Positions 1 through 64,000 of a DNA stretch of 64,000 bases are shown piece by piece. How positions within the stretch are numbered: the first letter of the stretch is position 1; the number at the start of each line of letters is the position of its first letter. The DNA comes from a bacterium (GTDB lineage: Bacteria > Patescibacteriota > UBA1384 > VFKW01). The notes under the pieces were generated by a model. That model saw nothing but the letters and a program-made list of their open reading frames with translations, searched no databases and had not been told where the DNA came from. The stretch covers positions 169,506 to 233,505 of the forward strand of contig JAUSIS010000006.1 in assembly GCA_030647355.1 (NCBI GenBank), read 5' to 3'. The position numbers and the translations under genes are program-made.

Positions 1-457
1 GGATTTAGTAGTAATTGGTTTTGGGTTAATAATTGGTGGGTTAGCTGGCAAATATGTATTTGAAATTATTCTCGGGCACGCTTACTATAAAAAAAATAAA
101 TTGTCCTATAGCGCCACCGACTGGTTTCTTATATTAGTGAGTTTATTAATCAGCTTTATTCTTTTTATTATTATCCCTTTAATGGGTAAAGAGTTAGCGG
201 GAACACAGTATCCAAGTATCGTATATCTACCTTATTTTCCTATTGTTACAGGAATGGTTTATGGCTTTCTAGCTAAAAGTGTTTCGAGAAAAGAAGCGGA
301 TAATTATAAGGCGAGAAATTACATAATTTGGCTTACGCCCGTTTTTGTTAATTTTAATATTTGCTGGAAGAAACGCGAAAGCGGGTGGTTGATATATCTT
401 TCGAGTTGGTTAATAGTACTTGTAGGTTTTTTTCTTTTTTATATCAGTACAATATAG
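1..457 (+). CDS. multi-pass membrane protein, 5'-partial (frame is open back to the window start; the tabulated TTG at 101 is probably internal)
   Basis: Frame 2 has no stop from nt 2 to 457. The translation is strongly hydrophobic with several predicted TM helices. A hairpin plus T-run follows at 521-549. Confidence 0.4.
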   Translation, partial: DLVVIGFGLIIGGLAGKYVFEIILGHAYYKKNKLSYSATDWFLILVSLLISFILFIIIPLMGKELAGTQYPSIVYLPYFPIVTGMVYGFLAKSVSRKEADNYKARNYIIWLTPVFVNFNICWKKRESGWLIYLSSWLIVLVGFFLFYISTI

Positions 458-520
458 ACAAAATATCTGTCCACTCAAGTAGGTGTTCGAAACAAAGTGC
501 ATTCAGCCTACACGGCAAAA

Positions 521-549
521 TAACAGGTTTAGAGACCTGTTATTTTGTT
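521..549 (+). terminator. rho-independent terminator for the membrane-protein gene
   Basis: aacaggt-ttagag-acctgtt hairpin followed by attttgtt. Confidence 0.45.
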
Positions 550-589
550 AGTTGGGACCGGTTATTCCTCTAAAAAACGAATCAATAAA

Positions 590-619
590 TAGAAAAAAGT
601 CAGAGAAAACTCTGACTTA
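590..619 (-). terminator. rho-independent terminator for the radical SAM operon (minus strand)
   Basis: aagtcagag-aaaa-ctctgactt hairpin. On the minus strand it is followed by a T-run (the plus-strand A-run at 593-598). Confidence 0.45.
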
Positions 620-641
620 ATAGAATTCGAATGGCCATTTT

Positions 642-1553
642 CTACATGTAGTAGTTGAACATGTACGCATACTGTAGAAAATGTCCTTTGTGGTTGACGA
701 CAGGATGATTCCAGCATTTCCCTAGGCCATCTCTCAGAATATTACCGACGTTGATGCAGTCGTCTTGAGAGTAACCTTGAGAAATGACATCACCCCGTGA
801 ATCGATAAGGAAACAAGAGTGATGGTTGCCCAATTCGGAATAATCCTGAATAGTTATGAATGGCTCATCGCCCGACATCCTTTTGAGCTCTTGAAGCTGC
901 TTCAGATAAGTCTTCCTTTCCTCATCCGAAAGAAGAAGCTCCGTGTTCCCGTAAGCTTTACCTTGGGGCGCAATCAGGATATAGAACAGCCTGTCTACTC
1001 CCAAAGCTTTTGCTAGCTGGTAGATATAGTCTATCTTATCCAGATTGTCCTTTCTAACCAGGTAATTGATCCGCAATGGAACACCTGCGTCTCGGTATAG
1101 CTTCATTGACTCCACAGCCCTCCTATAGGCACCCTCGCCACGGGACCTGTCGTGAACTTCTTCGTCCCCATCCAAGGAAATCAACAGCAACGTTTTGGTT
1201 TCAAGGATTGTTTGGGCGATCTTTTGATTCCATATAGAGCCATTAGAAGTGACAAGGGTTTCGATGCCTCTGTCGGAAGCGTAGTTTAATATGTCACAGA
1301 TATCTGGACGAAGAAACGGCTCCCCCCCGGTGAAATCGATTCTCACCAGATTAGCCTCAGCCAAAACATCGACGATCGACTTGATGTCGCCCAAGGATAA
1401 TTCAGTAGAATCTTGCTCTCCGCTAAGACAGAAATCGCAATGGTAGTTACACCGTCGCGTAACCTGCCAGCAGAGTGATAACGGATTCGATAGCGTGACT
1501 TTCAGATTAGCCAATCGCTGCTCATGTCCTTCTTTGTACTCGACGATTCTCAT
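642..1553 (-). CDS. radical SAM enzyme with a C-terminal Cys-rich SPASM/twitch-like extension
   Basis: N-terminal CNYHCDFC (CxxxCxxC), a GGEP-like motif (FTGGEPFL), and C-terminal HHSCF...DDCINVG...KCWNH cysteines. A 9-bp gap separates it from the upstream methyltransferase gene. Confidence 0.7.
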   Translation of the reverse strand: MRIVEYKEGHEQRLANLKVTLSNPLSLCWQVTRRCNYHCDFCLSGEQDSTELSLGDIKSIVDVLAEANLVRIDFTGGEPFLRPDICDILNYASDRGIETLVTSNGSIWNQKIAQTILETKTLLLISLDGDEEVHDRSRGEGAYRRAVESMKLYRDAGVPLRINYLVRKDNLDKIDYIYQLAKALGVDRLFYILIAPQGKAYGNTELLLSDEERKTYLKQLQELKRMSGDEPFITIQDYSELGNHHSCFLIDSRGDVISQGYSQDDCINVGNILRDGLGKCWNHPVVNHKGHFLQYAYMFNYYM

Positions 1554-1562
1554 CTCTTATCC

Positions 1563-2270
1563 CTACCCTTTCTGATGCTGCAAAACCGAAGCTGTCATTT
1601 CCAAGACTGACACATTGTGCTGGATGTCTAGCGAAGGCAACTTCACGTTCCACTTGCCTGGAAAAGCGTTGTAGAATACCCCTTTCCTCGGCAATCTGAT
1701 AACAGTACCGACCACTGTCCTCGAAAAGAAGCCTAGGTCTGCATATGTACTCCTCATCCCCTCTGTGAATTCATTGATACCAAGCAGTTCACAAAACTCA
1801 TCGTTGCCGGCGTTTTCGATTGCAAGTATCATCCCGTCTGCTCGTAGGATGTCACCGAGCTTTCGAAAAACAATGTCGAACGAATCTCTCATAGACGTCA
1901 GACTCCACCCAGCGAAGATAAGGTCAACACTGCTGGGTAGTATGATCAAGTCTCTGGCATCTGTGAGCATGAATTCCACATTGTTGGCACCGAGATTCTT
2001 GTCGCGATTGATTTGCATCAAGCTTGTGCTTCTTTCTACGACGTAGAGCTTTGAGCACTCTCTCGATAAGAAAGATGTGAATTTCCCACTTCCAGCGCCG
2101 ACTTCAAGAATCGTTTTGCCCTTGAAATCGTACTGGCTGGATAAATACCCATCAATTATACCGAAAGCGTCCTGGCACCTACTGAATTCCTCGTAGGCAA
2201 CGCCCTGATTATAGTCAAATCGCCACAGGTCCTTGTTCATCTTAGTACCACCTTGTGATTGGTTTATCAA
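1563..2270 (-). CDS. class I SAM-dependent methyltransferase
   Basis: LEVGAGSGKFT glycine-rich motif I. AAGGTGG RBS 7 nt upstream of the ATG at 2270; an alternative start at 2240 is possible. Confidence 0.65.
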   Translation of the reverse strand: MINQSQGGTKMNKDLWRFDYNQGVAYEEFSRCQDAFGIIDGYLSSQYDFKGKTILEVGAGSGKFTSFLSRECSKLYVVERSTSLMQINRDKNLGANNVEFMLTDARDLIILPSSVDLIFAGWSLTSMRDSFDIVFRKLGDILRADGMILAIENAGNDEFCELLGINEFTEGMRSTYADLGFFSRTVVGTVIRLPRKGVFYNAFPGKWNVKLPSLDIQHNVSVLEMTASVLQHQKG

Positions 2271-2540
2271 TGTACCTCTATGTAAAAAGGGGTCAACCTT
2301 TTTAGATTAGCTGAATATTATCATGCATTAGACCAAAAAACAAGCCTTTGCCCGTATATTAAAAGAAATACCAGATAGTATTATTTGCTAGCGGGCCAAA
2401 GGAAGACTACTTGATTTGTTTCTAAATTTATGGTATTATCATGGCAACTAAACGGAGGGTCGCCCTGCGATCTTTTTGTTTGTAGGTTCCTTTACAACAG
2501 ATAGAATGTATCTCACACTAGAAAAGAGGAGGTGGCAACG

Positions 2541-3257
2541 GTGCAGTATGACGATAATGTCCTTGCAATAAGAGCCGCTGTAGCGAGATTTGAAGTTGAA
2601 CAAGGCGTTGATGTCAATGTCTTGTTTACGCAATTACTCCTACAGCATATCACCGACGGGTGCTCGTTGGTTGATATCGGCACTGGAAATGGTTTTGTTT
2701 TATCGCAAGTCTTGCAGCAAAGTGATAAACAGTTTCAACTATTCGGAGTAGATAACTCTCAGAGTATGGCATCTATTGCTCGGAAGAATCTTGTAGGAAA
2801 TGCTACTATCGTCGAAGCTGACGCTAGTGAGCTACCGTTTGATAACTGTAGCTTTGATATCGTATCTGCCAGAAATGTAACACAGATCGATGTTGTCGAG
2901 ATCTACCGTATATTGAAAGAAGGGGGGGTATTTGTCTTTCGTGAATATGGCTGCGGTAAGGGTATGCTGGAGATTGCCGATCTCTTTCGTGGCAGGATCA
3001 TTCGGCAGAGAGATCCTGATTATTATGTAGAAAGATTGCTAGACGCTGGTTTCCATATTGTGAAATTTGACCAATATGAGATCAAGCGTAAATACCGATC
3101 TGCACAAGAACTGGTTTCTATCGTCAAGAGCTACCCATTCGTTGTGGGTTTTTCCAGCCAGGACGAGAAGCTCATCTTAGAGAAGTTCGCCCAAAACGCT
3201 ACGATCACATCTGACCCGTTCATTCTGGTCACTACCAAACCGAAAGGATGTGCGTGA
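2541..3257 (+). CDS. class I SAM-dependent methyltransferase (Methyltransf_11/25-like)
   Basis: VDIGTGNGF motif I. AGGAGG RBS at 2526-2531 favours the GTG at 2541 over the tabulated 2532 start. The stop overlaps the next gene. Confidence 0.6.
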   Translation: MQYDDNVLAIRAAVARFEVEQGVDVNVLFTQLLLQHITDGCSLVDIGTGNGFVLSQVLQQSDKQFQLFGVDNSQSMASIARKNLVGNATIVEADASELPFDNCSFDIVSARNVTQIDVVEIYRILKEGGVFVFREYGCGKGMLEIADLFRGRIIRQRDPDYYVERLLDAGFHIVKFDQYEIKRKYRSAQELVSIVKSYPFVVGFSSQDEKLILEKFAQNATITSDPFILVTTKPKGCA

Positions 3258-3735
3258 AATGAGGAAAGTTGAATTGCTGTTCGATCTCATCAGGTCACCC
3301 TACGATATGGCACACATCGTCCAGATTGCCAAGTCGATCGACTGCATCGTCTATACTTCCGGCAGAAACTCGCTTTCTTTTGATATCCCCAAGGTGATAA
3401 CCAAGGTAAGATCTTGGAACATCAAGGGTGATTTCAAGGCGATTCATTATGAAACGTTTGAAGAAGCGATCCATGATCTGAGGGCAGAAGGTAAATACCT
3501 GGTGGGAACATCAGGTGAAGTCGACAAGCTTTTCTACGACATAGTTCTGCCGGATGGTAAGGATATAGTCGTAGTATTCGGCAACGAAACCTCCGGTCTG
3601 ACTGAAGCGAAGCAACAGATGTTGGACGATATGGTTAAGTTGCCAATGGACAAGTCCAAGGTTGATTTCCTGACCCTACCGGTGGCTGTCTCAGCCATCG
3701 CTTATGAGCTGTATCGACAGTACCACTGTCCGTAG
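3250..3735 (+). CDS. SPOUT-family RNA 2'-O-methyltransferase, TrmL-like
   Basis: C-terminal VVVFGNETSGL ... KLPM ... LTLPVAVSAIAYELYRQ matches the TrmL/SpoU motifs (FGxExxGL, IPM, SLNxSxAxxIxxYE). Protein is ~160 aa. Overlaps the upstream gene by 8 nt. Confidence 0.55.
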   Translation: MREMRKVELLFDLIRSPYDMAHIVQIAKSIDCIVYTSGRNSLSFDIPKVITKVRSWNIKGDFKAIHYETFEEAIHDLRAEGKYLVGTSGEVDKLFYDIVLPDGKDIVVVFGNETSGLTEAKQQMLDDMVKLPMDKSKVDFLTLPVAVSAIAYELYRQYHCP

Positions 3736-3757
3736 AGGAAGAAAGGTGGCGAGCATT

Positions 3758-4831
3758 ATGCTCAAGGATAAGATAGTTTATGTCGTCACCACGGGCGCAA
3801 CTAAGGCGAAAGGTGTTGGCATACTGCTCAGCATGCTAAAGTCAGAGGGTGCACAGTGCATCGTAATGCCAACCGACGCCAGCTATTCGATGCTTGATCT
3901 CGATTCAATCCGGGGCGAATGGGTCAAGTTCAATGGTAATGAATTCGGCGCCCGTCAAGACGAAATACCAGAAGAAGACCTAGTTGTTGTTGCGCCGTGC
4001 ACCTTCAATACGCTTTCCAAGATTGCGACGGGAATAGCTGATAACTATCCATTATCAGTGATCCATGCGGCGATCGGTAGCGGCAAGCCAGTGATTTTGG
4101 CCCTGGCTATGAATTACTGGTATTTCCAGCATCCTATAACTCCTGTAAACATCAACCGCGTAAACGCTTTTGGCAGGGTAAGGGTAATATGGCCTGAGTC
4201 GATCTATTCCGACGATGGTGTCCTCGAGAAAGTGACGATGGCGCCGTGGGAAAAGATTGTTGACACGATCTGCCATACCTACTGCAAGACACGATACAGC
4301 GAGACAAGAAAAGAACAAGAAACATCTGAGATTATCGATGATCACTTTCCAGAGTTCCATAAAACTGGCTCGAAGATGCAGCAAGACCATTTCACGAATG
4401 GTTCCGCTGGATTCATTGCCAAGAGAATTAAGGAAGGTGTACTTGTCACGTCTTCAGGGTCTTGTGTCGGAAATCTGTCAAGATCGGATCTCACGATTAT
4501 TCAGAACTGGTCCAATCAGGTTATAACCTGGTCAGGTGAGGCAAAGCCGTCGTCCGAGACGCCTTTGATATTGGAGATATTCGACAAATTCCCTGATGTC
4601 AAAGTAATCATACACGGACACTGTAGAAGCATCACTTACAGTCCTCTTATGAATAAGTATCACAGCAGTGAGTATCTCAAATACGGCGAATGGAAGGAGT
4701 TATACAAGATCCAGCCCGTTCTTCAGAAGTACAACGGGGGCATCATGAAATTGCATGGCGAGCTGATCCTTGCCAGGGATTTTGATGAAGCCATGGAGAG
4801 GTATCTGGATATGTATCGCCTAACCTGTTAA
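3758..4831 (+). CDS. two-domain fusion: HFCD/CoaC-like flavoprotein (N-terminal) plus class II aldolase/adducin-like domain (C-terminal)
   Basis: N-terminal APCTFNTLSKIATGIADN and ALAMNYWYF correspond to the HFCD PASANTxxKxAxGxxD and PAMNxxMW motifs. C-terminal PSSETPLILEIF...VIIHGHC corresponds to the class II aldolase PSSE...HTH pattern. GGTGG RBS sits before the ATG at 3758. Confidence 0.6.
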   Translation: MLKDKIVYVVTTGATKAKGVGILLSMLKSEGAQCIVMPTDASYSMLDLDSIRGEWVKFNGNEFGARQDEIPEEDLVVVAPCTFNTLSKIATGIADNYPLSVIHAAIGSGKPVILALAMNYWYFQHPITPVNINRVNAFGRVRVIWPESIYSDDGVLEKVTMAPWEKIVDTICHTYCKTRYSETRKEQETSEIIDDHFPEFHKTGSKMQQDHFTNGSAGFIAKRIKEGVLVTSSGSCVGNLSRSDLTIIQNWSNQVITWSGEAKPSSETPLILEIFDKFPDVKVIIHGHCRSITYSPLMNKYHSSEYLKYGEWKELYKIQPVLQKYNGGIMKLHGELILARDFDEAMERYLDMYRLTC

Positions 4832-4838
4832 TCGCAGG

Positions 4839-4874
4839 ACCCTATCAAGATTTATTTCAAGATAGGGTTTTTTA
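4839..4874 (+). terminator. rho-independent terminator
   Basis: accctatc / gatagggt 8-bp stem followed by TTTTTT. Confidence 0.5.
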
Positions 4875-4969
4875 ACCCAAAAAATTTATCATTTTACAGT
4901 ACAACTGGCATAAATTTATTATTTTGGTTATAATAACACTATTAGCCACAAATTTATAAAAGGAAGAAA

Positions 4970-5407
4970 ATGATCAAGAAAAAAATTCTAGCCATAGTTT
5001 ATAGGATAAAAAATCATAATGAACAGTTTCTAGCTTTATTGGAAAATAGCAGCGAAATCGATCAATCGGTCGGATACTACGTAGTTACCGGTGGAGTAGA
5101 AGGAAATGAAGGGTTACTGGATGCAGTGAAAAGAGAAATTATGGAAGAGACCGGAATAGAGAATATTGTTAATATTTTAGATTTGAATAAAATTTATGAA
5201 TACAAGCATCCAGCAGAGGGCGATTATCTCTGCCAGGAGTCTTGTTTTGCCGTGGAGGTTGATGACGAGGTGAAACATTTGAGCGTAGAGCATACAGGAT
5301 ATAAATGGTTACCTAGAAAAGAATTTTCCGATACGATATTTTGGTATACAAATAAAGCAGATTTAGATGAGCTATTAAATAAATTCATTAAGCACATGTC
5401 AAGGTAA
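4970..5407 (+). CDS. NUDIX hydrolase
   Basis: Nudix box GGVEGNEGLLDAVKREIMEETGIE (Gx5Ex7REUxEExGU). AAGGAAG RBS. Confidence 0.65.
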   Translation: MIKKKILAIVYRIKNHNEQFLALLENSSEIDQSVGYYVVTGGVEGNEGLLDAVKREIMEETGIENIVNILDLNKIYEYKHPAEGDYLCQESCFAVEVDDEVKHLSVEHTGYKWLPRKEFSDTIFWYTNKADLDELLNKFIKHMSR

Positions 5408-5601
5408 TAATTTTATTATCTCATACTTAGGGAGATCGATCTAATAACGATATAGTTATATTGATTGTACATATCAATTCCCTCGATATCTCTATCGAAG
5501 GCACTCCTTATTCTCTCCCGGCCCTCACCTCAAATACCTAGGGAATACCTTGGATAGATTTGGGCATTAATTTAGCTGATTATTGATAATAAAATAATGT
5601 A

Positions 5602-5631
5602 ATAGGTTCGAACAAACTCCCCTATGCGCTA
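5602..5631 (+). other. tRNA-Glu 3'-end-like fragment (T-arm/acceptor/CCA); possible att-site remnant
   Basis: GGTTCGAACAAACTCCCCTATGCGCTACCA matches the 3' terminal 26 nt of the intact tRNA-Glu at 10974-11048, apart from a 4-nt insertion. It is in inverted orientation relative to that gene. Confidence 0.45.
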
Positions 5632-5667
5632 CCACATGGTTTTTGATTTGAACCCGCAACCAACCCG

Positions 5668-5728
5668 GTAGACTGAATGAATCTTATTTCGAACACCTTG
5701 TGGATTGGCTGAATCAGCTAATGCTTGC
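5668..5728 (+). repeat. 61-bp direct repeat, copy 1 (flanks the SWIM/Fic island)
   Basis: ggtagactgaatgaatcttatttcgaacaccttgtggattggctgaatcagctaatgcttg. About 87% identical to the copy at 7679-7739 in the same orientation. Confidence 0.6.
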
Positions 5729-5805
5729 GTATGATCAGACGTTGTGTTTCAATCTCAAGAATGTATCTGATTGCTTTTAAAGTAAAAAGGCTCTAAAATG
5801 CAAAT

Positions 5806-6639
5806 ATGTTTTCATATACTAGAATTATTTTAGATAATACTGAATTATCGATCTATCAACGAGGCCTGGAATATGTCAACAAAAAGAAAGTGAAGTTAAC
5901 CTCTATCATAAATAATGGCTGCCAAGCAACTGCGAGTGGTTCACGAAATTATGAGATTACTCTAGGTTTCTCCAGGGTTGGCTCACCAAAATATTCCTGC
6001 TCCTGCCCATATTTTAGTGAACACAAAAAAGTGGTTTGTAAACATATTATTGGCACCTCGCTTGCTTGGGATAGATCGCGGAGTGTCCCTGATCCAGATG
6101 AAGAAACTTTGGAAGTACTTTGCATTCCGGAACCGATATTTTCGCACAAGGATATTAATGAAGCGTATAATAATCCGCTAACAGCTAACCTTGATGTTAT
6201 TCGAATCGCCGCTGATGAAAGCGGCTGGTCTAGGCCTCATGCACATTTACCAATAAAGCCACAAGTTTGTAATCATACAACCCTTGAGTTGACCGATATT
6301 AACAAAGGTATTTCAGAACTTCGTGCCTGGGCTAGAAAATATAACTTTGACCCCTATTTTTGCGCTGGCGAAATAATGGCCGGATTCTGTGAGCTCATAA
6401 GGTTCACTAAGTTTAAATTTGATACTTTAAATTTAGATGATAAAATTAAGGCAACAGTATTACTTGCTAATTTTCATCATGAATTAATCATGGAAAAGAT
6501 TGATGACAGCGAAGGCCTGCACGAATTTTCAGAAACTCATCTTTATGATCTAGTTAGCGAGTTAACTAACAATCAGAAGTTGAATCAGACGCAAATAAAA
6601 GCGCTTGAATTAATTAAACATAAAATTGATGATTATTAG
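5806..6639 (+). CDS. SWIM-type zinc-finger domain protein (hypothetical)
   Basis: CSCPYF...CKHI fits the SWIM CxCxnCxH signature. The rest has no other recognisable domain. Confidence 0.5.
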   Translation: MFSYTRIILDNTELSIYQRGLEYVNKKKVKLTSIINNGCQATASGSRNYEITLGFSRVGSPKYSCSCPYFSEHKKVVCKHIIGTSLAWDRSRSVPDPDEETLEVLCIPEPIFSHKDINEAYNNPLTANLDVIRIAADESGWSRPHAHLPIKPQVCNHTTLELTDINKGISELRAWARKYNFDPYFCAGEIMAGFCELIRFTKFKFDTLNLDDKIKATVLLANFHHELIMEKIDDSEGLHEFSETHLYDLVSELTNNQKLNQTQIKALELIKHKIDDY

Positions 6640-6660
6640 ATATGTTTTAGGTTAAATAAT

Positions 6661-7548
6661 TCAGGTAATTTTATATTCTGCCCTGATTTTCCAGACGCCT
6701 CGCTCGCGAAAAGCAGGAATCGATTGCCTTAGAGCGGCATTAAAAACTGTCGGAGCTCTTAAATTATTTTTTCGTACATAATCAGATAGATTGATTATTT
6801 CCGATCCTTCGAAATATGTGATTCTTTTATTTAACGATTCGGTTAGAGCCAGAGCCATAACTTTTTCCATCAATTTTGAATTTTTATTAAACTGATAAGC
6901 CTTAAATGCTTCATAATAGTCAGCCTTTTCTTTATCTCTGATAATTATACGGGGGAAGCCAAGTTGTAAGAGTTGAAAATTGGTCAGAACTCGACCAATT
7001 CGGCCGTTGCCATCGCAAAAAGGATGAATTCTCTCAAATTCAAGATGAAATTTAGCGATTTTATCAATAAAATAAGCAATGTGATCACTGGAATAATCAA
7101 TCAAAACATTATCAATTAACTGCTCGACTTTTTCGGGTGCCGACGCAACATGGGTGCCTACTCTAACATACTCGCCGATCCTACGAAAACGTCCGGCTAT
7201 ATTATCATCAATTCCGCCCATCAGCATTTGATGAATAAGCAATATTAGTTCTTTTGAGATTTCATCAGTTTGTGCTTTATCCCTTGTATAGTCAACAACC
7301 CTAGCCAAATTCTTAGCTTCATATACTTCGCGAAGGGTAACATCTCGTGAAAGCTCTTGCTCGAGTAGGATTTTTTCTGTCTCTTTAAGAGTCAATGTTG
7401 AGTTTTCAATCGCGTTGGAGTTATAGACACTTTCCGGCACTTCGGCTTGATCAATAATCGTTAAGAGAGCGTCTTTTCCTTGTTTCAAGACATTATATCT
7501 TGTCTTCAATTCACTTAATTTTTCTTGATAAGGTTTTGATAATGACAT
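6661..7548 (-). CDS. Fic/Doc family protein (class II Fic, putative AMPylase) with N-terminal inhibitory motif
   Basis: Canonical HPFCDGNGRIGR Fic motif. N-terminal SNAIEN fits the (S/T)xxxE(G/N) autoinhibitory helix. GGGGG RBS before the ATG at 7548 (tabulated start is 7590). Confidence 0.75.
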   Translation of the reverse strand: MSLSKPYQEKLSELKTRYNVLKQGKDALLTIIDQAEVPESVYNSNAIENSTLTLKETEKILLEQELSRDVTLREVYEAKNLARVVDYTRDKAQTDEISKELILLIHQMLMGGIDDNIAGRFRRIGEYVRVGTHVASAPEKVEQLIDNVLIDYSSDHIAYFIDKIAKFHLEFERIHPFCDGNGRIGRVLTNFQLLQLGFPRIIIRDKEKADYYEAFKAYQFNKNSKLMEKVMALALTESLNKRITYFEGSEIINLSDYVRKNNLRAPTVFNAALRQSIPAFRERGVWKIRAEYKIT

Positions 7549-7678
7549 AGTTGCCCCCAATTTAATGCAATTTAATTGTATACCATTCACGTTATTTTGT
7601 CAATATAGAGTGAATATGCATGTATATTAACATATATTCACGCTATTTTACTCCGCTCAACTCATTCATAGATGATTG

Positions 7679-7739
7679 GTAGACTGAATGCATCTTATTT
7701 CAAACACCTTGCGGATTAGCTGAATCAGTTAACGGTTGT
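7679..7739 (+). repeat. 61-bp direct repeat, copy 2
   Basis: ggtagactgaatgcatcttatttcaaacaccttgcggattagctgaatcagttaacggttg. Confidence 0.6.
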
Positions 7740-7834
7740 TAGTAATTTCACTGACAACTGATAAATTCCATACGATGTAACCATAGTAAATAACGGCTCG
7801 CTGGTTTTGAATTAGAATAGGCCTTAATATTACT

Positions 7835-10534
7835 TTATTTAGTCAGCACTACACTTATCTGGCTCTGGCTGATATTGCCGGCCGCATCATAGGCCTTGGC
7901 GACAATAGTGTAGGTACCGGCCGAGATGCCCTTGCCTCTGGTATTCCAAGTGTAGGAGTAAGGGGAAGTTGTATCGGTGGCTTTAAGAGAGCCGTTGATG
8001 TAAAACTCGACCTTAGCAACACCGACATTATCGGTGGCATTAGCTGTAATATTGACCTTGGTACCCATTTTAATATTAGCGCCACTTAAGGGCAAAGTAA
8101 TGGAGACTGCGGGAGGAGTGGTATCTGGTGTTCCCCCACCACCGCCACTACCGATGGTATAGAAAGCCCAGCCTCTACCCAGACAATTACCACTGCCGGC
8201 AGCAAAAGGTACCGGGCATGTTGTGAGGGTACTGGTAATAAGCGATGCTCTGACCGCAAATGGATAAACTTTTGCCGAAGCAGATAAGGGTGATGTTAAA
8301 TGTAGTATAGTTGAGCTACTTGTTCCTGAAGCCAGCGATGTCAATGTTTCTTGATCGAAGCCAAAAGACCATCCAATACCCATACCTGAACCGTTCTCCC
8401 ACATCAGACTATAACTTTGGTTGGAACAGTAAGAGTTGCTCGCATTCGTGACCGTAACAGTGTAGGAAACTTCAGCTCCCGCATTAACCGCTGTCGACAT
8501 TGTCGGCGTGATATTAACAACCGGGGTTTGATTTATACAATCAGTCGGCGCTCCGCTCCATACCACATAGGCAGCAGTGGATGTTCCAGCAAGAGCGGTG
8601 TTTGCTTGATGAGAAGCTTTGGCGGTGAAAAAGTAAAAACCTTGTGGAGTACTGGCCGGAGAGGTGACGGAGAGCATGGCGGTGCCTGTTGCCCCCGGCG
8701 GTAAAGTTAAATTGGAAACATTAAATTGAGCCGATAAATTAGGATCTGCTGTGTAGCCGAGATCGTAGGTGGCAGGTTCACAGCCAAGCGTGTCGCTATT
8801 CTTAATACCTATGACATAGTACAGAGTTTTTCCTCCAGTAGTAGTCCCTTGATTACCGCCGGCAATTTGCACCTGGGGAGCAAAACGACCACATACTGCG
8901 GTTGGGTCAATCGTAATGTTAACCGTTGCCTCTTGGTCTGTTACCGAGGTAGTAGTGATTTTTACTCCTGATGATGAATCATTGAATATTTGATCGGGTT
9001 TAAGCGCCCATTGAGTCGGCGTTGCCACTGAAGCGCCGGCACGCAAAAGGTCGGTCATGCTGCCATAGGTGATATCCGGAGCAATCCTTATAAATATTCC
9101 TCCCGGATTAGCAAAAGAGTCAAAGCCATAAGTTTTGCGATACTCCAAATAAAAATATTTTTTCACTACATTCGTAGCCGGGTCTATCTCCTTCGGGATT
9201 CTAATCATCTGGATACCACTTGACGCGTATTCTTGCGGGGCAATTTTATAGGTTCCGCTTTGAGTCACTGTTTGATAATTGGTGGAGGTAATCCAGTCTC
9301 TGAAAGTTTTGTAATAATTGTTGTAGTGATAATAACCGCCGCCCATAATATCATACGGATCGCCATACTCACTCCATTTACAATTATCCCCTATGGGAAC
9401 GGGGTTACTGGCAGTATCGGCGCAAATGAAAGAATTGGCGTGATAAAAACCAAGGTTATGTCCCATCTCGTGAGCAATTGTAGGTGAGTTATAGTAGATG
9501 GGAGTGCTGCCAGATCCGGTATAAGTTGAGTACCAACTGCTTCCACGTACCCCACTCCCCAAGGAGCCCCGCGCACTAAAGAGACATTGGGTGGAGATGT
9601 TGCCAAAAACATACTGAACATTGGTGTAGGCGGCCGGATCAAAACCATCCCTCGCGGCCGCCATCTTGTCTCCGGCACTCCCCCAGATTCCCCACCAATT
9701 ATCCGAAAATGAACAATCGTCATTTCTGTATGATATAGTATACCAGCCGTAAATATCCAAATTCGGATCTTTGATTCCGCTCATAATAGTCTTGCCGAAA
9801 GAAGCTTCCTTCCAAAGATTGTTCACCGAATTTGGATTCAGATAATTAATCTGACGAATATAATCATTGGTAACGGTTTGTGTTTGATCATTTTGGAAAT
9901 TAATCAAGATTACCGCTATTTTGCGCATATCTGTAGGGGTAACGGTCGCTGCAACTTCTTGGGAGTCAACTGCGACAATGTCCTCGCTTCTGGCGACAAT
10001 AATATCCTGAATTTTTATTCCACTTAGTTTCACATTTCTGTTAGCCAACGATGTCGGAGCTTCACCGTCAATAAATATTTCCGGCGCTTCCGGTAGCTTT
10101 CCTAGATAGTAATGCGCTTTACCGACTTTTTCTTGGAAATCATCTTCTATAATAACTTGCAAATTACCTTCGCTCCGAAACCGCTCCTCAACGCTAGGCT
10201 TAATTTCAGCCGGCATCTGGTTGTAGAAATTCAACGGTAGCGCTGAGCTCATAAACTCGCCGGGATTTTCTTTTGCTATCATTGTAAATTTATTTTTGCG
10301 TGATTGGGCAATATCTTTAAGTTCTGCCATATCCTCGATTTTCTTACTTTTCTTATATTTAGAGGCAGCACTTAAAAGCCGGTCATTAAGGTTTTTTACC
10401 ACCACTCGTTCTTCCTGAGTTTTCAGGACATCTGCCTTAAAGAAAAGGTTATTCTTCATTAAAACAATAACTAATCCTGCAGCAGATAGAACTAAGACGA
10501 AAATTAGAATTGATAACAAAGTTCTTTTGGGCAT
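7835..10534 (-). CDS. secreted/membrane-anchored metzincin-type zinc metalloprotease with C-terminal Ig-like domain
   Basis: N-terminal TM/signal anchor. HEMGHNLGFYH matches the metzincin HExxHxxGxxH zinc site. A long Thr/Ser/Gly-rich beta-rich region and a C-terminal Ig-like module (VEFYINGSL...YTWN...GTYTI) follow. AAGGAGGG RBS before the ATG at 10534. Confidence 0.6.
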   Translation of the reverse strand: MPKRTLLSILIFVLVLSAAGLVIVLMKNNLFFKADVLKTQEERVVVKNLNDRLLSAASKYKKSKKIEDMAELKDIAQSRKNKFTMIAKENPGEFMSSALPLNFYNQMPAEIKPSVEERFRSEGNLQVIIEDDFQEKVGKAHYYLGKLPEAPEIFIDGEAPTSLANRNVKLSGIKIQDIIVARSEDIVAVDSQEVAATVTPTDMRKIAVILINFQNDQTQTVTNDYIRQINYLNPNSVNNLWKEASFGKTIMSGIKDPNLDIYGWYTISYRNDDCSFSDNWWGIWGSAGDKMAAARDGFDPAAYTNVQYVFGNISTQCLFSARGSLGSGVRGSSWYSTYTGSGSTPIYYNSPTIAHEMGHNLGFYHANSFICADTASNPVPIGDNCKWSEYGDPYDIMGGGYYHYNNYYKTFRDWITSTNYQTVTQSGTYKIAPQEYASSGIQMIRIPKEIDPATNVVKKYFYLEYRKTYGFDSFANPGGIFIRIAPDITYGSMTDLLRAGASVATPTQWALKPDQIFNDSSSGVKITTTSVTDQEATVNITIDPTAVCGRFAPQVQIAGGNQGTTTGGKTLYYVIGIKNSDTLGCEPATYDLGYTADPNLSAQFNVSNLTLPPGATGTAMLSVTSPASTPQGFYFFTAKASHQANTALAGTSTAAYVVWSGAPTDCINQTPVVNITPTMSTAVNAGAEVSYTVTVTNASNSYCSNQSYSLMWENGSGMGIGWSFGFDQETLTSLASGTSSSTILHLTSPLSASAKVYPFAVRASLITSTLTTCPVPFAAGSGNCLGRGWAFYTIGSGGGGGTPDTTPPAVSITLPLSGANIKMGTKVNITANATDNVGVAKVEFYINGSLKATDTTSPYSYTWNTRGKGISAGTYTIVAKAYDAAGNISQSQISVVLTK

Positions 10535-10584
10535 TTTCCCTCCTTTATTCATATTATCTCAACTATAATAATTATAAATAGCCA

Positions 10585-10986
10585 ATGTGGCGGTGTCAAG
10601 TGTACGTATGGAATCGAATTGTATGTGGGAAACTCACCCAAATGGTCCACTTTGTGGCCGTTTCCCGACCCCTTCCCGGATCCGATTCCAGACTCATATA
10701 TACCAAAATAGAGGAGAAAATAAGAGCACTTCAAATCGCTAAGAATGACGATTTACTTTTGAAATATAATCTTGAGGCGATCACCAAATTTATAAAAAAC
10801 AAGCTTGGTAATCTCACTCAAACTTACATAGATTCAACTCTGGAACAGAAGAGAATCTTGTTGTGTTCGATATACCCCTCAGGATTGCATTGGGGCGAAA
10901 ATGGCTATTCGAACACCCAAATTAGCAAGTTCTACAGGAGTATATTGGGGATACAGACTGATAGCATCCCTTTTGGTAGCGCATAG
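10585..10986 (+). pseudogene. truncated tyrosine-recombinase (integrase)-like N-terminal fragment abutting tRNA-Glu
   Basis: STLEQKRILLCSIYPSGLHWGE resembles the start of the tyrosine recombinase catalytic domain (LLLLLYTGLRxxE), with H in place of the first catalytic R. It is preceded by a SAM-like core-binding stretch. The ORF runs into the tRNA and lacks the rest of the catalytic domain. Confidence 0.35.
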
Positions 10987-11048
10987 GGGAGTCGAACCCC
11001 TCTTTTCAGATTGAAAATCTGACGTCCTAACCGATAGACGAATGCGCC
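10974..11048 (-). tRNA. tRNA-Glu (anticodon UUC), CCA encoded
   Basis: Manual cloverleaf on the minus strand: acceptor GGCGCAT/ATGCGCT (G1-U72), D-arm GTCT/GGAC, anticodon stem TCAGA/TCTGA with loop TTTTCAA (UUC), T-arm AGGGG-TTCGACT-CCCCT, discriminator A + CCA. Confidence 0.8.
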
Positions 11049-11098
11049 TTTATCTCGAGCGTAGTCGAGAGGGTATCATTCTAACGAAAATATTATAT
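11049..11098 (+). repeat. MITE-like ~48-bp repeat, copy A (contains the CTCGA-GCGNAG-TCGAG hairpin core)
   Basis: tttatctcgagcgtagtcgagagggtatcattctaacgaaaatattata. About 88% identical to the copy at 12402-12455. Begins immediately at the 5' end of tRNA-Glu. Confidence 0.55.
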
Positions 11099-11233
11099 CG
11101 TAAATATGACAAATAATCAAGCTAGCTCAGGGTAATTCGCATTACCCTTCCTTTACAAAATGACTAATCGGTACTATAATTATGCAACATTCAAACGCCG
11201 CAAATTTACATCTACGAAAGGGGAAAATTATCC

Positions 11234-12286
11234 ATGCAACGACCGGATAGCAAGACTATTAGTATAGAGATGCCTTGCGATATGCACACCCACTTGCGCG
11301 AGGGAGAACTCCAGAACCGAATAGTCCCGCACTTTGCTTGGCTTGACGCCGTCGTCGCCATGCTCAACTACAAGGACCCCCTCGACCTGGATCAGATTCT
11401 CACCGAGCGTGCTCGGATCGAGGAATTGATTCACCAGGCAGGTGGCCATGCCGAGCTGCTCATCGCACCATTAATGAATGAGGGGACGAGCGCTGACGAC
11501 ATTGATGCTTTCGCAGCCAACGGCATCAAGATCGTCAAAGTGATGCTCAAGGGCGTTACAACCAATTCGCACCTCGGCGTCAATCGGATCCGAGACATGT
11601 ACCCGATCTTCGCCCGCATGGAGGAACTGGGAATGATCGCCAGTTTTCATGGCGAGCTTCCCAATGTACCACACCGGTGGGCAGAGCAAGCCTTCTTACC
11701 GACCTATGAGATCTTGGCACTCAAATTCCCGCGTCTCAAGATTGTCGCCGAGCATATCTCGACACGGGAGGGTATTGAGTTGATCAAATCTCTTCCCGAA
11801 AATGTGGTAGCCACCTTGACGGCCTCGCACATGATGATTACTGGACGACAAGTCTTCAAGTCTGAAAGCGCCGAAGAAGTGCTATTCCCTAACAGGTTCT
11901 TCAGACCGGTCGCCAAGGAACACGAAGACATGATTGCCATTCAGCAAGCCGCTATGTCCGGAAATCCCAAGTTCATCTTCGGATCCGACAGTGCTCCGCA
12001 CACGCCAGAAAAGAAGCAGCTCCCCAACCCTGCTGCCGGTGCATTCTTTCCACCAGAACTAGCAATTCCGGCAATTGCGGAGGCCTTCGTGAACCTGAAT
12101 AAACTCGATCGTCTCGATGCCTTTCTTTCCGGCAACGCCCAGCGCTTCTACGGTCTCACGCCGAGCAAGCGCCAGCTTACACTTAAGTATGGCGAGTGGA
12201 CGACGCCTGAATACATCGAGGGCATAGTCCCGCTTCTGTGTGTCTATCCGATGTACTGGAGAATTGACGATAACGGCACCGACTAA
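11234..12286 (+). CDS. pyrC: dihydroorotase-like amidohydrolase (class II DHOase-like)
   Basis: N-terminal MPCDMHTHLREGE fits the DxHxHLR metal-binding start of class II dihydroorotases. Length 350 aa. GC about 53% against a ~40% background. Confidence 0.55.
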   Translation: MQRPDSKTISIEMPCDMHTHLREGELQNRIVPHFAWLDAVVAMLNYKDPLDLDQILTERARIEELIHQAGGHAELLIAPLMNEGTSADDIDAFAANGIKIVKVMLKGVTTNSHLGVNRIRDMYPIFARMEELGMIASFHGELPNVPHRWAEQAFLPTYEILALKFPRLKIVAEHISTREGIELIKSLPENVVATLTASHMMITGRQVFKSESAEEVLFPNRFFRPVAKEHEDMIAIQQAAMSGNPKFIFGSDSAPHTPEKKQLPNPAAGAFFPPELAIPAIAEAFVNLNKLDRLDAFLSGNAQRFYGLTPSKRQLTLKYGEWTTPEYIEGIVPLLCVYPMYWRIDDNGTD

Positions 12287-12325
12287 CATCTGTTCAAAGG
12301 GCGTTTAGACAATACCCAAATACTT

Positions 12326-12356
12326 CCCAGGTCATCACACCTGGGATTTTCTTTTT
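12326..12356 (+). terminator. rho-independent terminator
   Basis: cccaggt-catcac-acctggg hairpin followed by attttcttttt. Confidence 0.5.
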
Positions 12357-12377
12357 ATAGTTGATAGTTTAGCCAAT

Positions 12378-12455
12378 GAATTTATCTCGAGCGGAGTCAA
12401 GAGCTTATCTCGAGCGAAGTCGAGAGATTATCATTCCAACGAAGATATAATAACA
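12378..12455 (+). repeat. MITE-like repeat, copy B (core unit tandemly duplicated)
   Basis: tttatctcgagcggagtcaagagc + ttatctcgagcgaagtcgagagattatcattccaacgaagatataata. Confidence 0.55.
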
Positions 12456-12542
12456 TAAAAAGCAATTATCTTCGAGTTACCCCCCTACCTTACTAATCGA
12501 AAAAGAGACCATTGTCTCTTTTTCGTAAATCCCAAAATAATT

Positions 12543-13406
12543 TTAGTCGTTTGATCGTCCGGGTGCATTACTACTATTACCGCTGCTAGAACTTGAATTA
12601 GCATCCGTGCTACTGGTTACGCTTTGCGCTCCTTCAGTCTCTTGTTCTGTTACCTCTACTTCTTCAAATGCAACCACTATGCGAGCTGCGGTCAAAACAC
12701 TATCCTTATAAATCCCCGAAACATGTACTTTATCGCCTACACCAATATCGGCTAAAGTAATCTGGCCGTCACCTTCCTCGATTATTGTATTAGCCGCTGT
12801 CTTGATAGTTACCGTTGACCCCTTAATTGAGGAAATCAATTTGTTAGCCGATTTGATCGCTACCGTTAATTCGCCCGTTCCGACCGCTGCTACCGTTCCG
12901 TTTAATTCGAATTTTGTTTGATTGAGTACAGTCTTGGCTTCTTCTTTTTGTACTTCAACTTTGGTCCCGGTCAGGATACTGTCGCTAATTGTACCTCCGA
13001 TTTGCACTTTTGCGCCAATTGGAATATCAGCTAAAGTAGGATCTGTTTTACCTTTGTAGACGACTCTGGCGTCGGCAGCCAATTTAATAGCTGTCTCGCT
13101 ATCTTTTAATGTTTTTACCGAATTGGTAGAACTTTTAATTTTAACTGTAATAGTTGACTCGGCTGCATCTATCGCCGTTACCGTTCCGTTTAATTCGAAC
13201 TTACTTTTACCTAGTGCCTGTCCGTTATCGGTTCCCTCTGATTCTTCCGAATCTAAAGCCTGCTGGTTTGACTGCCCGACTAGTACTTTATTTATATCGT
13301 TCTTATATTTTACTCCTGCGGTTGTTCCAAATGTTGCCGCCAACAAAACGATCAATACCGTCAAAAGTGGTGCCATCCCCCTTGAGTACTTATTGCGTGA
13401 GAACAT
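12543..13406 (-). CDS. secreted protein with two tandem ~95-aa repeats and a Ser-rich tail (hypothetical)
   Basis: Signal/TM sequence MAPLLTVLIVLLAATFG. Internal repeats KFELNGTVTAIDAAESTITVKIKS / KFELNGTVAAVGTGELTVAIKS. AGGAGG RBS 4 nt before the ATG at 13406 (tabulated start is 13451). Confidence 0.45.
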   Translation of the reverse strand: MFSRNKYSRGMAPLLTVLIVLLAATFGTTAGVKYKNDINKVLVGQSNQQALDSEESEGTDNGQALGKSKFELNGTVTAIDAAESTITVKIKSSTNSVKTLKDSETAIKLAADARVVYKGKTDPTLADIPIGAKVQIGGTISDSILTGTKVEVQKEEAKTVLNQTKFELNGTVAAVGTGELTVAIKSANKLISSIKGSTVTIKTAANTIIEEGDGQITLADIGVGDKVHVSGIYKDSVLTAARIVVAFEEVEVTEQETEGAQSVTSSTDANSSSSSGNSSNAPGRSND

Positions 13407-13507
13407 AAAACCTCCTAATATGATTACAATACTATTGTAGAGCTTTGACATAATCTGTCAATAGGTTATATCCTGAGCAATTGAATATATACATTGAATT
13501 ATATTTG

Positions 13508-13579
13508 AGGGCCCAGTGGGATTCGAACCCACGACACGAGGATTAAGAGTCCTCTGCTCTACCACTGAGCTATAGGCCC
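13508..13579 (-). tRNA. tRNA-Lys (anticodon CUU)
   Basis: Manual fold: acceptor GGGCCTA/TGGGCCC, D-arm GCTC-AGTGGTA-GAGC, anticodon stem GAGGA/TCCTC with loop CTCTTAA, T-arm GTGGG-TTCGAAT-CCCAC. CCA is not encoded. Confidence 0.8.
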
Positions 13580-13686
13580 ATATCTTAAATACATCATATA
13601 TAATAACCTAAAATTAATCAAAAATCAACCCTAATAACCAGTGAAGATCATTAGTTTAAATAATCAAAATAGCGCCCACCGTTAGG

Positions 13687-14637
13687 TTAGGCGCTTATGA
13701 TCTCTAATGTTCGGTCTCGCAGATCTCTGCGGATGTAGTAGCAGGGCAGAAATGGGTTACGAAGAAATATTGAGCCGAAACTAACTGCACCCACCCCCAG
13801 CGTGCGTACTTTGGCTATATCCTCGTATTCCCATACACCCGCCCCAATGACCGGGATCAATCCAATCTCAACTATGTCATGAATGAACGGCCAGTTGATG
13901 TGTTGCGCCGCTTTGCCGGAAACACCGCCTCCGCCATGGTGTGCTAACGGGCTCACTTTATCAGGAAAGCAGATCGCCCAAGGAACCGTATTGATCGTAA
14001 TTGCTTCCACGATTCTATGCACAGTCATGACTATTCTCTCAAGCAGTGGCCAAGAAGCAGCCGAAAGCTTAAGGATAACCGGCTTGCTACTTTCTCGACG
14101 AATGATTTCGCACATCTCCTGTAGTCGCCCGACAGTCATCGGTACGCTATGCTGTACATTGGGGCAATAAGGGTCAATCTCGATTGCCACAATCGGCAGA
14201 TCTCTGCATCGCCTTGCCATCTGCGCCAATTTTCGAAAATCGTCAGAGAAAAAGTTAAGCACCAGAGCATACAGCTTTGGATTATAACTCTTCTCTATAT
14301 CCTCGGCAACCACCCAAAAGCCCGGGTTTGCCCATCCATGCGCATTGACTGTTCCGCCGGGTAAAAATCGCAGAGTATCTCTGGGCTTATACCATCGATA
14401 GTTTCCTAAACGCCCAGGAGAAGTAGTAGTCTTACCGAAGACCGTCATCATTGCCCGGTCGAGTGGCTTTTCCCAGTGGAGCAACTTATCAGCCAAATTT
14501 CTCCGGCTGAAATCAGGGATAGACAGATAGAGCAATATCCGCTCCCACGGCCACGCCTCGCCCCAATAGCCCAAAGCGCCAGCCGAGCACGCATACTCAA
14601 TCTCGTGTCCGTTCGACAGCCGGATCAAATCATTCAC
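13687..14637 (-). CDS. dihydroorotate dehydrogenase-like flavoprotein (class 1 DHODH TIM-barrel family)
   Basis: AIEIDPYCPNV (NxSCPN-like), HGGGGVSGKA (GGLSGxP-like) and IPVIGAGVWEYEDIAKVRTLGVGAVSFGS (C-terminal FMN-binding strand). GC about 50%. Confidence 0.5.
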   Translation of the reverse strand: MNDLIRLSNGHEIEYACSAGALGYWGEAWPWERILLYLSIPDFSRRNLADKLLHWEKPLDRAMMTVFGKTTTSPGRLGNYRWYKPRDTLRFLPGGTVNAHGWANPGFWVVAEDIEKSYNPKLYALVLNFFSDDFRKLAQMARRCRDLPIVAIEIDPYCPNVQHSVPMTVGRLQEMCEIIRRESSKPVILKLSAASWPLLERIVMTVHRIVEAITINTVPWAICFPDKVSPLAHHGGGGVSGKAAQHINWPFIHDIVEIGLIPVIGAGVWEYEDIAKVRTLGVGAVSFGSIFLRNPFLPCYYIRRDLRDRTLEIISA

Positions 14638-14770
14638 CTCGATTCTTCAAGAACTATTCTGGCGGTATCTTATCACAAAAAAACCAAATTTCCAAAAACG
14701 AAAATCCCACATTAGACAACAAAGTCCTCATCATGTATGCTAAAATAAGTAAATATTTGCGGAGGGAATT

Positions 14771-15796
14771 TTGTTTGGACAAGAGCTAATTGATGAAATT
14801 CGAAAATCAGGACTAACGGGCAGAAGCGGCTCCGGCTTCAATACAGCCGACAAATGGCACGCCGTCCTTAATGCCAATGCTGAAAAAAAATACGTCATAG
14901 CCAATGGCGCCGAGGGAGAACCGGATACCCACAAAGACTACTACCTTCTCTCGCATTATCCCCAAGAAATTATCAAAGGGATTATTCTGGCTATGCATAC
15001 AGTCGGTGCAATGGAAGGCTTTTTGTATCTGAAAGCAAGTTATTTCGATCGCCTACAAAGCAAACTCAGACACTTGTTAAGGGGGCTTCCCATCAAATTA
15101 GTTGTAGAAAATCCAGGCGGATATCGATGCGGAGAAGAAACAATCGTCATCCAGGTAATCGAGGGCAAGCGTGCTGAACCTCAATTCAAACCGCCTTATC
15201 CAACCCAAAAAGGACTCTGGGGATATCCTACTTTGATAGATAATGTTGAAACCATCTATACCGTGAAATTAATCAACGATGGAAAATATAAAAAAACCCA
15301 TTATTACACAATAAGTGGCCACGTTGAACACCCCGGAACATTTGAAGCACCGGAAAATATTACTGTAGAAAACTTACTCGTTCTCACTGACAATGAGCCG
15401 CAAGAAAAAACTTTTGCCCAAGTTGGCGGAGGTGCCAGCGGTAATATAGTAACCGACAACACTTATTTTTCCTGCAAAATAACTGGAACCGGTTCGGTTT
15501 CTCTCCACCTTCTGGGCGAAGCGCCGGCAAGGTTATTAAAACTCATCAAATTTTACAAAAAAGAATCATGCGGTAAATGTATCCCATGCCGGGAAGGCGC
15601 CTACCGCCTTTATGAATTAATTACAGCACCCAAAATCAACTGGCAGGAAATTGAGGATATTTTAGATACTATGGAAAAAACGAGTTTCTGTGCTCTAGGT
15701 CGTAGCATTGCTTTGCCGGCTCGCGGATTAATTAAATTAGCCGGCGAAGTCAAACAAACTATTACAGAGGAAGAATATGCCAAAAATAACAATTGA
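14771..15796 (+). CDS. NuoF-like NADH-binding Fe-S flavoprotein (hydrogenase beta / HndC-like)
   Basis: GRSGSGFNTADKW (GRGGAGFPTGxKW), ANGAEGEPDTHKD (CNADEGEPGTFKD) and ESCGKCIPCREG (4Fe-4S motif). Confidence 0.7.
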   Translation: MFGQELIDEIRKSGLTGRSGSGFNTADKWHAVLNANAEKKYVIANGAEGEPDTHKDYYLLSHYPQEIIKGIILAMHTVGAMEGFLYLKASYFDRLQSKLRHLLRGLPIKLVVENPGGYRCGEETIVIQVIEGKRAEPQFKPPYPTQKGLWGYPTLIDNVETIYTVKLINDGKYKKTHYYTISGHVEHPGTFEAPENITVENLLVLTDNEPQEKTFAQVGGGASGNIVTDNTYFSCKITGTGSVSLHLLGEAPARLLKLIKFYKKESCGKCIPCREGAYRLYELITAPKINWQEIEDILDTMEKTSFCALGRSIALPARGLIKLAGEVKQTITEEEYAKNNN

Positions 15797-17501
15797 GATA
15801 AATGGAAAGAAAATTGAAACCAACGAAGGCAAGACAGTTTTTCAAATTGCCAAGGAAAACGGTATCTATATACCTTCTTTATGTTATCATCCCGACTTGC
15901 CGGCAGGATCATCCTGTCGCCTTTGTCTTGCTCAGGTAGATGGCTCTCCGAGACCAACAACGTCATGCAACCTTACTGCTAAAGATGGCATGAAAATCAA
16001 AACCAATACCCCTGAAATTAAAAAGCTTCGCGCCAAAAACTTGGAATTTATTTTTGGAGAACACGTAATTAATTGTGGTGACTGCTTAAAAAGCTTTGAC
16101 TGCACTATCCTCCAGCTTGCCAAAGAATTTGGTATTGATATCTATCATTATAAGCATCGCAAATCGCAACCGCGACACTATACATATGGTCATGTCATCG
16201 AATTTGAAGGCAATAAATGTATCGAATGCAACAATTGTGTCGAAGCCTGCAAAAATCAATCAATTGGCTGCCTGAAAACGGCGGACTTCAATCAGGAAAC
16301 TCACATAATTCCTAGCACCGAGTCGCCGTGCATCTCCTGTGGTCAATGCATTGTTCACTGTCCAGTTGGTGCTATTCATTCAAAAAATAATGTAAAGGAA
16401 GTCGAGCGTGAATTGAGTTTAAAGCGCAAGAAAATTGTCTTTCAATTCGCCCCGTCTGTTCGAGTTTCTATTGGTGAAGAATTCGATCTACCCCCTGGAA
16501 AGATAATGACCGGACAAATCATCACCGGTCTCAAAAAACTCGGAGCGGATTGGGTGGTTGATGTTGATCTCGGTGCCGATCTGACAACCTACGCAGAGGC
16601 TCTGGAACTTGTGGAGAGATTCTCTGAAAAGAAAAACCTACCCATGATGACAACATGCTGTCCTTCCTGGGTTCTTTACGTCGAAACGCATCACCCCGAG
16701 TTTATTCCAAATCTCACATCGGTTCGTTCCCCTAATATGATCGCCGGCGGTATCTTAAGGCAAATCTTTGCCAAAAAAGTGTCAATCCAGTGCAAAGATT
16801 TATATACTGTCTCGGTCATGCCATGCACTGCCAAAAAACACGAAATCAACCGTCAGGAAATGTGGCATAATGGTGTTAAACCGGTTGACGCGGTGCTCAC
16901 AACCAGAGAGCTGGCATACCTATTCAAAAAGCGAGGTATCAACCTCGCTTTGCTCCCTTCCGCAAAACCGGATAGCCCATTAGGTGTGGAAACAGGATCG
17001 GGAACTATCTATGGCTCGTCGGGTGGAGTCATGGAAGCAGCCTTGCGCACGGGTTACTATTTCATCACCGGTAAAAACTTAAAAAATGTCGAAATTAAAG
17101 ACGCCCGAGGCATGAAAGGATTAAAAGAAGTGGAAGTTCAAATCGGTAAGCAAACTCTCCGCACAGCCGTGGTTAATGGGATGGAAAATATTGAGGAACT
17201 ACTAGTTCGACTCAAAGAAGATCCTAACCGCTACCACTATATAGAAATAATGGCTTGTCCGGGCGGCTGTATAGGTGGCGGAGGTCAGCCGATCAGCACT
17301 GACGAAAATATTAGGCAAAAAAGACAGAATGCTATTTATGAAATAGATAAGAAATCTACAATACGATTAGCCCACGAAAATCCTGTAGTGAAAAACCTCA
17401 TGGACAATGAACTGAAAACCAAATCAGCCCGCAAGCGCTTGCTAGAGACTAAATACCAGAAATCCGCAGGTCCAGGCATTATTCAAAAAATTATAAATTA
17501 A
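15777..17501 (+). CDS. hydA: [FeFe]-hydrogenase catalytic subunit
   Basis: H-cluster motifs TSCCPSW (L1), MPCTAKKHE (L2) and MACPGGCIGGGGQP (L3). N-terminal 2Fe-2S and two 4Fe-4S ferredoxin-like Cys clusters. Confidence 0.8.
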   Translation: MPKITIEINGKKIETNEGKTVFQIAKENGIYIPSLCYHPDLPAGSSCRLCLAQVDGSPRPTTSCNLTAKDGMKIKTNTPEIKKLRAKNLEFIFGEHVINCGDCLKSFDCTILQLAKEFGIDIYHYKHRKSQPRHYTYGHVIEFEGNKCIECNNCVEACKNQSIGCLKTADFNQETHIIPSTESPCISCGQCIVHCPVGAIHSKNNVKEVERELSLKRKKIVFQFAPSVRVSIGEEFDLPPGKIMTGQIITGLKKLGADWVVDVDLGADLTTYAEALELVERFSEKKNLPMMTTCCPSWVLYVETHHPEFIPNLTSVRSPNMIAGGILRQIFAKKVSIQCKDLYTVSVMPCTAKKHEINRQEMWHNGVKPVDAVLTTRELAYLFKKRGINLALLPSAKPDSPLGVETGSGTIYGSSGGVMEAALRTGYYFITGKNLKNVEIKDARGMKGLKEVEVQIGKQTLRTAVVNGMENIEELLVRLKEDPNRYHYIEIMACPGGCIGGGGQPISTDENIRQKRQNAIYEIDKKSTIRLAHENPVVKNLMDNELKTKSARKRLLETKYQKSAGPGIIQKIIN

Positions 17502-17518
17502 TATCGAAAGGAGAATAA

Positions 17519-17638
17519 TGGAATCTGTCATAGCACGCACAAAAGTCCAAGCTCGTTCAACCTCAACCCGGTTAGCGCTGGGAATATTATTCTTAGCGAT
17601 TTCTATTCTAACTGGCACTAAACAGCTCAAGAAATAGA
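17519..17638 (+). CDS. small (39 aa) single-TM membrane peptide (hypothetical)
   Basis: Strong AAGGAG RBS 6 nt before the ATG. MESVIARTKVQARSTSTRLALGILFLAISILTGTKQLKK. Below the 60-aa cutoff of the ORF track. Confidence 0.35.
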
Positions 17639-17852
17639 ACCTTGCAAAATCACGCAAATTAAAGCATATTATATTAAGAACCTGTACAAAATCTATTCTA
17701 GGAGCGAATCAGAGGATATTTTAGCCGAAAAATGCAAATCTTGAAGAAGGGATAGCCATAGCTATCTTAATGAGTGATTTACATTTTGCAGGCAAAATAA
17801 GCATGGTGCAGCTGCCAGATATAGATCTTGGACAGGTTCTAAGGGAGGACAA

Positions 17853-18290
17853 ATGATTTTCCTAGGGGCAGATCATGCCGGCTTTGAATTAAAGGAAGAA
17901 ATTCGCAAATGGCTTCAGGAAAGAGGCGATTCTGTTATGGATATGGGCACCGATTCTAAGGAGAATGTGGATTTTACCGAATATGCCAAAAGCGTTGCCA
18001 AGGCAACGATTGAACAAAACGGAAAAGGGATTCTATTTTGCTCAAGTGGGCAAGGTATGGCGATAGCTGCAAACAAAGTAGACGGAATTCGGGCGGCTGT
18101 AGCTTGGATACCGGAGATAGCCGAAGAATCAAAAGCGCATAGCGACACCAATGTTCTATGTTTACCGGCAAATTTTCTGAAAGCAGATCAGGTAAAAGAA
18201 ATAATAGATAAATGGCTTTCAACTCCTTTCGCCAGCGAACCTCGCTACATCCGCCGCATAAAAAGAATGAAGGAATTTGAAACTAATTAA
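17853..18290 (+). CDS. rpiB: ribose-5-phosphate isomerase B
   Basis: MIFLGADHAGFELKEEI...CSSGQGMAIAANK is the typical RpiB/LacAB signature. Confidence 0.8.
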   Translation: MIFLGADHAGFELKEEIRKWLQERGDSVMDMGTDSKENVDFTEYAKSVAKATIEQNGKGILFCSSGQGMAIAANKVDGIRAAVAWIPEIAEESKAHSDTNVLCLPANFLKADQVKEIIDKWLSTPFASEPRYIRRIKRMKEFETN

Positions 18291-18298
18291 GGAGTGGA

Positions 18299-18949
18299 AT
18301 GGCTCTCCTGGTCCCAGCAATTCTTGCGAAAACAGCCAAAGAATTCAACGAAAAACTTGAGATGGTTGCTCCGTATTGCCATAAAATCCAAGTGGACATT
18401 ATGGATGGGATTTTTGTTAAAGAAAAAACTATTTCTGTAAACGAAATCCCAAAATTCACTTATCCTCTAAAAATAGAACTCCACTTAATGATTAAAGACC
18501 CCTTGTCAATCTTTCAATATGAGAAACATCCCGCAGTTTCTGCGGTAATCTTCCATTATGAATCAACCGATAAACCAGCGGAAATCCTGCAAGCAATGCC
18601 GAAACGAATAATTAAAGGGGTAGCGCTGAATCCGGAAACCCCGACCAAAGTATTACAACCGATTATTTCCCAAATTGACATGGTCTTACTAATGAGCGTA
18701 AAACCGGGTAAAGATGGCCAGCAATTCATGCCCAACACTTTAGTTAAGATCTCGGAAGTCAAAAATATGCGCCCGGGAATAATCGTCGAGGTTGATGGCG
18801 GTATAAATAGCGAAAACGCCGCCGATATAGCAAACCTCGGGGTTGATCAAGCCGTAGTTGGCTCAACACTTTATGGATCAAATAATTTAAAAAGAACAAT
18901 CAAAAATATTATGCTCGAACTTGGTGACATCGAAGGAGTCGCTGTATGA
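18299..18949 (+). CDS. rpe: ribulose-phosphate 3-epimerase
   Basis: QVDIMDGIFV and VEVDGGIN motifs. Confidence 0.8.
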   Translation: MALLVPAILAKTAKEFNEKLEMVAPYCHKIQVDIMDGIFVKEKTISVNEIPKFTYPLKIELHLMIKDPLSIFQYEKHPAVSAVIFHYESTDKPAEILQAMPKRIIKGVALNPETPTKVLQPIISQIDMVLLMSVKPGKDGQQFMPNTLVKISEVKNMRPGIIVEVDGGINSENAADIANLGVDQAVVGSTLYGSNNLKRTIKNIMLELGDIEGVAV

Positions 18950-19758
18950 ACCCGCTTGAACTAGAATCTTTGTCAAAGAAAATCCGCATCGAAGTAATCA
19001 AAATGCTCGCAAAAGCTGGATCTGGTCACACCGCCGGCTCTCTTGATGTAGTGGATATCTTGGTCAGTCTTTATTTTTCTGTACTAAAACATGATCCCAA
19101 AAAACCAACATGGGAAGATAGAGATCGCTTCGTTCTTTCAGCCGGCCACATGGTCCCGGCTTTATATGCAGTGTTAGCCGAAGCAGGGTATTTTTCAACT
19201 GACCGACTAGAAACTCTGCGAAAATTAGGTTCTCCTCTTCAAGGACATCCACACTATGATCTATCTATAGGCATCGAAGCATCGTCTGGGCCATTGGGAC
19301 AAGGCATATCGGTTGCTGCCGGCATGGCGCTTGCCGGTAAAATAGACAAACAACCATACCATATATATTGTCTGGTTTCTGACGGCGAACATGATGAGGG
19401 GCAACTCTGGGAAGCAATAATGTTCTGCGCTAAATATAAACTTAACAATTTAACTTTAATAATTGATCGAAATAATATTCAAATAGACGGTCTAACAGAA
19501 GAAATAATGCCCCTTGAGCCGCTTGACGAAAAGTATCGAGCGTTCAATTGGTACATCGAAGAAGTTGATGGGCATAATATAGACCAATTAATTAAAGTAT
19601 TTGAAAAGTCCAAAAACCAAAACAAGCCGACTGCTATCATCGCTAATACAATTCCTGGTAAAGGTGTCAGCTTCTTCGAAAGAGACTATCACTGGCATGG
19701 TAAAGCTCCATCCCAAGAGGAAGCCGCCCTTGCTATAAAAGAATTGGAGTCAGCATGA
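18946..19758 (+). CDS. transketolase, N-terminal (TPP-binding) subunit of a split enzyme
   Basis: GSGHTAGSLDVVDIL, GHPH, SDGEHDEG. Its stop overlaps the start of the next gene. Confidence 0.8.
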   Translation: MNPLELESLSKKIRIEVIKMLAKAGSGHTAGSLDVVDILVSLYFSVLKHDPKKPTWEDRDRFVLSAGHMVPALYAVLAEAGYFSTDRLETLRKLGSPLQGHPHYDLSIGIEASSGPLGQGISVAAGMALAGKIDKQPYHIYCLVSDGEHDEGQLWEAIMFCAKYKLNNLTLIIDRNNIQIDGLTEEIMPLEPLDEKYRAFNWYIEEVDGHNIDQLIKVFEKSKNQNKPTAIIANTIPGKGVSFFERDYHWHGKAPSQEEAALAIKELESA

Positions 19759-20720
19759 CCGTAGAAACGAAAGATCAAGTAATCGTCAAAAAAGCCACAC
19801 GTGATGCATTTGGAGAGGCAATTTTGCAATTAGCCCGCGAAAACAAGCAAATAGTCGCCCTATCGGCTAATCTGGCAGAATCAACACGATTGGACGGATT
19901 AATTAAAGAACTCCCAGATCAATATTTTGAAGTAGGAGTAGCCGAGCAAAACATGGCTGGCATTGCCGCCGGTCTGGCACTAAGCGGTAAGATACCTTTC
20001 ATTACTTCGTTCGCCGCCTTCTCGCCTGGTCGTAATTGGGAACAAATAAGGGTCGCCATATGCTATAACAATGCCAATGTTAAAATTGTCTCAACTCATG
20101 CCGGTTTGAGTGTCGGTGCCGATGGCGCCACCCATCAAGCCCTGGAAGATATTGCCATCACCCGTGCCATACCTGACCTAGTAATTTTGTCGCCGGCTGA
20201 TTATTATGAGGCAAAAAAAGCAGTGATAGCCGCAGCCGAATACAAAGGACCGGTTTATATTAGACTAAGCCGCCAGCCATCACCTTTCATAACCGACGAA
20301 TCAACTCGTTTTGAAATTGGCAAATGCAATATTTTGAAAGAAGGCAAAGATTTGACTATAGTGGCTATGGGATTGATGGTAAACGAAGCCATGCTCGCAG
20401 CTGATAAATTAGAGAAAGAAGGGATATCCGCTGAGGTAATTAACTGCCACACTATTAAACCTCTGGATAAGCAAACTATAATATCATCTGTCAAGAAAAC
20501 CGGCAGGGCTATCACAGCCGAAGAACATCAAATTATTGGGGGTCTGGGAAGTGCCGTATCCGAAATTTTATCAGAAAATTATCCCGTACCTATTAAGCGA
20601 ATAGGCATCCATGACTGCTTTGGCGAGTCCGGATCGGCTGGCGAGCTACTTTCCAAATACGGCTGTAATTGTGATAATATAGTAGAAGCTGCCAAAACAT
20701 TAATTTCAAATACTAAATAG
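19755..20720 (+). CDS. transketolase, C-terminal (pyrimidine-binding) subunit
   Basis: FEVGVAEQNMAGIAAGLA, THAGLSVGADGATHQALEDIA. Confidence 0.8.
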   Translation: MTVETKDQVIVKKATRDAFGEAILQLARENKQIVALSANLAESTRLDGLIKELPDQYFEVGVAEQNMAGIAAGLALSGKIPFITSFAAFSPGRNWEQIRVAICYNNANVKIVSTHAGLSVGADGATHQALEDIAITRAIPDLVILSPADYYEAKKAVIAAAEYKGPVYIRLSRQPSPFITDESTRFEIGKCNILKEGKDLTIVAMGLMVNEAMLAADKLEKEGISAEVINCHTIKPLDKQTIISSVKKTGRAITAEEHQIIGGLGSAVSEILSENYPVPIKRIGIHDCFGESGSAGELLSKYGCNCDNIVEAAKTLISNTK

Positions 20721-20740
20721 CTAATGCTAGGAGGGAATTC

Positions 20741-21583
20741 ATGTTAGTCACGATAAATGAAGTTCTAAAGCCCGCCCATAAAGCCGGTTACGCCGTCGGC
20801 GCTTTCAATGTCTACAATCTCGAAACTGCACAAGCAGTTATTGCAGCCGCTGAATTGGAAAACTCACCTGTTATTATGGCTGTATCCGAAAAAGCCATTG
20901 AATACGCTGGCTTCGATAATCTTACCGCCCTACTAATAGAAATGGCAGAGCGTTCCAAAGTTCCCGTCGTCGTTCATCTCGATCACGGGACAAACCTGCA
21001 CACAGTTAAAAAATGTATTACTTGCGGGTTTAGCTCAGTAATGTTCGACGCCTCGACTTTGCCGGAAAATGAACGCATAAGAACAACTAAAGAAATTGCT
21101 AAATTTACCCATAAACATGACATAATGATTGAAGGTGAACGCGACGGGCTTGCCGGTCAAGAAGATGATATAGAAGGAGAAGGTCGCTATACCAATCCCG
21201 AAACCGCCGCCGTTTTCGTTGAAGAAACGAACATTGATGCTTTTGCGGTTTCTATCGGCAATGCTCATGGCATCCCCACTCCGGACGAAAAACTCGACTT
21301 CCCACGTCTAGAGCAAATTGCCAAAAATGTTGCCGTTCCACTGGTATTACATGGCGCATCAGGTACGCCTCCTAGTCAAATCAAGCAAGCAATTTCTCTT
21401 GGAATCTCCAAAATCAATATTGATACCGATCTTCGACTCTCCTTTATGGCTACAGTTCATGACGTTTTGATTAATAACCCGGAACTCAAGGACCCCCGTA
21501 AGATGCTCACCGAAGTTAAAAAAGCCATGACTGAAGTTGTAAAGACAAAAATAAGACTTTTTGGTTCAAATGGGAGGATTTAG
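20741..21583 (+). CDS. fba: class II fructose-bisphosphate aldolase
   Basis: VHLDHG and LHGASG motifs. Confidence 0.8.
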   Translation: MLVTINEVLKPAHKAGYAVGAFNVYNLETAQAVIAAAELENSPVIMAVSEKAIEYAGFDNLTALLIEMAERSKVPVVVHLDHGTNLHTVKKCITCGFSSVMFDASTLPENERIRTTKEIAKFTHKHDIMIEGERDGLAGQEDDIEGEGRYTNPETAAVFVEETNIDAFAVSIGNAHGIPTPDEKLDFPRLEQIAKNVAVPLVLHGASGTPPSQIKQAISLGISKINIDTDLRLSFMATVHDVLINNPELKDPRKMLTEVKKAMTEVVKTKIRLFGSNGRI

Positions 21584-22566
21584 TGGCAGCATTTAATGTA
21601 ATCACTATTGGCGATTCAGCTTTCGACACGATCCATTTTATTGATGAGGACGAAGCACGCCTTGTCTGCAATGTTCGCAAACAATTATGCGAGATATGTT
21701 TTGATTACGCCGATAAAATTCCCGTAAAAGAAATTTTTGAATCAGTCGGCGGCAATGCCGCTAACGCGGCAGTTGGTTTCTCGCGCTTAGGTCTCCATGC
21801 GGCAATTTATACTGAAATAGGGGAAGATGAAATTGGTGAAAGCATTATGAGAAAATTGAAAGATGAACATATTAATCTTAAATATGTTCGAAGGCAAGGC
21901 AAGACTAATCAGTCAGCAATTATTACGACAAACGGGGAACGAACAATTTTCTCCTATCATGAAAAAAGAGATTACCACTTACCCAAACTGGAATCATCGG
22001 ATTATATATATTTAACTTCACTAAAAACCGGATTTGACAAAATCCACGAAGCATTGCTTGAACAAATTCGAAGTAAAAAAACATTCCTGGTTTACAACCC
22101 GGGAACTTATCAGCTCAAAGCGGGCATGGTGGCGTCACAAGCTATCCTACACCGGGCGACTATGGTGATCATGAATCGAGAAGAAGCAGCCAGCTGGTTA
22201 AAACTGCCGATTACAACCGACATTAAATCTCTTCTATTCGGGCTCACCAAATTTGGCACGAAAAGTGCCGTGGTAACAGATGGGCACGATGGAGGATATG
22301 GCTTTGATGGAATAAATTATTATTTCTGCCCAATTTATCCACAGCATATCATCGAAACAACTGGAGCTGGCGATAGTTTTGCTACTGGATTATCAGCTGC
22401 CCTGTTTTATGGGGCTTCTCTCAAAGAAGCAATGCGCTGGGGCACAATTAATTCAGCTTCTGTTGTCTCAACTATCGGCAGTCAAACAGGACTTCTCACG
22501 CTCTACGAACTTAAAAAAAGAGCAAAATTGCATGAATCAGTCTGCGCTAGCCCTATTTTGACATAA
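21583..22566 (+). CDS. PfkB-family carbohydrate kinase (ribokinase/phosphofructokinase-like)
   Basis: GGNAANAAVGFSRLG N-terminal motif and TTGAGDSFATG anion hole. Confidence 0.65.
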   Translation: MAAFNVITIGDSAFDTIHFIDEDEARLVCNVRKQLCEICFDYADKIPVKEIFESVGGNAANAAVGFSRLGLHAAIYTEIGEDEIGESIMRKLKDEHINLKYVRRQGKTNQSAIITTNGERTIFSYHEKRDYHLPKLESSDYIYLTSLKTGFDKIHEALLEQIRSKKTFLVYNPGTYQLKAGMVASQAILHRATMVIMNREEAASWLKLPITTDIKSLLFGLTKFGTKSAVVTDGHDGGYGFDGINYYFCPIYPQHIIETTGAGDSFATGLSAALFYGASLKEAMRWGTINSASVVSTIGSQTGLLTLYELKKRAKLHESVCASPILT

Positions 22567-22722
22567 CAAGGAGAAAGTATGAAAATCAAAACACGAGATT
22601 TTACGCTCATAAAGGCCTATTTCAGGTATATTCTTCATATTAAATGATAATGTAATCGGGCAAACCTCTTGTTTAATTGGCCCAGATAATTTATCCTAAA
22701 ATAGATAATTAAAGGAGAAAGT

Positions 22723-23790
22723 ATGAAGCTTGCTATAAATGGTTTTGGCCGTATTGGCCGCAGCGCCTTAAAAATTGCCCTCGAAAATCCCCAAATTGAA
22801 ATAGTAGCAATAAACGATCTCACAGACGCAAAAACATTAGCCCACCTTTTACAATATGATACTGCTTATGGAATTTATAGTCAGCAAGTGGAATCCCAAG
22901 AAAATAATTTGATTATTGCTGGCAAAACAATCCCCGTCTATGCTATCAAAGAACCGGAAACGCTTCCCTGGAAAGATCTACAGGTGGATGTTGTCTTGGA
23001 ATGCACTGGTAGATTTGTCGAATCCGACAAAGCCGGTCTACATATCAAGGCCGGTGCTAAAAAAGTGGTGATTTCTGCTCCGTCTAAGGGTGAAAATGCC
23101 GCCCCGACCTATGTTCTTGGAGTAAATGATCAGGATTATAAAGGGGAGGCGGTAATAAATAATGCATCTTGTACCACCAACTGTATTGCTCCGGTAATGA
23201 AAGTTCTTCAAGAAAAATTCGGAGTCAAAAAAGCCATTCTGGATACCATCCATGCTTATACGCACGATCAAAATATTCAAGACGGACCACACAAAGACCT
23301 GCGCCGTGCCCGTGCCGCCGCCGCTAATATGGTTCCGACCTCTACGGGCGCAGCAATCGCTGCCACTGAAGTCATTCCTGCCCTCAAAGGAAAATTCGAT
23401 GGAACCTCTATTCGCGTTCCGGTTCTGGTTGGCTCTATATCCGACATCACAGTCGTATTGGAAAAGCCAGCTACTGTTGAGGAAATTAACAACGCATTCA
23501 TTGAGGCATCAAAAACTGATCAGCTCAAAGATATATTAACAACCACCAGAGAACCAATTGTGTCTTCGGACATTGTAGGTAACCCTGCCTCATCAATAGT
23601 GGATTTGGCTATGACGCAGGTTGTAGATGGTGATCTTGTAAAGGTCTTCGCTTGGTATGACAATGAGTGGGGATATTCTAATCGGTTAGTGGAAATAGCT
23701 GCCAAAATCGCTCAATATCAATCTACCGATAATAAGCCAGTCGATCTATCAGCTAAAACATCTATCATCCCGCCCAAGCCAATAGTATAG
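22723..23790 (+). CDS. gap: glyceraldehyde-3-phosphate dehydrogenase
   Basis: INGFGRIGR Rossmann start and ASCTTNCIAP active-site Cys. Confidence 0.9.
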   Translation: MKLAINGFGRIGRSALKIALENPQIEIVAINDLTDAKTLAHLLQYDTAYGIYSQQVESQENNLIIAGKTIPVYAIKEPETLPWKDLQVDVVLECTGRFVESDKAGLHIKAGAKKVVISAPSKGENAAPTYVLGVNDQDYKGEAVINNASCTTNCIAPVMKVLQEKFGVKKAILDTIHAYTHDQNIQDGPHKDLRRARAAAANMVPTSTGAAIAATEVIPALKGKFDGTSIRVPVLVGSISDITVVLEKPATVEEINNAFIEASKTDQLKDILTTTREPIVSSDIVGNPASSIVDLAMTQVVDGDLVKVFAWYDNEWGYSNRLVEIAAKIAQYQSTDNKPVDLSAKTSIIPPKPIV

Positions 23791-23802
23791 CAAAGGAGCT
23801 AC

Positions 23803-24717
23803 ATGCTTTACGATACAATTATAATCGGCGGCGGCGCCGCCGGCTTATCAGCCGCCCTTTATAATGGACGCTATGGCCACAAAACGCTGGCGCTAATCGG
23901 GGAGGGATTCGAGGGCTCGACAATGGAAACATGGGGTGTCGAAAACTATCCGGGGTATTTATCTATCAACGGGACAGATTTAATTGAGGTTCTAAAAAAG
24001 CAGGCGCAGAACGTTGGCGCCGAGCTAAAAGAAAAATATATCCACCATATATCAAAAAAAGGAAAAATATTTTCTGTCCATTATAACAATCACTACGACG
24101 AGGCAAAGACAATAATCTATGCCGCCGGTACAATGCGTCGAAAATTGGGCGTACCAAATGAAGATATATTGAAAGGCAAGGGCATCAGTTATTGTGCGAC
24201 ATGCGATGGTCCTCTTTTTCGAAATAAACTCGTCGGCGTAGTTGGGGGAGGGGATTCGGCAGCCAAAGCCGCCTTGATTCTCGCCGAGTACACTGAAAAA
24301 GTTTATATAATTATTCGCGAAGAATCATTTACTGCCGAGCCGATAAATATTCAAAGAGCCAGCGAAAATCCAAAGATCGAAGTCTTATTTAATTCACATA
24401 TTGATGAATTTATTGAAAACAATGGCATGCTAGCAGGCGCCAAACTGCATACAGGAAAAATTATTGATCTAGTTGGTCTATTTATTGAAATTGGTGGAGT
24501 TGCCAATACTGAACCGATCAAAAAACTTAATGTAGAATATACCAAAAATGGCTATATAAAAGTGGATTGCACGGGAGAAACCAACCTGGCAGGTTTCTTT
24601 GCCGCCGGCGATGTATCAGATGCTTTCGGTGGTTTCAAGCAAATTATAACCGCCGCCGCCGGCGGCGTTGTCGCATCTCACAGCGCTCATAATTATCTTG
24701 TGAAAAATAGTAAGTAA
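23803..24717 (+). CDS. trxB: thioredoxin-disulfide reductase
   Basis: IIGGGAAGLSAA FAD motif, CATCDG redox disulfide, GGGDSAA NADPH motif. Confidence 0.85.
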   Translation: MLYDTIIIGGGAAGLSAALYNGRYGHKTLALIGEGFEGSTMETWGVENYPGYLSINGTDLIEVLKKQAQNVGAELKEKYIHHISKKGKIFSVHYNNHYDEAKTIIYAAGTMRRKLGVPNEDILKGKGISYCATCDGPLFRNKLVGVVGGGDSAAKAALILAEYTEKVYIIIREESFTAEPINIQRASENPKIEVLFNSHIDEFIENNGMLAGAKLHTGKIIDLVGLFIEIGGVANTEPIKKLNVEYTKNGYIKVDCTGETNLAGFFAAGDVSDAFGGFKQIITAAAGGVVASHSAHNYLVKNSK

Positions 24718-24718
24718 A

Positions 24719-26380
24719 TTATTTCTCTAAAAACGCCTTGTTTCTCTTTGCCCGATGAAAACTTATCCCAAACCGATGCACTTCGTCGCGAATTGCCCGC
24801 AAAAGCAGCAAAGATTTTGACTGCAGATTTAGCGCAATAGGTAATTCAACCTTGGGTATAAAAATCAGCTCATCCTTTTTTACCAAACCGATAATTGGTA
24901 TTTTCAGCCCAAGCTTCTTTAATACTTCACAAGCCGCATTCAATTGTCCTTTCCCGCCATCAATTAAAATCAAACTTGGCTTTGGCAATTCCTTATTATT
25001 TAACCTGCGCGAAACAATTTCTCCCATCATCGCTACATCATTTTGCCCGACGACTGTCTTAATAATAAATTTGCGATAACGATCCTTACAGGGGACGCCT
25101 TTTACAAATGTAACCATAGCGCCAACTGCCTGATTTTCTCCCAAATTGGAGATATCGAACGCCTCAATTATTTGGGGAGATTTTGGAAGCTCTAAATCCC
25201 TCTGCAATGATTCCAATATATTATTCAATTGTTTACTCTTAGTTAAAACTTGATTTGTCGAATCAATTGCATTCTCCAGAGCCAAATCAACAAGCGCCAT
25301 TTGATCCCCTGGTTTTGGTTTGGAAATCTGTGTTTTGATACCTCTTTCTAAAAAAGCGCTCACTAATATTGTTAAATCCTCTACTTCGGTATTAACCAAA
25401 ATCTCCTTTGGAATATCAAAATTATTGACATAATATTGGCTTAAAACCGCATGTAAAATATCTTTCTCGTCGAATTTGTCAACTGCGTCAAATTGTAAAT
25501 TATTGCAATGTAATAATTTCCCTTGCCTAACTTTCATTACTGTACATGTAGCGATATCGTACATTTTATAAACAGCAAATATATCACGATTGGTTAAGTG
25601 CGCTGAAACAATATGTTGGCTCTCTATCAAGCGATTAAGGTTTGCAATCTGATCTCTGGTTTTTGCGGCTCCTTCGAAGTCCATATTATTGGCTTGCTTT
25701 TCCATGTCCAATTGGAGTTCTTTCAATAATTCCTTATAGTTGCCTTTAAGAAATTTAATGGTCGAATTAATGCGGTTGTCATATTCTTCCTTGGTAACCT
25801 TTCCTGCATAAGGTGCAGCACACAAGCCAAGCTGATAATTCAAACATGCCCTCTGCCCCGTCTTATAGGTATGAGTCACAATTCCAAAATTTTTTCGAAT
25901 GAACTGTATGGTTTGTCGCAGCGAATTTGCCGACAAATAAGGGCCAAAATATTTTGCTTTATCATTCAATACATTCCGTGTGATAGTTAAGCGTGGAAAT
26001 TCCTCATTTGTAAGTTTCAAGTAGGGGAATGTTTTATCGTCTTTTAATCGAATATTATATGTTGGATGATATTTTTTAATTAAGTTATTTTCTAATAGTA
26101 GCGCCTCAAACTCGTTGCTAACGATAATTGTTTCAATATCGTCAATTTGCCTGATCATCAGTTCAATCCATGGCGAAGGCAGATCCCTTCTTGCGCTGAG
26201 CGAAGTCGAAGTGTGAAAATATGAGGTAACCCGGTTTTTTAAATTCTTTGCTTTCCCCACATACAAAACTCTACGATTTTCATCTCGCATAATATAGACG
26301 CCTGGTTTTTTTGGAATGTTTCTACATATATCAAGCATGATTCGTATTATACTATAAAAATGACCTTTTGAATATTCCAT
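24719..26380 (-). CDS. uvrC: excinuclease ABC subunit C
   Basis: GIY-YIG domain (PGVYIMRDENRRVLYVGKAKNLKNRVTSYF). UvrBC-interaction, RNaseH-like and HhH regions present. Confidence 0.85.
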   Translation of the reverse strand: MEYSKGHFYSIIRIMLDICRNIPKKPGVYIMRDENRRVLYVGKAKNLKNRVTSYFHTSTSLSARRDLPSPWIELMIRQIDDIETIIVSNEFEALLLENNLIKKYHPTYNIRLKDDKTFPYLKLTNEEFPRLTITRNVLNDKAKYFGPYLSANSLRQTIQFIRKNFGIVTHTYKTGQRACLNYQLGLCAAPYAGKVTKEEYDNRINSTIKFLKGNYKELLKELQLDMEKQANNMDFEGAAKTRDQIANLNRLIESQHIVSAHLTNRDIFAVYKMYDIATCTVMKVRQGKLLHCNNLQFDAVDKFDEKDILHAVLSQYYVNNFDIPKEILVNTEVEDLTILVSAFLERGIKTQISKPKPGDQMALVDLALENAIDSTNQVLTKSKQLNNILESLQRDLELPKSPQIIEAFDISNLGENQAVGAMVTFVKGVPCKDRYRKFIIKTVVGQNDVAMMGEIVSRRLNNKELPKPSLILIDGGKGQLNAACEVLKKLGLKIPIIGLVKKDELIFIPKVELPIALNLQSKSLLLLRAIRDEVHRFGISFHRAKRNKAFLEK

Positions 26381-26468
26381 TGCAGCTTTTATCCTTGATT
26401 TTTTACTGGGTTTTTGCTAGAATTAGCAGGCAATATATCTTGCGCATCTGGAGGGGAGCGTGTAGAAA

Positions 26469-27071
26469 ATGCGAATTCTGGTAATCTCCGCTAATAGTGG
26501 ATACTGGAATGCGCGGTTTGCTTTCATACTACCGGGGGCTTTTGTAGTAATTGTCGGCAATGCCGATGAAGCCATAAGCGCATGCGGTAATGCTGAACGC
26601 TTGGATAAGCCATTTGATGTAGTAATACTCGACATCAGCTCATCCGAGCAAATAGAAGCATGCGACCGGATCTGTGAAAGGGTCCGCCTTTACAGTAATC
26701 CGCTCATCGTCCACTTGGACGGAGGAACTGGCTGTGGGTATTACAACCATATGATCGACTTCCATACCGGGAACGTCGGCATGCCATACCTCACATTTCA
26801 AGATCAAGACGATGTTGCCCTGGCTGTCAGAGCTTATTGCTGCAATCAAGAAGTAGAAAGAGCTCTGGATGATATATTCAGCCAGGATGTCTCAAGTCTC
26901 ATGAGAGCGATGAAGCTGGATGTGACAAGTCCAGTCGACAAACTGACAGAGCTGATAGTGAGAAACTGGGCATACCTAAGTCCACTCATTAGAGCTCGTG
27001 TCAGTGAGCATTTCATCGTTCTAACTGAACCGGTTAGGGTCCAACCCAAGCCAATGCACAATGTCGAATAA
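26469..27071 (+). CDS. hypothetical protein with a degenerate CheY-like receiver fold
   Basis: MRILVIS...FDVVILDI pattern, but it lacks the acidic pocket pair. GGAGGGGAG RBS. GC elevated. Confidence 0.3.
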   Translation: MRILVISANSGYWNARFAFILPGAFVVIVGNADEAISACGNAERLDKPFDVVILDISSSEQIEACDRICERVRLYSNPLIVHLDGGTGCGYYNHMIDFHTGNVGMPYLTFQDQDDVALAVRAYCCNQEVERALDDIFSQDVSSLMRAMKLDVTSPVDKLTELIVRNWAYLSPLIRARVSEHFIVLTEPVRVQPKPMHNVE

Positions 27072-27072
27072 T

Positions 27073-27103
27073 GCCCCGCTAGCTTGAAACGGGGCTCTTT
27101 TTA
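27073..27103 (+). terminator. rho-independent terminator
   Basis: gccccg-ctagcttgaaa-cggggc followed by tcttttta. Confidence 0.5.
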
Positions 27104-27217
27104 TTGATACTCAAAAACTTGACGAATCGCCATCGGTCAGCTACTCTATATCAAACAATATTTGGCAAAGGCGGTATCCTATCCAGCCGTTTTTAGCCAA
27201 GTCAGGAGGGCAGGGGG

Positions 27218-27949
27218 TTGGAGAAAATCAAAAGATCGTTCGTTGATGAGCAGATTCGCCTTGCGTTGGAAGCCCTGGGGCGATCACAGGTTCTTCCCAA
27301 ATGGGCACGATGGACACCCAAGATGTGGCAGGAGGCAGTCCGCCGCGGAATGGATCCCTCTGAAATCATCAACTGCGGGCTCGGTTGGGATTTTACCACA
27401 TTCGGTGTATCCGAGAGGATGTTCCCCAAAACGGGTCTGGTTGCTTTCACCTTGAGCAATGGCAACCCGGACAAGGAATATCCACAGGAGTATTGCCAGA
27501 AACTCCTCTGGCTTCAGGAGGGACAATCAATCCCTTGGCACCACCACAAAGACAAGCGCGAGGACATCTACCACATTGCCGGCGGAAGACTGCGGATGCA
27601 GGTCGCAAGACCAAAGAGGATCAGGGAGAAGTTCGAAGCCGATAAAACGGAGAACCTAATCCTAAGTCTAGAGAACGCTCCAAGGGAGTTCGTACCGTGC
27701 GGAGAGTTCTGGGTTGGCAAAGAATGCCCCAGACGAATTCGGCTCGAGCCGGGCATCGGTCACTTGATGACAGGCGGATGTGGCGGCACGCTACTTGGCG
27801 AAGTATCCAGCGTCAACAAGGAGGTTGGTGTAAGGGTTCAGGACAATACGTTCTGGGCTGGCAATCCCCGCTACATTAACATAGTTGCCGATGTCCCGCC
27901 CCGCTATGTGCTTTGCAACGAGTACGCCGAACTACTGAAAGTCGCCTAA
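27218..27949 (+). CDS. cupin-fold sugar isomerase, D-lyxose ketol-isomerase-like
   Basis: IPWHHHKDKREDIYHIAGGRL resembles the D-lyxose isomerase metal site (HxHxxxxxE...GG). AGGAGGG RBS and TTG start. GC about 55%. Confidence 0.45.
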   Translation: MEKIKRSFVDEQIRLALEALGRSQVLPKWARWTPKMWQEAVRRGMDPSEIINCGLGWDFTTFGVSERMFPKTGLVAFTLSNGNPDKEYPQEYCQKLLWLQEGQSIPWHHHKDKREDIYHIAGGRLRMQVARPKRIREKFEADKTENLILSLENAPREFVPCGEFWVGKECPRRIRLEPGIGHLMTGGCGGTLLGEVSSVNKEVGVRVQDNTFWAGNPRYINIVADVPPRYVLCNEYAELLKVA

Positions 27950-27972
27950 CCGGTACACGACGGCAAGCTCAT

Positions 27973-28000
27973 AAGGAACCATCAGGTTCCTTCTTTTTTC
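27973..28000 (+). terminator. rho-independent terminator
   Basis: aaggaacc-atca-ggttcctt followed by cttttttc. Confidence 0.5.
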
Positions 28001-28047
28001 ATCTTGAAAATATTAATTCAAACAAGTAAAGTTAGGACAGGAGTAAT

Positions 28048-28554
28048 ATGCAATGGATTGCCATAAGTGGCAGCTGGCGCAAAACCAATCAAGAAATTGA
28101 AGCTAAAGTACGACAAACAGTCGCCGAAATAATTAATAATGGCAATGGAATAGTAACCGGCGGCGCTTTGAATGTTGATTATTTTGCCACTGACGAAGCC
28201 ATGAAATGTGACTCATCTTTTAATAAAATAAAAATAGTTCTTCCATCTTCTCTGGAAACTTATGCCAAACATTACCACAAAAGAGCCGATGAAGGCGTGA
28301 TTACCAAAGAGCAAGCAGAAAACTTAATAACTCAGTTAGCGAAAATTCGAAACACAAATCTCGACTCGATTATCGAAGGGAAATTTGAAATAATTGACAG
28401 AGTAGCATACTTCGATAGGATCACAAAGATAATAGGCACCGCCGACAAACTAATTGCCTTCCAGGTAAATAATAGTGAAGGCGTCCAGGACACCATCAAT
28501 AAAGCCAAACAAAAAGGCATTCCAATAGAATTATATAGTTTTACTGCGGAGTAA
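28048..28554 (+). CDS. minimal DprA/Smf-like Rossmann-fold protein (SLOG superfamily)
   Basis: WIAISGSWRK (iAVVGsR-like), GIVTGGALNVDYFATDEAM (VSGlAlGIDaaAH-like), IKIVLPSSLETY, and C-terminal IAFQV...SEGVQDTINKA...KGIPIELYS. Confidence 0.45.
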   Translation: MQWIAISGSWRKTNQEIEAKVRQTVAEIINNGNGIVTGGALNVDYFATDEAMKCDSSFNKIKIVLPSSLETYAKHYHKRADEGVITKEQAENLITQLAKIRNTNLDSIIEGKFEIIDRVAYFDRITKIIGTADKLIAFQVNNSEGVQDTINKAKQKGIPIELYSFTAE

Positions 28555-28556
28555 TT

Positions 28557-28973
28557 ATGGCAAAATTACGGATTGTTGTAGTAATAATTAGAAATAACCA
28601 AGGGCAATATTTTGTCCATCAGCGCCGTTTAGATAAAGAATCTTGCCCAGATGGGTATGCTCTCGGTATCGGCGGGAGAATTGAACAGGATGAAGATATC
28701 CATACCGCCGCCAAACGGGAATTAAAAGAGGAGTCTGGAATTGTTAAGCCCGTTAAGTTCTTGTTTAGTTTAGATATGAATTACATCGGTATGGATGAAA
28801 TAATTCATGTCTTTTATCTTTCCAATGACGCTGAAATTAAAAATCACGATATCGAATGGCAATGGTCCGGCTGGATGACACAAAAAGAAGTTGACGAACT
28901 CGTAGAAAATGGAAAATTATGCCCCGACACGGCTGAATATTATACAAAATATAAGAGCAAATATGAGCGATAA
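28557..28973 (+). CDS. NUDIX hydrolase
   Basis: Nudix box GGRIEQDEDIHTAAKRELKEESGI. 2-nt gap to the upstream gene. Confidence 0.65.
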   Translation: MAKLRIVVVIIRNNQGQYFVHQRRLDKESCPDGYALGIGGRIEQDEDIHTAAKRELKEESGIVKPVKFLFSLDMNYIGMDEIIHVFYLSNDAEIKNHDIEWQWSGWMTQKEVDELVENGKLCPDTAEYYTKYKSKYER

Positions 28974-29580
28974 AGAAACGATTGAGGTTTACAAACAACT
29001 TGGCAAGAAATATTGTAAAAATATTGAGCTACTTTATATTGCCGAATTGTACAAATTCATGAAATTACTTCCAAAGAACGGCGAAGTTCTCGATGTCGGC
29101 TGTGCCGGTGGCAGAGATACGGAAGAATTTATAAAAAATGGCTTCCAAGTAACTGGTATTGATTTAGTTGATGAATTTCTAGAAGGCGCTAAAAAATTCG
29201 CCTCCGAAGGTCGTTTTATAAAAATGGATGTTGAAAATCTCCAGTTTCCAAGTAATTATTTTGACGGTATCTATGCTGCTGCCGTATTACTACATGTAGC
29301 AAAAAATAAAATACCGGCTATCCTAGCAATTTTTCATCGTATACTAAAAGCTGATGGGATACTTTTTATTGGAGTGAAAGAGGGCTATGGTGAAAAAAGA
29401 GTAGCCGACGATACATTGGCAGGTGGTTTGAGTAGATTTTACTCGTTCTTTTCCAAAGAGGAGCTAACACAATTACTAAAACAGGCAGGTTTTGACATTA
29501 TTTTCAGTAGGAATGTTCCAGACGAAGCCGGTAGATCAGAAGTCCATTGGATAAGAATAATCGCCAGGAAACAAACATGA
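28963..29580 (+). CDS. class I SAM-dependent methyltransferase
   Basis: VLDVGCAGGRD motif I. Overlaps both neighbours. Confidence 0.6.
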   Translation: MSDKETIEVYKQLGKKYCKNIELLYIAELYKFMKLLPKNGEVLDVGCAGGRDTEEFIKNGFQVTGIDLVDEFLEGAKKFASEGRFIKMDVENLQFPSNYFDGIYAAAVLLHVAKNKIPAILAIFHRILKADGILFIGVKEGYGEKRVADDTLAGGLSRFYSFFSKEELTQLLKQAGFDIIFSRNVPDEAGRSEVHWIRIIARKQT

Positions 29581-30137
29581 AAATAGTCCTTGCTTCCGGT
29601 TCTCCGCGCAGGAAACAATTAATGGAAACGACAGGGCTCGCCTTTGAAATCGATATTCCGGACTTTGACGAAAGGGGAGTAGTTGAAAAATCAGCCCATA
29701 AATTGGCGGAAATCTTAGCTCACAAAAAAGCCAAATCAGTTGCTTCGCGCCACCCTGATTCAATAGTTATCGGCTCCGATCTTGTCGTTGCTTATCTAGA
29801 TAAACAAATTGGTAAGCCTCAAAACGAACAAGATGCCAAAGAGATATTGCAATTATTGCGCGGAAAAACTCATCAAGTTATCACTAGCGTTGCTGTCGTG
29901 AACACTGGCAATAAAAAACAGGCAACAGCAGTAAATATATCAAATGTAACGATGAATAATTATACAGACAAAGAAATTGACGACTACATTGCCACCAGCG
30001 AACCAATGGATAAGGGTGGAGCATACGCTATTCAAGGCATTGGCGGCAAATTGGTTGAAAAATTCGACGGCGACATCGAAACGATCATTGGGTTACCAAC
30101 CAAAACCCTCACTAGTCTAATTAAGAAAGTTCAATAG
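29577..30137 (+). CDS. maf: Maf-like nucleoside-triphosphate pyrophosphatase
   Basis: MKIVLASGSPRR Maf N-terminus. Start overlaps the upstream stop (ATGA). Confidence 0.75.
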   Translation: MKIVLASGSPRRKQLMETTGLAFEIDIPDFDERGVVEKSAHKLAEILAHKKAKSVASRHPDSIVIGSDLVVAYLDKQIGKPQNEQDAKEILQLLRGKTHQVITSVAVVNTGNKKQATAVNISNVTMNNYTDKEIDDYIATSEPMDKGGAYAIQGIGGKLVEKFDGDIETIIGLPTKTLTSLIKKVQ

Positions 30138-30144
30138 GTTATTT

Positions 30145-30417
30145 ATGAAGATAGTTATATTTATACTAATCTCGTTTGCTAGCTATGCAGTTGGAAGAAT
30201 AAGCCACATTTTAGGCGGAGATTTAAATGTTCCGCATCATTGGATATATGGTGTTCTCTCAATAATCATCGGATTAATATTTTATAAGCACGATTGGGGC
30301 AAATGGCTGATTGCCTTTGGACTAGGCATGGTAATCAGCGATTTCAAGGACATGATTGGATGTAAATTCGTTGGACCCGATGATGTCAAAATCAAAAAAT
30401 TCTGGGGAATAGATTAA
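30145..30417 (+). CDS. small membrane protein (hypothetical)
   Basis: Two or three predicted TM helices. No recognisable motif. Confidence 0.35.
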   Translation: MKIVIFILISFASYAVGRISHILGGDLNVPHHWIYGVLSIIIGLIFYKHDWGKWLIAFGLGMVISDFKDMIGCKFVGPDDVKIKKFWGID

Positions 30418-30477
30418 ATTTTATACTTCACTTGAACATAAAACAGATATTAGAGTATATTAGATACAAGGAGAATA

Positions 30478-31296
30478 ATGGACAAGCAAAACTCAATTAA
30501 AAATCGTCCCGATTGGCACATTGACGCAAAATGGGCATGCGTCTTATTTCTGATCCCGATTTTTACCATCACCTTTTTAATTTTTAATTTGTATATGGTA
30601 ACAAAAAAGGACAATGCGATAAAAATTGTCACTACCCTCACATCGGCTATGTATGCCCCGGGTGATAAAAGTCAGGATATAGAAAAAGTACGAGCATTAA
30701 TAAAAGAGAGCCCTGACAAAAACTTCAAACCTTTCCCTGGGATGGATATTGTAATTACCGAGCAAGACCTCAATAAATATAATAGTGGAGAACTTAAACA
30801 AAAACTCTTTAGTCAGCTAGCCGAAAATATCTATAAATACGATGCAAATAAAAACTCTCAATCCACGGTTAAGCATCGCAATGCTTTTTCCGACTTAGGA
30901 TTCATGGCGCTTCTCACTAAGCAAGGACACGACGCCCTGGGTAGATATTTACTTATCCCTGCAATAGCTACTTTACTATTATTATCTCTTACGCTTTTCT
31001 TTAGTGCCGGCTTTGGCAAGGCTATTACCGCTGGCTTGATATTTATCATAGTAGGCTTTATACCGACTATAATACTATTTATACAAGGAAATGCGTCAAT
31101 CTCCTCTGCTGATACTAGTCAAATGAGCGTAACGCAGGGAGTCTCCTCGATAATGAGACAAATCGGTCCGTTGCTCTCTCAAATCATGCTGAAGAATTAC
31201 CTTACTTTATTAATTGGCGGACTATTTTTACTTATTTTCGGGTTTATTGCAAGGCAGATCCAAAAAAGAAAATTTCACAAAACCCCAGCTGCCTAA
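30478..31296 (+). CDS. membrane protein (hypothetical)
   Basis: AAGGAG RBS. N-terminal and multiple C-terminal TM helices. Confidence 0.4.
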   Translation: MDKQNSIKNRPDWHIDAKWACVLFLIPIFTITFLIFNLYMVTKKDNAIKIVTTLTSAMYAPGDKSQDIEKVRALIKESPDKNFKPFPGMDIVITEQDLNKYNSGELKQKLFSQLAENIYKYDANKNSQSTVKHRNAFSDLGFMALLTKQGHDALGRYLLIPAIATLLLLSLTLFFSAGFGKAITAGLIFIIVGFIPTIILFIQGNASISSADTSQMSVTQGVSSIMRQIGPLLSQIMLKNYLTLLIGGLFLLIFGFIARQIQKRKFHKTPAA

Positions 31297-31366
31297 ACTC
31301 TTCTAAAAGCACATCTTATTGTTACAAATCCTCAAAGCGAGGAGTAATGTTGAGACAGGAGGGCAA

Positions 31367-31795
31367 ATGCAAATTGCTAGAAAAATAGGGTCACTTTTCT
31401 TATTGGTCATAGGGATTTTTTATATATGGTACGAACTAATGACAACAATCTTACCCAGTATGGCTTCTCATTCACCCCTCTATCACACAATATTCTATTT
31501 TCTCTATTTATTCTTTCCCCTCGACCTATTACTATTAGCAATGATTATTTGGCCTCTATCTCGTTCAAAGAAAATTAATCGTACATTACTTTTTACTTTT
31601 TCAGGAGCGATGCTTTTCCTCGCCGTATATGTCCCATTGGCGATCTATGGCAGTTTAGACTTCGCAATTCACTTTATTACCTATAGCTGGTTAGGTCTTA
31701 TTTGGTACATTATCCCCATCGCCGGAATAGTAAGAGCAATAAAGTTAAGCAACCGCAAACAAGCCAAAGTTTCTAAACTCAACGAAAAGGATTAA
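31367..31795 (+). CDS. membrane protein (hypothetical)
   Basis: CAGGAGGG RBS before the ATG at 31367 (MQIARKIG...). Four predicted TM helices. Confidence 0.4.
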   Translation: MQIARKIGSLFLLVIGIFYIWYELMTTILPSMASHSPLYHTIFYFLYLFFPLDLLLLAMIIWPLSRSKKINRTLLFTFSGAMLFLAVYVPLAIYGSLDFAIHFITYSWLGLIWYIIPIAGIVRAIKLSNRKQAKVSKLNEKD

Positions 31796-31858
31796 ATACT
31801 GGTAAATATTATATTAAAAGCGTGTTAGTGCCAAAACTTTATTGGCATATCAATGCCA

Positions 31859-31882
31859 TGAAAAAAGGCTGCGTAAGCAGCC
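31859..31882 (-). terminator. rho-independent terminator for the small minus-strand gene
   Basis: ggctgc-gtaa-gcagcc hairpin, followed on the minus strand by TTTTTT. Confidence 0.5.
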
Positions 31883-31913
31883 GAATGGATTGACCTCCAA
31901 GATGCTAATCCGA

Positions 31914-32237
31914 CTAATCGGAATACTTGACCTTTCCCCCAAGCCCCTTGAACGTCTCGGCGACACTCTTGACGACGTTATTAAACGCCGCCGCATTGAA
32001 CCTCTTATGAAGATCAGTTTCCACTCTCTTCTTGACTTCTTCTCTAGCGGCGGCGATATCTACACTGCCATCTTCGAGAAGACGACGGTGAAGTGCGAGA
32101 GTGGTGAAGTTCAACTGACTAAGACTTGGACCAGGCGTTTGGATCAAGAATGTGGCAATCTCAAACTGCATGGAGGCTTTCTTAGTCGCGTCCGGAGAGT
32201 CCGGCATAGCGATTTTACGTATCCTTCCCGCTCTCAC
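31914..32237 (-). CDS. small GC-rich hypothetical protein (97-107 aa) in a self-contained promoter-ORF-terminator unit
   Basis: Balanced amino-acid composition, unlike the overlapping plus-strand ORF. Own sigma70-like promoter and terminator. GC about 55%. The MPDSP start at 32207 is possible. Confidence 0.4.
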   Translation of the reverse strand: MRAGRIRKIAMPDSPDATKKASMQFEIATFLIQTPGPSLSQLNFTTLALHRRLLEDGSVDIAAAREEVKKRVETDLHKRFNAAAFNNVVKSVAETFKGLGGKVKYSD

Positions 32238-32274
32238 TATTTCTCACATCCTCTCTCAAAGCGGTATTTCACTA

Positions 32275-32303
32275 ATTTTACATTACAAAATACGATCCGT
32301 CAA
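32275..32303 (-). promoter_or_regulatory. sigma70-like promoter (TTGACG-17-TAAAAT) on the minus strand
   Basis: Plus-strand cgtcaa at 32298-32303 and atttta at 32275-32280. Confidence 0.4.
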
Positions 32304-32326
32304 CCCCACTGACAGAGTTAATTGTC

Positions 32327-32358
32327 AATAAAAAGATGCACGCCCCTACGACGTGCAT
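32327..32358 (-). terminator. rho-independent terminator downstream of purM
   Basis: atgcacg-cccctacga-cgtgcat hairpin, followed on the minus strand by a T-run. Confidence 0.45.
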
Positions 32359-32368
32359 TACGTGATGG

Positions 32369-33394
32369 TTATACGACCTTTACCCCCTTGTGACCTTGAA
32401 CGATCTTGCCAATCACCCAAGCCCTCTCGCCGAAAGAGTTTAGATGCTGAAGAACATCGCTTACATCTTCCCTGCGGACGACAATGATCATTCCAACTTT
32501 CATGTTGAACGTCTTCAGCATCTCGGCGCGCGAATTCCCGGATGCTTGCTGAATCCAATCAAAGACCGCATCCCGCTCCCACGATGAGTAGTCAACGATA
32601 GCCCTATGCCACTTAGGCAGTACACGTACGAGGTTATCCGGAATGCCCCCGCCGGTGATATGCGCCGCTCCACGGATAAGGTGAAGATTGAAAAGTGGAT
32701 AAAGCGCATCGAAATAGCACCGGTGGCCGGTAAGAAGCGCCTTTCCAACCGTTGACTCGGGATTCCAGGGCGCAGGATCGTCCACAGTCAGTCCGACTTT
32801 TTCCAGCACCTTGCGTACGAGCGACCAGCCGTTGGTGTGCAAGCCATTAGACGCCAGACCGACCAGTACGTCACTGACAAGAATCGCTTTGCCGGTGACC
32901 AGCTTGCTTTTGTCAACTATGCCCGTAATACATCCTGCCAGATCAAAAATACCGGGCATGTAGAAACCTGGCATCTCTGCAGTCTCTCCGCCAGTCATGC
33001 TAACATTCAGTGCTCGACAGGCATTAGTCGCGCCAATGACTGCTTGAGCCATCTGCTGCTTGTTGAGCACTCCGGCCGCAAAATAGTCCAGGAAAGTCAA
33101 TGGTCTCGCCCCGTGAACCAGGATGCCATTGACCGAGTGGTTCACGAGAGCTTCCCCGGCGACACCACAATTGTTGGCGTCAATGGCGACCTTAATTATC
33201 GCTCCCACCCTGTCAATGCTCTGGATAAGAACATTCTGGTCGTCAGGCCGAAGGTACATTCCACCAAAACCACCAATCCCCCCAAGAACACGCGATCCGT
33301 GCGTACTTCGTACGGCATCTTTGATAAGACCTACCGCTTCCTTGCCAGCATCAATATTGACGCCGGCGTCCTTGTAAGTAATCCTGTCAGCCAA
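32369..33394 (-). CDS. purM: phosphoribosylformylglycinamidine cyclo-ligase (AIR synthetase)
   Basis: DAGVNIDAG N-terminal motif and the PurM N/C domain pattern. Length 341 aa. Confidence 0.85.
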   Translation of the reverse strand: MADRITYKDAGVNIDAGKEAVGLIKDAVRSTHGSRVLGGIGGFGGMYLRPDDQNVLIQSIDRVGAIIKVAIDANNCGVAGEALVNHSVNGILVHGARPLTFLDYFAAGVLNKQQMAQAVIGATNACRALNVSMTGGETAEMPGFYMPGIFDLAGCITGIVDKSKLVTGKAILVSDVLVGLASNGLHTNGWSLVRKVLEKVGLTVDDPAPWNPESTVGKALLTGHRCYFDALYPLFNLHLIRGAAHITGGGIPDNLVRVLPKWHRAIVDYSSWERDAVFDWIQQASGNSRAEMLKTFNMKVGMIIVVRREDVSDVLQHLNSFGERAWVIGKIVQGHKGVKVV

Positions 33395-33516
33395 TCAGAT
33401 TCACCTCCAATAAACGTCGTTCAGCAGTGTACGCTCACAATAACAAAATAAAATTCTTATAGCAAACAATACAAAACCAAGTTTTATTATAAAAAACATT
33501 CCTACCAAAATATTTT

Positions 33517-36369
33517 CTACTTTAGAAACTTCTTTAGATACTGCCCGGTATAAGAGGAAACATTTTCTTTTATATCCTCCGGCGTTCCTTGCGCCACAAT
33601 CTTGCCGCCTTTTTCTCCGCCTTCCGGCCCGAGATCGATTATCCAATCCAATGTCTTTATAACATCCATATTATGCTCAATTAATAGAACTGTATTACCT
33701 AAATTTACCAGACGATTCAAAACTTCCAGCAACTTCTCAACATCGGCAAAGTGCAAACCGGTCGTCGGTTCGTCTAATATATAAAATGTCCGTCCCGTAC
33801 TCCTTTTTGACAATTCCGCCGCTAATTTAATCCTCTGCGCTTCGCCACCCGACAAAGTCGTCGCCGATTGCCCTAATTTAATATATCCCAAACCAACATC
33901 CGCCAGAGTCTGCAATTTATCCTTTATTTGAGGAATGTCAGAGAAAAACTCTGTAGCTTCCTTAACAGTCATATCTAAAACCTGAGCAATATTTTTGCTT
34001 TGCCATCGTACCTCTAATGTTTCACGATTATATCTCTGCCCATGGCAAACCTCACAAGAGATATAAATATCGGGCAGAAAATGCATTTCGATTTTAATAA
34101 GTCCATCGCCACGGCAATTTGCGCACCGTCCACCTTCGACATTAAAACTGAATCTTCCTGGCATATATCCGCGCGATTTTGCCTCGATAGTCCGTGCAAA
34201 CAAATCCCTAATATGATCAAATGTCTTGGTATATGTGGCTGAATTGGAGCGAGGAGTTCGGCCGATGGGGGATTGGTCAATGATAATAACTTTATCAATA
34301 TGTTCCAGCCCTGAAATTGACAAATACCTGCCTGGCTTCTCGTACGCCCCATGCAATTTATTCATCAACGCTTTATACAATATCTCATCAACCAGAGTAG
34401 ATTTTCCCGAACCCGAAACACCAGTAATCCCAACAAACTTACCAAGCGGAATTTTGACCTTAATGTTTTTTAAATTATTTTCCCGAGCGCCCTCCACAAT
34501 TAAAAACTTCTTATTACCGACTCTCCGTTTTTTTGGTATCTCAATTTTTTTCTTTCCTGACAAATATTGACCAGTAATAGATTCGCTCTCGGCAATTATA
34601 TTCTCCAAGTTGCCGGTCGCCACAATCTTTCCGCCTAATTCACCAGCGCCTGGCCCGATATCGACTATGAAATCTGCTTGTCGAATTGTCTCCTCATCGT
34701 GCTCAACTACTATTACACTATTGCCCAAGTCTCGAAGTGACTTGAGTGTGTCCACAAGCCGTTGATTGTCTCTCTGATGTAACCCGATTGTCGGTTCGTC
34801 CAACACATATAGCACACCAACTAATGAGGACCCGATCTGTGATGCTAAACGAATTCTCTGCGCTTCTCCGCCCGACAATGTCATCGCTGCTCTATCCAAT
34901 GTCAAATAATCTAAACCGACTCTCACCAAAAAATCAATTCTATTTTGAACTTCTTTCAAGATTCGTTCGGCAATTAATGTATCTCTCCGGCTAATTTTCA
35001 GTTCCTTAAAAAATGTCGCTATCTGTTCTGTTGCAAGCGATGAAAGCTCGGCGATATTCTTTCCGCCAACCCTTACCAACAGGCTTTCCGGCTTTAATCT
35101 AGTGCCGTGACATTCCAAACACGTTTTTGAAATCATATAATGTTCAATTTCGTCACGTATCGCATCAGATTCTGTCTCAAGATAACGCTTCTCTAGGTAG
35201 GGTATAATGCCAATAAAATTTGTCTCAAAGGTTCTAGCTCGACCAAGTGCCCAATAGCGCACAGTAATTCTCTGTGGAGTTTCCACTCCATACATTAGTA
35301 ACTGTTTTTCTCGCTCACTAAGTAATTTAATCTGTATATTTACATTAATTCCTAGAAATTTTGATGCAGACAGGATGATCGCTCCATAATAATTACCTTC
35401 CGAAAACAACGCTGGCAACACTCCACCTTCGGCAATTGTTAATTTTTCATTTGGCATGACTAAAGTCGGATCAACTTCTTTTTTAAATCCTAACCCATGA
35501 CAAGCCGAACACGCTCCGTAAGGGCTATTGAAAGAGAATGTTCTCGGTGCAATATCGCCAAAACTGATGTTGCAATTAGGACATGATAATTGCTCGGATA
35601 GCATAATTTCACTTTGGTCGTCCAAAGCTTTGCGCGAAGGAGACTCGTCTTTATCCTCGATTTTTATTATCACTAACCCGCGTGCTAATTTTAATGCCGA
35701 TTCTAGAGCTTCGCTTAATCGGCTTCGCAAGCTTTGTCCGATTATCAATCTATCAACAACAACCTCAATCGAGTGTGCCTTGTAACGCTCTAACTCTATC
35801 TTGTCATTTAAATTCTTAACCTCGCCATTTACCCTAACCCTCGAAAAACCTCCACGGTATAAATCATATAAAAGCTGATGATATTCACCTTTTCTTCCGC
35901 GAACGACGGGAGCCAAAATCATTATTCTAGTATTCTCACCCAAATCATTTATAAGCTCAATCATCTGATCAACCGTCTGTCTGGAAATAACCTTGTTGCA
36001 TTTTGGACAATGAGGTTTGCCGATTCTGGCATACAAAAGTCGTAAATAATCATAAATTTCAGTAACAGTGCCAACTGTAGAGCGTGGATTGTGACTAGTC
36101 GCTTTTTGATCAATAGAAATAGCAGGGGACAAACCTTCGATATAGTCAACATCTGGTTTGTTCATCTGCCCTAAAAATTGCCTAGCATAACTAGACAAGC
36201 TCTCAACATATCGTCTTTGTCCTTCGGCAAAAATCGTATCAAAAGCCAGCGAAGACTTTCCTGAGCCGGAAATTCCCGTAAATACTACCAATTTATTGCG
36301 CGGAATTTCTAGATCAATATTCTTTAAATTATGTTCCCGCGCTCCTTTAATAACAATTTTTTCTTCCAT
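33517..36369 (-). CDS. uvrA: excinuclease ABC subunit A
   Basis: Two ABC ATPase modules ([10 protein letters not shown] / [10 protein letters not shown]; LSGGEAQR twice), zinc-finger cysteines. Length 950 aa. Confidence 0.9.
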
Positions 36370-36580
36370 CTCTCTTTTTTCTCCTGAGGATGTAAGTTCA
36401 ATCTGTCATATTCAGATGCGTTGTACCATTGAAGCCAGTCAAGCGAAGTGCAGTGCTCCTGACCCAACTGGATCAGGAAACAAAACGCTGGCTGAAATGA
36501 TATAACGCATCATTAACTCTAAACTCACATCAACCCTATTATACCCGAACGAGAACCGAAAATCCAGCACCTAGTTGGGG

Positions 36581-36610
36581 TTGACTAATAGTAATATAAA
36601 TGCTAAAAAT
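36581..36610 (+). promoter_or_regulatory. sigma70-like promoter (TTGACT-17-TAAAAA/T)
   Basis: ttgact at 36581-36586, -10 around 36604-36610. Lies inside the tabulated 36575 ORF start, which argues for the downstream start. Confidence 0.4.
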
Positions 36611-36640
36611 GAAGCATCTCGACGCAGGGGGACTTGTCCG

Positions 36641-37117
36641 ATGACATCGTATACGGTAGTGTTGGGCCGGAAACTCGTTGCGCTACGGAAAAGCGAGTTA
36701 GTGTTCGTTAAGCAGGTGGTAGCTCACCACGATGAATACCTGAAGGCAATCGGGCTTTCTATGGAAGACATCTGTGAGCTAGTTTACGTTCACAAAGAAA
36801 TTCCCTTCCTGGAGGTGTATGCCAGGGGACTGAAGTATGAGTTCCGACTTACTTTGATTCCAGTAAGAGCTGGCGCAGCGTCAAAATCCCAAAAAGATTG
36901 GCGCGAAGTATTAGTTGCCAGCTGTCCTGGGCACGATGGGATCAATTGCAAGGGGCCGGGCCGGCTCGAATCTGACAGTTATCTGGACCCGGACAGCTAT
37001 GAAGACTTACTGGATGCCTTGCGTTCTGGTCCCACCAGAGACAAAGCCGAACCACCTTCGGCACTAGCCCTGTATCTTGGCGAGCGAGAGCTCGAAGAAC
37101 AAGAACAAGGTACCTGA
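36641..37117 (+). CDS. GC-rich hypothetical protein
   Basis: AGGGGGA RBS 7 nt before the ATG at 36641 (MTSYTVV...). No recognisable motifs. GC about 52%. Confidence 0.4.
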   Translation: MTSYTVVLGRKLVALRKSELVFVKQVVAHHDEYLKAIGLSMEDICELVYVHKEIPFLEVYARGLKYEFRLTLIPVRAGAASKSQKDWREVLVASCPGHDGINCKGPGRLESDSYLDPDSYEDLLDALRSGPTRDKAEPPSALALYLGERELEEQEQGT

Positions 37118-37131
37118 TATCACAAACCCAT

Positions 37132-37158
37132 GCCGCCTATCACAAGGTGGCTTTTTTC
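37132..37158 (+). terminator. rho-independent terminator
   Basis: gccgcc-tatcacaa-ggtggc (one G-U) followed by TTTTTTC. Confidence 0.45.
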
Positions 37159-37208
37159 ATATTAAATATTAACTCGACTATTAATCATAAAAACTATAAA
37201 ATTAAACT

Positions 37209-38993
37209 ATGCATTGCGCTAAGCTAAATAAAAAAGCTTTCACACTCATTGAATTACTCATAGTCATCTCCCTTATTGGGATATTGGCAGCTTTAATAAT
37301 TGTCGGGCTCCGAGCGGCACGATTTAAAGCCTTTGATGTCAAGAAAAAAGGAGATATCAGCCAGATTAATCGTACTCTGGAGGCATACGCCGCCGAACAC
37401 GAAGAGAGTTATCCCATTAGTTACTCGGACAATGGTTCCTGCACAGCATCAAATAGCGAGAAAATATCTGACAATTCTTGTGCCGGCAGAACACTCATTG
37501 AAAGTGGCTATCTAAGTTCTGTTCCCCGTAGCGTATTTGATTCGGTATATTCATATCTAAGTAATGGCAAAAACTATACCTTGCAAACTGCCCTATATTC
37601 GCAAGACAACTATTTTGTTGCAACCCCGGCAGGCCTTAGTCAGAAAAAAACTGACGATCCAGGACTGATCAGTCAAGAAGAAGAGAAAGTTCTGATTATT
37701 GTAAATAAAAATAGTCCCGAATCAATTGAAGTTGGTGAATACTACAAGATAAGAAGAAACGTTCCAAATAGTCCATTTCTGGTTGATGTCTCTGCAAGCT
37801 CAGAAACCATATCTGAGACCGACTATACCAATAAAATCGAAACCCCAATCAAAAATTATCTAACGTCAAATTCTCTCCAGACCAAAATCAACTATATTGT
37901 CTTAACTCATGGTATCCCATATAAAATAAATAGTGGTAGTAGCAACGGCCATGCTGTTGATTCAATGCTAGCTGGTATGTTCAGACCAGCAGGGTTAACG
38001 GTGAACCCGTACAAAAGGGTGATAAGCTACATAACAGGCTCCCATAATACTGGGATTCCTTTTGATACCAGCTTCGGCATTTATATGGTTATGCGCCTAG
38101 ACGGTCCTTCCTCAAAGATTGCCAAAGGACTAGTGGACAAAGCCATTTATGCCGGCAATTATCTGGGAGCTGGATCGGGATGGGCATATATGACTGGAGA
38201 ACCATATCTCCAAAATGCAATTACTGTACTTTGTGCGCCTGTAATTGCCGCTGGCTATGAATGTAAAAGCGACCCCGTCCACCTTGGCGGAATAAATGCC
38301 CTTTGGCATGTTTCTGGCGGCGACAATTATGGCAATTCATGGGACTCTTGGAGACCTGGTGCAATTCCTATACATTTTCAATCGTTTACCGCCCGTGACA
38401 CAATACGCGATACTGCTTCACGGTTAGCAGTTGTTAATAATCTAGCTGCTGACGCTACTGGGACATATGGAGCCTCCTCCGAACCTTATGCTTGGGGCAT
38501 TCCACAACCAAATGCCCTTCTAGACTATTTTTTGAATGGAAACGCGAGTTTGGGTATTAAGCATTTTAATTATGCACAATCAATATATATGGCAACACAA
38601 GTGATAAGATGGCGCTGGCTTGCCCTGGGTGATCCACTATACATAGCTCCTGATGATCCGGCGATCGACAGCGAGAAACCGAAAATTGACCACATCGTAA
38701 CCCAAAGAAATGGAAACACAATAACTGTCAGCTGGGATAACTATATTTCCCTGAATGGCTCACCAGAAGTAACTCATGGGGCAATAGACTATGGTTTAAC
38801 GCAATCGTATGGCCAAACTGTCTGGGACGAGACGGCTCTAATCTCCCTTGGTTTAACGAAAAAGAATTATCTAGCCCAGCATAAATTAACTATTATTAAT
38901 ACCGATCCAAGCCAAACTTACTATGTCAAAATCCGCGCTATAGATCCTACGGGAAACGAGTCTTTTAAGGAATTAACCATTCCTGTTTCCTAG
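37209..38993 (+). CDS. large type IV pilin-like protein (prepilin-type N-terminus; C-terminal fibronectin-III-like domain)
   Basis: KKAFTLIELLIVISLIGILAALII class III signal/pilin N-terminal helix. C-terminal TITVSWDNY...YYVKIRAIDPTGNES looks FN3-like. Confidence 0.6.
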   Translation: MHCAKLNKKAFTLIELLIVISLIGILAALIIVGLRAARFKAFDVKKKGDISQINRTLEAYAAEHEESYPISYSDNGSCTASNSEKISDNSCAGRTLIESGYLSSVPRSVFDSVYSYLSNGKNYTLQTALYSQDNYFVATPAGLSQKKTDDPGLISQEEEKVLIIVNKNSPESIEVGEYYKIRRNVPNSPFLVDVSASSETISETDYTNKIETPIKNYLTSNSLQTKINYIVLTHGIPYKINSGSSNGHAVDSMLAGMFRPAGLTVNPYKRVISYITGSHNTGIPFDTSFGIYMVMRLDGPSSKIAKGLVDKAIYAGNYLGAGSGWAYMTGEPYLQNAITVLCAPVIAAGYECKSDPVHLGGINALWHVSGGDNYGNSWDSWRPGAIPIHFQSFTARDTIRDTASRLAVVNNLAADATGTYGASSEPYAWGIPQPNALLDYFLNGNASLGIKHFNYAQSIYMATQVIRWRWLALGDPLYIAPDDPAIDSEKPKIDHIVTQRNGNTITVSWDNYISLNGSPEVTHGAIDYGLTQSYGQTVWDETALISLGLTKKNYLAQHKLTIINTDPSQTYYVKIRAIDPTGNESFKELTIPVS

Positions 38994-38997
38994 TAAT

Positions 38998-41013
38998 TTA
39001 TCGCTCCGACTTAATTATATCCCGTTGAATTTTCCGAAGCTCAATGAGTTCATCGCGCAGTGCTGCCGCCCACTCAAACTGCAACTCGCGAGCCGCTTCT
39101 TTCATCTCTTTCTCTTTGCGCTTGATTAAATCGTCAATATTGCCGCCGCGTGCCATCTCTTTTTCAACCGCATCCAAACCAGTTTCTTCCCCTTCGATTC
39201 TAGCGACAATTGAATTAATTTCTTTTTTAATACTTGCAGGAGTAATACCATGAATTTTATTATGCTCGAGCTGTATCTCTCGACGTCGGTTTGTCTCGCT
39301 AATTGCTTTTTTAAGCGAGTCTGTCATTACATCGGCATATAAAATAACTTTACCCTGCACATTCCTCGCCGCCCGCCCTATTGTCTGAATAAGCGATCTC
39401 TCTGATCGCAAAAACCCTTCTTTATCGGCATCCATTATTGCAACCAACGATACTTCAGGCAAATCTAAACCCTCTCGGAGTAGGTTAACCCCGACAATAA
39501 CATCGTAAGTCCCTTGCCTCAAATCTCGTAAAATCTCAATTCGCTCTAAAGTATCAACATCGCTATGCAAATAGCGTACTTTAACTCCATTTTGATTCAA
39601 ATATTCACTTAAATCTTCGGCCATTTTCTTTGTTAAGGTAGTCACTAGCACTCTTCCGTGTTTAGCGATTCGTTTTTCGATTTCTCCAACCAAATCCTCA
39701 ACCTGGTTTTCAATCGGCTTAACCTCCAATTCTGGGTCAATTAAGCCTGTTGGACGGATAATCTGCTCGACAATCTGCTGGCTATTTTGCAGTTCATATA
39801 CTGCCGGCGTAGCAGAAGTAAAGATAACGCGATTCATATATTTACTAAACTCGCCCCATCTTAATGGCCGATTATCACGGGCGGAAGGCAATCTGAACCC
39901 ATAATCAACCAAAGTGTTCTTTCTCGACTTATCGCCTTCGTACATCGCTCCGATTTGTGGTACAGTTACATGCGACTCGTCAATAATCATTAAAAAATCC
40001 CTGCCTCGAGCGGAGTCGAGAGGATCCATAGCAAAATAATCGAGCAAAGTATTAGGCGCCGATCCGGCTGGTCTTCCCTCTAAATGTCTCGAATAATTTT
40101 CGATCCCGTTGCAATAACCAACTTCTCGCATCATTACCAGATCGTATTTTGTACGTCTAAATAACCGCTCAGCTTCGGGTATTTTCCCCGTCGAGCGCAA
40201 ATGTCCCACTTGCTCATTCATCTCTTTCTCAATCTCCCTGAAAGCAACCTCTGCTTTTTCCGGATCCATAACATAGTGCCGTGCTGGAAAAATCGTTAAA
40301 TATTTTACCTGTTCACGTTCTCTGCCGGTTGTAAAATCGCGGACGCAAATTCGGTCAATTTCGTCCCCGGAAAATTCAATTCTGAAAATAATTTCCTGAT
40401 TTACAGGCACTAATTCAACTATATCACCTTTCGCCCGAAAATTTCCCCTCGCCAGCGAAACTTCATTTCGAATATATTGCATCTCGACTAATCGTTTGAT
40501 TAAATTTTCTCTTCCCAGCTTTTCGCCTTTATTTATCATCAAAACAACATTTTTATACGCTTCGGGCGAACCTACTCCATAAATACACGAAACAGAAGCA
40601 ACGATAATCACATCTTTCCTAGTTAAAAGTGCTTGCGTCGAAGCATGTCGTAATCGGTCAATTTCGTCATTAATCTGTGCTTCTTTTTCTATATACGTAT
40701 CCGTTGTCGGTAAATATGCTTCCGGTTGATAGTAGTCATAATAAGAAACGAAATACTCAACTGCATTTTCCGGAAAAAAGTCTCGAAATTCCTGACAAAG
40801 CTGTGCCGCTAATGTTTTGTTATGAGCAATAACCAAAGTCGGCTTTTGTATGCGATCAATCACATTAGCAATCGTGAATGTCTTACCGGAACCTGTCACG
40901 CCCAAAAGAGTCTGCATTCTAAACTCTTTCTGCAGACCTTCGGTTAATTTATCAATTGCCTTTGGCTGATCACCCGCCGGCTTAAATTTACTTTTGATCT
41001 TAAACTTTTCCAT
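38998..41013 (-). CDS. uvrB: excinuclease ABC subunit B
   Basis: Helicase motifs ([16 protein letters not shown]), beta-hairpin and C-terminal UVR domain. Length 671 aa. Confidence 0.9.
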
Positions 41014-41020
41014 TTTTCAC

Positions 41021-41112
41021 TCTTTTTTAGTTGGAGAATAATGCGATGAGGCGAGTTAAACGTAGTGCATCCGCCTCCGCCGGTTGGCGGAGGAACGCTC
41101 ACCGAATTGCGT
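41021..41112. other. nested inverted-repeat element immediately upstream of uvrB (11-bp outer stem, perfect 8-bp GC inner hairpin)
   Basis: Outer ttggagaataa / ttattctccaa. Inner cctccgcc-ggtt-ggcggagg at 41064-41083. Confidence 0.4.
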
Positions 41113-41549
41113 TATTCTCCAACTAGCTTATTATAGACGAACAAATACCGAAAATCCAGCTGTTGAGCCAAGCTCATGCTTGACGAGTTTTATTTTTCTG
41201 GAAGCGAAAGATATTCCTACGCTTCAAAAGAAGTCGTGCAGGGGTATGGGATTGTAAGGGACATAGGGGGCGACTTCTGCTCGTCATTTACATAGATCGG
41301 CGGAGCCGAATCTGCTTACATCAGCCCGCCCTGATTCGCCGACAGAGTCGGCGACGGATAACAACGAGCCCCCTTAACCCTTACATACAAAACCTGTGGA
41401 TAACCCGATTTCAGGTGTATAGAATTTAGGAATTTTACAGGAAGTGAACCTGTTAATCGGTTGGAACCTAACCAACCTATTGACAAGGTTAGACATATCT
41501 TTAACAATACAAATAGAAAGAAAAAAGGTTTGGAAAGGAGGTGATTAAA

Positions 41550-41753
41550 ATGGCATACAGTGTAACATCCAAAAAAAGCGGACGCGCTTATAATCTGCAC
41601 ATGAAAGAAGTTACTCTGCGCGGAGGACGCAAACAGGTTATCTACTTCTTCGCACAAGATGTAAGAGAAGGTGCATTGGACAAACTTCCTGAAGGATATG
41701 AAGTTATGGAAAATGAAAGAACTGGTCTTCCAATGTTGAGGAAAGCTAGATAA
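41550..41753 (+). CDS. small basic conserved-looking protein (67 aa), hypothetical
   Basis: Strong GGAGGTG RBS 7 nt before the ATG (MAYSVTSKKSGRAYNLHMKEVTLRGGRKQVIYFF...). Followed by a clean terminator. Confidence 0.55.
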   Translation: MAYSVTSKKSGRAYNLHMKEVTLRGGRKQVIYFFAQDVREGALDKLPEGYEVMENERTGLPMLRKAR

Positions 41754-41774
41754 ATAAAACATATTGATGTAAAG

Positions 41775-41802
41775 AAAAAACTCTGAATACAGAGTTTTTT
41801 CT
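41775..41802 (+). terminator. rho-independent terminator
   Basis: aaaactctg-aata-cagagtttt followed by a T-run. Confidence 0.55.
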
Positions 41803-41856
41803 GTTTAGTTAAAAAAACTCTGTTATATCCGAGAAAAACCTGCTATAATAATCACT

Positions 41857-43242
41857 ATGAAACGAATAAATCTCATATTTACCGTACTTCAAGTGCCTAT
41901 TGATGCCATCATGATTTTTCTAGCTCTGGCCAGTTCTTTTCTAATACGAACTTCCGGCCAAACTGAAATATATCGCTGGACATTTTCCGGGTATCTCCAT
42001 TTAATTCTAATTTCTCTGCCAGTTTGGATAATTATTTTCTTCACCCAAGGGCTGTACCGCATTAAGCAACCCTTACGCGGCTTAACAGAATATGCCTCCC
42101 TAACAATAGCCACCCTAGCCAGCTGGGCAATGTACATAGTGGGACTGTATTTTTATCGCTCCGAAAATACTATAGTTTTTCCCCGTTTAATTTTATTATA
42201 TTCACTGATTTTAAGTTTTAGTTTTGTCTTAATCGGCCGCTGGATGATGTATTCTATCCGAAGGCTGATATATCAAATAGGAACCGGCGTGCGAGTACTC
42301 CTAATTGGCAGCAACAACTCCATTTCGCAGTTTATTGCCAGAGAATTAGATAGCAACAAAAAATATGGCTATCATATAGTAAAGCAAATAGACCAAGGAG
42401 CTTTGGCTAACTTCAATATAGATAAGTTTAATAAAAGTAATAAAATAGACGAGATCATCGTTTCTGCACCGAATATTCCTGATGAAAAACTTTTACCGAT
42501 TCTGGAATATTGTGAGAACAATCATATTGTTTATAAAATGGTTCCCAATTTATTTGAAATGCACACCAGCCATGCGCAAAATTTGACGTTTCTAGGCATA
42601 CCGGTCGTTGAACTTATTTATACACCTCTGCAGGGTTGGGGCAAAATAGTAAAACGAATAATGGATATCTTCATAAGCGCAATAGCGCTAATTATTCTTT
42701 CTCCGATCATGCTTCTGGTAGCTTTACTGATTAAGCTTAGCTCTGAAGGCCCCGTATTCTACAGACAGCGCCGCGTCGGTCAAGACAGTACACACTTCGA
42801 TCTTCTAAAATTCCGCTCAATGCGACCTGACGCCGAGAAGCAATTAGAGAAAGTCTTACAAGACCCTTCGCTGAAAGAAGAATTTGAGAAGAATTTCAAA
42901 TTAAAAAACGATCCCCGGATTACTTCAATAGGAAGACTGATTCGCCGGACAAATTTAGACGAGCTCCCGCAATTTATTAATGTTATAAAAGGCGAGATGA
43001 GCTTAGTCGGCCCGCGGCCGATAGTTGATGCCGAAATGGATAAATATGGAATTTACTGCAACAAACGCCATATTGTCAAACCGGGCATAACAGGATTTTG
43101 GCAGGTGAATGGCCGCAACGAAGTTGCCTACGAAGAAAGAATACGCCTCGATTCATACTACATAGAAAACTGGTCAATTTGGCTGGATATTTCTATTTGT
43201 GTTAAGACAATCCTAAGCTTCGTCAACAAAAATGCCTACTAA
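41857..43242 (+). CDS. polyprenyl-phosphate sugar phosphotransferase (bacterial sugar transferase, WbaP-like)
   Basis: N-terminal TM helices. C-terminal LDELPQFINVIKGEMSLVGPRP signature. Confidence 0.75.
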   Translation: MKRINLIFTVLQVPIDAIMIFLALASSFLIRTSGQTEIYRWTFSGYLHLILISLPVWIIIFFTQGLYRIKQPLRGLTEYASLTIATLASWAMYIVGLYFYRSENTIVFPRLILLYSLILSFSFVLIGRWMMYSIRRLIYQIGTGVRVLLIGSNNSISQFIARELDSNKKYGYHIVKQIDQGALANFNIDKFNKSNKIDEIIVSAPNIPDEKLLPILEYCENNHIVYKMVPNLFEMHTSHAQNLTFLGIPVVELIYTPLQGWGKIVKRIMDIFISAIALIILSPIMLLVALLIKLSSEGPVFYRQRRVGQDSTHFDLLKFRSMRPDAEKQLEKVLQDPSLKEEFEKNFKLKNDPRITSIGRLIRRTNLDELPQFINVIKGEMSLVGPRPIVDAEMDKYGIYCNKRHIVKPGITGFWQVNGRNEVAYEERIRLDSYYIENWSIWLDISICVKTILSFVNKNAY

Positions 43243-44323
43243 AGAACCTAAAATAGCTTTAATCCATGACTGGCTGACTGTACCAGGCGGTTCTGAGCGT
43301 GTCCTAGAAGTCCTACATAAAATGTATCCCGAAGCACCGATATTTACAACGATTTATAATAAAAAGAACTTCCCCCAATTTAGTGATGCTAAAATTATCA
43401 CTTCTCATCTAGATAAAATTCCCCTTGCCCACAAAAAATACCAGATTTTCATTCCGCTAATGCCAAAAGCTGTTGAAAGCTACGATCTCTCTAATTATGA
43501 TATTATCATCTCTGATTCTCATGCTTGCGCCAAAGGTGCCATTAAGGCAAAAGGCGCTTACCACATCTGCTACTGCCATACTCCCCTGCGTTATGTTTGG
43601 TTCCCCGACATTGACCAGCGGGCTAATTCATCATGGATTCGTAAAAAGGCCGCCAACTACTTAAAAAAATGGGATCTTGCCACTATTAATCGAGTTGATG
43701 AATATTATGGAAATTCCAACTATATTTGTCAAAGAATAAAAACTATCTATCATAGAGACGCCGGGACCATCTATCCACCTGTTGATATAAATAAATGGAA
43801 AACTTCAGATCGAGTTGGGAAATATTTCCTATTCGTTAGCCGCCTGGTGAGTCATAAAAAAGCCGAGATCGTAATTGAAGCATTCAATCGGCTGGAACGT
43901 CCATTGAAAATAGTAGGCGATGGTCCCGAGCTGGAGAATTTAAGAAAGATAGCAAAACCTAATATTGAATTTACCGGACGAATTAGTGATGATGAATTGA
44001 AAAATATTTATAGCCAAACCCAGGCACTTATTTTTCCTTCAATTGACGATTTTGGAATCGTACCGATCGAAGTTATGGCATCGGGGCGGCCGGTTATAGC
44101 AATAAATAAAGGTGGAGCATCGGAAACTATTGTTGAAGGAAAAACTGGATTGCATTTTGAAAACGTAACGCCTGAAGCAATCATCTCCGCAGTTCAAAAG
44201 TTTAATTTAAACAACTTTGATTCATCTGAAATTCGCCAATGGGCAGAAAAATTTGACACCTCGCTATTTATAGATAATATTAAAAAAGCGGTTGCCAAAG
44301 CCACAGACAAGCTGGAAAAATAA
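43232..44323 (+). CDS. GT4-family glycosyltransferase
   Basis: C-terminal EFTGR...IFPSIDDFGIVPIEVMASGRPVIA (GT4 EX7E region). Overlaps the upstream gene. Confidence 0.7.
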   Translation: MPTKEPKIALIHDWLTVPGGSERVLEVLHKMYPEAPIFTTIYNKKNFPQFSDAKIITSHLDKIPLAHKKYQIFIPLMPKAVESYDLSNYDIIISDSHACAKGAIKAKGAYHICYCHTPLRYVWFPDIDQRANSSWIRKKAANYLKKWDLATINRVDEYYGNSNYICQRIKTIYHRDAGTIYPPVDINKWKTSDRVGKYFLFVSRLVSHKKAEIVIEAFNRLERPLKIVGDGPELENLRKIAKPNIEFTGRISDDELKNIYSQTQALIFPSIDDFGIVPIEVMASGRPVIAINKGGASETIVEGKTGLHFENVTPEAIISAVQKFNLNNFDSSEIRQWAEKFDTSLFIDNIKKAVAKATDKLEK

Positions 44324-44402
44324 ATTATTTCATCATTGCCAACAGCTTATGAAAGACTTAGCTATTTATGAATTTTTGCAGTTCAGTTGACCGGATTGCC
44401 TT

Positions 44403-44431
44403 TTGCTTTTCGTGTCAAAATAAGATACAAT
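44403..44431 (+). promoter_or_regulatory. sigma70-like promoter (TTGCTT-17-TACAAT)
   Basis: Sequence inspection upstream of gyrB. Confidence 0.4.
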
Positions 44432-44456
44432 AGTATAGAATGTTGCCAGAAACTAG

Positions 44457-46538
<2,082 letters not shown>

Positions 46539-46552
46539 GTATCGGAGAAATT

Positions 46553-49132
46553 ATGGACGAACCAAATAACGGGACATTAAATTTCGATTCATCTGGGCAA
46601 TTGCCCGAAGGCGGCAAAAAAACTGCCTATGGTCTGATAAAGCCGCGCTCTATCGAAGATGAAATGCAGCAGTCGTATATTGACTATGCTATGACCGTCA
46701 TTGTGTCGCGTGCCTTGCCTGATGTCCGTGACGGTTTGAAACCGGTTCATCGTCGAGTTCTTTATGCAATGTGGGATACTGGTCTTAAGTCAAACTCAAA
46801 ATACCGAAAATGTGCCGCAGTAGTTGGTGAAGTTTTGAAAGCTTACCATCCGCACGGCGATATAGCTGTCTATGACACCTTAGTTCGCATGGCGCAAAAC
46901 TTTTCTATGCGTTATCCGTTGGTTGATGGACAAGGGAATTTTGGCTCCATGGATGGTGACAGTCCGGCCGCTATGCGATATACGGAAGCACGCATGGCTG
47001 GGATCTCCGAAGAGCTATTAACCGATATCGAAAGAGATACTGTAGATTTTGCCGATAACTATGATGGCACTACCAAAGAGCCGAAAGTCCTTCCTGCTCG
47101 GCTACCGGATTTACTCTTAAATGGTAGTATGGGTATCGCGGTTGGAATGATGACCAACATACCGCCGCACAATCTCACTGAAATTACTGATGCCATAATT
47201 CATTTAATAGATCAACCCGAAGCTGGCCTTGATGATTTAATGCAATATATTCAAGGGCCCGATTTCCCAACTGGTGCTAATATCTATAACCATGAGGATA
47301 TTAAAACCGCTTATTCTACCGGTAAGGGCAGGATTATGATACGAGCCACAGCGAATATTGAGGAGCAGAAAAATGGCTTCCGAATTATTGTTTCCGAATT
47401 ACCTTATCAGGTAAATAAAGCCGATTTAATAAGTAAAATAGCCGACTTAGTCAAAGATAAAAAAATCGAAGGCGTTTCCGATCTGCGCGATGAATCAGAT
47501 CGCAAAGAAGGCGTCCGGATTGTCATCGAACTAAAATCCAACGCCTATCCAAAAAAAATCCTCAATAGATTATTTGAACTCACTGCTATGCAAACAGCTT
47601 TCCATGTCAACATGTTAGCCCTGGTTGACGGAATCCAACCTCGCGTCTTAACCATTAAAAATATACTGGAAGAATATATTAAACACCGCCAAGTTGTAGT
47701 TGAGCGCCGCACCAAATTCGATTTAAATAAAGCTAAAGACCGCGCTCACATATTAGAGGGATTGCTAATCGCCCTAGATCATATTGACGAAGTCATAACT
47801 ACCATCAGAAGCTCCCAAACACGGGAAATTGCCCATCAGAATCTATGCAAAAAATTCAAACTGACAGATCCTCAATCGTCCGCTATCTTAGAGATGCGTC
47901 TATCCGCTCTTGCCGGCTTAGAGCGTCAGCGAGTCAAAGATGAATACCTAGAGAAGATTAAAGCAATTGCGTCGCTCGAAGCCATTCTCGCCGACCAAGA
48001 CGAAATACTAAAGATAATCAAAGATGAAGTTATCGAAATAAAAGCCAAGTATGGCGACAAGCGTCGAACCCAAGTATTCAAAAACCCTATTGGCGAGTTC
48101 TCGGCAACCGACCTAATTCCCAACGAACAAGAAATCGTCACTATTACTAAGGGTAACTATATTAAAAGAGTCCCGGCTAATACCTATAAAAGTCAAATTC
48201 GCGGCGGAAAAGGCGTTATGGGTATGACCACGAAAGAAGAAGATATCGTCGAATATATGCTTTCTGCTAGTACTCACGATGATATATTTTTCTTTACAGA
48301 CAAAGGCCGCATATTCCAGACAAAAGTTTACGATCTACCTACTTCATCTCGCCAAGCAAAGGGACAAGCACTGGTCAATGTCATTCAGATTAGCCAAGAA
48401 GAGAAAGTCACGGCTGTCATTACACTTAATGAAGAAAGTAAGCATAAAGCCGACTATTTCTTGATGGCAACCACAAAAGGTGTAGTGAAAAAAACCGAGA
48501 TAAACGCGTACAAAAACGTCCGTAAAACAGGGATAATTGCTATCAAGCTAAATGGTAATGACGAGCTTAAATGGGTCTGCACAACAAAAGGCGATGACAA
48601 TGTCTTCCAAATTACTACTAAAGGTCAAGCGATTATGTATAGCGAACAAGATATAAGGCCAATGGGACGATCTGCCGCGGGCGTACGTGGCATAAAACTA
48701 CGAACCGATGACAGCGTAGTCTCTACCGATATTGTTACTAAAGAACAATTGGAAACAGTTGATAGGCATCACCCGGCACCGGATATTCTGATCGTTCTCG
48801 AAAATGGCTTAGGTAAACGCACAAGTACCGAACATTTTCGAGCTCAAATTCGTGGTGGAATAGGAATGAAAGCGGCTAATGTTACCGATCGAACTGGCAA
48901 AGTCGTCGGCGCCCAAATTACCCTGGGAGATAAAGGTGATGTGATTATAGTATCGCAACAGGGTCAGTTAATAAGATTGTCGCTTAAATCTATCAAAAGA
49001 CTCGGCCGAGATACGCAGGGAGTTACCCTTATGAGATTCAATAATCACGATTTTATTGCTTCCGTCACCGTCGTTTACGATGAGGACAAGGATCAAGAAA
49101 AACCCCAGGAAGACGAGCTCCCAATTAAATAA
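46553..49132 (+). CDS. gyrA: DNA gyrase subunit A
   Basis: [10 protein letters not shown] active-site Tyr region and C-terminal beta-pinwheel repeats. Length 859 aa. Confidence 0.9.
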
Positions 49133-49170
49133 CCGAAGGGATTTTATAAGCCCAAATTACATAAATCGGC

Positions 49171-49199
49171 TTGTCTTATAGTTTATTTTCTGGTATAAT
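49171..49199 (+). promoter_or_regulatory. sigma70-like promoter (TTGTCT-17-TATAAT)
   Basis: Sequence inspection upstream of infB. Confidence 0.45.
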
Positions 49200-49222
49200 T
49201 ACGTCTAAAGGCAGAGTTTATT

Positions 49223-51082
49223 ATGAAAAAACCAGTCAGAAGAATATCGAAAAAACAAGCAAAAGCCAATCGCAAAGCAAGCGAAGCTGTTGTTGAAATT
49301 AAGCCAGTTGTGGTCGAAAAGCCCCAGGCCAGAAAAAACATAGAAATACCAGCCATCATTTCAGTTAAAGATTTTGCTGAAAGCATGGAATTACCAGTAA
49401 CAAAAGTTATAGCTGTACTGATGAAAAATGGCGTCATCGCTAACATCAATGAAAATATTGATTGTGAAACTGCGATGATTATTGGTGATGAATTTAATTT
49501 TGATGTAGTTGAGAAGAAAGAGCCAGACAAAACAACCAATGCACCAGAGCTGGAAGTCGAAGACGATAAGGCAAAAAGAATTTCCCGCCCGCCAGTTGTA
49601 ACTATCATGGGGCACGTTGATCATGGTAAAACAACCTTACTGGATACTATACGGAAGACCAATGTTGCCTCCGGTGAATCAGGCGGCATAACTCAACATA
49701 TTGGTGCATACCAGGTAATTGTCCCTGGAGAAAAAAAGAAAACAAGACTCATTACTTTTCTAGATACACCCGGACATGCTGCTTTTTCGGCCATGCGGGC
49801 TCACGGAGCATCTATAACAGACATAGTCGTCTTAGTCGTGGCGGCTAATGATGGAGTTAAACCGCAAACAGTTGAAGCTATAAACCATGCTAAACTAGCC
49901 GGCGTCCCGATTATTGTAGCCATAAATAAAATTGATCTGCCGGGAGCAAATTCCGAGAAAGTAAAACAGGAACTCGCTGAACGCGAACTCACTCCCGAAG
50001 ACTGGGGAGGTAAAACAATTATGGTAGAAATCTCCGCCAAAACCAACCAGAACATAGAAGAACTACTCGAAATGATCCTTTTAGTCGCCGATTTAAAAAA
50101 CCTAACTACCAATCCCGATAAGAAGGCAACGGGCGTCGTTATTGAGTCGCATATGCAAACCGGTGTCGGCCCGCTAGCAACCATTTTAATCAACGATGGC
50201 ATATTAGAACAATCAGATACTCTTGTGGTTGGGAATACCTACGGGAAAATTCGTTTTATGGAGGATTTCCGAGGTAGAAGAATTAAATCCGCTACCGCTT
50301 CAACCCCGGTTAGAGTGGCGGGATTAAACGATGTACCTGACTTTGGTGAACTGGTGATATCGGTTGAAAACGAAAAAACTGCCCGGCAAATGACGCAAGT
50401 AAAAAGCATGGTTCGCGGACCAATCGCACATGTTGAATCTGCCGATAATCCAGAAGAAGAGAAAGAAAAATCACATAATATTATTTTAAAAACTGATGTC
50501 CAGGGAAGTTTAGAGGCAATTAAAACATCAATAAACCAGATGAGTACTGCTGAGATCAAGCCTAGTATCGTCAACGAAGGAGTAGGCGATATAAGCGAGT
50601 CAGACATTAATATGGCAGAGACGACTAAGGCAGTCGTTATTGGATTTCGTGTCAGTATAAAGCCGCAAGTCCGGCAATTAGCCGAGAGAAAACAGGTAAC
50701 AATCTCCATATATGAAATAATCTACCAATTGCTGGATGACCTTAAGGTATCTATGTCCAACATGCTTGAACCTGAAAAAGTCGAGGTTAATATAGGTAAT
50801 GCAAAAATCCTTAAGATATTTCTAACCCAAAAAGGTGAACAGATAATCGGTGCGCGCGTTGAAAATGGACGCTTGGATGTCAACAATGAAATTAGGATAA
50901 TAAAAGGTGGGGAAGTTGCAGGTAATGGTAAAATTACCAGTTTGCATCGCGACCAAGATAAGGTAGAAACCATAATGGCCGGCATTGAATGTGGAATTGG
51001 GGTTAGGTCTGAACTAAGTATAGAAGAGGGAGATATTATCGAGGCTTTCCAAACCGAAGAGAGGGTAAGGACTATCGAATAA
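49223..51082 (+). CDS. infB: translation initiation factor IF-2 (short N-terminus)
   Basis: G-domain GHVDHGKTTLLD, DTPGH, NKID. Length 619 aa. Confidence 0.9.
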   Translation: MKKPVRRISKKQAKANRKASEAVVEIKPVVVEKPQARKNIEIPAIISVKDFAESMELPVTKVIAVLMKNGVIANINENIDCETAMIIGDEFNFDVVEKKEPDKTTNAPELEVEDDKAKRISRPPVVTIMGHVDHGKTTLLDTIRKTNVASGESGGITQHIGAYQVIVPGEKKKTRLITFLDTPGHAAFSAMRAHGASITDIVVLVVAANDGVKPQTVEAINHAKLAGVPIIVAINKIDLPGANSEKVKQELAERELTPEDWGGKTIMVEISAKTNQNIEELLEMILLVADLKNLTTNPDKKATGVVIESHMQTGVGPLATILINDGILEQSDTLVVGNTYGKIRFMEDFRGRRIKSATASTPVRVAGLNDVPDFGELVISVENEKTARQMTQVKSMVRGPIAHVESADNPEEEKEKSHNIILKTDVQGSLEAIKTSINQMSTAEIKPSIVNEGVGDISESDINMAETTKAVVIGFRVSIKPQVRQLAERKQVTISIYEIIYQLLDDLKVSMSNMLEPEKVEVNIGNAKILKIFLTQKGEQIIGARVENGRLDVNNEIRIIKGGEVAGNGKITSLHRDQDKVETIMAGIECGIGVRSELSIEEGDIIEAFQTEERVRTIE

Positions 51083-51089
51083 GAAAAAC

Positions 51090-51118
51090 TTGCGAACCAA
51101 CTAAAAACTTTCTATAAT
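51090..51118 (+). promoter_or_regulatory. sigma70-like promoter (TTGCGA-17-TATAAT)
   Basis: Sequence inspection upstream of cdaA. Confidence 0.5.
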
Positions 51119-51141
51119 ATAGTAAATGCGGAGGGAATAAT

Positions 51142-51975
51142 TTGAACACTATAAAAGATAACTTTATAAATATCGTTTCTATGATTGATCCTGCGGGTAA
51201 AGATAATGCTGTAACATTATTTATCTTGGATATATTATTAGTAACACTCATTTTTTACTGGATTTACCTAGTTCTACGTGAAACAAGAGGTATACGAATA
51301 GTCTATGGCATATTTATTCTACTACTACTAACTGCCACCGGACGTTTTCTAGACCTTGCTGCCCTAAATTTCTTATTAAAATATTTAAGCACTATGATCT
51401 TAGTGGCTATTCCGGTAGTACTGCAACCAGAACTTCGATCATTTCTAGAGCGGCTCGGGAGAACAAATATTGTAGCTGATATTACAAAACTCAAAAAGAA
51501 GGAAATGGGCGATCTTATAGATACGGTTGCTGATACGGTTGAAGTCCTATCTAAAAACAAAGTTGGAGCTTTAATCGTATTTGAAAGGCATACTGGTCTT
51601 AGGGAATATATAGAAAATGGAATCTTAATTAATGGTATTGTATCAACCGAACTATTATTAACGATCTTCTCTCAAAACACGGCCCTGCACGATGGTGCGG
51701 TAATAATAAATGGAAATCAAGTAGTGGCCGCATCCTGCACGCTCCCCTTGACGGATGAAAAAATGGCTTTACAGCTGGGTACCAGGCACAGAGCTGCTCT
51801 TGGACTAACTTCGATTACCGACGCACTGATCATTATCGTCTCTGAAGAAACAGGCCATATTTCTCTAGCACAAGAATCACGGTTGGAACGTCAACTTTCC
51901 CCCGACCTACTCAAGCAACGCCTGAACAATGAACTAAATCAGTTCAGGGCTTCAATTAAGGAACAAACTGTATGA
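51142..51975 (+). CDS. cdaA: diadenylate cyclase (membrane-anchored, DAC domain)
   Basis: Three N-terminal TM helices. DAC motifs GALIVFER and LHDGAVII...TRHRAA. Confidence 0.8.
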   Translation: MNTIKDNFINIVSMIDPAGKDNAVTLFILDILLVTLIFYWIYLVLRETRGIRIVYGIFILLLLTATGRFLDLAALNFLLKYLSTMILVAIPVVLQPELRSFLERLGRTNIVADITKLKKKEMGDLIDTVADTVEVLSKNKVGALIVFERHTGLREYIENGILINGIVSTELLLTIFSQNTALHDGAVIINGNQVVAASCTLPLTDEKMALQLGTRHRAALGLTSITDALIIIVSEETGHISLAQESRLERQLSPDLLKQRLNNELNQFRASIKEQTV

Positions 51976-53192
51976 GTAACTTTATTACCAACAACCTAAC
52001 AGCTAAGATTGTTGCTATATTGCTGGCAATAGTTGTTTGGGCATATGTTGCCAGCGGCGAAAGTAGAATTATCAAGGTCCCATCCATTCAGATTACAGCC
52101 AAATCAGCCGGAGCAGGATTGATCGCCAAACTGAGCACAAATGAAGTAACAATTAAAGTCTCGGCGGAAAAAGGTAAACTAAAAAATATAACCAGCGAAT
52201 CGTTTGAAGCTTATGTCGATCTAACCTCAAAAAACAAAGGAACTTACTTAGACGTACCAGTTGTTGTAACTTCAAAGGACCCAAATATCAGCATACGCAA
52301 CATTGAACCAGCATTAATTACAGTCATGCTCGATTCGGCAGTGATAAAAACAGTTCCGGTCGTTGTTAAAGTTGAAGGAAAGCCAGGCGAAGGACTGGTA
52401 CCAGACAATCCAATGATTGAACCCGATAAAGTAGAAGTTCGGGGCGCAAAAAGCGATGTAGATAAAATCCTAGAAGCAACCGCCGTAGTTGGTCTTAAGG
52501 GTGAAACCTCCGATGTTAAAAAAACAGTGGTACTGCAAGGTTTTGATGCCAAATCAGAAAGCATTAAGGAATTGGCATTCTCTCCGACCGAAGTAGTTGT
52601 CAGTATACCGATAATTAAAGCAGGAAAGAGCAAAACTGTCGGAATTAAAGTAAAAACCGACGGCTTAGTAAAATCTGGTTACTGGGCATCCCAAATTAGC
52701 GTGGAGCCAAATACAGTCAGTATAACTGGAAACTCCGACACATTAAACTCGACTAAATTTATTGAAACAGGGGTAATTAATATAGACGGTTTAAGCGCAA
52801 GCAAAGTTTTTAATACAAATCTATCACCTCCAACCGGAATAATACTGCTTGACTCTATAGATACAGTGAGGGTAAGTTTGGTAATATCAGCCGTTGATAC
52901 CACTAAAGCTATTATTGCCAGCATAAGATCAATCAACTTAGGTTCCACTCTCACCCTGGACACATCAGCTTCAGAGCCAGTCACTATGCTTGTATCGGGG
53001 CCTGCCGATAGATTAAACACTATGGGAAGTGACGATATCATAATCACTCTCGATTTGGGAAATTTTGCTAAATATATTGGAATAGCAAAAGTTGATATAT
53101 TGCGTAGTTGGATAGCTGTGCCCGAAGGTATATCTGTCGTGCAATTTAATCCTTCCGCAATATCTATCGAATTAAAAACCAAAGGTAGCTGA
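51972..53192 (+). CDS. cdaR: YbbR-domain protein, CdaA regulator
   Basis: N-terminal TM helix plus repeated YbbR-like beta domains. Translationally coupled to cdaA. Confidence 0.65.
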   Translation: MSNFITNNLTAKIVAILLAIVVWAYVASGESRIIKVPSIQITAKSAGAGLIAKLSTNEVTIKVSAEKGKLKNITSESFEAYVDLTSKNKGTYLDVPVVVTSKDPNISIRNIEPALITVMLDSAVIKTVPVVVKVEGKPGEGLVPDNPMIEPDKVEVRGAKSDVDKILEATAVVGLKGETSDVKKTVVLQGFDAKSESIKELAFSPTEVVVSIPIIKAGKSKTVGIKVKTDGLVKSGYWASQISVEPNTVSITGNSDTLNSTKFIETGVINIDGLSASKVFNTNLSPPTGIILLDSIDTVRVSLVISAVDTTKAIIASIRSINLGSTLTLDTSASEPVTMLVSGPADRLNTMGSDDIIITLDLGNFAKYIGIAKVDILRSWIAVPEGISVVQFNPSAISIELKTKGS

Positions 53193-53290
53193 TAGCCTCA
53201 ATTAATATTATAGTATTGTCAACTCTGGGACGCATAGGGGCTTGACAAGAAATTGCATCCATTGTAACCTACATTGGTACGAGGAGCGTA

Positions 53291-54358
53291 ATGATCCAAT
53301 CAGAAGGCCCGTCATTAGGCAAGAAAAAATACTTACAAAGAATAATCACAAATTTAAAAAATAAACAAAAACTAACTAACGGGTTGGTTAATATTACTTC
53401 CGAAAGTAAAATTTTTAATCTAAACTTCTTTAAAGCGTTGGAATCTCAACTAGGGCTATTAGTGATTGTTGCCTTCTCTCTTATTATGAATTTGTCAATT
53501 GCCAGTGCAAAGAATATTAACGAAACGACCAATTCTGCATCGCTTAGCGGGTTAACACCGGAAGCAATCACTGATACAATCACTACCATTAATCAATATA
53601 CCCCGGGCATTGTTGTAGATAACGAGAAAGTCCAATATGCAATGGCTATGCAAAGCGATTCGGACTTCATGATTACATCTGATGAATTTAATACACATAT
53701 AACTCCGCCGGATCCCGTCGCCCCGGAACCAATCAAACCAAGGACTGGTACGGTCAACTACACTGTCGCATCGGGTGACACAGTATCTAACATAGCCCAA
53801 AAATTTGGTTTAACTATTGCATCTATTCAATACAACAATAGCATAGCAAATTCAGATAGTCTGAAAATTGACCAAGTTCTTAAAATCCCATCAGCCAATT
53901 TATCTAAATTAGCTATCGCCAAAGCAGCTGGTTCGCTCAAACCGAATACTCTTGCATACGGCAATCGAAGTACTGTCGTTAGAGATAGTAGCAACGAAGG
54001 TGGGGGATCATTTATAGTTCCAATAGCCCATCACGGCATCTCTCGAGGACTAAGATCCTATCATTCAGGAATAGACTATATGGCCTATGTCGGAACTTCT
54101 GTGCGAGCATCTGCTGGCGGCACGGTTATCGAAGCAAGAAGTTTTGGTTGGAATTATGGCTGGGGCAAGACAATTTTAATCAGCCACGGAAACGGCATTA
54201 CCACTCGCTATGCCCACCTTTCGCAAATGAATGTAAGTGTCGGTGAACATGTTGGTCAAGGGGAAGTTATAGGCAAATCTGGTAATACTGGTAATTCCAC
54301 CGGCCCGCATCTTCATTTTCAAAAGGAAATTAACGGTCGCCCGGTTTATCCCTTTTAA
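53291..54358 (+). CDS. LysM-domain M23-family peptidoglycan metalloendopeptidase
   Basis: LysM (YTVASGDTVSNIAQKFG). M23 HSGIDY and GNTGNSTGPHLHFQ motifs. Confidence 0.75.
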   Translation: MIQSEGPSLGKKKYLQRIITNLKNKQKLTNGLVNITSESKIFNLNFFKALESQLGLLVIVAFSLIMNLSIASAKNINETTNSASLSGLTPEAITDTITTINQYTPGIVVDNEKVQYAMAMQSDSDFMITSDEFNTHITPPDPVAPEPIKPRTGTVNYTVASGDTVSNIAQKFGLTIASIQYNNSIANSDSLKIDQVLKIPSANLSKLAIAKAAGSLKPNTLAYGNRSTVVRDSSNEGGGSFIVPIAHHGISRGLRSYHSGIDYMAYVGTSVRASAGGTVIEARSFGWNYGWGKTILISHGNGITTRYAHLSQMNVSVGEHVGQGEVIGKSGNTGNSTGPHLHFQKEINGRPVYPF

Positions 54359-54386
54359 CCCACCTGGGCCGATCTCGTTTATATTT

Positions 54387-55373
54387 ATGATTATTGACGA
54401 AGTTATAATTCAGGTAGAAGCTGGTAGTGGCGGTGATGGTCATGTTTCTTTGCGTAGAGAAAAATATGTACCAAAAGGAGGGCCGGATGGCGGCGATGGC
54501 GGCAAGGGCGGAAATATTTATTTTAAACCCAATCCATCCCTAAACACACTCACTAATTATGCAGCTAAAAAATACTATAAAGCACAAGATGGTGCTCCAG
54601 GCGGTAAAGCACTGAAGACTGGCAAAAATGGTGAAGATCAGATTTTGGAAGTACCACCCGGGACTATTATTACAAATTCCGCATCCGACCAGAAAATTGC
54701 CGATATCATTAACGAAACTAATAATGTGCTAGTTGCCAAGGGGGGCAGGGGTGGCTGGGGCAATTACCATTTTCGCTCCGCAACCAACCAAACTCCACGT
54801 GAATTCAACCCTGGTCAGCCAGGAAAGAAGATGGATCTTCGGCTAGAACTGAAACTTATAGCAGACGTTGGCTTGATTGGCTTACCCAATGCTGGCAAAT
54901 CCACTCTTCTTTCGCGTATTTCCAAAGCCCGCCCAAAAGTTGCCGACTACCCTTTTACAACTATCGAACCCGTTCTTGGGGTAGCATCATACCATAGTCA
55001 AACTTTTGTTGCTGCCGATATCCCCGGTCTGATAGAAGGCGCGTCAAGAGGTAGGGGGCTCGGTCACAAATTTTTAAAACATATTGAAAGAACTAAAATT
55101 TTAGCTCATTTAATCGATATCAATGAACCTGATATACTTGCCAGCTATCAGGTAATTCGCGGTGAATTAAAAGAATACTCCCCAAGTCTCGCCCAAAAGC
55201 CGGAAATAATCGTATTAAGTAAGATGGATACCCTTTCAAATACCGATCGCCAGTCAGAACTCTCTAGAGCTAAAAAATCGCTGCCTAAGCTACCCATCCT
55301 TATGCTAAGCGCAGTCTCGGGCGAAGGAATAGACGGATTCTTAAAAATAATCTGCAATACTATTACTAAATAA
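54387..55373 (+). CDS. obg: GTPase Obg
   Basis: Obg fold Gly-rich N-terminus (GGDGGKGGNIYF) plus G-domain GLIGLPNAGKST. Confidence 0.85.
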   Translation: MIIDEVIIQVEAGSGGDGHVSLRREKYVPKGGPDGGDGGKGGNIYFKPNPSLNTLTNYAAKKYYKAQDGAPGGKALKTGKNGEDQILEVPPGTIITNSASDQKIADIINETNNVLVAKGGRGGWGNYHFRSATNQTPREFNPGQPGKKMDLRLELKLIADVGLIGLPNAGKSTLLSRISKARPKVADYPFTTIEPVLGVASYHSQTFVAADIPGLIEGASRGRGLGHKFLKHIERTKILAHLIDINEPDILASYQVIRGELKEYSPSLAQKPEIIVLSKMDTLSNTDRQSELSRAKKSLPKLPILMLSAVSGEGIDGFLKIICNTITK

Positions 55374-55410
55374 TCTCCCTGCTGCTTATTAGAATGTTTT
55401 TGGCTACACT

Positions 55411-55438
55411 ATTGACAACAATATATTTATTGATATAA
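55411..55438 (+). promoter_or_regulatory. sigma70-like promoter (TTGACA-16-TATAAT) with a ~230-nt rpoB leader
   Basis: Sequence inspection upstream of rpoB. Confidence 0.45.
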
Positions 55439-55667
55439 TTAATTCAGAGAAATAGAAAACGGAGCGAAAACTGAATTACCGTTCACATATCTTTCAAAAT
55501 AACCCATAAGAATACAATGGGCAAACCCTCTGTGACGAGGGAATTTTGTGTATTTGTGTCCAAATTTTTCTAAATAATTCCACTAGACAACCGCTATTAT
55601 TTTCAATAAGACTATCATACTAACTAGCCGAGCTCTAAGCTACGGCTAAAAACACAAGAGGAGCGAA

Positions 55668-58600
55668 ATGGAGAGAAAAAACTTTGCCAAACCCACAGTA
55701 AACATCCCACTCCCAAATCTTATCCAAATTCAAACAGAGAGTTATGATTGGCTTTTCAAAGACGGGGTACGCGAGCTGCTTGACGAAATTTCCCCTGTTG
55801 AAGATTTTAGCGGCAAAGTAATGGAGTTGGAATTCAGAGATTACAGTCTAGAACAACCAAAATACGACGAAATAACCTCTAGAAATAAAAATTTAACTTA
55901 TAAATCTCCTCTTAGATGCCGCGTGCTGCTCAAAAATAAATTTACAGGAAAGACTAAAGAAAGCGATGTATTTTTAGGCGATTTCCCTCTCATGACTACA
56001 CGAGGAACGTTCATCGTAAATGGTATTGAACGTGTAGTGGTATCTCAAATCGTTCGTTCATATGGTGTGCTGTTTGTCAGGGAAGAATCAAATGGCCGTT
56101 CGTTATTTGGCGCAAAAATTATCCCTTCCAGGGGAGCTTGGTTGGAATTTGAAACTAACAGCCGAGATGTCATTTCGGTTAAGGTTGACCGGAAAAGAAA
56201 AATTCCAGTTACCACATTTATGAAAATATTAGGAATGGATAACCCGCAAAAAATTCTCGAAACATTTAAAGATGTAGATACAAATAAAAATCATCAATAT
56301 ATCAAAACAACCTTAGACCGTGACCCCGCCGAAACATACGCCGAAGCTTTAGTCGAGGTTTATAAGAGAATTAGACCGGGAGATTTAGCTACTGCAGAAA
56401 GCGCTAAGTTGTTTCTAGACGCAATCTTTTTCAACCCAAAACGTTATGATTTGGGTAAAGTAGGACGTTATAAAATTAATCAACGCTTAAATCTAAATGT
56501 CAAAGATAAGCCGGATACAAGAATTCTGCGGCTCGACGATGTAGTAGAAGTTATAAAAGAAATTATTCGACTAAATAATGATCCGCAAGCCCAAGAAGAC
56601 GATATTGATCACTTGAAAAACCGCCGTATAAGAGCTGTCGGTGAATTAGTCCAAGGACGACTCAGGGTCGGACTGCTCCGCATGGAAAGGATTATTAAAG
56701 ACCGCATGTCCGTTCTCGACCCCGAGACCGTAACCCCGGCACAATTAATTAATTCGCGCCCTATTGCTGCTGTTATGCAGGAATTTTTCGCATCCAGCCA
56801 ACTTTGTCAATTCATGGATCAGACCAATCCGCTGGCCGAACTGGAACATAAACGTAGATTAGCAGCTACTGGTCCAGGCGGGCTCTCGCGAGAACGTGCT
56901 GGTTTTGAGGTTCGTGATGTTCATCGTAGCCACTACGGCAGAATATGCCCCATTACCACACCCGAAGGTCCAAATATTGGATTAGTAAGCCAGTTGGCAA
57001 CTTACGCCAGAATTAATGAATATGGATTCATTGAATCCCCTTACTTAAAAGTTATTAAAGGTAAGTCCGGCAAGCCAAAGGTGACTAAGGAAATTGTTTA
57101 TCTTGATGCCGCAGAAGAAGATAGATTTATTATTGCTCCCGCTTCCACACGCATAAACAATAAAGACCAGATAGTGGATGCCAAAAATATTGTTCGAGAA
57201 TCAGGCGAACCGACAATTGAAAGTAGCGACAAGATTCAATATATAGATGTATCGCCCAAACAGACGGTGAGCGTAACTGCATCATTAATTCCGTTTATTG
57301 AGCACGACGATGCAACACGCGCCTCAATGGGATCAAATATGGAAAGGCAAGCTGTACCGGTAATCAAATCACAAGCTCCAATTATTGGCACCGGCATGGA
57401 AACCGCTGTTCACGATTCAGGACAGCTAATTCTTGCCGATGAAGACGGGGAAGTTATTAACCTTGACGCAGCCAGCATTGTAGTAAAAACAAAGAAAAAT
57501 ATTCAAACATACCAATTAAGAAAATTTGTCAGATCTAATCAAGCCACATCTATCAACCAAAAACCGATAGTCAAAATTGGCGATAAAATTAAAAAAGGCC
57601 AAGTCATCGCCGACAGCTCGGCAACAGAAAATGGCGAACTGGCATTAGGGCAAAACGTTCTTTGCGCCTATATGGCATGGGGAGGCGCCAACTACGAAGA
57701 CGCTATTATTATCTCGGAGAAATTAGTCAGAGATGATCGCTACACATCCATTCACATCGAAAAGTACTCAATTGAAGTACGCGACACTAAGTTAGGTCCC
57801 GAAGAAATTACTCGTGATATTCCCAACGTCGGGGAAGAAGCACTATCAAATCTGGATGAACAAGGAATAATCCGCATTGGAGCTGAAATCTCAGCTGGCG
57901 ATTTACTCGTCGGAAAAATTACTCCAAAAGGAGAAGCGGAACTATCTGCCGAAGAAAAATTACTCAGAGCAATTTTTGGAGAAAAAGCTAAAGATGTCAA
58001 AGACACATCGCTACGCCTGCCCCATGGCGAACGCGGTAAAGTCCTGAACATTAAAATATTTGATAAAAGAGAAAAAGGCGATGAATTACCTGCCGGAGTT
58101 AATAAAATTATCGAGATCAGCATAGCTCAGCTTAGAAAAATTTCAGTTGGCGATAAACTTGCCGGTCGCCATGGTAATAAAGGAGTTATTTCTAAAATAC
58201 TACCTGAATCCGATATGCCATTCTTGGCTGATGGAACCCCCATTGATATAATCCTAAATCCATTAGGCGTCGTTTCTCGTATGAATATCGGACAACTGCT
58301 AGAAACCCACTTAGGATGGGCAGCGGCAGCGCTTGGTTATCGTATTGCCACACCCGTTTTTGAAAGCACTACTGTTGATCAAATAAAGGGAGAGCTTAAA
58401 AAAGCCGGACTACCCGAAGATGGAAAAACTCAACTCTATGATGGACGAACCGGTGAATCATTCGACCAAAAAACCACAGTTGGCATCAACTATATTCTTA
58501 AACTCATTCACTTAGTTGATGATAAGATGCATGCTCGTTCAACCGGACCATATTCTATGGTTACCCAGCAGCCACTGGGAGGTAAAGCCCAATTTGGCGG

Positions 58601-59030
58601 ACAGCGCTTTGGAGAAATGGAAGTCTGGGCGCTAGAAGGATATGGAGCTGCCCATACTCTCCAAGAAATGTTGACGATAAAATCTGACGATGTGGTAGGA
58701 AGATCAAAAGCGTATGAATCAATAATTAGAGGTGAGGAAATACAAAAACCATCAATTCCAGCCTCCTTTCACGTTTTAGTTCGCGAACTTCAGAGTCTTG
58801 GCCTTAGTGTGGATATTCTTACCGAAGAAGAAGTCGAAATTCCGGACGAGAAAGACAAAATTATTAAAGCAGCGCCGATAGCTAAAGAGCAAGAATCTGG
58901 CAATAAGGATACTATTACAGAAGAAATCGCCCAAGAGCAGCAAGAAGATTCGCTCGTCACAGAAATAATGTCAAATCAAGAGAAAGAACCGCCAGTCGCG
59001 TCCCCCGAAGAAGTCGTAGACGAAGATTAA
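55668..59030 (+). CDS. rpoB: DNA-directed RNA polymerase subunit beta
   Basis: Conserved beta regions throughout (e.g. GRHGNKGV). Length 1120 aa. Confidence 0.95.
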
Positions 59031-59044
59031 GGTAAGGAGAAGTA

Positions 59045-62000
59045 ATGGAAAAAGTAAAAACAACAAAAAAAATCAAACAAGTCTCCGCTAACTTACTGAC
59101 AGGGGAAACAGCTCCCAAGATGAACGATTTTAAATCAATCAGGATATCAGTAGCCGGACCTGATAAAATAATGGAATGGTCATATGGAGAAGTAACAAAG
59201 CCGGAAACTATCAATTATCGCACACAAAAACCTGAGCGCGAAGGCTTATTTGACGAACGTATATTTGGTCCTACTAAGGACTGGGAATGTTATTGTGGTA
59301 AATATAAAAAAATTCGCTACAAAGGCGTAATTTGCGATAAGTGCGGCGTCGAAATTACCAGATCGGCTGTTCGAAGGGAAAGAATGGGCCATATAGATTT
59401 AGCCGTACCAATTGGTCATATATGGTATGTCCGCGGCGTTCCCAGTATGCTCGGGTTAACCCTGGATTTATCGCTGACTGATTTAGAAAAAGTTGTTTAT
59501 TTTGCCGGTTATATAATTCTAGGAGTGAATAAAGATGTTGCCCAGAAAGCTCTCGCTCAGCTGGAATCAGAATATCACGAAATCAAAGACCAGTACCTCA
59601 AGGGAGAAAAAACAACCCAATCGCCAGAGGTATTGGCATTAGACGCCAGCTACAAACAAAGGAAACAAGAAATAGATTCCTTACAAGTTAAAAAAGTCTT
59701 ATCTGAAGCACAATATCACGAACTATCGCTGCGTTATGGTCAAATTGCAAGAGTTGGTATTGGGGCAGAAGCAATCTATGAACTACTCAAGCAAATGAAT
59801 CTGGACCAGACGATTGAAGAGTTGAAAGAAGAAATACACCGAACTATCGGTGTTTCGAAACGTAGATTGCTCAAACGACTCAAACTACTCATAGATATGA
59901 AAAAAGCTGGTATAAACCCTGAGTGGTTAGTATTAGTACGACTGCCGGTTATACCACCCGACCTTCGCCCGATGGTTCAACTGGACGGAGGACGCTTTGC
60001 CGCATCTGACCTAAATGACCTTTATCGCCGAGTTTTAAATAGAAACAATCGTCTAAAACGACTAATTTCACAAGCTGCTCCAGAAGTAATACAGAGAAAT
60101 GAAAAGCGCATGCTCCAAGAAGCGGTAGACGCTTTGATTGATAATAGTGCCCGGCATGGTCGTGCCGCCTCCACTGGAACACAAAGACGGCTTCGTTCGT
60201 TATCAGACATGCTTCGCGGTAAACAGGGACGTTTTAGGCAGAACCTTCTCGGGAAAAGAGTGGACTATTCTGGTCGCTCGGTAATTGTTGTTGGTCCAGA
60301 GCTAAAACTGCACCAGTGCGGCTTACCAAAAGTAATGGCACTTGAGCTATTTAAACCTTTTGTTATATCCAAGCTTATTATTGAAGGATATGTCCACAAT
60401 GTAAAAAACGCAACGCGATTAATAGAACGCGGCACTCCAGAAGTGTGGGATATTCTTGAAAGAATAACCTCCGATGCCCAAGTTCTATTAAATAGAGCCC
60501 CCACTCTGCATAGATTAGGTATACAAGCTTTTCAGCCAGTTCTGATTGAAGGTAAAGCCATACAAATTCATCCATTAGTGTGTCCGGCTTTCAATGCTGA
60601 CTTCGATGGCGACCAAATGGCAGTTCATGTTCCATTATCATCTCAAGCAGTCTACGAAGCTAAACATTTAATGCAGGCATCCAAAAACATTCTTAAACCC
60701 GCGTCAGGAGAGCCTGTTGTTATGCCAAGACAAGATATGGTATTTGGCTGCTACTACCTAACCTCAGCAGGTGAAAATCTGCGTGGTGAAAACAAAATTT
60801 TTGCCAATAAAAATGAAGCGATACTGGCCCACCAACAAGGATTTCTTCATATCCGCTCAAAAATAAAAGTTAGAGTTCATGGTGAGATGATGGAAACGAC
60901 CGTAGGGCGTATATTGTTCAATAATATTCTGCCCGAACAGCTGCAATTTGTTAATGATGTTATGGACACCAAAAAACTTAAAAAAATAGTTAGCCGCTGC
61001 TTTAGAGAACTTGGCACAGAGGTTACTGCCCAATTGGTGGATAAAATAATGACTCTCGGATTTCAGTATGCAACACAATCGGGAGCTACAATATCTGTAG
61101 AAGATTTGCAAATCCCTCAAAAAAAGAACGAAATACTCAGAAAAGCAGAAACAGAACTTGATGAAATAAATAAGCGATACCGACGAGGCTTAATTACTGA
61201 TCAAGAACGAAGTATGAAAACAATTGGACTATGGAATAACGCCAAATCTTTAATAGAAAAAGAAATGCATAAAGAGATAGATAAGAATAATCCAGTTTAC
61301 ATCATGGTGTCGTCAGGAGCCCGGGGATCGTTTACCCAGCTAATTCAGCTATCCGGTATGAAAGGATTAGTAGTCAATCCGGCTGGAGAAATAATCGAAC
61401 TACCCATCAAATCTAACTTCAAAGAAGGATTGTCTGTATTCGAGTATTTCATCTCAACGCATGGTGCTCGTAAAGGAAAATCAGACACATCTCTGAAAAC
61501 CTCCGATGCCGGTTACTTGACTAGGCGCTTAATTGATGTCGCCCAAGATGTTATCGTGAGCGAATCCGATTGTGGCTCAACCGAAGGCGTTAAACTTACA
61601 GTTGAAGAAAGTGAACAAATCGGAGAAACCCTTGAGGAAAGATTAGTCGGCAGGGTTACAATAGACCCTGTCTATAAACCCAAAACAAAGCAAGTAATAG
61701 TTGCCGGCAATACCGAAATGACAGAAGATACTGCCAAACAGATCTTTGAGGCAGGTATAACGGAAGTCACGGTTCGATCGCCAATGTCGTGCATGTCAAG
61801 TTGGGGTATTTGCCAAAAATGCTACGGACGCGACCTAACAACAGGATTAACCGTGGCCCAAGGCGAAGCAGTAGGAATACTAGCCGCTCAAGCCATTGGC
61901 GAACCGGGAACGCAGCTAACCATGAGAACATTCCATCTCGGAGGAGTTACTGGGGAAGATATTACTTCTGGTTTACCGAGAGTCGAAGAATTATTCGAAG

Positions 62001-62836
62001 CTAGACCACCCAAATCGGCTGCTTCAATGTCAGAAGTCTCCGGCAAAGTTTCAATCCGAGAAGAAAAGGACCAAAGGATAATCACTGTGACATCCGACGA
62101 AATACCTTCCGAAACAATTATCATTGAAGATCCGTATAAATTTTCAGTTGCCGATAGAGACGCAGTCAAACCAAAACAAGTTGTTGCCGTAGCGGCCAAC
62201 CAAAAAGCAATCCGGGCTTCTATCGGCGGCAAGGCTTCGATAAAAGGCCATAAACTAATCATAACATCTACCAAGCCAATTCAAGAAGAATATGTTATCT
62301 CGCCAAACGCCACCCTCAAAGTTAAACATGGCGAAATGATCCAACGCGGTCAAGATCTAAGCGAAGGCCATCTGGAATTAGCACGCGCACTTGAATTAAA
62401 AGGCACAACTCAAACTCAATCCTACATCATCAGAGGAGTCCAGGAAATTTATTCTACACAAGGACAAGCAATCAATGACAAACATGTGGAAATTATCGTG
62501 CGTGAAATGTTTTCCAAAGTAAGAATAAAAGATGGTGGAGATTCTGAACTAATACCGGGTCAAATTATTGACAGACTTAAAGCCGATACCATTAATGACG
62601 AACTTAAAAAAGATAAAGCCAGAGAAATTGACTACGAACAGATCGTCCTTGGAATTTCCCGTGTTGCTTTAAACACAGAAAGCTTTTTATCTGCCGCTTC
62701 CTTCCAAGAAACAACCAGCATATTAATTGGTGCGGCTATGCGCGGCGCCCAAGACAACCTAAAGGGTCTAAAAGAGAATGTCATTATTGGTAAACTAATC
62801 CCAGCTGGCAGCGGATATTCATCAAGAAAGAAATAA
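59045..62836 (+). CDS. rpoC: DNA-directed RNA polymerase subunit beta'
   Basis: Zn-finger [20 protein letters not shown] and catalytic NADFDGD. Length 1263 aa. Confidence 0.95.
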   Translation: [1263 protein letters not shown]

Positions 62837-62839
62837 TCC

Positions 62840-62868
62840 TTGATAAAAAGCTTAGTTTGCTGTATCAT
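62840..62868 (+). promoter_or_regulatory. sigma70-like promoter (TTGATA-17-TATCAT)
   Basis: Sequence inspection upstream of rpsL. Confidence 0.45.
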
Positions 62869-62890
62869 ACTAAAGTACGAAAGGTAGTAA

Positions 62891-63322
62891 ATGCCAACAA
62901 TATCCCAGTTAGTCCGAAAAGGTCGCGAAAGTAGAATCAAAAAATCTAAATCACCCGCCATGCATCGGGCCTTCAACCATCTAAAGAATAAACCCCTCAA
63001 TCTGGAAGAAGGAAGGCCTTTCATTCGTGGTGTCTGTGTAAAAGTAACTACTGTTACACCCAAAAAGCCTAACTCTGCCCTTCGCAAAATTGCCCGTGTT
63101 CGCCTGACCTCCGGACAAGAAGTCACAGCCTACATCCCTGGCGTTGGTCACAACTTACAAGAGCACTCGGTTGTATTGATTCGTGGCGGACGAGTTAAAG
63201 ATTTACCTGGTGTACGTTATCACATAATTCGAGGCAAATTCGACACTGCTGGTGTCCAAAACCGAAAACGCAGCCGTAGTTTATATGGCGCAAAAAGACC
63301 GTCTGAAGGTAAGGAGCAGTAA
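62891..63322 (+). CDS. rpsL: 30S ribosomal protein S12
   Basis: [12 protein letters not shown]...[10 protein letters not shown]. Confidence 0.9.
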
Positions 63323-63795
63323 TGCGAGGCAGTAAAAAAATTCACCTACACACCATCGAGCCTGATTCGAAATATAAAAATATATACTTAGCAAAATTTA
63401 TTAATAAAATAATGCTAAATGGCAAAAAAGAAACTGCACAAAAATTAGTCTACGATGCCCTAGAGGAAGTTAAAAAAAGAACTCAACTAGATCCCATTGT
63501 AGTTTTTGAGCAAGCTATTAAAAATGCTTCGCCACAACTGGAAGTCAGATCGAAACGAATTGGTGGTGCAACCTATCAAGTACCAATGGAAGTACGCCCG
63601 GATAGGAAAAACGCCCTCGCCACCCACTGGATAATAGACGCCGCGCGCGGTAAACAGGGCAAACCCTATAGTATCTTCTTGGCAGACGAATTAATCGACA
63701 GCTATAACGGAGTCGGTTCAGCTATGAAGAAAAAAGAAGAAATGCATAAAATGGCCGAAGCAAACAAAGCTTTTGTTCATTTTGCTCGCTTCTAA
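63322..63795 (+). CDS. rpsG: 30S ribosomal protein S7
   Basis: KFINKIMLNGKK S7 signature. Overlaps rpsL by 1 nt. Confidence 0.9.
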   Translation: MRGSKKIHLHTIEPDSKYKNIYLAKFINKIMLNGKKETAQKLVYDALEEVKKRTQLDPIVVFEQAIKNASPQLEVRSKRIGGATYQVPMEVRPDRKNALATHWIIDAARGKQGKPYSIFLADELIDSYNGVGSAMKKKEEMHKMAEANKAFVHFARF

Positions 63796-63878
63796 GCAAT
63801 TAAAAGTTCGCAGAGCGAACTACCAAAATTTTGCTTTTTGATTTTTGATATTTAATCTTGGACGACAAAGGAGTTCGC

Positions 63879-64000
63879 CGTGCCCCGCCAATATCCTCTG
63901 GAAAAAACCAGAAACATCGGAATCATCGCCCACATAGACGCTGGAAAAACCACTGTAACCGAGCGTATTCTTTACTATACCGGCGTGACCTACAAGATAG
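63879..64000 (+). CDS. fusA: elongation factor G, 5' fragment (continues beyond the window)
   Basis: GTG start. [15 protein letters not shown]1 motif. Confidence 0.8.

Follow-up and report, generated by a model that had tools for sequence, protein, structure and literature searches.

Hairpin units resembling CGTC-tagged REPs beside a pyrC-like gene and in frame within uvrB and uvrC of a CPR/Patescibacteria-like genome

The CGTC-tagged REP superfamily was described by Di Nocera, De Gregorio and Rocco (2013; PMC3733652). Its members carry a tag, a stem that opens with A-T, a loop of 4-5 nt and a short tail, and they occur in several phyla. Intragenic in-frame copies are described as recurrent in the UvrABC, UvrD and PolI genes, with no associated transposase, and a functional link between REPs and excision repair was speculated on in the same study, whose genomes do not include those of CPR bacteria (PMC3733652). 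The Rickettsia palindromic elements RPE-4 and RPE-6 are counted there as CGTC REPs, and the uvrB of R. conorii is stated to hold two RPE-type units (PMC3733652). The REP/REPIN sequences with RAYT likewise combine a hairpin and an unpaired 5' tetranucleotide with dispersal and occasional in-frame insertion (PMC6006769).

The DNA analyzed here is a stretch of 64 kb (the window) from a CPR/Patescibacteria-like genome, and 4-5 copies of a short hairpin are dispersed in it:

11048-11077, + strand: hairpin unit A, between the tRNA-Glu promoter and the tRNA-Glu 5' end; exact core match (30.3 bits, E = 2e-7)
12381-12403, + strand: unit B1, a decayed tandem copy with a period of 23 nt, its stem broken by a G>A change (TCAAG)
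12403-12432, + strand: unit B2, the best-preserved copy, AT-CTC...GAG-AT (36.5 bits, E = 1.6e-9)
26189-26218, + strand: uvrC unit, with the stem variant CGCT/AGTG (24.7 bits, E = 1.5e-5)
39999-40028, + strand: uvrB unit (26.8 bits, E = 2.9e-6)

Scores are those of a covariance model (R1) made from 110 units, all from other genomes. Four units (A, B2, uvrB and uvrC) were significant under it, with E-values from 1.6e-9 to 1.5e-5; B1 gave only a partial match (12387-12402, E about 1), and no other site in the window fell below E = 0.5. The 18-nt core, CTCGAGCGNAGTCGAGAG, starts at 11054, 12386 (one mismatch), 12409 and 40005, on the + strand in all four cases, and these four exact or near-exact matches compare with 0.06 expected from shuffles. 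The initial annotation was thus right that the core recurs beyond chance. The places that it had named, flanking the pyrC-like gene and within uvrB, do carry copies, but the diverged copy in uvrC had escaped it. The tandem duplication of the core that it had reported downstream of the pyrC-like gene is also present, although the B1 copy has lost its stem. Relatives carry no unit across 58.6 kb.

The window units belong to a family of hairpins of about 24 nt, composed of a 4-nt head (TGTC/CGTC type), a stem of some 5 bp that covaries, and the invariant centre GAGCGNAGTCGA, with the apical 12 nt invariant across the family. Within the GAGCGNAGTCGA module, a GNA triloop, two G-C pairs and tandem G.A pairs are possible. 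Covariation in the stem is clear: 90.5% of cells pair vs 72.6% after shuffling, a covariation score of 0.499 (vs 0.178) was reached by 0 of 500 shuffles, and each of the five outer pairs has changed on its two sides (slid controls, 0.07-0.14). Raw counts likewise show pairing of the flanks. Folded with standard DNA parameters, single window units are weak (-2.6 to -4.2 kcal/mol, z from -1.5 to 0) and not significant, so that the structural case rests on covariation. Searches of Rfam returned no family for the locus (E up to 10), for the whole window or for 16 unit-rich loci, and a PyrR-type element, suggested by the string AGTCGAGAGG, was not found in the same searches. Literal sequence searches of the literature gave nothing beyond primer noise, and nothing was found in support of a dif/Xer-like or integron attC-like site, an idea raised by the 6-6-6 arm-spacer layout. 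We know of no transposase for this hairpin family. The calibrated covariance model, together with the signature GAGCGNAG[N]CGA with paired flanks (a 12-nt invariant centre and a covarying stem), now makes the mobilizing enzyme searchable.

The family most resembles the CGTC-tagged REP superfamily, with likenesses and differences drawn partly from the description given in that survey (PMC3733652). Features described there that have at least partial counterparts in the family are an unpaired 4-nt head (CGTC, or TGTC/CCTC), a short stem-loop with a G-A-rich loop of 4-5 nt, a short tail, A-T then T-A at the start of the stem, and an occurrence as single units and dimers in several phyla. The described in-frame intragenic copies, found repeatedly in the UvrA, UvrB, UvrD and PolI genes and with no known linked transposase, have their counterparts in uvrB and uvrC here, and a Pfam scan of the window ORFs found no transposase or HUH gene. 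At the start of the stem, B2 has AT...AT, and copy A and the uvrB copy are without the A-T start. As for the 3' tail, CCA in the CGTC-REP consensus, the uvrB copy has ...GAGAGGATCCA at its end, CCA is missing from the remaining window copies and many family members end in ATC. The described CGTC REP stem is an 8-9-bp palindrome, whereas here a 5-bp covarying stem is combined with an invariant 12-nt module holding non-canonical pairs; a 9 + 4 + 9 reading of the stem includes a C.T mismatch and tandem G.A/A.G pairs, and covariation is limited to the outer 5 bp. The peptides encoded by the uvrB and uvrC units here are unlike those that the survey lists for intragenic CGTC-1 to CGTC-4 copies. The CGTC REPs are, in that description, predominantly head-to-head dimers, whereas the window holds no head-to-head (inverted) dimer, its sole pairing being one head-to-tail tandem, and the heads of its copies (TTTA, CTTA, CCTG and TCTT) are degenerate relative to TGTC/CGTC.

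Rickettsia palindromic elements are similar in that palindromic repeats lie in frame within functional protein-coding genes of a reduced genome, but the taxon and sequence are different, and the units here are about 24 nt long with two intragenic copies in 64 kb; the classic RPE-1 is much longer, at about 100-150 bp. The GTAG-tagged REP/REPIN sequences with RAYT (TnpA-REP) share the size class, hairpin architecture, dispersal and in-frame insertion. However, the guide tetranucleotide GT[AG]G was found at the hairpin foot of no window copy and of no family consensus, and no RAYT gene was found in the 64-kb window. The REPs of Bacteroidetes RAYT subclass 2.6, also considered, have a different sequence (GCTAGCGCGAGCG...).

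Units A and B2 lie on either side of a pyrC-like gene next to tRNA-Glu, in the following arrangement:

10974-11048, - strand: tRNA-Glu (UUC), detected by ARAGORN and Rfam; 97% identical to the tRNA-Glu of the relative L124
11078-11104, - strand: repeat copy A without its hairpin, corresponding to the -10/leader segment of the predicted tRNA-Glu promoter
11152-12346, + strand: pyrC cassette, a dihydroorotase-like ORF (11234-12286) for which a promoter/terminator scan gave a promoter-like site at 11152-11180 and an intrinsic terminator at 12325-12346
12433-12459, - strand: non-hairpin part of the second copy, a duplicate of the tRNA-Glu -10/leader, which with B2 completes the 55-nt repeat
13507-13579, - strand: tRNA-Lys (CUU), the neighbour of tRNA-Glu in L124 and 2.46 kb away here

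The pyrC-like gene is bracketed by a repeat, as had been noticed from the outset; it is a direct repeat of 55 nt (11050-11104 vs 12405-12459) at 85% identity. This repeat, initially delimited at about 48 bp, is a composite with no identity as an element of its own: it consists of a hairpin unit and the tRNA-Glu -10/leader segment, duplicated together. The non-hairpin part makes up 27 of the 55 nt and includes ATTCNAACGAA. The promoter scan before tRNA-Glu gave TTGATT-17-TATAAT (10/12), with the TATAAT -10 at 11097-11092 (- strand) inside the repeat and the TTGATT -35 at 11120-11115 outside it; no -35 was found upstream of the duplicated segment at 12433-12459. In L124, TTGATT-17-TAGAAT is followed by 10 nt and then by tRNA-Glu. 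Copy A had been placed after tRNA-Glu, but the tRNA is on the minus strand, and the copy lies upstream of it, abutting its 5' end.

The pyrC-like gene is compositionally foreign and lineage-specific. Its high GC content, pointed out in the initial annotation, is borne out by 53.5% GC and 63.8% GC3, the highest GC3 among the 46 window ORFs (z = 2.6). The encoded protein matches Pfam Amidohydro_2, its best homologues are 37-39% identical, and it reaches 224.6 bits against NCBIfam pyrC_dimer (TIGR00856), below the cutoff of 292.95. Its alignment with solved dihydroorotases is full-length (E = 8e-42) and makes the HxH, HGE, EHI and DSAPH motifs visible. The comparison of synteny around tRNA-Glu that had been suggested found pyrC missing from the syntenic region of relatives: the pyrC, pyrD-like and DUF5666 genes are missing from L124 and L125. 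Here tRNA-Lys and tRNA-Glu are separated by the pyrC cassette and the DUF5666 gene, and the two tRNA genes are neighbours in one relative (L124 only); in P0248, tried as a third syntenic relative, synteny is confined to transketolase genes. An ORF beside tRNA-Glu (10585-10986), considered as a recombinase remnant, had no Pfam or PHROG match. The dihydroorotase-like gene is horizontally acquired, in a host lineage that is thought not to make nucleotides de novo. The locus resembles tRNA-linked genomic islets in having a foreign GC-rich gene beside tRNA genes, direct repeats and a neighbourhood that varies among relatives. It differs from them in that the repeat corresponds to the promoter/leader on the 5' side of the tRNA rather than to its 3' end, there is no integrase, and the cargo is a single 1.3-kb gene.

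The remaining two units lie within excision-repair genes, both of which score as full-length equivalogs:

24719-26380, - strand: uvrC, host gene (NCBIfam equivalog, 530.4 bits vs a cutoff of 285)
38998-41013, - strand: uvrB, host gene (NCBIfam equivalog, 1024.7 bits vs a cutoff of 743)

Alignments show both units as lineage-specific insertions, with boundaries placed to a precision of about 3 nt. In uvrB, a 24-nt block (40000-40023) and one extra codon add a net 27 nt (9 aa). The insert covers residues A328-R338, where relatives have PD, and the 9 residues are missing from 12 UvrB relatives, including one 82% identical, in protein, DNA and codon alignments, as well as from a solved UvrB structure. 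The unit is located in the loop just before helicase motif II (DESH), and residues 329-337 are coil with pLDDT < 50 in an AlphaFold model. The 19-nt match to the core that had been seen inside the uvrB coding region is therefore present, but as part of a net 27-nt in-frame insertion rather than as mere similarity. Tandem GAT GAT codons already exist at the uvrB site, so that a target duplication cannot be inferred there. In uvrC, a 24-nt block (26189-26212) adds 24 nt, encoding the 8 aa T57-R64 (TSTSLSAR) in a variable loop of the GIY-YIG domain. These residues are missing from the closest representative (65% identical), from 10 others and from solved UvrC N-terminal domains.

The results show that the window units belong to the hairpin family, that its stem covaries, that the uvrB and uvrC copies are in-frame insertions, that the 55-nt repeat is a composite of promoter and hairpin segments, and that pyrC is lineage-specific and foreign in composition. 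The explanation as a whole is probable: the core is the centre of a REP-type hairpin of about 24 nt, for which at least three independent insertions would have taken place in this genome, in the tRNA-Glu leader, uvrB and uvrC. The intragenic copies would be tolerated, and would have persisted, because their lengths are multiples of three and their sites are tolerant surface loops. Since neither a transposase nor a HUH gene is among the scanned window ORFs, we can only infer that the units move, and how: they may spread at the DNA level as single-stranded hairpins on which a hairpin-specific enzyme (HUH/Y1-like or other) acts in trans. The flanking 55-nt duplication may have arisen by recombination during acquisition of the cassette and not by MITE transposition. 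A duplicated promoter and REP segment flanking a horizontally acquired pyrimidine-pathway gene replaces the picture of a MITE-borne pyrC. The type of element is already known and the CPR/Patescibacteria lineage is new for it; REP-type hairpins and their in-frame colonization of essential genes are extended to genomes that are very small and thought to be poor in selfish DNA.

The initial annotation had favoured a MITE-like unit of about 48 bp. A MITE of some 48-55 bp, or a composite-transposon-like MITE pair, that mobilized pyrC and left a fragment in uvrB would account for a gene of foreign composition bracketed by direct repeats and for the dispersal of the core. The 55-nt repeat, however, has no terminal inverted repeats (the hairpin is internal, and the right part has no inverted match to the left end), neither A nor B shows a target-site duplication, and the repeat exists in two copies only, nearly half of each being the tRNA-Glu -10/leader, with an equivalent promoter before tRNA-Glu in L124. 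In uvrB and uvrC the hairpin of about 24 nt is all that is present, and no transposase was found among the scanned window ORFs. Correia and Nezha-type MITEs are also small, non-coding, repeated and hairpin-capable, but nothing here corresponds to their terminal inverted repeats bounding a unit of 50-500 bp, their target-site duplications or their transposase-derived ends. The earlier idea of a mobile hairpin repeat therefore holds for the core, inserted at several places including uvrB, and not for the 48-bp unit, and the MITE origin is improbable in the extreme. No mobile element would be needed if break repair or template switching had copied the local repeat into uvrB and uvrC, as templated filler DNA or by gene conversion; inserts as short as 24-27 nt and a uvrB core identical to the intergenic copies over 18 nt would suit such an event. 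The uvrC stem, however, is different and compensatorily changed, so that this unit was not copied from A, B or the uvrB unit, and the same architecture occurs at hundreds of places in unrelated genomes; such an origin is most improbable. A spread of one short sequence over several loci by misassembly or chimeric reads deserves a thought in a metagenome-assembled genome, but has next to no chance of being correct: the pyrC-flanking repeats and the uvrB insertion were reproduced in independent Logan assemblies of the same sample, the inserts keep the frame of two full-length proteins, and the copies differ among themselves.

The core may also be read as a functional site. An operator, protein-binding site or nuclease/restriction-type recognition sequence, such as a regulon signal of pyrC, tRNA-Glu, uvrB and uvrC, would agree with the invariant apical 12 nt, as expected of a protein recognition module, and with the XhoI-type palindrome CTCGAG in the core. 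Two of the copies are nevertheless lineage-specific insertions deep in coding sequence and away from promoters, and in other genomes, across many phyla, the units lie between genes as well as within unrelated ones, in every frame and both orientations. About 200 unit-covering ORFs of other genomes include no excision-repair gene, and the uvrB/uvrC pairing here may be a matter of chance or lineage-specific. A tRNA lies within 8 kb at 2 of 60 loci in other genomes and adjacent to the unit at none, which rules out a tRNA-leader element as the role of the family. This recognition-site reading is highly improbable. Action as RNA, whether as a tRNA-leader processing hairpin, a terminator/stabilizer or a small structured RNA, would fit copy A in the predicted tRNA-Glu leader, the G-U pairs in the stems, and B1 and B2, which sit between convergent genes, a position where REPs are often 3' stabilizers according to that survey (PMC3733652). 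Against it, no Rfam family matches, orientation relative to the host genes shows no preference, and the uvrB and uvrC units are present in the mRNA as the reverse complement and are translated. The C-GNA-G loop with tandem G.A pairs, which we take to be a motif of stable DNA hairpins rather than of RNA, was also counted against a role as RNA, which is very unlikely.

The REP-type reading adds two cases, uvrB and uvrC within 64 kb, to an unexplained recurrence in excision-repair genes. A bolder proposal is that the GAGCGNAGTCGA hairpin is a distinct, uncatalogued pan-bacterial single-stranded-DNA element whose apical module docks a widespread mobilizing or processing enzyme, and that its in-frame presence in uvrB and uvrC stems from a true functional connection with nucleotide excision repair and not mere loop tolerance; we consider this unlikely. 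The GAGCGNAGTCGA-centred hairpin spans at least eight phylum-level groups and viral contigs. At least 120 family loci were found, in Flavobacteriia, Bacteroidales, Clostridia, sphingomonads, Streptomyces, Thermomicrobiales, Cyanobacteria and CPR lineages, and inverted pairs are frequent in the flavobacterial and sphingomonad loci. In low-GC loci, 14 of 238 units lie deep within long ORFs, and in-frame units were confirmed in genes for isoleucyl-tRNA synthetase, hydroxymethylpyrimidine kinase (ThiD) and chorismate synthase. Heads in other genomes are mostly TGTC or CGTC, with GTTC in sphingomonads and CCCC in Streptomyces; a variant with a TTAT head occurs on 115 metagenome contigs, and the core occurs on 15 viral contigs.

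The initial annotation had described a repeat of about 48 bp that brackets a pyrC-like gene, with its core also inside uvrB. The source is a CPR/Patescibacteria-like metagenome-assembled genome, the nearest named relatives of its UvrB and transketolase being Berkelbacteria, Saccharimonadales, Daviesbacteria, and 'Patescibacteria group'. The arrangement was confirmed: the core, CTCGAGCGNAGTCGAGAG, occurs on the plus strand at 11054, 12386 (one mismatch), 12409, and 40005, against 0.06 matches expected in the window from shuffles, and a 55-nt direct repeat lies on either side of the pyrC-like ORF. The copy that had been placed directly after tRNA-Glu, however, lies upstream, at the 5' end of the tRNA, which is encoded on the minus strand.

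Features of the window (E values are from R1, a covariance model built from 110 foreign units only, the window being scanned with filters off)
471–511, minus strand; 5667–5727 and 7678–7738, plus strand: second repeat family, about 60 nt, starting GTAGACTGAATG
10974–11048, minus strand: tRNA-Glu
11048–11077, plus strand: unit A, upstream of tRNA-Glu (E = 2e-7)
11050–11104 and 12405–12459: 55-nt direct repeat, 85% identical
11152–11180: pyrC promoter-like site, TTTACA-17-TATAAT
11234–12286: pyrC-like ORF
12325–12346: good intrinsic terminator of pyrC
12381–12403, plus strand: 23-nt tandem copy, B1
12403–12432, plus strand: unit B2, downstream of pyrC (E = 1.6e-9)
13507–13579, minus strand: tRNA-Lys
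26189–26212: 24-nt insert in uvrC
26189–26218, plus strand: unit inside uvrC (E = 1.5e-5)
39999–40028, plus strand: unit inside uvrB (E = 2.9e-6)

Only the left ~24 nt of the described repeat is the dispersed element. Upstream of tRNA-Glu, on the minus strand, a promoter-like site (TTGATT-17-TATAAT, 11120–11092) is followed by a 43-nt leader, inside which unit A is located. In L124, a syntenic locus of a relative (transketolase 66% and tRNA-Glu 97% identical to those of the window), tRNA-Lys and tRNA-Glu are 46 nt apart, and the spacer holds TTGATT-17-TAGAAT, then only 10 nt to the tRNA, and no unit. Together, the two promoters identify the right-hand part of the repeat (reverse complement ...TATAATATTTTCGTTAGAATGATA) as the −10/leader part of the tRNA-Glu promoter, the −35 of which lies outside the 55-nt repeat. 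In copy B (12405–12459), the promoter segment and the unit were duplicated together, with no −35 upstream, indicating a segmental duplication rather than an independent insertion; B1 is an extra tandem unit with a broken stem. The ~48-bp repeat is thus a composite, and its reading as a MITE is rejected: what flanks the horizontally acquired pyrC are hairpin units of the REP type together with a duplicated segment of the tRNA promoter. The feature is real and mostly explained.

R1 detected four units in the window, including one in uvrC that had gone unnoticed, and no other match below E = 0.5, B1 being a partial match with E about 1. Applied to five loci of the nearest relatives (58.6 kb in total), the same model found no unit, the best match there having E = 0.13. 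The uvrC unit has the stem CGCT/AGTG as against TCTC/GAGA, and owing to this difference was not copied from the other window units. The units occupy three independent insertion sites. All five are on the plus strand, and tRNA-Glu, uvrB, and uvrC are on the minus strand; this bias is not significant because only about three independent events are involved.

The window units belong to a widespread hairpin family. In a scan of species-representative genomes, the core was present at at least 120 loci, those listed including Flavobacteriia, Bacteroidales, Clostridia, sphingomonads, Streptomyces, Thermomicrobiales, Cyanobacteria, Verrucomicrobia, and several CPR lineages. Most listed copies have the non-random flanks (T/C)GTCA(T/C)-core-(A/G)TC, the sphingomonad copies among them have GTTCG(Y)-core-(R)CG, and many have an inverted partner 28–50 nt away. 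Viral contigs carry the core as well (15 contigs, same head types), and 115 metagenome contigs have the variant with a TTAT head that occurs in the window. The centre, GAGCGNAG(N)CGA, occurs at at least 227 sites in the 912 kb of listed core loci; 94 of these 227 have stems other than CTC/GAG, among which 36 show exactly five consecutive flank pairs, compared with 6.6 expected from shuffled flanks. In an ungapped alignment of 110 distinct units, 90.5% of the cells were paired (72.6% in shuffles), and the covariation score was 0.499 (0.178 in shuffles), a value reached by none of 500 shuffles and reduced to 0.07–0.14 when the partner column was slid. Each of the outer five pairs changes on both sides, one position being CG in 43, GC in 38, and UA in 16 units. 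The loop position N is free and the neighbouring G and A are invariant, which fits a C-GNA-G triloop closed above tandem G.A pairs, presumably a DNA-hairpin motif. No family matching the units was found in Rfam.

In other genomes, single in-frame units occur in the genes of isoleucyl-tRNA synthetase, hydroxymethylpyrimidine kinase, and chorismate synthase, and about 6% of the units in low-GC loci lie deep within long ORFs, with either orientation and each of the three frames represented, a pattern that points to a DNA-level element retained only at sites where it does no harm. Two flavobacterial-type contigs carry an in-frame unit at the identical site of a purL-like gene (L016, ~4240–4290, DGKL-SSRAKSRD-NSRPKAAILREKGS; L203, 3738–3759, DGKL-LSRAQSRG-ADKPKAAILREKGS; both minus strand), and their different head and stem details suggest an old, inherited, and drifting insertion. 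In L017, from an uncultured Prevotella sp., an 836-aa glycoside-hydrolase-like ORF over the unit at 1671 (minus strand), which we read from its sequence as a putative beta-galactosidase, carries three or more units in frame (…SSRAQSRDL…), some of them clustered towards the C-terminus. At several metagenome loci (e.g., L170, L174, L188, and L222), TTAT-head units are nested between complementary flanks, ...TTCGACGGAGT-[unit]-ACTCAGGG..., and seem to have entered the loop of a different hairpin repeat, one of a related type.

The proposal that the uvrB core is an inserted hairpin repeat was borne out. Twelve UvrB relatives, one 82% identical, read YF-P(D/K)... where the window protein has a longer stretch, and three share the DNA TAT TTT CCG GAT GAT TTT at this site; the window gene has a net in-frame addition of 27 bases, including the block CCTGCCTCGAGCGGAGTCGAGAGG at 40000–40023, and the insertion was found again in an independent Logan assembly. 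The nine extra residues are absent from a solved UvrB, and an AlphaFold model with a mean pLDDT of 71.8 shows residues 329–337 as coil, at pLDDT values under 50, linking a helix to the strand that leads into motif II. Likewise, the window UvrC reads SYF-H-TSTSLSAR-RDLPSPW versus SYF-Q-KDLPSPW in the closest representative (65% identical), and the eight residues are also absent from ten further homologues and solved GIY-YIG domains. Both units are lineage-specific in-frame insertions, and they are tolerated, UvrB and UvrC scoring well above the NCBIfam equivalog cutoffs. With uvrA, uvrB, and uvrC making up about 10% of the window, the location of both intragenic copies in excision-repair genes has roughly p = 0.01 under a published prior hypothesis; no enrichment in such genes was found in the sample of other genomes, and the coincidence here may be due to chance or peculiar to this lineage. 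UvrC (24719–26380, 553 aa) and its closest representative end directly after the endonuclease domain, without the roughly 55 C-terminal residues that extend the longer aligned homologues and that we take to be the helix-hairpin-helix region. An inverted repeat with 28-nt arms (41028–41055 and 41098–41125, 82% complementary) and a 42-nt spacer lies directly upstream of the uvrB start codon (41013).

Among known repeats, GTAG/RAYT REPs were rejected, as GTAG is missing and Bacteroidetes subclass 2.6 REPs differ in sequence. The closest likeness is to the 'CGTC-tagged' REPs defined by Di Nocera et al. (PMC3733652). These have a 4-nt head (CGTC, TGTC, or CCTC), a stem starting with A-T, a 4–5-nt loop, and a short tail, and occur in five phyla, head-to-head dimers being the prevalent form. 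Rickettsia RPE-4 and RPE-6 are counted among them, some copies are intragenic and in frame, and inserts recur strikingly in the UvrA, UvrB, UvrD, PolI, and RecBCD genes; no linked transposase is known (PMC3733652). In general architecture and behaviour the two families appear alike, whereas the stem of ours is imperfect and comes with an invariant 12-nt module, and the peptides encoded by our units differ from those given there for CGTC-1 to CGTC-4. The window thus has a known kind of element in a new lineage, and probably a new subfamily of it. Tentatively, the units might spread as single-stranded DNA hairpins on which a hairpin-specific nuclease or transposase acts in trans. No gene for such an enzyme was found among the window ORFs scanned with Pfam.

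The suggested foreign origin of pyrC, and its recent acquisition, are supported by its GC3 of 63.8%, the highest of 46 window ORFs, and by its absence from the syntenic regions of relatives L124 and L125. These regions also lack homologues of the pyrD-like gene, the DUF5666 gene, and the 905-aa protein, and conserve the adjoining hydrogenase and pentose-phosphate gene block. The pyrC ORF is preceded by a Shine-Dalgarno sequence, and its protein can be aligned from end to end with solved dihydroorotases of the homodimeric type and has the metal-binding motifs; it scores below the NCBIfam cutoff, and its best homologues are only 37–39% identical and taxonomically scattered. We favour a scenario in which the 55-nt segment would have come to flank pyrC by recombination at the promoter-plus-unit segment during acquisition.

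Next to tRNA-Lys, the pyrD-like ORF (13687–14637, minus strand, GC 50.5%), missing from syntenic relatives as is pyrC, has a weak Pfam DHO_dh match and no NCBIfam match; two pyrimidine-pathway-like genes are unusual for a CPR genome. A D-lyxose isomerase-family gene (27218–27949, GC3 62.7%) and an AIR-synthase-related gene (32369–33394, 56.7%) are further GC3 outliers, suggesting several independent acquisitions of metabolic genes. A partial tRNA-Glu 3' end at 5603–5636 (plus strand; 19 nt exact, ACTCCCCTATGCGCTACCA, preceded by the T-loop-like GGTTCGAA) is inverted relative to the intact gene, with 5.4 kb of lineage-specific genes between them, and was possibly left behind by an integration or inversion event. 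Two direct copies of the second repeat family, 89% identical, flank a low-GC 2-kb segment encoding a SWIM-domain protein (5806–6639) and a Fic protein (6661–7590), which gives this variable region a further cassette bordered by direct repeats.

Follow-up and report, generated by a model that had tools for sequence, protein, structure and literature searches.

A dihydroorotase gene and a divergent dihydroorotate dehydrogenase-like gene in a patescibacterial genome: pathway context and possible origin

Introduction

Class II dihydroorotases, the homodimeric type of E. coli, Vibrio and Campylobacter (TIGR00856; 1J79, 5VGM, 3PNU), are proteins of ~350 aa with an HxH motif, a carboxylated Lys, two further His and an Asp, Arg/Asn/His contacts and a flexible Thr-Thr loop; in the E. 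coli enzyme we take Arg20, Asn44 and His254 to contact the substrate carboxylate and Thr109-Thr110 to form the lid loop. Dihydroorotate dehydrogenases (DHODHs) use Cys as the catalytic residue in class 1 and Ser in class 2. Class 1A enzymes (L. lactis PyrDA, trypanosomatid DHODH) are known as fumarate-dependent and stand-alone; class 1B PyrD (L. lactis DHODB; 1EP1, 5UE9) is an FMN TIM-barrel with its Cys in an (E)xNxSCPN loop, and is normally encoded beside PyrK, the FAD and 2Fe-2S electron-transfer subunit. According to the general view of bacteria of the candidate phyla radiation (CPR, Patescibacteria), they do not synthesize nucleotides themselves (PMC7304191, PMC9530719, PMC11974145).

The locus and its host

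The window, i.e., the whole 64-kb stretch of DNA analyzed here, derives from a member of the Patescibacteria related to Berkelbacteria, as indicated by its RpoB, which shares 77-87% identity with relatives in the database and ~70% with Berkelbacteria and other Patescibacteria. Two ORFs, which a sequence-only reading had described as dihydroorotase-like and DHODH-like, are present and intact (Table 1), and are homologues of dihydroorotase and of the DHODH fold; hereafter they are referred to as pyrC and the DH-like gene. They converge across a gap of 1.4 kb which is occupied, as that reading had stated, by a two-repeat protein gene and tRNA-Lys. The former has an internal 288-nt repeat and a GC content of 42.1%, equal to the window baseline, and is simply an intervening gene, outside the pyrimidine pathway. 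The description of the stretch as tRNA-rich was an overstatement, only two tRNAs being found across the 64 kb with ARAGORN and Rfam.

Table 1. Features of the pyrC and DH-like locus, in window coordinates.
Feature	Position	Strand	Basis or detail
tRNA-Glu(TTC)	10974..11048	-	ARAGORN; Rfam 61.6 bits
Direct repeat copy 1, promoter/leader directly upstream of tRNA-Glu, with hairpin CTCGAGCGTAGTCGAGAG	11050..11104	.	47/55 identical to copy 2
pyrC promoter, sigma-70 type (TTTACA, 17 nt spacer, TATAAT)	11152..11180	+	11/12 consensus positions
pyrC, predicted class II (homodimeric, E. coli-type) dihydroorotase, 350 aa	11234..12286	+	profile, PDB matches, residue alignment
pyrC intrinsic terminator, 8-bp stem then TTTTCTTTTT	12325..12356	+	sequence read
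Direct repeat copy 2, orphan tRNA-type promoter/leader, no tRNA behind	12405..12459	.	repeat search
DUF5666 two-repeat protein, N-terminal hydrophobic segment	12543..13451	-	Pfam PF18914, 37.4 bits
tRNA-Lys(CTT)	13507..13579	-	ARAGORN; Rfam 73.3 bits
pyrD-like (DH-like) gene, predicted patescibacterial class-1-like dihydroorotate dehydrogenase	13687..14637	-	316 aa from GTG 14637

Profile and tblastn searches and a Pfam scan of the window ORFs of at least 120 aa (except rpoB and rpoC) returned no pyrB, pyrE or pyrF in the 64 kb, as had been claimed, nor any carAB. In this respect, and in having convergent genes with the DUF5666 gene and tRNA-Lys between them, the window differs from the patescibacterial pyrC-pyrD-pyrF-pyrE(-pheS-pheT) cluster (e.g., loci L013, L034, L085, and L071), where the same DH-like family lies close to a dihydroorotase gene. 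With no car or pyrBEF in the 64 kb, the pair could be an isolated pathway fragment, a point to be set against the explanation favored below.

The putative dihydroorotase

PyrC is collinear with the class II enzymes over their full length and matched TIGR00856 (pyrC_dimer) end to end with 224.6 bits, under the equivalog cutoff of 292.95, which is a threshold for automated naming and no biochemical criterion; some CPR PyrCs adjoining a DH-like gene exceed it (317-327 bits). Comparison with PDB dihydroorotases gave E-values of 7.8e-42 (5vgm) and 6.6e-31 (1j79). The residues H18, H20, K102, H139, H174, and D252 correspond to the E. coli/Vibrio metal ligands H16, H18, K102, H139, H177, and D250, while R22, N45, T109-T110, and H256 align with E. 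coli R20, N44, T109-T110, and H254, the segment VTTNS (residues 108-112) falling at the lid loop. All metal- and substrate-binding residues of E. coli PyrC are hence kept in this mapping, and the ORF is predicted to encode a class II dihydroorotase. Its NCBI name is only 'amidohydrolase family protein'.

Identity to database sequences is 33-39% at most, the best homologue among the matches listed reaching 39%, and a neighbor-joining tree places PyrC on a long branch without any stable sister group (best grouping 27/100 bootstraps), so that by sequence it appears as a long-branch orphan. The sub-cutoff scores of both proteins against the curated dihydroorotase and DHODH models would suit the alternative, already raised in the sequence-only reading, that the two ORFs are repurposed paralogues, for example a pair acting on uracil/thymine and resembling dihydropyrimidine dehydrogenase and dihydropyrimidinase, or, for the DH-like protein, a flavoprotein serving the NuoF/HydA hydrogenase. 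In PyrC this is opposed by the retention of the carboxylate-binding Arg, Asn and His, and by best matches that are all dihydroorotases.

The dihydroorotate dehydrogenase-like protein

The true start of the DH-like gene is probably TTG 14628, giving 313 aa, since this codon is preceded by a GAGGTG Shine-Dalgarno motif and yields an N-terminus that fits the family consensus MIxLSNGH. The protein matched PF01180 with 38.4 bits (cutoff 27) and scored 315 bits with a family HMM from which it had been left out, being the most divergent member of that family; identity to other members is 38-46%, and no homologue exceeds 46% among the matches listed. Six listed family members are labeled 'hypothetical protein' by NCBI. 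The AF2 model (pLDDT 89, with a low-confidence insertion of ~20 residues) retrieved from the PDB class 1A or 1B DHODHs as all of its top 49 fold matches, the best with an E-value of 7e-14 and a TM of ~0.7, and a rat class 2 enzyme at rank 50.

At the active site, K69, N98, N104, C158, N160, K190, and N216 are retained. C158, in the sequence EIDPYCPNV, aligns with the Cys of DHODB ELNISCPNV and is invariant across 74 family members, in which the Lys, Asn and Cys of the DHOD active-site loop and the FMN/orotate motifs are likewise invariant or nearly so. On mapping to L. lactis DHODA K43, N67, N127, N132, K164, and N193, which we take to be the Lys/Asn set binding orotate and FMN, K69, N98, N160, K190, and N216 are kept and the equivalent of N127 is D155. 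The catalytic loop carries N155D as well as S157Y, changes which could be read in favor of repurposed paralogues; Asp at this position also occurs in three other family members, and the combined D/Y variant is common only to the window protein and L049, which points to a conserved trait and not to decay. Weak PreA and Dus matches, found for this protein and other family members, could be read in the same way, but PreA reaches 19-22 bits vs. 81-97 bits for the DHODH models.

Those models are themselves matched below their cutoffs, by the window protein (NF005574, 73 bits, cutoff 269; TIGR01037, 55.6 bits, cutoff 270) as by four other family members (P0166, P0223, P0237, and P0122, 81-97 bits). 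The family profile matched best the L. lactis DHODB PyrD subunit, with 94 bits against ~41 for class 1A, and class 1B PyrD is likewise the best match by sequence. The DH-like protein resembles class 1B PyrD in its FMN TIM-barrel, in the position of the Cys and in conserved Lys and Asn that align with DHODB motifs, and differs from it in identity (~20%), in the N-terminal motif LSNGHxFEY..ASGAL.FDGKGWPWE, in the replacement of the DHODB GxGG(I/V) loop by G(P/A)(S/G)VW across the family, and in the lack of an adjoining PyrK gene, no PyrK-type gene flanking it in the window. With class 1A it shares the stand-alone gene, the Cys base and many of the top fold matches. Among known enzymes the class 1B PyrD subunit comes nearest to the ORF product, which we describe as a putative, divergent representative of a separate family with the DHODH fold. 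The sub-cutoff NCBIfam scores, the divergence of the DH-like protein, its N155D/S157Y loop and the failure to find an electron-transfer partner are further points that weigh against the explanation we prefer.

Gene neighborhoods and the predicted pathway

The DH-like family comprises ~264 clusters at 50% identity, and 47 of the 80 family loci come from Patescibacteria-labeled metagenome-assembled genomes. At least one of pyrC, pyrF and a divergent pyrE occurs within four genes of the DH-like gene in 32/79 loci. pyrC itself lies at most four genes away in 21 of the 79, and in 14 of those 21 a class II pyrC is directly downstream on the same strand (15 with L080, where the ORF caller had picked the opposite strand). 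pyrF is found nearby in 11-13 loci (NF001273, 222 bits, above cutoff) and a divergent Thermus-type pyrE in 16 (TIGR01367, 45-133 bits; the single representative scanned with Pfam gave no match). In L011, L016, L021, and L070 the DH-like gene stands beside pyrB-pyrI-pyrC (4/4), carB (3/4) and carA (2/4), and pyrE was found in L011, L016, and L070. PyrK was absent over the 79 loci both from the clustered neighbors and from the 25 commonest Pfam families of 132 further immediate neighbors.

In light of this recurrent clustering with pyrC, pyrF and pyrE, and sometimes with carAB-pyrB-pyrI, the family is most likely the patescibacterial PyrD rather than a repurposed paralogue. Divergent transcription of the window gene from NuoF-like and HydA-like genes could be taken as a hint of a hydrogenase-linked flavoprotein, but the family neighborhood consists of pyr genes, and NuoF and HydA are absent from the 25 families most matched by the 132 immediate neighbors, none of these 25 occurring in more than three loci. 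With active-site residues and gene neighborhoods both arguing against it, we consider repurposing of the pair highly unlikely. The expectation that such enzymes should not occur in a reduced-genome symbiont does not hold either, the family being mostly patescibacterial and repeatedly clustered with pyr genes; pairing of pyrC with pyrD is common in related bacteria, and its presence in a CPR genome is ordinary.

Catabolic use of the pair was also considered, in the form of orotate fermentation from orotate to dihydroorotate and carbamoyl-aspartate, by which a fermentative symbiont would exploit pyrimidine intermediates of its host. Both reactions are reversible, and orotate fermentation is established in Clostridium oroticum; moreover, the organism looks fermentative, with [FeFe]-hydrogenase-like and NuoF-like genes adjoining the locus and a pentose-phosphate/glycolysis block, and the window is devoid of pyrE and pyrF. 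On the other hand, related genomes cluster the DH-like family with pyrF, pyrE and carAB-pyrB-pyrI, which is sensible for biosynthesis only, and neither a PyrK-type NADH-linked subunit nor an adjacent ureidosuccinase-like gene was found, making this use of the pair very improbable.

We regard as the probable explanation that PyrC and a patescibacterial PyrD, both encoded in the window, catalyze successive steps towards UMP, and that the pair is a locally rearranged form of the pyrC-pyrD(-pyrF-pyrE) module recurring across Patescibacteria, with pyrC itself a probable insertion. PyrC would act as a zinc-dependent amidohydrolase whose active-site lysine is carboxylated, converting N-carbamoyl-L-aspartate to dihydroorotate. 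The DH-like protein, an FMN-dependent TIM barrel in which Cys158 would serve as the base, apparently operates with no PyrK partner and would oxidize this dihydroorotate to orotate; PyrE and PyrF, encoded outside the window if at all, would then handle the orotate. Homology, catalytic-residue conservation, fold, neighborhoods in other genomes, composition and the repeats are observations, from which we infer the enzymatic activities, the biosynthetic direction, the electron acceptor, the source of carbamoyl-aspartate and the insertion of pyrC.

Composition and origin of the two genes

Mean ORF GC across the window is 42.6% (SD 4.3) and median GC3 38.2%. pyrC has a GC content of 53.5% and a GC3 of 63.8% (rank 1/52 ORFs, z 2.7), the DH-like gene of 50.5% and 53.6%, respectively (rank 7/52, z 1.5). 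The GC excess announced for both genes is therefore real, but amounts to +10.9 and +7.9 points rather than the 10-13 claimed. It is also only partly diagnostic, because nine of the 52 window ORFs exceed a GC3 of 0.5 (among them a lyxose-isomerase-like ORF, PurM and a radical-SAM/methyltransferase block), making the window compositionally heterogeneous even with pyrC ranking first, and because pyr genes are GC3-rich relative to their neighbors in CPR loci generally. The GC3 offset of pyrC (+25.6 points) is within the top 10% of CPR pyrC offsets. In the DH-like family the GC3 excess averages +6 points, is positive in 83% of loci, and family GC3 follows that of the host (r 0.82), so that the moderate excess of the window gene is largely a family-wide property. 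GC by itself is weak evidence of foreign origin and over-calls 'foreign' genes in this window.

The surroundings of pyrC offer evidence of another kind. Its promoter lies 54 nt ahead of the start codon, a GGGG ribosome-binding site can be read before the gene, and the 1.3-kb unit closed by its own terminator is bracketed by 55-nt direct repeats that are 85% identical and abut the 5' end of tRNA-Glu (no match at ≤3 mismatches in 100 shuffles); an extra partial copy lies at 12381-12409. Compared with typical islets at tRNA loci, it is the tRNA leader that is duplicated here and not the tRNA 3' end, and the stretch from copy 2 to pyrC contains no tRNA remnant (alignment score 13 vs. a shuffle average of 13.3). 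The distal end of copy 2 resembles the region upstream of tRNA-Lys at 15/16 positions; copy 2 could alternatively be an independent orphan tRNA promoter and not a target duplication.

Despite relatives with 77-87% RpoB identity in the database, the best homologue of PyrC reaches 39%, and a syntenic relative (RpoB 78%, 485-kb contig), whose locus GC of 42.6% agrees with a lineage baseline of ~42%, contributes no entry to the best 120 listed matches of either PyrC or the DH-like protein. The separate promoter and terminator of the repeat-bracketed unit, the extreme GC3 and the lack of a close orthologue favor a lateral arrival of PyrC, and pyrC probably entered as a stand-alone, self-contained single-gene unit presumably inserted in the tRNA-Glu leader. 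Horizontal acquisition is accordingly plausible for PyrC, with better support than GC alone gives.

The proposal of a horizontally acquired pyrC/pyrD pair fares less well as regards the pair as a unit, the repeats bracketing one gene of the two. In its strongest form, a non-CPR bacterium of higher GC would recently have donated both genes jointly, as a new capability for a nucleotide-auxotrophic symbiont. Both do exceed the ~42% lineage GC, lie close together near tRNA genes and have no homologue above 46% identity in spite of the close RpoB relatives, and the general description of CPR bacteria cited in the Introduction would fit. Nevertheless, neighbor-joining suggests a placement of the DH-like protein inside CPR clades (that of PyrC is unstable, at ≤27/100 bootstraps), and its nesting in a Patescibacteria-dominated family implies a source not outside the radiation. 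Furthermore, the two genes are convergent, with a tRNA and a gene of baseline GC lying between them, and do not form a single cassette; the Pfam scan of window ORFs detected neither integrase nor transposase domains; the GC3 excess is normal for the DH-like family; and no donor is identifiable at 37-46% identity. Joint acquisition therefore seems unlikely.

Implications for pyrimidine synthesis in Patescibacteria

The sobering message of this locus is that its genes are ordinary for the group, an independent structural sign of insertion being present for pyrC alone. Together with the 79 related loci, the window indicates that a pyrimidine module (pyrC, a lineage-specific pyrD, pyrF, a divergent pyrE and sometimes carAB-pyrBI) is widespread in CPR, and several of its parts fall under common annotation thresholds, which matters for the metabolic reconstruction of symbiont dependence. 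More tentatively, and with doubts on our part, the DH-like proteins might represent a distinct DHODH class derived from class 1B stock and devoid of PyrK, within a pyrC-D-F-E module partly missed by annotation and subject to ongoing exchange among CPR. If so, divergent PyrE, the DH-like protein, pyrC and pyrF would make up a module that standard annotation partly misses, the GC3 excess and repeat-bracketed single-gene insertions would reflect continuing exchange of pyr genes among CPR lineages, and many CPR bacteria would be more autonomous for pyrimidines than has been assumed.

A patescibacterial family of putative dihydroorotate dehydrogenases

The DH-like protein, of the dihydroorotate dehydrogenase (DHODH) fold, matches the Pfam model DHO_dh with 38.4 bits (cutoff 27) and stays far below the curated DHODH models (73 vs. 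269 bits). Homology searches returned homologues of about 287 aa and 38-46% identity, of those listed, six are named "hypothetical protein" at NCBI and twelve "dihydroorotate dehydrogenase" at JGI (eight of them as "(NAD+) catalytic subunit"). An exhaustive profile search (E <=1e-30) yielded a family of 264 clusters at 50% identity, with the window protein in a cluster of its own, and GTDB species genomes contain 179 stretches with a relative. Judging by record titles, the best 80 of these 179 loci comprise 47 with Patescibacteria-type names, 24 labelled Delta-/Gammaproteobacteria, Pseudomonadota or Myxococcota, and 9 given just as "bacterium". Some MAG labels are clearly unreliable, e.g., locus L011 ("Gammaproteobacteria") groups with Uhrbacteria both in the tree and in gene context.

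The family alignment retains K69, N98, N104, C158, N160, K190, N216 and a GGGGVSGK segment, and conserved residues align to the class 1 Lys/Asn positions and the catalytic Cys of L. lactis class 1B DHODH (DHODB). An AlphaFold model of the window protein obtained with the family alignment (pLDDT 89.1, pTM 0.88) has exclusively class 1A/1B DHODHs as best PDB matches. The family profile favors the class 1B PyrD subunit over class 1A (94 vs. ~41 bits). The family also carries G(P)SVW where DHODB has GxGG(I/V), and its N-terminus is distinctive. The window protein is the most divergent member, reaching 315 bits with an HMM from which it had been left out, as compared to 432-518 bits for the other members, and its model includes an insertion of ~20 residues at low confidence. 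Where the family has EINASCPN in the catalytic loop, the window protein has EIDPYCPN; both the D and the Y recur in L049, the neighbor-joining sister (56/60 bootstraps, 39% identity), and so point to a conserved variant and not to decay. In that locus the gene upstream of the DH-like one (L049:1-501) ends, by eye, with an ARFGDPE... motif which we take to be that of PurD (GAR synthetase), suggesting that nucleotide-synthesis genes also adjoin one another there.

For the window ORF, TTG 14628 is a more likely start than GTG 14637, since a GAGGTG Shine-Dalgarno sequence precedes the former and the resulting N-terminus, MIRLSNGH, fits MIxLSNGH, the consensus of the family; the length is 313 aa in an independent gene call as well. 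Rfam models matched the two tRNAs alone between 10400 and 15000, with no riboswitch and no PyrR-type leader.

Features of the pyrimidine locus and of other window regions discussed in the text
Feature	Position	Strand	Source	Details
Block of higher GC	642-4831			~46% GC; radical-SAM, methyltransferase, SpoU-methylase, flavoprotein/class II aldolase-fusion genes
Direct repeats, 61 nt	5667-5727, 7678-7738			89% identical
SWIM zinc-finger ORF	5806-6639	+		
Fic/DOC ORF	6661-7590	-		
tRNA-Glu(TTC)	10974-11048	-	Rfam	
Leader repeat, copy 1	11050-11104			55 nt
pyrC promoter	11152-11180			near-consensus TTTACA, 17 nt spacer, TATAAT
PyrC-like ORF	11234-12286	+	ORF call	350 aa; GC 53.5%; GC3 63.8%, rank 1/52, z 2.7
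pyrC hairpin terminator	12325-12356			
Leader repeat, partial copy	12381-12409			
Leader repeat, copy 2	12405-12459			47/55 identical to copy 1
DUF5666 protein	12543-13451	-		302 aa; two repeats; hydrophobic segment at N-terminus
tRNA-Lys(CTT)	13507-13579	-	Rfam	
DH-like ORF	13687-14637	-		316 aa from GTG 14637; GC 50.5%; GC3 53.6%, rank 7/52, z 1.5
NuoF-like, then [FeFe]-hydrogenase-like gene	from 14771	divergent from DH-like ORF	Pfam	
D-lyxose-isomerase-like ORF	27218-27949	+		GC 53.8%; GC3 62.7%
PurM	32369-33394	-		GC 52.8%; GC3 56.7%
180-aa ORF	36575-37117	+		GC 50.1%; no family match
uvrB	38998-41013			contains hairpin motif at 40005-40022
Diadenylate cyclase, CdaA type	51142-51975			
YbbR-domain gene	51972-53192			

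Gene neighborhoods and the proposed pathway

ORFs were called, roughly, in 79 loci of the family, and four genes per side were clustered. A dihydroorotase lies near the DH-like gene in 21 of the 79 loci: a class II PyrC follows directly downstream on the same strand in 14 (15 with L080, where the ORF caller picked the opposite strand), some of these passing TIGR00856 with 317-327 bits; a short class I-like dihydroorotase sits directly upstream in four; and a full class I PyrC occurs in the remaining three clustered loci and, five genes away, in L021. The OMP decarboxylase PyrF is found nearby in 11-13 loci (NF001273, 222 bits, above cutoff). Another neighbor, present in 16 loci (e.g., L013:11650-12360; L003, L046, L085), is a protein of 210-255 aa whose single scanned representative gave no hit in Pfam; four members, which carry a PRPP-binding motif, score 45-133 bits with the Thermus-type PyrE model TIGR01367 (cutoff 150). 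It is a putative, very divergent Thermus-type orotate phosphoribosyltransferase, which standard annotation may miss because its scores fall below the model cutoff. The protein also carries a C-terminal CPxC motif.

The typical gene order is pyrC-DH-pyrF-pyrE-pheS-pheT. The DH-like gene adjoins pyrB-pyrI-pyrC in L011, L016, L021 and L070, with carB in three of these, carA in two and PyrE in all except L021, and the order in L084 is DH-pyrC-pyrB; overall, one or more of the genes pyrC, pyrE and pyrF occur within four genes in 32 of the 79 loci. No PyrK-like or other recurrent redox partner emerged, and among 132 further immediate neighbors no Pfam family appeared more than three times. Twelve loci, most of them bearing proteobacterial labels, form a second group, which shares the context GTPase-GNAT-DH-HNH-RluD-laccase-like and has no pyr neighbors within four genes per side; L010, L019, L036, L039, L040, L042, L038, L063 and L077 belong to it, under the labels Deltaproteobacteria, Myxococcota and Pseudomonadota. 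By guilt-by-association, there is strong evidence that the DH-like family supplies these organisms with their PyrD, and the recurrence of pyr genes around it speaks against the repurposed paralogue that the sequence-only reading had offered as an alternative. A tie between the DH-like gene and the divergent NuoF/HydA genes was rejected, as this association is conserved in no other locus, judged by the clustered and the most frequent neighbor families.

The window PyrC aligns end-to-end with the homodimeric-type model TIGR00856, where it scores 224.6 bits and stays under the equivalog threshold (292.95), and it also matches the solved dihydroorotases of Vibrio (5VGM, E 7.8e-42) and E. coli (1J79, E 6.6e-31). 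Active-site mapping against the E. coli enzyme found every metal ligand (H18, H20, the carboxylated lysine K102, H139, H174, D252) and substrate contact (R22, N45, H256 and the T109-T110 loop) retained, with E. coli numbering shifted by +0 to +2. The ORF is thus, as far as its residues tell, a dihydroorotase, and we see no reason to doubt the predicted activity. It is nonetheless an orphan, the top non-self match among 5.8 billion proteins searched being 39% identical. The top matches are mixed (Chloroflexota, Gemmatimonadota, Kiritimatiellia, Latescibacterota and several CPR proteins), and in a neighbor-joining tree (100 bootstraps) no sister group exceeded 27%. CPR PyrCs themselves were scattered across the class II tree. 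Both window proteins are divergent members of well-established enzyme superfamilies, in a textbook pathway.

In this pathway PyrC would convert carbamoyl-aspartate to dihydroorotate, and the DH-like enzyme would oxidize the latter to orotate on FMN, with Cys158 acting as base. Fumarate or O2 are the obvious candidate electron acceptors, as in class 1A, and no NAD-linked PyrK subunit is evident. PyrE and PyrF, if encoded elsewhere in the genome, would finish UMP synthesis. The pair could instead run catabolically, fermenting orotate, or act on other substrates; both readings are possible and poorly supported. A catabolic pair of dihydropyrimidine dehydrogenase and dihydropyrimidinase was rejected on substrate-contact residues, model scores and neighborhoods.

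Base composition

The 52 window ORFs have a mean GC of 42.6% (SD 4.3) and a median GC3 of 38.2%, and the GC of 42.6% at the rpoB locus of the syntenic relative places the lineage baseline at ~42%. The GC excess for which both genes had been called foreign is therefore real, but it was somewhat overstated for the DH-like gene. The window itself is compositionally uneven, with GC3 above 0.5 in nine of the 52 ORFs, including the lyxose-isomerase-like gene, a stand-alone PurM and the block of higher GC near the window start. PurM (AIR synthetase; TIGR00878 310 bits, cutoff 236), the sole purine-synthesis gene in the 64 kb, is a further case of an isolated gene for nucleotide synthesis whose GC is raised. 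Shorter direct repeats were sought around the lyxose isomerase, PurM and the 180-aa ORF; none was convincing, and PurM has no flanking repeats.

Across the related loci, the GC3 offset of the DH-like genes (gene GC3 minus the median GC3 of the same locus) averaged +5.9 points and exceeded zero in 83% of 71 loci (p ~1e-8 by a sign test, phylogenetic non-independence ignored). Mean offsets were similarly raised for PyrC (+6.9), PyrE (+5.8) and PyrF (+11.0), as compared to -3 to +1 for the controls PheS, PheT, RluD, laccase-like, GTPase, GNAT and sigma-like, and +2.2 for HNH. A moderate GC3 excess is therefore a property of these pyr genes throughout the radiation, which either codon selection or recurrent exchange might explain. 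DH-like GC3 follows host GC3 (r 0.82, slope 0.79), with the greatest offset in AT-rich genomes. Set against the related loci, the window offsets (+15.4 for the DH-like gene, top 14% of its family; +25.6 for PyrC, top 10% of CPR pyrC offsets) indicate that GC says little on the foreignness of the former and more on that of the latter.

Proposed insertion of pyrC at a tRNA leader

tRNA-Glu is directly preceded by 55 nt that comprise its promoter/leader and a hairpin. They are repeated behind pyrC, with an extra partial copy, and no such match arose in 100 shuffles. Exactly one transcription unit lies between the two copies, consisting of promoter, ribosome-binding site, pyrC and terminator; no tRNA remnant was found behind copy 2. 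The syntenic relative, from the group with 77-87% RpoB identity, is represented by a 485-kb contig that should reach the pyrC region; the 120 best PyrC or DH-like matches listed include none on a contig of such length and none above 46% identity. Because repeats bracket a single unit and close homologues are missing despite sequenced relatives, we lean slightly toward pyrC having been gained as a unit of its own. Copy 2 resembles the tRNA-Lys promoter too, so it could alternatively be an independent orphan promoter. As further caveats, the copies are 85% identical only, the bracketing duplication is a tRNA leader, not a tRNA 3' end, and no integrase was found among the window ORFs scanned with Pfam.

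The horizontal acquisition proposed for the pair is plausible for pyrC, with its repeats and its own unit. Around the DH-like gene no flanking repeats were found, and since its relatives are mainly patescibacterial, any transfer of it most likely took place within the radiation. Elsewhere in the window, the 61-nt direct repeats bracket a low-GC (~37%) segment of two genes (5806-7590), which looks like a second repeat-bracketed insertion. The hairpin motif of the tRNA-Glu leader, CTCGAGCGNAGTCGAGAG, has four matches in the window vs. 0.06 expected, including an exact one within uvrB.

Host lineage and significance

RpoB shares 77-87% identity with six database proteins and ~70% with Berkelbacteria and "Patescibacteria group" proteins. 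A pilin-like ORF bearing a methylation motif at its N-terminus, genes of the pentose-phosphate pathway and of glycolysis and the [FeFe]-hydrogenase-like gene occur in the 64 kb, but no respiratory chain or TCA genes; this content fits a CPR genome. A reduced-genome symbiont was a reasonable guess for the host. JGI metagenomes, scanned with the NuoF-like protein for syntenic relatives or an empty insertion site, returned 33-41% relatives only. In the syntenic relative GCA_040961635.1 (L097 5730-9811 vs. window 49223-55373) IF-2 is directly followed by a LysM/M23 peptidase, whereas in the window the diadenylate cyclase and YbbR-domain genes stand between them; c-di-AMP signaling genes have been gained or lost between these close relatives.

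Nucleotide synthesis is generally stated to be missing or incomplete in CPR (PMC7304191; PMC9530719; PMC11974145), and lateral transfer, CPR-specific clades included, is said to have shaped their accessory metabolism (PMC7304191). A full-text literature search found no paper tying CPR to DHODH or dihydroorotase, and none on the DH-like family. The compositionally deviant pyrC/pyrD pair of the sequence-only reading is confirmed in part, and its interpretation partly supported. What may be new is modest: a patescibacterial DHODH subfamily without a name in curated models, its link to a PyrE that is just as divergent, a GC3 excess throughout the family, and a repeat-bracketed insertion of pyrC at a tRNA leader.

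Follow-up and report, generated by a model that had tools for sequence, protein, structure and literature searches.

The four co-oriented genes studied here are best explained, with moderate confidence, as a lineage-specific and probably co-transcribed string of ordinary genes in the compact genome of a member of the Patescibacteria (CPR), which share a theme of nucleotide sanitation and do not form a conserved four-gene system. None of the four is disrupted, and each retains the motifs for catalysis or binding. The locus lies within a window, that is the whole stretch of DNA that was analysed, of 64 kb, and its features are listed in Table 1.

Table 1. Positions of the four genes and of neighbouring features in the window
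Feature	Position	Strand	Description
Gene 1	28048-28554	+	168 aa, predicted stand-alone SLOG-fold protein, DprA/YpsA branch
Gene 2	28557-28973	+	138 aa, predicted Nudix hydrolase
Gene 3	28963-29580 (longest ORF from 28909)	+	205 aa, predicted class I SAM-dependent methyltransferase; start likely
Gene 4	29577-30137 (longest ORF from 29547)	+	186 aa, Maf nucleotide pyrophosphatase; start likely
Hydrophobic ORF, 90 aa	30145-30417	+	begins 7 nt past the Maf stop; no family match
Two hydrophobic-looking ORFs, 272 and 158 aa	30478-31795	+	hydrophobicity judged by eye
Terminator-like hairpin	27973-27992, with T-run to 28000	+	AAGGAACC-ATCA-GGTTCCTT, 8-bp stem, tail CTTTTTTCAT
Sigma-70-like promoter match	28004-28032	+	TTGAAA-17-TAAAGT, 9/12 consensus matches

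Layout of the locus and its enzymes

A sequence-only reading of this DNA had described four co-oriented genes with a 2-nt gap or overlapping stops and starts, coding for a DprA/Smf-like Rossmann protein of the SLOG superfamily, a NUDIX hydrolase, a class I SAM methyltransferase and a Maf pyrophosphatase. This description was borne out: the ORFs are all present on the + strand, a fold search agrees for the first protein, the profile scores of the second and third lie above the cut-offs, and the fourth passes the Maf profiles with its motif intact. Genes 1 and 2 are separated by 2 nt (TAA-TT-ATG), genes 2 and 3 overlap by 11 nt and genes 3 and 4 by 4 nt (ATGA). The true start of gene 3 is likely to be ATG 28963, since the 205-aa product agrees with the database entry and with the N-termini of homologues. 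Similarly ATG 29577 is the likely start of gene 4, since the 186-aa product opens with MKIVLASGSPRR, a Maf-like N-terminus.

The hairpin at 27973 ends the upstream lyxose-isomerase-like gene. Downstream of the promoter-like site AGGAG is found, followed after 5 nt by the gene-1 ATG. It should be noted here that promoter-like sites in the region are no commoner than in shuffled sequence and that this one is a consensus match only. No terminator-like site was found on the + strand between 28048 and 32500. The 90-aa ORF is probably part of the transcription unit of the four genes, and the two ORFs beyond it may extend the unit because no terminator-like site lies between the cluster and them; these three ORFs were absent from the earlier reading. 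MreC and MreD are classic neighbours of maf, and Pfam profiles gave no match to their families among the downstream hydrophobic-looking ORFs. Co-transcription of the four genes is probable judging from their spacing. Tight spacing is common within the window, where 21 of 61 junctions measure 14 nt or less on a crude longest-ORF map, and hence it is unremarkable alone. Rfam and tRNA scans revealed nothing near the cluster. The flanking genes are housekeeping ones: uvrC, a thioredoxin-reductase-type pyridine nucleotide-disulphide oxidoreductase, gap, an AIR-synthase-related gene and uvrA.

The product of gene 4 scores 191.2 bits for the Maf family PF02545 (cut-off 27) and 166.6 bits for TIGR00172 (cut-off 117.15), and it retains every position of the Maf motif S-R-E-K-D-K (S9, R12, D31/E32, K50, D68, K80). 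Its best PDB matches are BsMaf with 122 bits and YhdE with 113 bits, while two YceF chains reach 113 and 97 bits. The subfamily signature, R11-L69-Q, is of YhdE type at two of the three positions (YhdE has R-T-Q, YceF W-Q-E). Gene 4 shares the signature Arg at residue 1 and Gln at residue 3 with the YhdE subfamily (B. subtilis Maf, 1EX2; E. coli YhdE, 4P0E), whereas residue 2 is Leu in place of the Thr of YhdE or the Gln of YceF; because of this Leu the base preference of the enzyme may differ.

By its profiles gene 2 is predicted to be a Nudix hydrolase, distantly MutT/MTH1-like, with a substrate that the profiles do not define. It scores 53.4 bits for PF00293 (cut-off 21.1) and carries an intact Nudix box at residues 40-62, GRIEQDEDIHTAAKRELKEESGI, of the pattern GX5EX7REUXEEXGU; two MutT equivalog models stay under their cut-offs (49.8 vs 148 and 42.7 vs 97.9). 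Gene 3 is predicted to encode a class I methyltransferase of small-molecule type, Methyltransf_11/TehB-like, with 70.5 bits for Methyltransf_11 (cut-off 21.2) and VLDVGCAGG as motif I. Its best NCBIfam match, the DVU_1556 family, gave 60.6 bits against a cut-off of 155 and no equivalog was reached. No ASMT-type family was found among its Pfam matches, and a search of metagenomes returned only distant methyltransferases (24-42% identity).

The family of gene 1

The sole sequence-family matches of gene 1 are the DprA models PF02481 and TIGR00732, both under their curated cut-offs (a weak 21.6 bits vs 29.6, and 21 bits vs 191.15), and some of its relatives score better for the DprA profile, the best with an E-value of 1.8e-9. 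The AF2 model has a pLDDT of 96.3 and forms one compact domain. In the fold search DprA, ShosA and YpsA came out as top structural matches and ThsA-SLOG, LOG and the Moco carrier protein were likewise among them, all members of the SLOG superfamily whose Rossmannoid fold gene 1 has. The fold search thus bears out the assignment of gene 1 to the Rossmann proteins of DprA/SLOG type, in a minimal form. It was found that gene 1 has 424 homologues of 165-175 aa (about 168) with identities of 53-68%, and that the family comprises 115 clusters at E<=1e-30 among 1.84 billion representatives. The family is small, very strongly conserved and patchily distributed, and the patchy distribution suggests horizontal spread.

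DprA motif 1 has been defined as G-S/T/A-R with an Arg52 switch (PMC3950713). In the gene-1 family this motif is G-S-W-R (G8-S9-W10-R11 in gene 1), the form G[ST]W[RK] being present in at least 171 of 198 members; the invariant Trp aligns with Arg52 of HpDprA and the Arg is shifted by one. The further motifs of gene 1 are GGALNVD, a helical insert and Y121-x-x-R124. The insert is family-specific, has about 50 residues and contains the invariant H75, R79 and E82. Y121 and R124 are also invariant, within a family consensus Y-Y-E-R-N that reads Y-F-D-R-I in the window protein and lies at the place of DprA motif 2 in the pocket helix (F/L/Y-x-x-R-N/D), as read off the alignment, the regular expression also picking up an HYRKRA insert. 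The Y-x-x-R part of the base-binding helix motif of DprA is kept, and we infer that gene 1 may bind, perhaps process, a nucleotide or a single exposed base.

Gene 1 shares the Rossmann fold with DprA/Smf (HpDprA 4LJK, RpDprA 3MAJ), but it is a single domain of 168 aa without SAM or winged-helix domain, has Trp at the Arg52 position and shows no competence context in its 25 commonest partner families. With YpsA (PF06908, 2NX2) and ShosA (8ZVA) it has the same DprA-branch SLOG fold in common, but not a gpsB-type or phosphoribosyltransferase (ShosT) partner, and the YpsA profile matched one of 26 family members, weakly (E 0.007). From LOG/PpnN it differs in the absence of the catalytic motif PGGxGTxxE, the equivalent loop being N-x-S-x-G-V-Q-D-T; neither gene 1 nor the tested relatives matched the LOG family PF03641, and the structural match is more distant than that to DprA. 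The G-S-W-R family is the only element of the locus that may be new. YpsA and Maf both inhibit division when over-expressed; a cell-division reading was considered and the data are neutral towards it.

It could be argued from the sole matches to DprA models that gene 1 is what is left of a genuine dprA after truncation or in the course of decay. This is extremely unlikely. The homologues are full-length at 165-175 aa, the model is compact, confident and single-domain, motif 1 is altered and the insert is peculiar to the family, the scores stay under the curated cut-offs, and the 25 families seen most often in the 138 operon partners of gene 1 include none related to competence. As a candidate, truncated dprA was ruled out by the existence of a conserved stand-alone family of about 168 aa.

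Neighbourhoods of the homologues

Neighbourhoods were sampled at 80 genome loci with gene-1 homologues (tblastn, phmmer). No Maf was found near the homologues in the 80 loci, nor any co-oriented adjacent methyltransferase like gene 3; the two gene-3-like methyltransferases that do occur are distant and neither is an operon partner of gene 1. Nudix genes are present in 9 of the 80 loci, all of other subfamilies, and their frequency within two genes of gene 1 (7/278) is close to that further away (10/541; p=0.61). BLAST clustering of 916 neighbouring ORFs yielded no conserved partner of gene 1, and in a Pfam census of 138 same-strand partners Maf and methyltransferase families were absent from the 25 most frequent. 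Class I methyltransferases amount to 3 of about 840 ORFs near canonical gene-1 homologues, none of them co-oriented and adjacent. Even the closest homologue, with 68% identity, has unrelated neighbours. Cross-searches of six contexts of gene-3 orthologues and four of gene-2 orthologues detected no other member of the cluster. The four-gene combination never recurs elsewhere among the contexts examined, which were anchored on genes 1, 2 and 3 and sampled from distant relatives (best homologues 68%, 62% and 54% identical, respectively).

The sequence-only reading had taken the tight coupling to imply a shared pathway and had proposed gene-neighbourhood conservation across related genomes as a check. 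The module is not kept in the sampled contexts. Since the four genes were not found together in the 80 gene-1 loci and the 10 gene-2 and gene-3 contexts, a dedicated four-gene pathway is not supported. That reading had named two findings that would speak against a module; one of them, that the four genes do not co-occur elsewhere, was made, and the other, that gene 1 is a truncated dprA, was not.

It had also pointed out that SLOG and Nudix proteins occur together in nucleotide-signalling or conflict systems. A conflict or defence system of this kind was considered here, and a toxin-antitoxin pair like ShosTA or PsyrTA is a related idea. Gene 1 is indeed structurally similar to ShosA and to the SLOG domain of ThsA, and weak partial PADLOC matches were observed (PsyrA 1.5e-5 for gene 1, PDC-S07 3e-9 for gene 2 and mad2 1e-19 for gene 3). 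These are, however, generic domain matches. Nudix genes are not enriched near gene 1, neither a toxin nor an effector accompanies gene 1 in the 80 loci, nor is any other gene conserved beside it, the gene-1 profile found nothing in 2.9 million viral contigs, and the flanks are housekeeping genes. In contrast to Thoeris ThsA, ShosTA and PsyrTA, the locus has neither their partner (TIR/ThsB, ShosT PRTase or PsyrT helicase) nor a defence-island context. The conflict-system reading is largely refuted and we consider it very unlikely.

A weak association with house-cleaning enzymes

A weaker signal appears when the tight partners of gene 1 are considered. A MazG-like gene lies 10 nt upstream of one homologue (L016), an NTPase_I-T 7 nt upstream of another (L035), and Nudix genes 4 nt and 18 nt upstream of two more (L060, L068). 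House-cleaning NTPases make up 4 of 40 tight partners as compared to 15 of 735 other ORFs (one-sided Fisher p=0.013), in a test that rests on four genes and on a category set after seeing the data. The gene-1 copies with such partners are mutually just 46-59% identical, so these partnerships represent independent lineages. In addition, the gene-1 domain is fused to a MazG-like NTPase in one protein (P0195) and to a borderline ASCH-like domain in another (P0191), and in a sister SLOG subfamily (P0234, P0239) the fusion partners are class I methyltransferases, to which gene 3 is unrelated; all the fusions are singletons at the 90% cluster level. A CDA-type deaminase is also among the tight partners in other lineages, and in one clade gene 1 stands between PNPase and RNase J. 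These observations point weakly to an excess, across unrelated genomes, of nucleotide-cleaning enzymes as neighbours of the gene-1 family. The earlier proposal of a house-cleaning module holds, weakly, at the level of the theme, the family being found beside or fused to house-cleaning NTPases of several folds, and fails for the four-gene module, which does not recur.

The same observations bear on a true shared pathway by which nucleotides that are non-canonical or methylated would be removed. Here Maf and Nudix would turn modified NTPs into NMPs, the SLOG protein would bind the modified NMP or cleave it, perhaps in the manner of a LOG-like N-glycosidase, and the methyltransferase would make or tag the substrate. 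Maf is known to prefer modified NTPs, and in eukaryotes and a number of archaea it lies beside methyltransferases or is fused with them; the pairing (the human ASMTL fusion, a Staphylothermus marinus gene pair) was proposed earlier as a functional relationship (PMC3899018). As in an ASMTL-type unit, Maf is directly coupled to a class I methyltransferase at our locus. The translationally coupled junctions, the fusions, the tight NTPase, Nudix and deaminase partners in other lineages and the position between PNPase and RNase J would all fit such a pathway. However, the two enzymes are separate genes here, gene 3 is neither of ASMT type nor related to the fused methyltransferase domains, and its six orthologue contexts are without Maf. 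Moreover, the four genes were never found together again, class I methyltransferases are rare by canonical gene-1 homologues, each fusion is a singleton, and gene 1, devoid of the LOG motif, is nearer to DprA, a known ssDNA binder rather than an enzyme. We regard the shared pathway as unlikely, although the methyltransferase fusions of the sister subfamily and the Maf-methyltransferase literature leave room for a tighter functional link.

At the other extreme, the operon could be an accident of genome compaction, with gene 1 a minimal DprA-like binder of single-stranded nucleic acid or a YpsA-like regulator that has nothing to do with its neighbours. The almost wholly variable neighbourhood of gene 1, the background frequency of Nudix genes and the equally tight spacing of about one third of the window junctions favour pure juxtaposition, as do the nearest folds, DprA (ssDNA binding) and ShosA, and the retained helix motif. 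It does not explain why house-cleaning NTPases of three folds are recurrent tight partners or fusions in independent lineages, and in the family an invariant Trp occupies the Arg52 position, on which ssDNA binding by HpDprA critically depends. Juxtaposition alone is rather improbable.

The favoured reading is a lineage-specific string with a shared theme. From what is known of the families, the YhdE-like Maf would split pyrimidine or modified NTPs into NMP and PPi, and the MutT-like Nudix would hydrolyse (damaged) nucleoside di- or triphosphates of a different set. The methyltransferase would act on some small molecule, and gene 1 would contribute its nucleotide or base binding. Nucleotide-pool sanitation and salvage is most likely the theme of the operon, because in independent lineages house-cleaning NTPases that differ in fold (Nudix, MazG-like, NTPase_I-T) lie tightly beside homologues of gene 1 or are fused to them. 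It is more probable that the four products work in parallel than that each performs an obligate step of a single pathway. It is a tentative and rather doubtful further idea that the 168-aa G-S-W-R proteins are an undescribed stand-alone SLOG family that recognises or cleaves non-canonical mononucleotides beside interchangeable house-cleaning NTPases (Nudix, MazG-like, NTPase_I-T, Maf). Such a family would filter modified nucleotides from salvage in scavengers of host nucleic acids, namely CPR bacteria, DPANN archaea and Micavibrio, with the window operon as the fullest example.

As a four-gene system the string matters little, being a single occurrence of enzymes from known families, and it ought not to be passed on as a module. 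The gene-1 family is worth keeping, as it fails the tests for DprA proper and is linked, weakly but repeatedly, to enzymes that sanitise the nucleotide pool. The lifestyle of episymbiotic, genome-reduced microbes hinges on their nucleotide economy. If the sanitation link is true, the family would be a new player in their house-cleaning and salvage metabolism, and annotators would have reason to drop the DprA label, which is misleading because it wrongly implies competence.

Layout and products of the gene cluster

The segment 28048-30137 carries four intact ORFs on the plus strand, listed in the table with neighbouring features. The tight coupling of four co-oriented genes described in the sequence-only reading was confirmed by the ORF map, and start sites were corrected with the help of homologue N-termini. 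The listed start of gene 3 is favoured because the resulting product is identical to the database protein P0121 and its N-terminus agrees with those of homologues. The gene 4 product, read from its most likely start, opens with MKIVLASGSPRR, like B. subtilis Maf. The fifth ORF is followed by two further ORFs, which were judged hydrophobic by eye. As the scan of 28048-32500 gave no plus-strand terminator-like site, the unit may comprise seven genes, not four. The source genome is metagenome-assembled, and the best homologues of its genes belong to Patescibacteria/CPR lineages, for example Berkelbacteria and Campbellbacteria.

Features of the window in and around the gene cluster
Feature	Position	Strand	Remarks
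Second Nudix gene	4970-5407		PF00293, 41.9 bits
Sugar-phosphate operon	17853-23790		tightly packed
GC patch	26001-28000		47% GC
Orphan ORF	26469-27071		200 aa, no family; in first GC patch
D-lyxose-isomerase-like cupin	27218-27949		in first GC patch
Hairpin with T-run	27973-27992	+	closes lyxose-isomerase-like gene upstream of gene 1
Promoter-like match	28004-28032	+	TTGAAA-17-TAAAGT, upstream of gene 1
Gene 1, small DprA/SLOG-type	28048-28554	+	168 aa; preceded by AGGAG
Gene 2, Nudix	28557-28973	+	138 aa; begins 2 nt past gene 1 stop
Gene 3, methyltransferase	from ATG 28963 (most likely start)	+	205 aa; 11-nt overlap with gene 2
Gene 4, Maf	from ATG 29577 (most likely start)	+	186 aa; ATGA overlap with gene 3
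Fifth ORF	30145-30417	+	90 aa, hydrophobic, no family; 7 nt past Maf stop
Overlapping ORFs	31842-32312	both	156 aa (+), 107 aa (-)
Terminator-like hairpins	31882-31867, 32358-32336	-	in or beside the overlapping ORFs
GC patch	32001-34000		47% GC
AIR-synthase-related (PurM-like) gene	32369-33394	-	in second GC patch

The GC-rich patches lie on either side of the cluster, which has 38% GC, and they may be foreign DNA. The overlapping ORFs further downstream (about 0.5 kb) belong to no Pfam family, and their region is without Rfam match.

Assignment of the last three genes to the Nudix, class I SAM methyltransferase and Maf families was borne out by profile matches and intact motifs, and they are new members of known families. 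Judged from its sequence, gene 4 encodes a genuine Maf (191 bits with PF02545; 166.6 bits with TIGR00172, exceeding the cut-off of 117.15). The S-R-E-K-D-K motif defined by Tchigvintsev et al. 2013 (PMC3899018) is intact in it as S9, R12, D31/E32, K50, D68 and K80. Its subfamily signature is R-L-Q, compared with R-T-Q in YhdE and W-Q-E in YceF, which makes it YhdE-like, although Leu is unusual as the second residue. Substrates of the YhdE subfamily are dTTP, UTP and pyrimidine NTPs that carry modifications. In gene 2 the Nudix box is intact (residues 40-62); likeness to MutT/MTH1 is only distant and all equivalog scores are under their cut-offs. The second Nudix gene in the window is a sign that such genes are common in the source genome. 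Gene 3 has an intact motif I, attains no specific family cut-off, and its closest solved structures are small-molecule methyltransferases.

A stand-alone family in the SLOG superfamily

Placement of gene 1 in the SLOG superfamily was upheld by its DprA fold. Against DprA models it scores below threshold (21.6 bits versus 29.6 for PF02481; 21 versus 191 for TIGR00732). A search of 5.8 billion proteins gave 424 homologues; nearly all are 165-175 aa long and share 53-68% identity with gene 1. The family is nonetheless small, with 115 clusters among 1.84 billion representatives at E<=1e-30 (243 at E<=1e-10), and a scan of viral contigs found no member. Confidence in the AlphaFold model is very high (pLDDT 96.3). 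That gene 1 is a truncated dprA, an outcome which the sequence-only reading had kept in view, is thus scarcely credible, as it represents a family and not a fragment.

Mean column identity in a 26-sequence alignment is 58%, and the invariant positions include G8, W10, R11, G38, G39, D44, H75, R79, E82, Y121, R124 and N141. Two motifs have been proposed as defining DprA domains (PMC3950713). The family consensus keeps the pocket-helix motif as Y-Y-E-R-N, for which the window protein reads Y-F-D-R-I, and G-S/T/A-R is replaced by G-S-W-R, which puts a near-invariant Trp at the position of the HpDprA Arg52 switch. A helical insert some 50 residues long (HYRKRADEGVIT...) sets the family apart from DprA, as does its lack of SAM and winged-helix domains. 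Gene 1 therefore shares the fold of DprA but differs in motif 1, profile score and architecture, and its identification as DprA was rejected. Nor does it satisfy the YpsA profile or contain the LOG motif. Gene 1 is a distinct stand-alone family, a new variant in the DprA/YpsA branch of the SLOG superfamily. Targeted searching found no literature describing this G-S-W-R family. A more distant subfamily (P0309, P0312, P0321 and P0331; 278-297 aa) is extended at the N-terminus by 60-85 residues, has a tail at the C-terminus and a longer insert, and shows no Pfam match beyond a weak one to DprA.

The family is patchily distributed. Besides CPR it was observed in DPANN archaea (loci L006, L013, L075), Pseudanabaena (L017, L030, L031, L034, L045) and Micavibrio/Alphaproteobacteria (L021, L066, L076). 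Transfer between domains is suggested by two Pacearchaeota copies that share 65-66% identity with CPR copies, whereas the median for pairs within the family is 52%. The Pseudanabaena copies group as a separate clade (72-84%). The 'Burkholderiales' locus L008 (34% GC) is probably a mis-binned CPR contig.

Conservation of the four-gene block

Gene neighbourhoods were compared in 80 genome loci with gene 1 homologues and up to 6 kb of flank per side, mostly from CPR, with some from DPANN archaea, Pseudanabaena and Micavibrio. No other window protein gave a tblastn match in these loci at E<=1e-5. By phmmer, their 916 called ORFs contained no Maf, a few Nudix genes of other subfamilies than gene 2, and two distant gene 3-like methyltransferases, one adjoining in opposite orientation, the other five genes off. 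All-against-all clustering revealed no conserved neighbour, the biggest cluster being a Nudix group in 9 of the 80 loci. Nudix genes occur near gene 1 homologues at background frequency (profile matches in 7/278 genes within two positions versus 10/541 farther away, p=0.61). Maf and methyltransferase families are absent from the 25 commonest Pfam families of 138 co-oriented partners. The nearest homologue (68% identity) has neighbours unrelated to the cluster; a heliorhodopsin gene (PF18761; L081:2768-3553) lies 1.5 kb upstream of the closest homologue, and an opposite-strand 168-aa ORF there (1995-2501) is no gene 1 paralogue by tblastn.

In six contexts of gene 3 orthologues (45-54% identity) Maf was never adjacent, and the neighbours included H+-PPase, glyoxalase, EamA, SWIB and IMPase. 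In four contexts of gene 2 orthologues (44-62% identity) gene 1, gene 3 and Maf were never nearby, and a cross-check of both sets gave no cross-hits. A Ser_hydrolase gene (PF06821) follows each of the two closest gene 2 orthologues (L092:4440-5012, L093:4440-5012), and a protein similar by eye is encoded directly 3' of a gene 1 homologue (L078:6505-7077); it is possibly a small recurring neighbour. The four genes thus never occur together in these loci anchored on genes 1, 2 or 3, all from genomes not closely related to this one; this is one of the outcomes that the sequence-only reading had itself named as telling against it.

Tight spacing has to be read with caution. On a crude ORF map 21 of the 61 junctions in the window are of 14 nt or less, so that a run of tight junctions alone is weak evidence in this genome. 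On the other hand, such runs can be functionally coherent, as in the sugar-phosphate operon with its -4/-4/-1 junctions; there Pfam matches confirmed PfkB kinase and GAPDH, and rpiB-like, rpe-like, split transketolase and aldolase genes were recognised mostly by eye. That the genes are merely juxtaposed, gene 1 being a nucleic-acid binder, is improbable. A conflict system, which had also been proposed, is very improbable.

Possible relation to nucleotide-pool sanitation

Tight partners were defined as genes on the same strand within 30 nt of a gene 1 homologue in the 80 loci. They include a MazG-like gene (L016, 10 nt), NTPase_I-T (L035, 7 nt) with an overlapping IMPase/CysQ-like gene on the other side, Nudix (L060, 4 nt; L068, 18 nt), a CDA-type deaminase (L026, 18 nt), a Macro domain (L075, 7-nt overlap), an AAA_33 kinase (L077, 11 nt) and a YgjP-like hydrolase (L049, 11 nt). 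Of the 40 tight partners, 4 are house-cleaning NTPases (Nudix, MazG-like, NTPase_I-T, Maf), versus 15 of the 735 other ORFs in these loci (one-sided Fisher p=0.013, one fixed-synteny clade collapsed), an enrichment that is suggestive only, since the category was set after seeing the data. The gene 1 copies concerned are mutually 46-59% identical, like random family pairs, so the associations arose in separate lineages, with non-homologous enzymes of the same function.

An exhaustive profile search gave rare multidomain relatives. In P0195 a MazG-like NTP pyrophosphohydrolase is fused directly to the gene 1 domain; P0197 is a SLOG-Mur ligase fusion, and P0191 joins SLOG to a borderline ASCH-like N-terminus (20.2 bits, cut-off 21.2). 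In P0234 and P0239 a class I methyltransferase domain precedes a SLOG domain of a sister subfamily; the two SLOG domains share 45% identity and a derived insert (HL[KR]xWA[KR]GHxTGDP), and no likeness is detectable between the methyltransferase domains. Each of the five stands alone in its 90% cluster and is therefore a lead, not proof. In one clade of Woesebacteria/Shapirobacteria-type contigs, some labelled 'Gammaproteobacteria' (L012, L036, L038, L048, L050, L057, L079), the fixed string rpsO, PNPase, gene 1, AAA/Lon-lid ATPase (about 353 aa) and RNase J (e.g. L048:3455-9415; gaps 11-17 nt) embeds the homologue among RNA-degradation genes.

The house-cleaning alternative of the sequence-only reading thus keeps weak support, at the level of theme, from tight partners and fusions of gene 1. 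Around canonical homologues, by contrast, class I methyltransferases are seldom seen, with 3 among about 840 ORFs and none both adjoining and in the same orientation. Maf-methyltransferase linkage is known from the ASMTL fusion and Staphylothermus (PMC3899018); the window, in contrast, has a different methyltransferase type and the linkage is not conserved. A shared pathway, in which Maf or Nudix turns modified NTPs into NMPs that the SLOG protein handles with involvement of the methyltransferase, is unlikely, if a little less so than juxtaposition. We lean towards a lineage-specific operon instead of a conserved system. Maf and Nudix would be independent sanitising pyrophosphatases, and it has been noted that Maf and Nudix UTPases may act in parallel (PMC3899018). 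The methyltransferase would act on some small molecule, and gene 1 is predicted to hold a nucleotide or single base in a DprA-like pocket, probably with Trp10 as cap. The link of the gene 1 family with sanitation is suggestive, loose and at the level of theme.

The claim of a module thus dissolves, and the G-S-W-R family remains as a point of low to moderate interest. Source databases sometimes name its members DprA, a label that wrongly implies competence. The family is a reasonable target for biochemistry.

Follow-up and report, generated by a model that had tools for sequence, protein, structure and literature searches.

What occupies an intergenic gap that is unusually long, GC-rich and strongly folded, and that lies directly upstream of uvrB in a Patescibacteria genome? 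The stretch of DNA analysed here, which is 64 kb long and is referred to as the window, carries uvrB on the minus strand (38998-41013). The gap upstream of this gene exceeds all other intergenic gaps of the window in both length and GC content, and extends for 527 nt to a GTG at 41541, or 536 nt to the likely start codon of the next gene, an ATG at 41550. The GC content of positions 41021-41400 is 0.487, compared with 0.42 for the window. Relative to shuffled sequences, the 527-nt gap folds with z = -6.9 on the plus strand and -6.2 on the minus strand, and a window-wide folding scan places the region in the top ~30 of 3,200 scanned segments, not first. A preliminary description treated 41021-41400 as one element of ~380 nt and proposed that it is a structured noncoding RNA, a DNA-level regulator of uvrB or a recombination site. 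Taken together, these options are partly supported. The reading that we prefer, to which we assign a probability of roughly 0.55, is that the interval is a LexA-controlled uvrB promoter region enlarged by two lineage-specific, hairpin-rich inserts, and that it thus has three parts. If this reading is right, a long, GC-rich and well-folding gap in an AT-rich CPR genome need not correspond to one RNA gene.

The length and the GC-richness of the gap are as the preliminary description had them, and the absence of a protein-like ORF is also borne out: coding potential was not found, and Pfam has no match for the 148-aa minus-strand ORF in the interval or for the small gene beyond it. That small gene encodes 67 amino acids on the plus strand (ATG 41550-41753). 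It has its own promoter at 41480-41508 (plus strand, TTGACA-17-AACAAT), and the upstream one of the two inserts, insert (a), is therefore not its leader. A decayed gene in the gap was considered and rejected, because tblastn searches with the proteins encoded beside uvrB in relatives reveal no remnant in the interval. ARAGORN finds neither a tRNA nor a tmRNA in the interval. The Rfam scan that had been suggested for the interval matched no family: with Rfam 15, positions 41014-41540 have no match at gathering thresholds nor at E<=1, and a search of 431 nt at E<=10 returns only four or five snoRNA or small-RNA scraps of 9-16 bits. The families covered include RNase P, tmRNA, SRP, 6S, riboswitches, ribozymes and HEARO/IS605-type RNAs.

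Regulatory DNA for uvrB is indeed present, although in the form of a LexA-box promoter that lies centrally in the interval and was overlooked earlier. This promoter (41130-41158, minus strand) is conserved in relatives. It comprises a -35 element TGGATT (41158-41153), a 17-nt spacer taken up by the LexA box, a direct repeat with the sequence TTCGGTATTTGTTCG (41152-41138), and a -10 element TATAAT (41135-41130). The module GCTGGATTTTCGGTnnTnGTTCGnnTATAAT is found at two sites in the window, compared with 0.05 expected, and these are exclusively in the upstream regions of uvrB and uvrA. Among the loci of relatives that were collected (numbered with the prefix L), the module is also present upstream of uvrB in L001, L004 and L005, and upstream of uvrA in L096, L098/L055 and L003.

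A scan of GTDB genomes for the LexA-box pattern yields 86 loci, about 35 of which have the box ~33 nt upstream of a lexA-like ORF in Patescibacteria MAGs. These ORFs begin with M..TKKQKQVFDFI...GISPTIEEIRKKL, and one of the encoded proteins contains LexA_DNA_bind and Peptidase_S24 domains. The location of the same box upstream of lexA itself implies autoregulation. In CPR MAGs, the box also precedes recA, recQ-like and uvrA genes. A direct-repeat LexA motif in Patescibacteria is attributed to Sanchez-Osuna, Barbe and Erill (2017), as cited in PMC7739468, and the identification of our box with this published motif is based on the genome scan performed here. Known LexA operators overlap the sigma-70 promoters of uvrA and uvrB, and here the operator is likewise found inside the spacer between -35 and -10; as a direct repeat of the form TTCGG-N6-TTCGG, it does not differ in kind from the known motif. 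Judged from its sequence, uvrB is very probably driven by this predicted SOS promoter. The operator would be a Patescibacteria-type direct repeat (TTCGG-N6-TTCG) between -35 and -10, at which LexA would block RNA polymerase until DNA damage triggers LexA cleavage. If this is true, the Patescibacteria LexA box can be read from the promoters of uvrA, uvrB and lexA, which would assist SOS regulon annotation in uncultured lineages.

The notion of a single ~380-nt element is contradicted by this arrangement, because the promoter that is kept in relatives divides two independent inserts. In alignments with syntenic relatives, the promoter is flanked on each side by sequence specific to the window, and the structures are not conserved in the homologous intergenic regions, given that neither insert is found in five relatives whose gene order is the same. 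The good folding of the 527-nt gap as a whole (z about -6 to -7) is what might be expected if all of 41021-41400 were one structured noncoding RNA or a site-specific recombination (att) site. However, a conserved promoter and operator split the interval, its halves have different homologues, no integrase or recombinase gene is nearby, and a blastn search in distant mode with positions 41014-41420 reveals no match in phage and plasmid collections. We regard such a single element as extremely improbable. The Logan assembly of the source sample breaks at 41213/41243, within insert (a). A mis-assembly or chimera at this point is unlikely, because both flanks match the syntenic neighbours in relatives. 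Homologues of both inserts exist elsewhere: in the uvrA leader for insert (b), and downstream of uvrA in two species for insert (a).

Insert (b) is an extended hairpin of 98 nt at the 5' end of the uvrB leader (41028-41125, minus strand). It had been noticed as a nested inverted repeat adjacent to uvrB, which does exist but is larger than claimed, in that it ends at 41125 and not at 41112. The two 28-nt arms (41028-41055 and 41098-41125) are 82% complementary, and their outer 14 bp are perfect. Inside the arms are a 6-bp stem (GGUGAG/CUCGCC), an asymmetric internal loop of 4 nt and 18 nt, and a perfect apical stem of 8 bp with a tetraloop (CCUCCGCC/GGCGGAGG, 41074-81/41086-93). The loop sequences of (b) include UGCACUACG. 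The folding z of (b) against shuffles is -7.4. Within 64 kb, (b) is the best long inverted repeat, and the hairpin in the uvrA leader is the second best. The stem of (b) starts 5-7 nt past the -10 element, at the transcription start as predicted from the -10 box alone, and the same spacing is seen in the uvrA leader and the L096 uvrA leader. The G-U pairs of the inner stems are compatible with the mRNA strand only. The uvrB leaders of L001, L003, L004 and L005 lack insert (b), as does that of L006, in which the LexA box is also missing.

The hairpin in the uvrA leader (36415-36511, minus strand) is a paralogue of (b), and is situated just downstream of a uvrA promoter with the identical LexA-box module (box 36560-36546, -10 36543-36538, minus strand). 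The folding z of the uvrA leader is -5.1. A covariance model derived from the (b) sequence alone (R1) matches this leader with 31.6 bits and E ~1e-5 on the mRNA strand only, and finds no other site in the window. When the two hairpins are aligned, all 14 base pairs of the two inner stems are kept, five of them with changes on both sides and one with a change on one side, and identity by manual count is ~78% at unpaired positions and ~61% at paired positions. The outer stem of the uvrA copy is orthologous to a stem in the L096 uvrA leader, and two of its pairs have changed on both sides. Because the loops, UGCACUnCG among them, are conserved and the stems co-vary, the fold seems to be under selection on the mRNA strand. 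The comparison makes it probable that (b) is transcribed as a leader structure and is under selection. The uvrB-adjacent hairpin is therefore best read as RNA, in partial agreement with the proposed structured noncoding RNA, but it is a leader and not a free-standing noncoding RNA.

As an RNA family, (b) comprises two members plus a diverged orthologue of the uvrA hairpin, which all come from a single small clade, and covariation that preserves its structure is thus seen across no more than two or three sequences. A wide phylogenetic distribution upstream of the same genes is not seen among L001, L003-L006 and 670 kb of loci: R1 has no match in ~670 kb of other loci (651 kb + 20 kb). A search of JGI metagenomes with the conserved-loop pattern TGCACTWCGYTTRACTSGCYTCA likewise gave no match. 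The 5' arm of (b) contains a LexA-like box with one mismatch (41106-41092) and resembles the operator at 71% over 17 nt, so part of the "conserved loop" could be a DNA-level feature or a relic of duplication. Templated repair can also keep the arms of a palindrome complementary when the RNA is not under selection.

The ends of (b) are flanked by TA (TA-GTTGGAGAATAA...TTATTCTCCAAC-TA) and form a perfect terminal inverted repeat of 14 bp, which is suggestive of a selfish palindromic insertion of the MITE, Correia or ERIC type. In that case, (b) and its uvrA paralogue would be insertions into 5' UTRs without a selected function. The closest relative, L001 (82% UvrB identity), lacks (b) in its uvrB leader, and the length and repeat content of uvrA and uvrB leaders differ widely across the clade, as such insertions would predict. 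However, the copies have no terminal repeat sequence in common, and their conserved interior loops and co-varying inner stems are the reverse of the MITE pattern. Moreover, both copies are at the same site relative to the same promoter, from the predicted +1, and no more copies are found in the 64-kb window or among 670 kb of other loci. We therefore consider selfish insertions to be unlikely, and prefer to read (b) as a leader structure under selection.

If (b) is such a leader structure, the genome would have acquired a 98-nt hairpin between the -10 element and the start codon of uvrB, and uvrB mRNA would begin with a very stable stem-loop. The hairpins would then act post-transcriptionally on both nucleotide-excision-repair (NER) mRNAs. 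We tentatively suggest that (b) acts in mRNA stability or processing. The favoured role would be the shielding of the 5' end from 5'-end-dependent RNases, and the conserved asymmetric loop might also be where an RNA-binding protein or RNase III docks or processes the transcript. Stabilising stem-loops at the 5' terminus are known from the E. coli ompA leader and the B. subtilis aprE and ermC leaders. Like these, (b) has a stable stem that begins no more than about 2 nt from the predicted +1, and it leaves the ribosome-binding site free, with a short A-rich linker followed by the start codon. Unlike these, it is a predicted structure, is much longer (98-140 nt) and is common to two genes of one regulon, and its conserved asymmetric internal loop suggests a specific partner. 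If the proposal is true, the leader motif adds a post-transcriptional layer to SOS control of NER in a Patescibacteria lineage, and a common 5'-terminal structure on two repair genes of one regulon would hint at post-transcriptional tuning in reduced genomes. Current understanding would not change unless the motif has a specific binding partner. Our literature search found no paper on structured leader RNAs of uvr genes in Patescibacteria.

Insert (a) is a structured, G/C-rich sequence of ~230 nt (41160-41389) between the uvrB promoter and a conserved box. One end is at 41389 ('TTATG/GTATGTAAGGG'), and the boundary on the promoter side is approximate. The core domain (41253-41385) comprises closing helices and hairpins, including TCGCCGAC/GTCGGCGA (41336-43/41347-54), a short hairpin that had been described as having 7 bp and in fact has 8. 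Partition-function calculations for both strands give pairing probabilities of 0.98-0.99 for the helix TGTAAGGG/CCCTTACA (41253-60/41378-85) and 0.94-0.97 for AGGGGGC/GCCCCCT (41265-71/41368-74). The arms TGTAAGGG-N4/5-GGGGGC bound this 133-nt core and not the whole ~230-nt insert. All core helices are perfect Watson-Crick inverted repeats, and consequently give no strand information. The folding z of positions 41155-41392 is -3.6/-3.9. Two long-range stems of the preliminary description are present as sequences: the stem AGAAGTCG/CGACTTCT was given with the correct letters and 34-nt loop but is shifted by +1 (41229-36/41271-78), and the repeat TGACGAG/CTCGTCA is at 41181-87/41280-86, the first coordinate having been 15 off. 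In the partition function, however, both stems have a pairing probability of ~0 on either strand.

At the orthologous junction, (a) is absent in L003, L004, L005 and L006, and no second copy is found in the 64-kb window. Read on the minus strand, (a) begins with 25 nt of which 23 are identical in L096:3350-3374, and a weaker match to this start is found at L097:6921-6949. In both of these Logan contigs, which come from different samples, the matching sequence is just downstream of uvrA, co-oriented with it and at the contig end. The homologous start falls on the insertion boundary deduced for the copy in the window, and all three copies are preceded by ...AGGTT or ...GTTGTT. Insert (a) is thus present or absent at orthologous sites, and occupies another locus in L096 and L097. 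The two contigs stop 29-30 nt past the homologous TTATG, and the window accordingly holds the one full-length copy known, the other two ending after ~30 nt. An assembly graph with k=31 is expected to stop in this way where a repeat or a long inverted repeat begins, although poor sequencing of G-rich DNA may be the cause instead. The break at 41213/41243 in the source sample can be read in the same two ways.

Searches for further copies of (a) were made at several levels. On all fetched loci, nhmmer, blastn and a covariance model (R2) recover only the partial L096 copy. Degenerate DNA patterns derived from the 79-codon stop-free frame of (a), scanned against GTDB genomes, JGI metagenomes and IMG/VR, produce matches, none of which was confirmed. 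A HMMER search with the same frame against 1.84 billion proteins gives only two repetitive false positives, and a degenerate pattern of the start of (a) has no match in IMG/VR. A target-site duplication is not evident, in that neither the core nor the insert as a whole lies between exact direct repeats. At odds a little short of even, we lean toward a repeat or mobile element, in preference to an RNA gene, as the identity of (a). It would then belong to a small family of such intergenic insertions, most likely non-autonomous and with no dedicated role in uvrB control, and its core would be an inverted repeat that closes a few hairpins. If this reading is right, (a) is one of few candidate small repeats or mobile elements in such genomes. 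The literature search found no paper on MITEs of uvr genes in Patescibacteria.

Intergenic palindromes and MITEs that become part of mRNA transcripts include the Correia elements of Neisseria, the enterobacterial ERIC sequences and REP/BIME. The inserts described here are similarly lineage-specific, 100-230 nt long, equipped with inverted-repeat arms and located in UTRs or between genes, and are also absent at the orthologous sites of relatives and associated with assembly breaks. One copy is seen in the 64 kb covered here. In contrast to the known elements, neither a target-site duplication nor an associated transposase is seen. Also, the interior of (b) is conserved and its termini are not, and all known copies of (a) flank uvr genes.

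This last property is suggestive of a different origin for (a), namely an independent small noncoding RNA, or an RNA derived from a 3' or 5' UTR, that is functionally linked to NER. Such an RNA would be transcribed from the minus strand with the uvr genes, and would have a closed domain (41253-41385) with three apical hairpins. The known copies adjoin a uvr gene, either upstream of uvrB or 35-100 nt downstream of uvrA (L096 and L097), and the window's single copy is at uvrB among ~55 intergenic regions. The fold is a compact arrangement of several helices (pair probabilities 0.94-0.99, z about -3.9) whose third helix can be extended by two G-U pairs on the minus strand only, and the copies in the window and L096 have identical helix strands but differ in the internal loop. 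However, no promoter or terminator was recognised around (a), and no Rfam family corresponds to it. The L096 copy is preceded by two or three terminator-like hairpins, and (a) is missing downstream of uvrA in L098, in L006 and in the window itself. The copies in relatives end after 30 nt, which leaves no measurable covariation, and the association with uvr genes is inflated because relatives were fetched and inspected at uvr loci only. On balance, an RNA of this kind is rather unlikely, and the preferred reading of (a) is still a repeat or mobile element. The adjacency and co-orientation of all three copies with uvr genes would be unexpected of a random mobile element, and a functional link is possible. 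A compound proposal, in which the uvrB and uvrA leader hairpins are a new cis-regulatory RNA motif that docks a protein or RNase and (a) is also a uvr-linked small RNA, is improbable. The loop in such a motif would be asymmetric (..AGCGUU.. / ..UGCACUnCGnUUnACU..).

Insert (a) also contains the canonical G-quadruplex (G4) motif that the preliminary description reported, GGGG-TAT-GGG-ATTGTAA-GGG-ACATA-GGGGG (41241-41270, plus strand), which fits the pattern of four tracts of at least three G residues separated by 1-7 nt and is the only one in 64 kb. With a first-order Markov model, 0.275 such motifs are expected per window and P(>=1) = 0.24, so the motif is not enriched. The earlier view that the G4 is locked in a perfect 8-bp stem does not hold, since this stem is unpopulated in the ensemble, with a probability of about 0. 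The last two of the four G-tracts belong to the inverted-repeat arm TGTAAGGG...GGGGGC, and pair with C-tracts ~100 nt away (p 0.94-0.99). Going by these modelled folds, the motif is incidental, a by-product of a G-rich repeat arm. Alternately, a G4 or cruciform at the DNA level might modulate uvrB transcription from upstream of the promoter. The position of this sole plus-strand motif, ~85-110 nt upstream of the -35 element, would suit such a role, and many perfect inverted repeats could extrude as cruciforms. However, chance alone could account for the one motif (P about 0.24 per window), and two of the G-tracts are part of an inverted-repeat arm whose mirror arm carries only two G-tracts. 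Relatives also control the same promoter without the motif, and the element in L096 and L097 is downstream of a gene and not upstream of a known promoter. DNA-level control by such a structure is thus very unlikely. Conservation of all four G-tracts is not observed, because the arm in relatives has two.

On its side away from the promoter, (a) adjoins a conserved 15-mer, GGTTATCCACAGGTT, that includes a perfect DnaA box (41392-41406, minus strand). The 15-mer is conserved in L003-L006 and, as judged from the aligned sequences, is native and outside the insert that it flanks. An origin of replication is rejected, because there is a single perfect DnaA box here and no cluster in the window, where 17 boxes with <=1 mismatch are found and 16.8 are expected. 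In E. coli, the uvrB promoter region has a DnaA box near promoter P3, as described in literature from the 1980s. The locus studied here likewise has a perfect TTATCCACA upstream of uvrB that is conserved in relatives, but its distance from the uvrB promoter is ~240 nt because of insert (a). The DnaA box may equally belong to the divergent small gene.

The uvrB gene (38998-41013, minus strand) lies in a candidate-phyla-radiation (CPR) genome, in a window of 42% GC. Its product matches a protein of the NCBI entry 'MAG: bacterium' with 100% identity, and the named UvrB relatives, at ~63-65% identity, come from Berkelbacteria, Saccharimonadales and 'Patescibacteria group'. The right-hand neighbour of uvrB is a plus-strand gene of 67 amino acids (ATG at 41550; 41550-41753) that has a good ribosome-binding site, matches no Pfam family, and is followed by a sugar transferase. 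The gap between the two genes (527-536 nt) is indeed the longest and most GC-rich in the window, and the repeats listed in the preliminary description are all present, with coordinates shifted by 1-15 nt. The 527-nt gap folds beyond shuffled sequence (z = -6.9 on the plus strand and -6.2 on the minus strand), and a GC-corrected scan over every 240-nt window in the 64 kb places the region in the top ~1%, without its being the single best. Searching the gap with Rfam 15 yielded nothing at gathering thresholds or at E<=1, and only 9-16-bit scraps at E<=10; ARAGORN found no tRNA or tmRNA in it.

The preliminary description took 41021-41400 as one structured element of ~380 nt. The observation is real, but the interval is composite, and alignment with relatives divides it into three. 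Among the uvrB loci compared (69-82% UvrB identity), L003, L004 and L006 retain the order glycosyltransferase, sugar transferase, small gene, uvrB, with only ~190-250 nt between the last two. Locus L005 has an additional 379-aa gene in this gap, and the closest relative, L001, has a different gene upstream of uvrB. The small protein (MAYSVTSKKSGRAYNLHMKEVTLRGGRKQVIYFF...) is conserved, is always encoded beside a Bac_transf sugar transferase in relatives, and is 80% identical to its L006 homologue. The aligned gap holds three conserved blocks: the promoter of the small gene (TTGACA...), the 15-mer GGTTATCCACAGGTT at 41392-41406, which contains a perfect DnaA-box sequence, and GCTGGATTTTCGGTATTTGTTCGTCTATAAT directly upstream of uvrB. 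Every syntenic relative (L003, L004, L005 and L006) has the 15-mer in the interval from the small gene to uvrB, with a further conserved TT(A/T)ACAGGTT ~55 nt away; the 15-mer may serve as an operator for either uvrB or the 67-aa gene. Relative to these loci, the window has additional DNA on both sides of GCTGGATTTTCGGTATTTGTTCGTCTATAAT: an upstream insert (~41160-41389) between the 15-mer and this block, and a leader hairpin (41028-41125) between TATAAT and the uvrB start codon. The stretch 41014-41135, which includes the hairpin, folds with z = -7.4 against shuffles, and 41155-41392 with z = -3.6 (plus strand) and -3.9 (minus strand).

The block GCTGGATTTTCGGTATTTGTTCGTCTATAAT is a LexA-controlled promoter. 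Its module pattern has two matches in the window against 0.05 expected, the second lying ahead of uvrA (33517-36369, minus strand). When 185,579 species genomes were scanned with TTTCGG-N5-GTTCG-N2-TATAAT, 86 loci were returned. In ~35 of these, nearly all from Patescibacteria, the box is ~33 nt 5' of an ORF starting M..TKKQKQVFDFI..GISPTIEEIRKKL, and the remainder include boxes ahead of recA-like, recQ-like and uvrA genes. One such ORF carries LexA_DNA_bind and Peptidase_S24 domains, to which a C-5 cytosine methylase domain is fused. As a direct repeat, TTCGG-N6-TTCGG, the box agrees with a passage of PMC7739468 stating that the evolution of LexA led to direct-repeat motifs in several phyla and citing a Patescibacteria study among other works. 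At uvrB, the box fills exactly the 17-nt spacer from TGGATT to TATAAT, where LexA would be expected to occlude RNA polymerase in the classical manner. The promoter/operator of uvrB belongs to the SOS system already known from Patescibacteria.

Among the other LexA-box loci, L012:2898-4475 encodes a ~525-aa LexA fusion in which a complete C-5 cytosine DNA methylase (E 1e-93) comes after LexA_DNA_bind and Peptidase_S24. With ~35 similar ORFs in L011-L082, the autoregulated LexA is such a fusion in many Patescibacteria MAGs. Falkowbacteria RIFOXYD12_FULL_34_57 has four exact LexA-box promoters in one genome (L014, L048, L063 and L087), preceding a recQ-like helicase, lexA and two other genes, which provide a ready-made SOS regulon for that MAG. 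Its lexA leader is 211 nt long, with several small hairpins.

The uvrB leader hairpin, on the minus strand, exists as described but is larger. It ranks first among long inverted repeats in the whole window, and second place goes to a hairpin of the uvrA leader (36415-36511, minus strand). The two share a design: their arms, of 28 and 24 nt, respectively, are 82-83% complementary and stand 42 and 49 nt apart. The fold of the uvrA leader has z = -5.1. A covariance model built from the single uvrB hairpin sequence has the uvrA hairpin, on the mRNA strand, as its sole non-self match in the 64-kb window (31.6 bits, E ~1e-5). The model has no match even at E<=10 in 651 kb of mostly CPR LexA-box loci plus 20 kb more, and the loop pattern is absent in JGI metagenomes. 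In the model alignment, the unpaired segments CAwUUC, AGCGUU, UGCACUwCGyUUrACU and UCA are kept. By hand count, the 6-bp and 8-bp inner stems keep 14 of 14 pairs, five of them changed on both sides (G-C to A-U, G-C to C-G, C-G to G-C, C-G to A-U and G-C to U-G) and one on one side only. Conserved loops with co-varying inner stems are, at the level of sequence comparison, the pattern of a selected RNA fold. The outer stems are unrelated in sequence. A MITE keeps its termini; here the interior is kept and the outer stems differ, which is the opposite.

In the closest relative (L096; 85% UvrA identity), a ~150-nt hairpin (z = -5.5) comes after the same promoter in the uvrA leader. The outer stem of this hairpin and that of the window's uvrA hairpin are orthologous, with two pairs changed on both sides, and the interior of the L096 hairpin has diverged. 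The stem of each of the three leaders begins 5-7 nt past the -10 box, at the predicted +1, and the ribosome-binding site stays free. Because of the fold pattern, the stem position and the free ribosome-binding site, perhaps the uvrB hairpin acts on the mRNA as a 5'-terminal stem-loop for stability or processing, or as a protein-binding site. Its action would be akin to that of known 5' stabiliser stem-loops or RNase III-type leader hairpins, and it belongs to no described family. Caveats apply to this reading: the 5' arm includes a one-mismatch LexA-like box (41106-41092) and resembles the operator, and the family has two or three members only. The hairpin is of modest interest, as a putatively selected leader structure that uvrB and uvrA, repair genes of one regulon, have in common within a narrow CPR clade.

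The SOS-gene leaders of this clade evolve fast. The uvrA leaders of two other relatives (L097:3790-4000 and L098:3950-4000) have short tandem repeats after the LexA promoter, AGATGGTGrACACGCAATGACA twice and ATAAGCTnGTAAG several times. At L096:274-437, the first 13 uvrA codons are duplicated around a ~87-nt insert containing a GAAC-TAC-GTTC palindrome and the 13-mer GCTTCCAGAAAAA, the latter also found in the window's upstream insert at 41193-41205.

The upstream insert is a second, uncharacterised uvr-adjacent feature. No second copy was found in the window, no relative in phage or plasmid collections, and no protein remnant, promoter or terminator was recognised within it. Inverted-repeat arms, TGTAAGGG-N4/5-GGGGGC, close its core (41253-41385), which contains several small hairpins with perfect stems; with all helices perfectly Watson-Crick, the core folds equally well on both strands. 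Sensitive blastn against relatives' loci matched its first 25 nt in the minus-strand reading: TATGTAAGGGTTAAGGGGGCTCGTT in the window (from 41387), TATGTAAGGGGCAAGGGGGCTCGTT in L096, ~100 nt past the uvrA stop and co-oriented with uvrA, and the more diverged TTATGCAGGGGGTGAGGGACTCATT in a third species (L097), 37 nt past the uvrA stop. The L096 and L097 Logan contigs, from different samples, both stop 29-30 nt beyond the homologous TTATG. At k=31, contig ends of this kind are a hallmark of a repeat, or an inverted repeat exceeding k in length, that starts at TTATG, a position that matches the insertion boundary deduced for the window. Contigs of the window's own sample also break within the insert, at 41213 and 41243, beside the G-run. 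Alternatively, all three contig breaks might reflect trouble in sequencing G-rich DNA. The NCBI assembly's join across the Logan break is backed by synteny; in the Logan assembly of SRR13727527, 29 nt inside the insert are unassembled, and the rest of its two contigs (L007 and L008) is identical to the window.

Judged from these sequences, the insert is a small family with inverted-repeat arms that changes place between close relatives, and we favor a non-autonomous repeat or mobile element. It resembles MITE, REP and ERIC-type intergenic repeats but departs from, or is ambiguous in, several of their defining features, namely target-site duplication, copy number and termini. A uvr-linked small RNA is retained as a less likely rival because each of the three copies sits beside a uvr gene and is co-oriented with it, and only one occurs in the window; however, uvr loci alone were inspected among relatives, which biases this association.

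The element had also been described as containing a G-quadruplex motif locked inside an 8-bp stem. The canonical pattern is present at 41241-41270, the sole one on either strand, but this count is near chance (~0.28 expected per window; P(>=1) = 0.24). In the base-pair probability matrix, the 8-bp stem has a probability of ~0 on both strands, as does the stem TGACGAG/CTCGTCA. Two of the four G-tracts constitute one inverted-repeat arm, TGTAAGGG...GGGGGC, and pair with C-tracts ~100 nt away (TGTAAGGG/CCCTTACA, p 0.98-0.99; AGGGGGC/GCCCCCT, p 0.94-0.97). The mirror arm on the opposite strand likewise has two G-tracts, and the L096 and L097 arms show the same number. With the count at chance level and a duplex competing, nothing speaks for taking the motif as the functional core; neither the G-quadruplex nor the single-element reading is supported.

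Other hairpins were noted nearby and elsewhere. Three REP-like small hairpins follow the uvrA stop at L096:3258-3345 (GGGCGCTGACGCGCC, GGGCACTGACGTGCCC and GGCGTTGATAACGCC), each followed by AGGTT(T)(T)AT, and the last adjoins the insert-like element. A further long gapped hairpin of ~165 nt (17677-17845), unrelated in sequence to the uvr leaders, is located in a 351-nt gap (z = -3.5) upstream of the gene at 17853.
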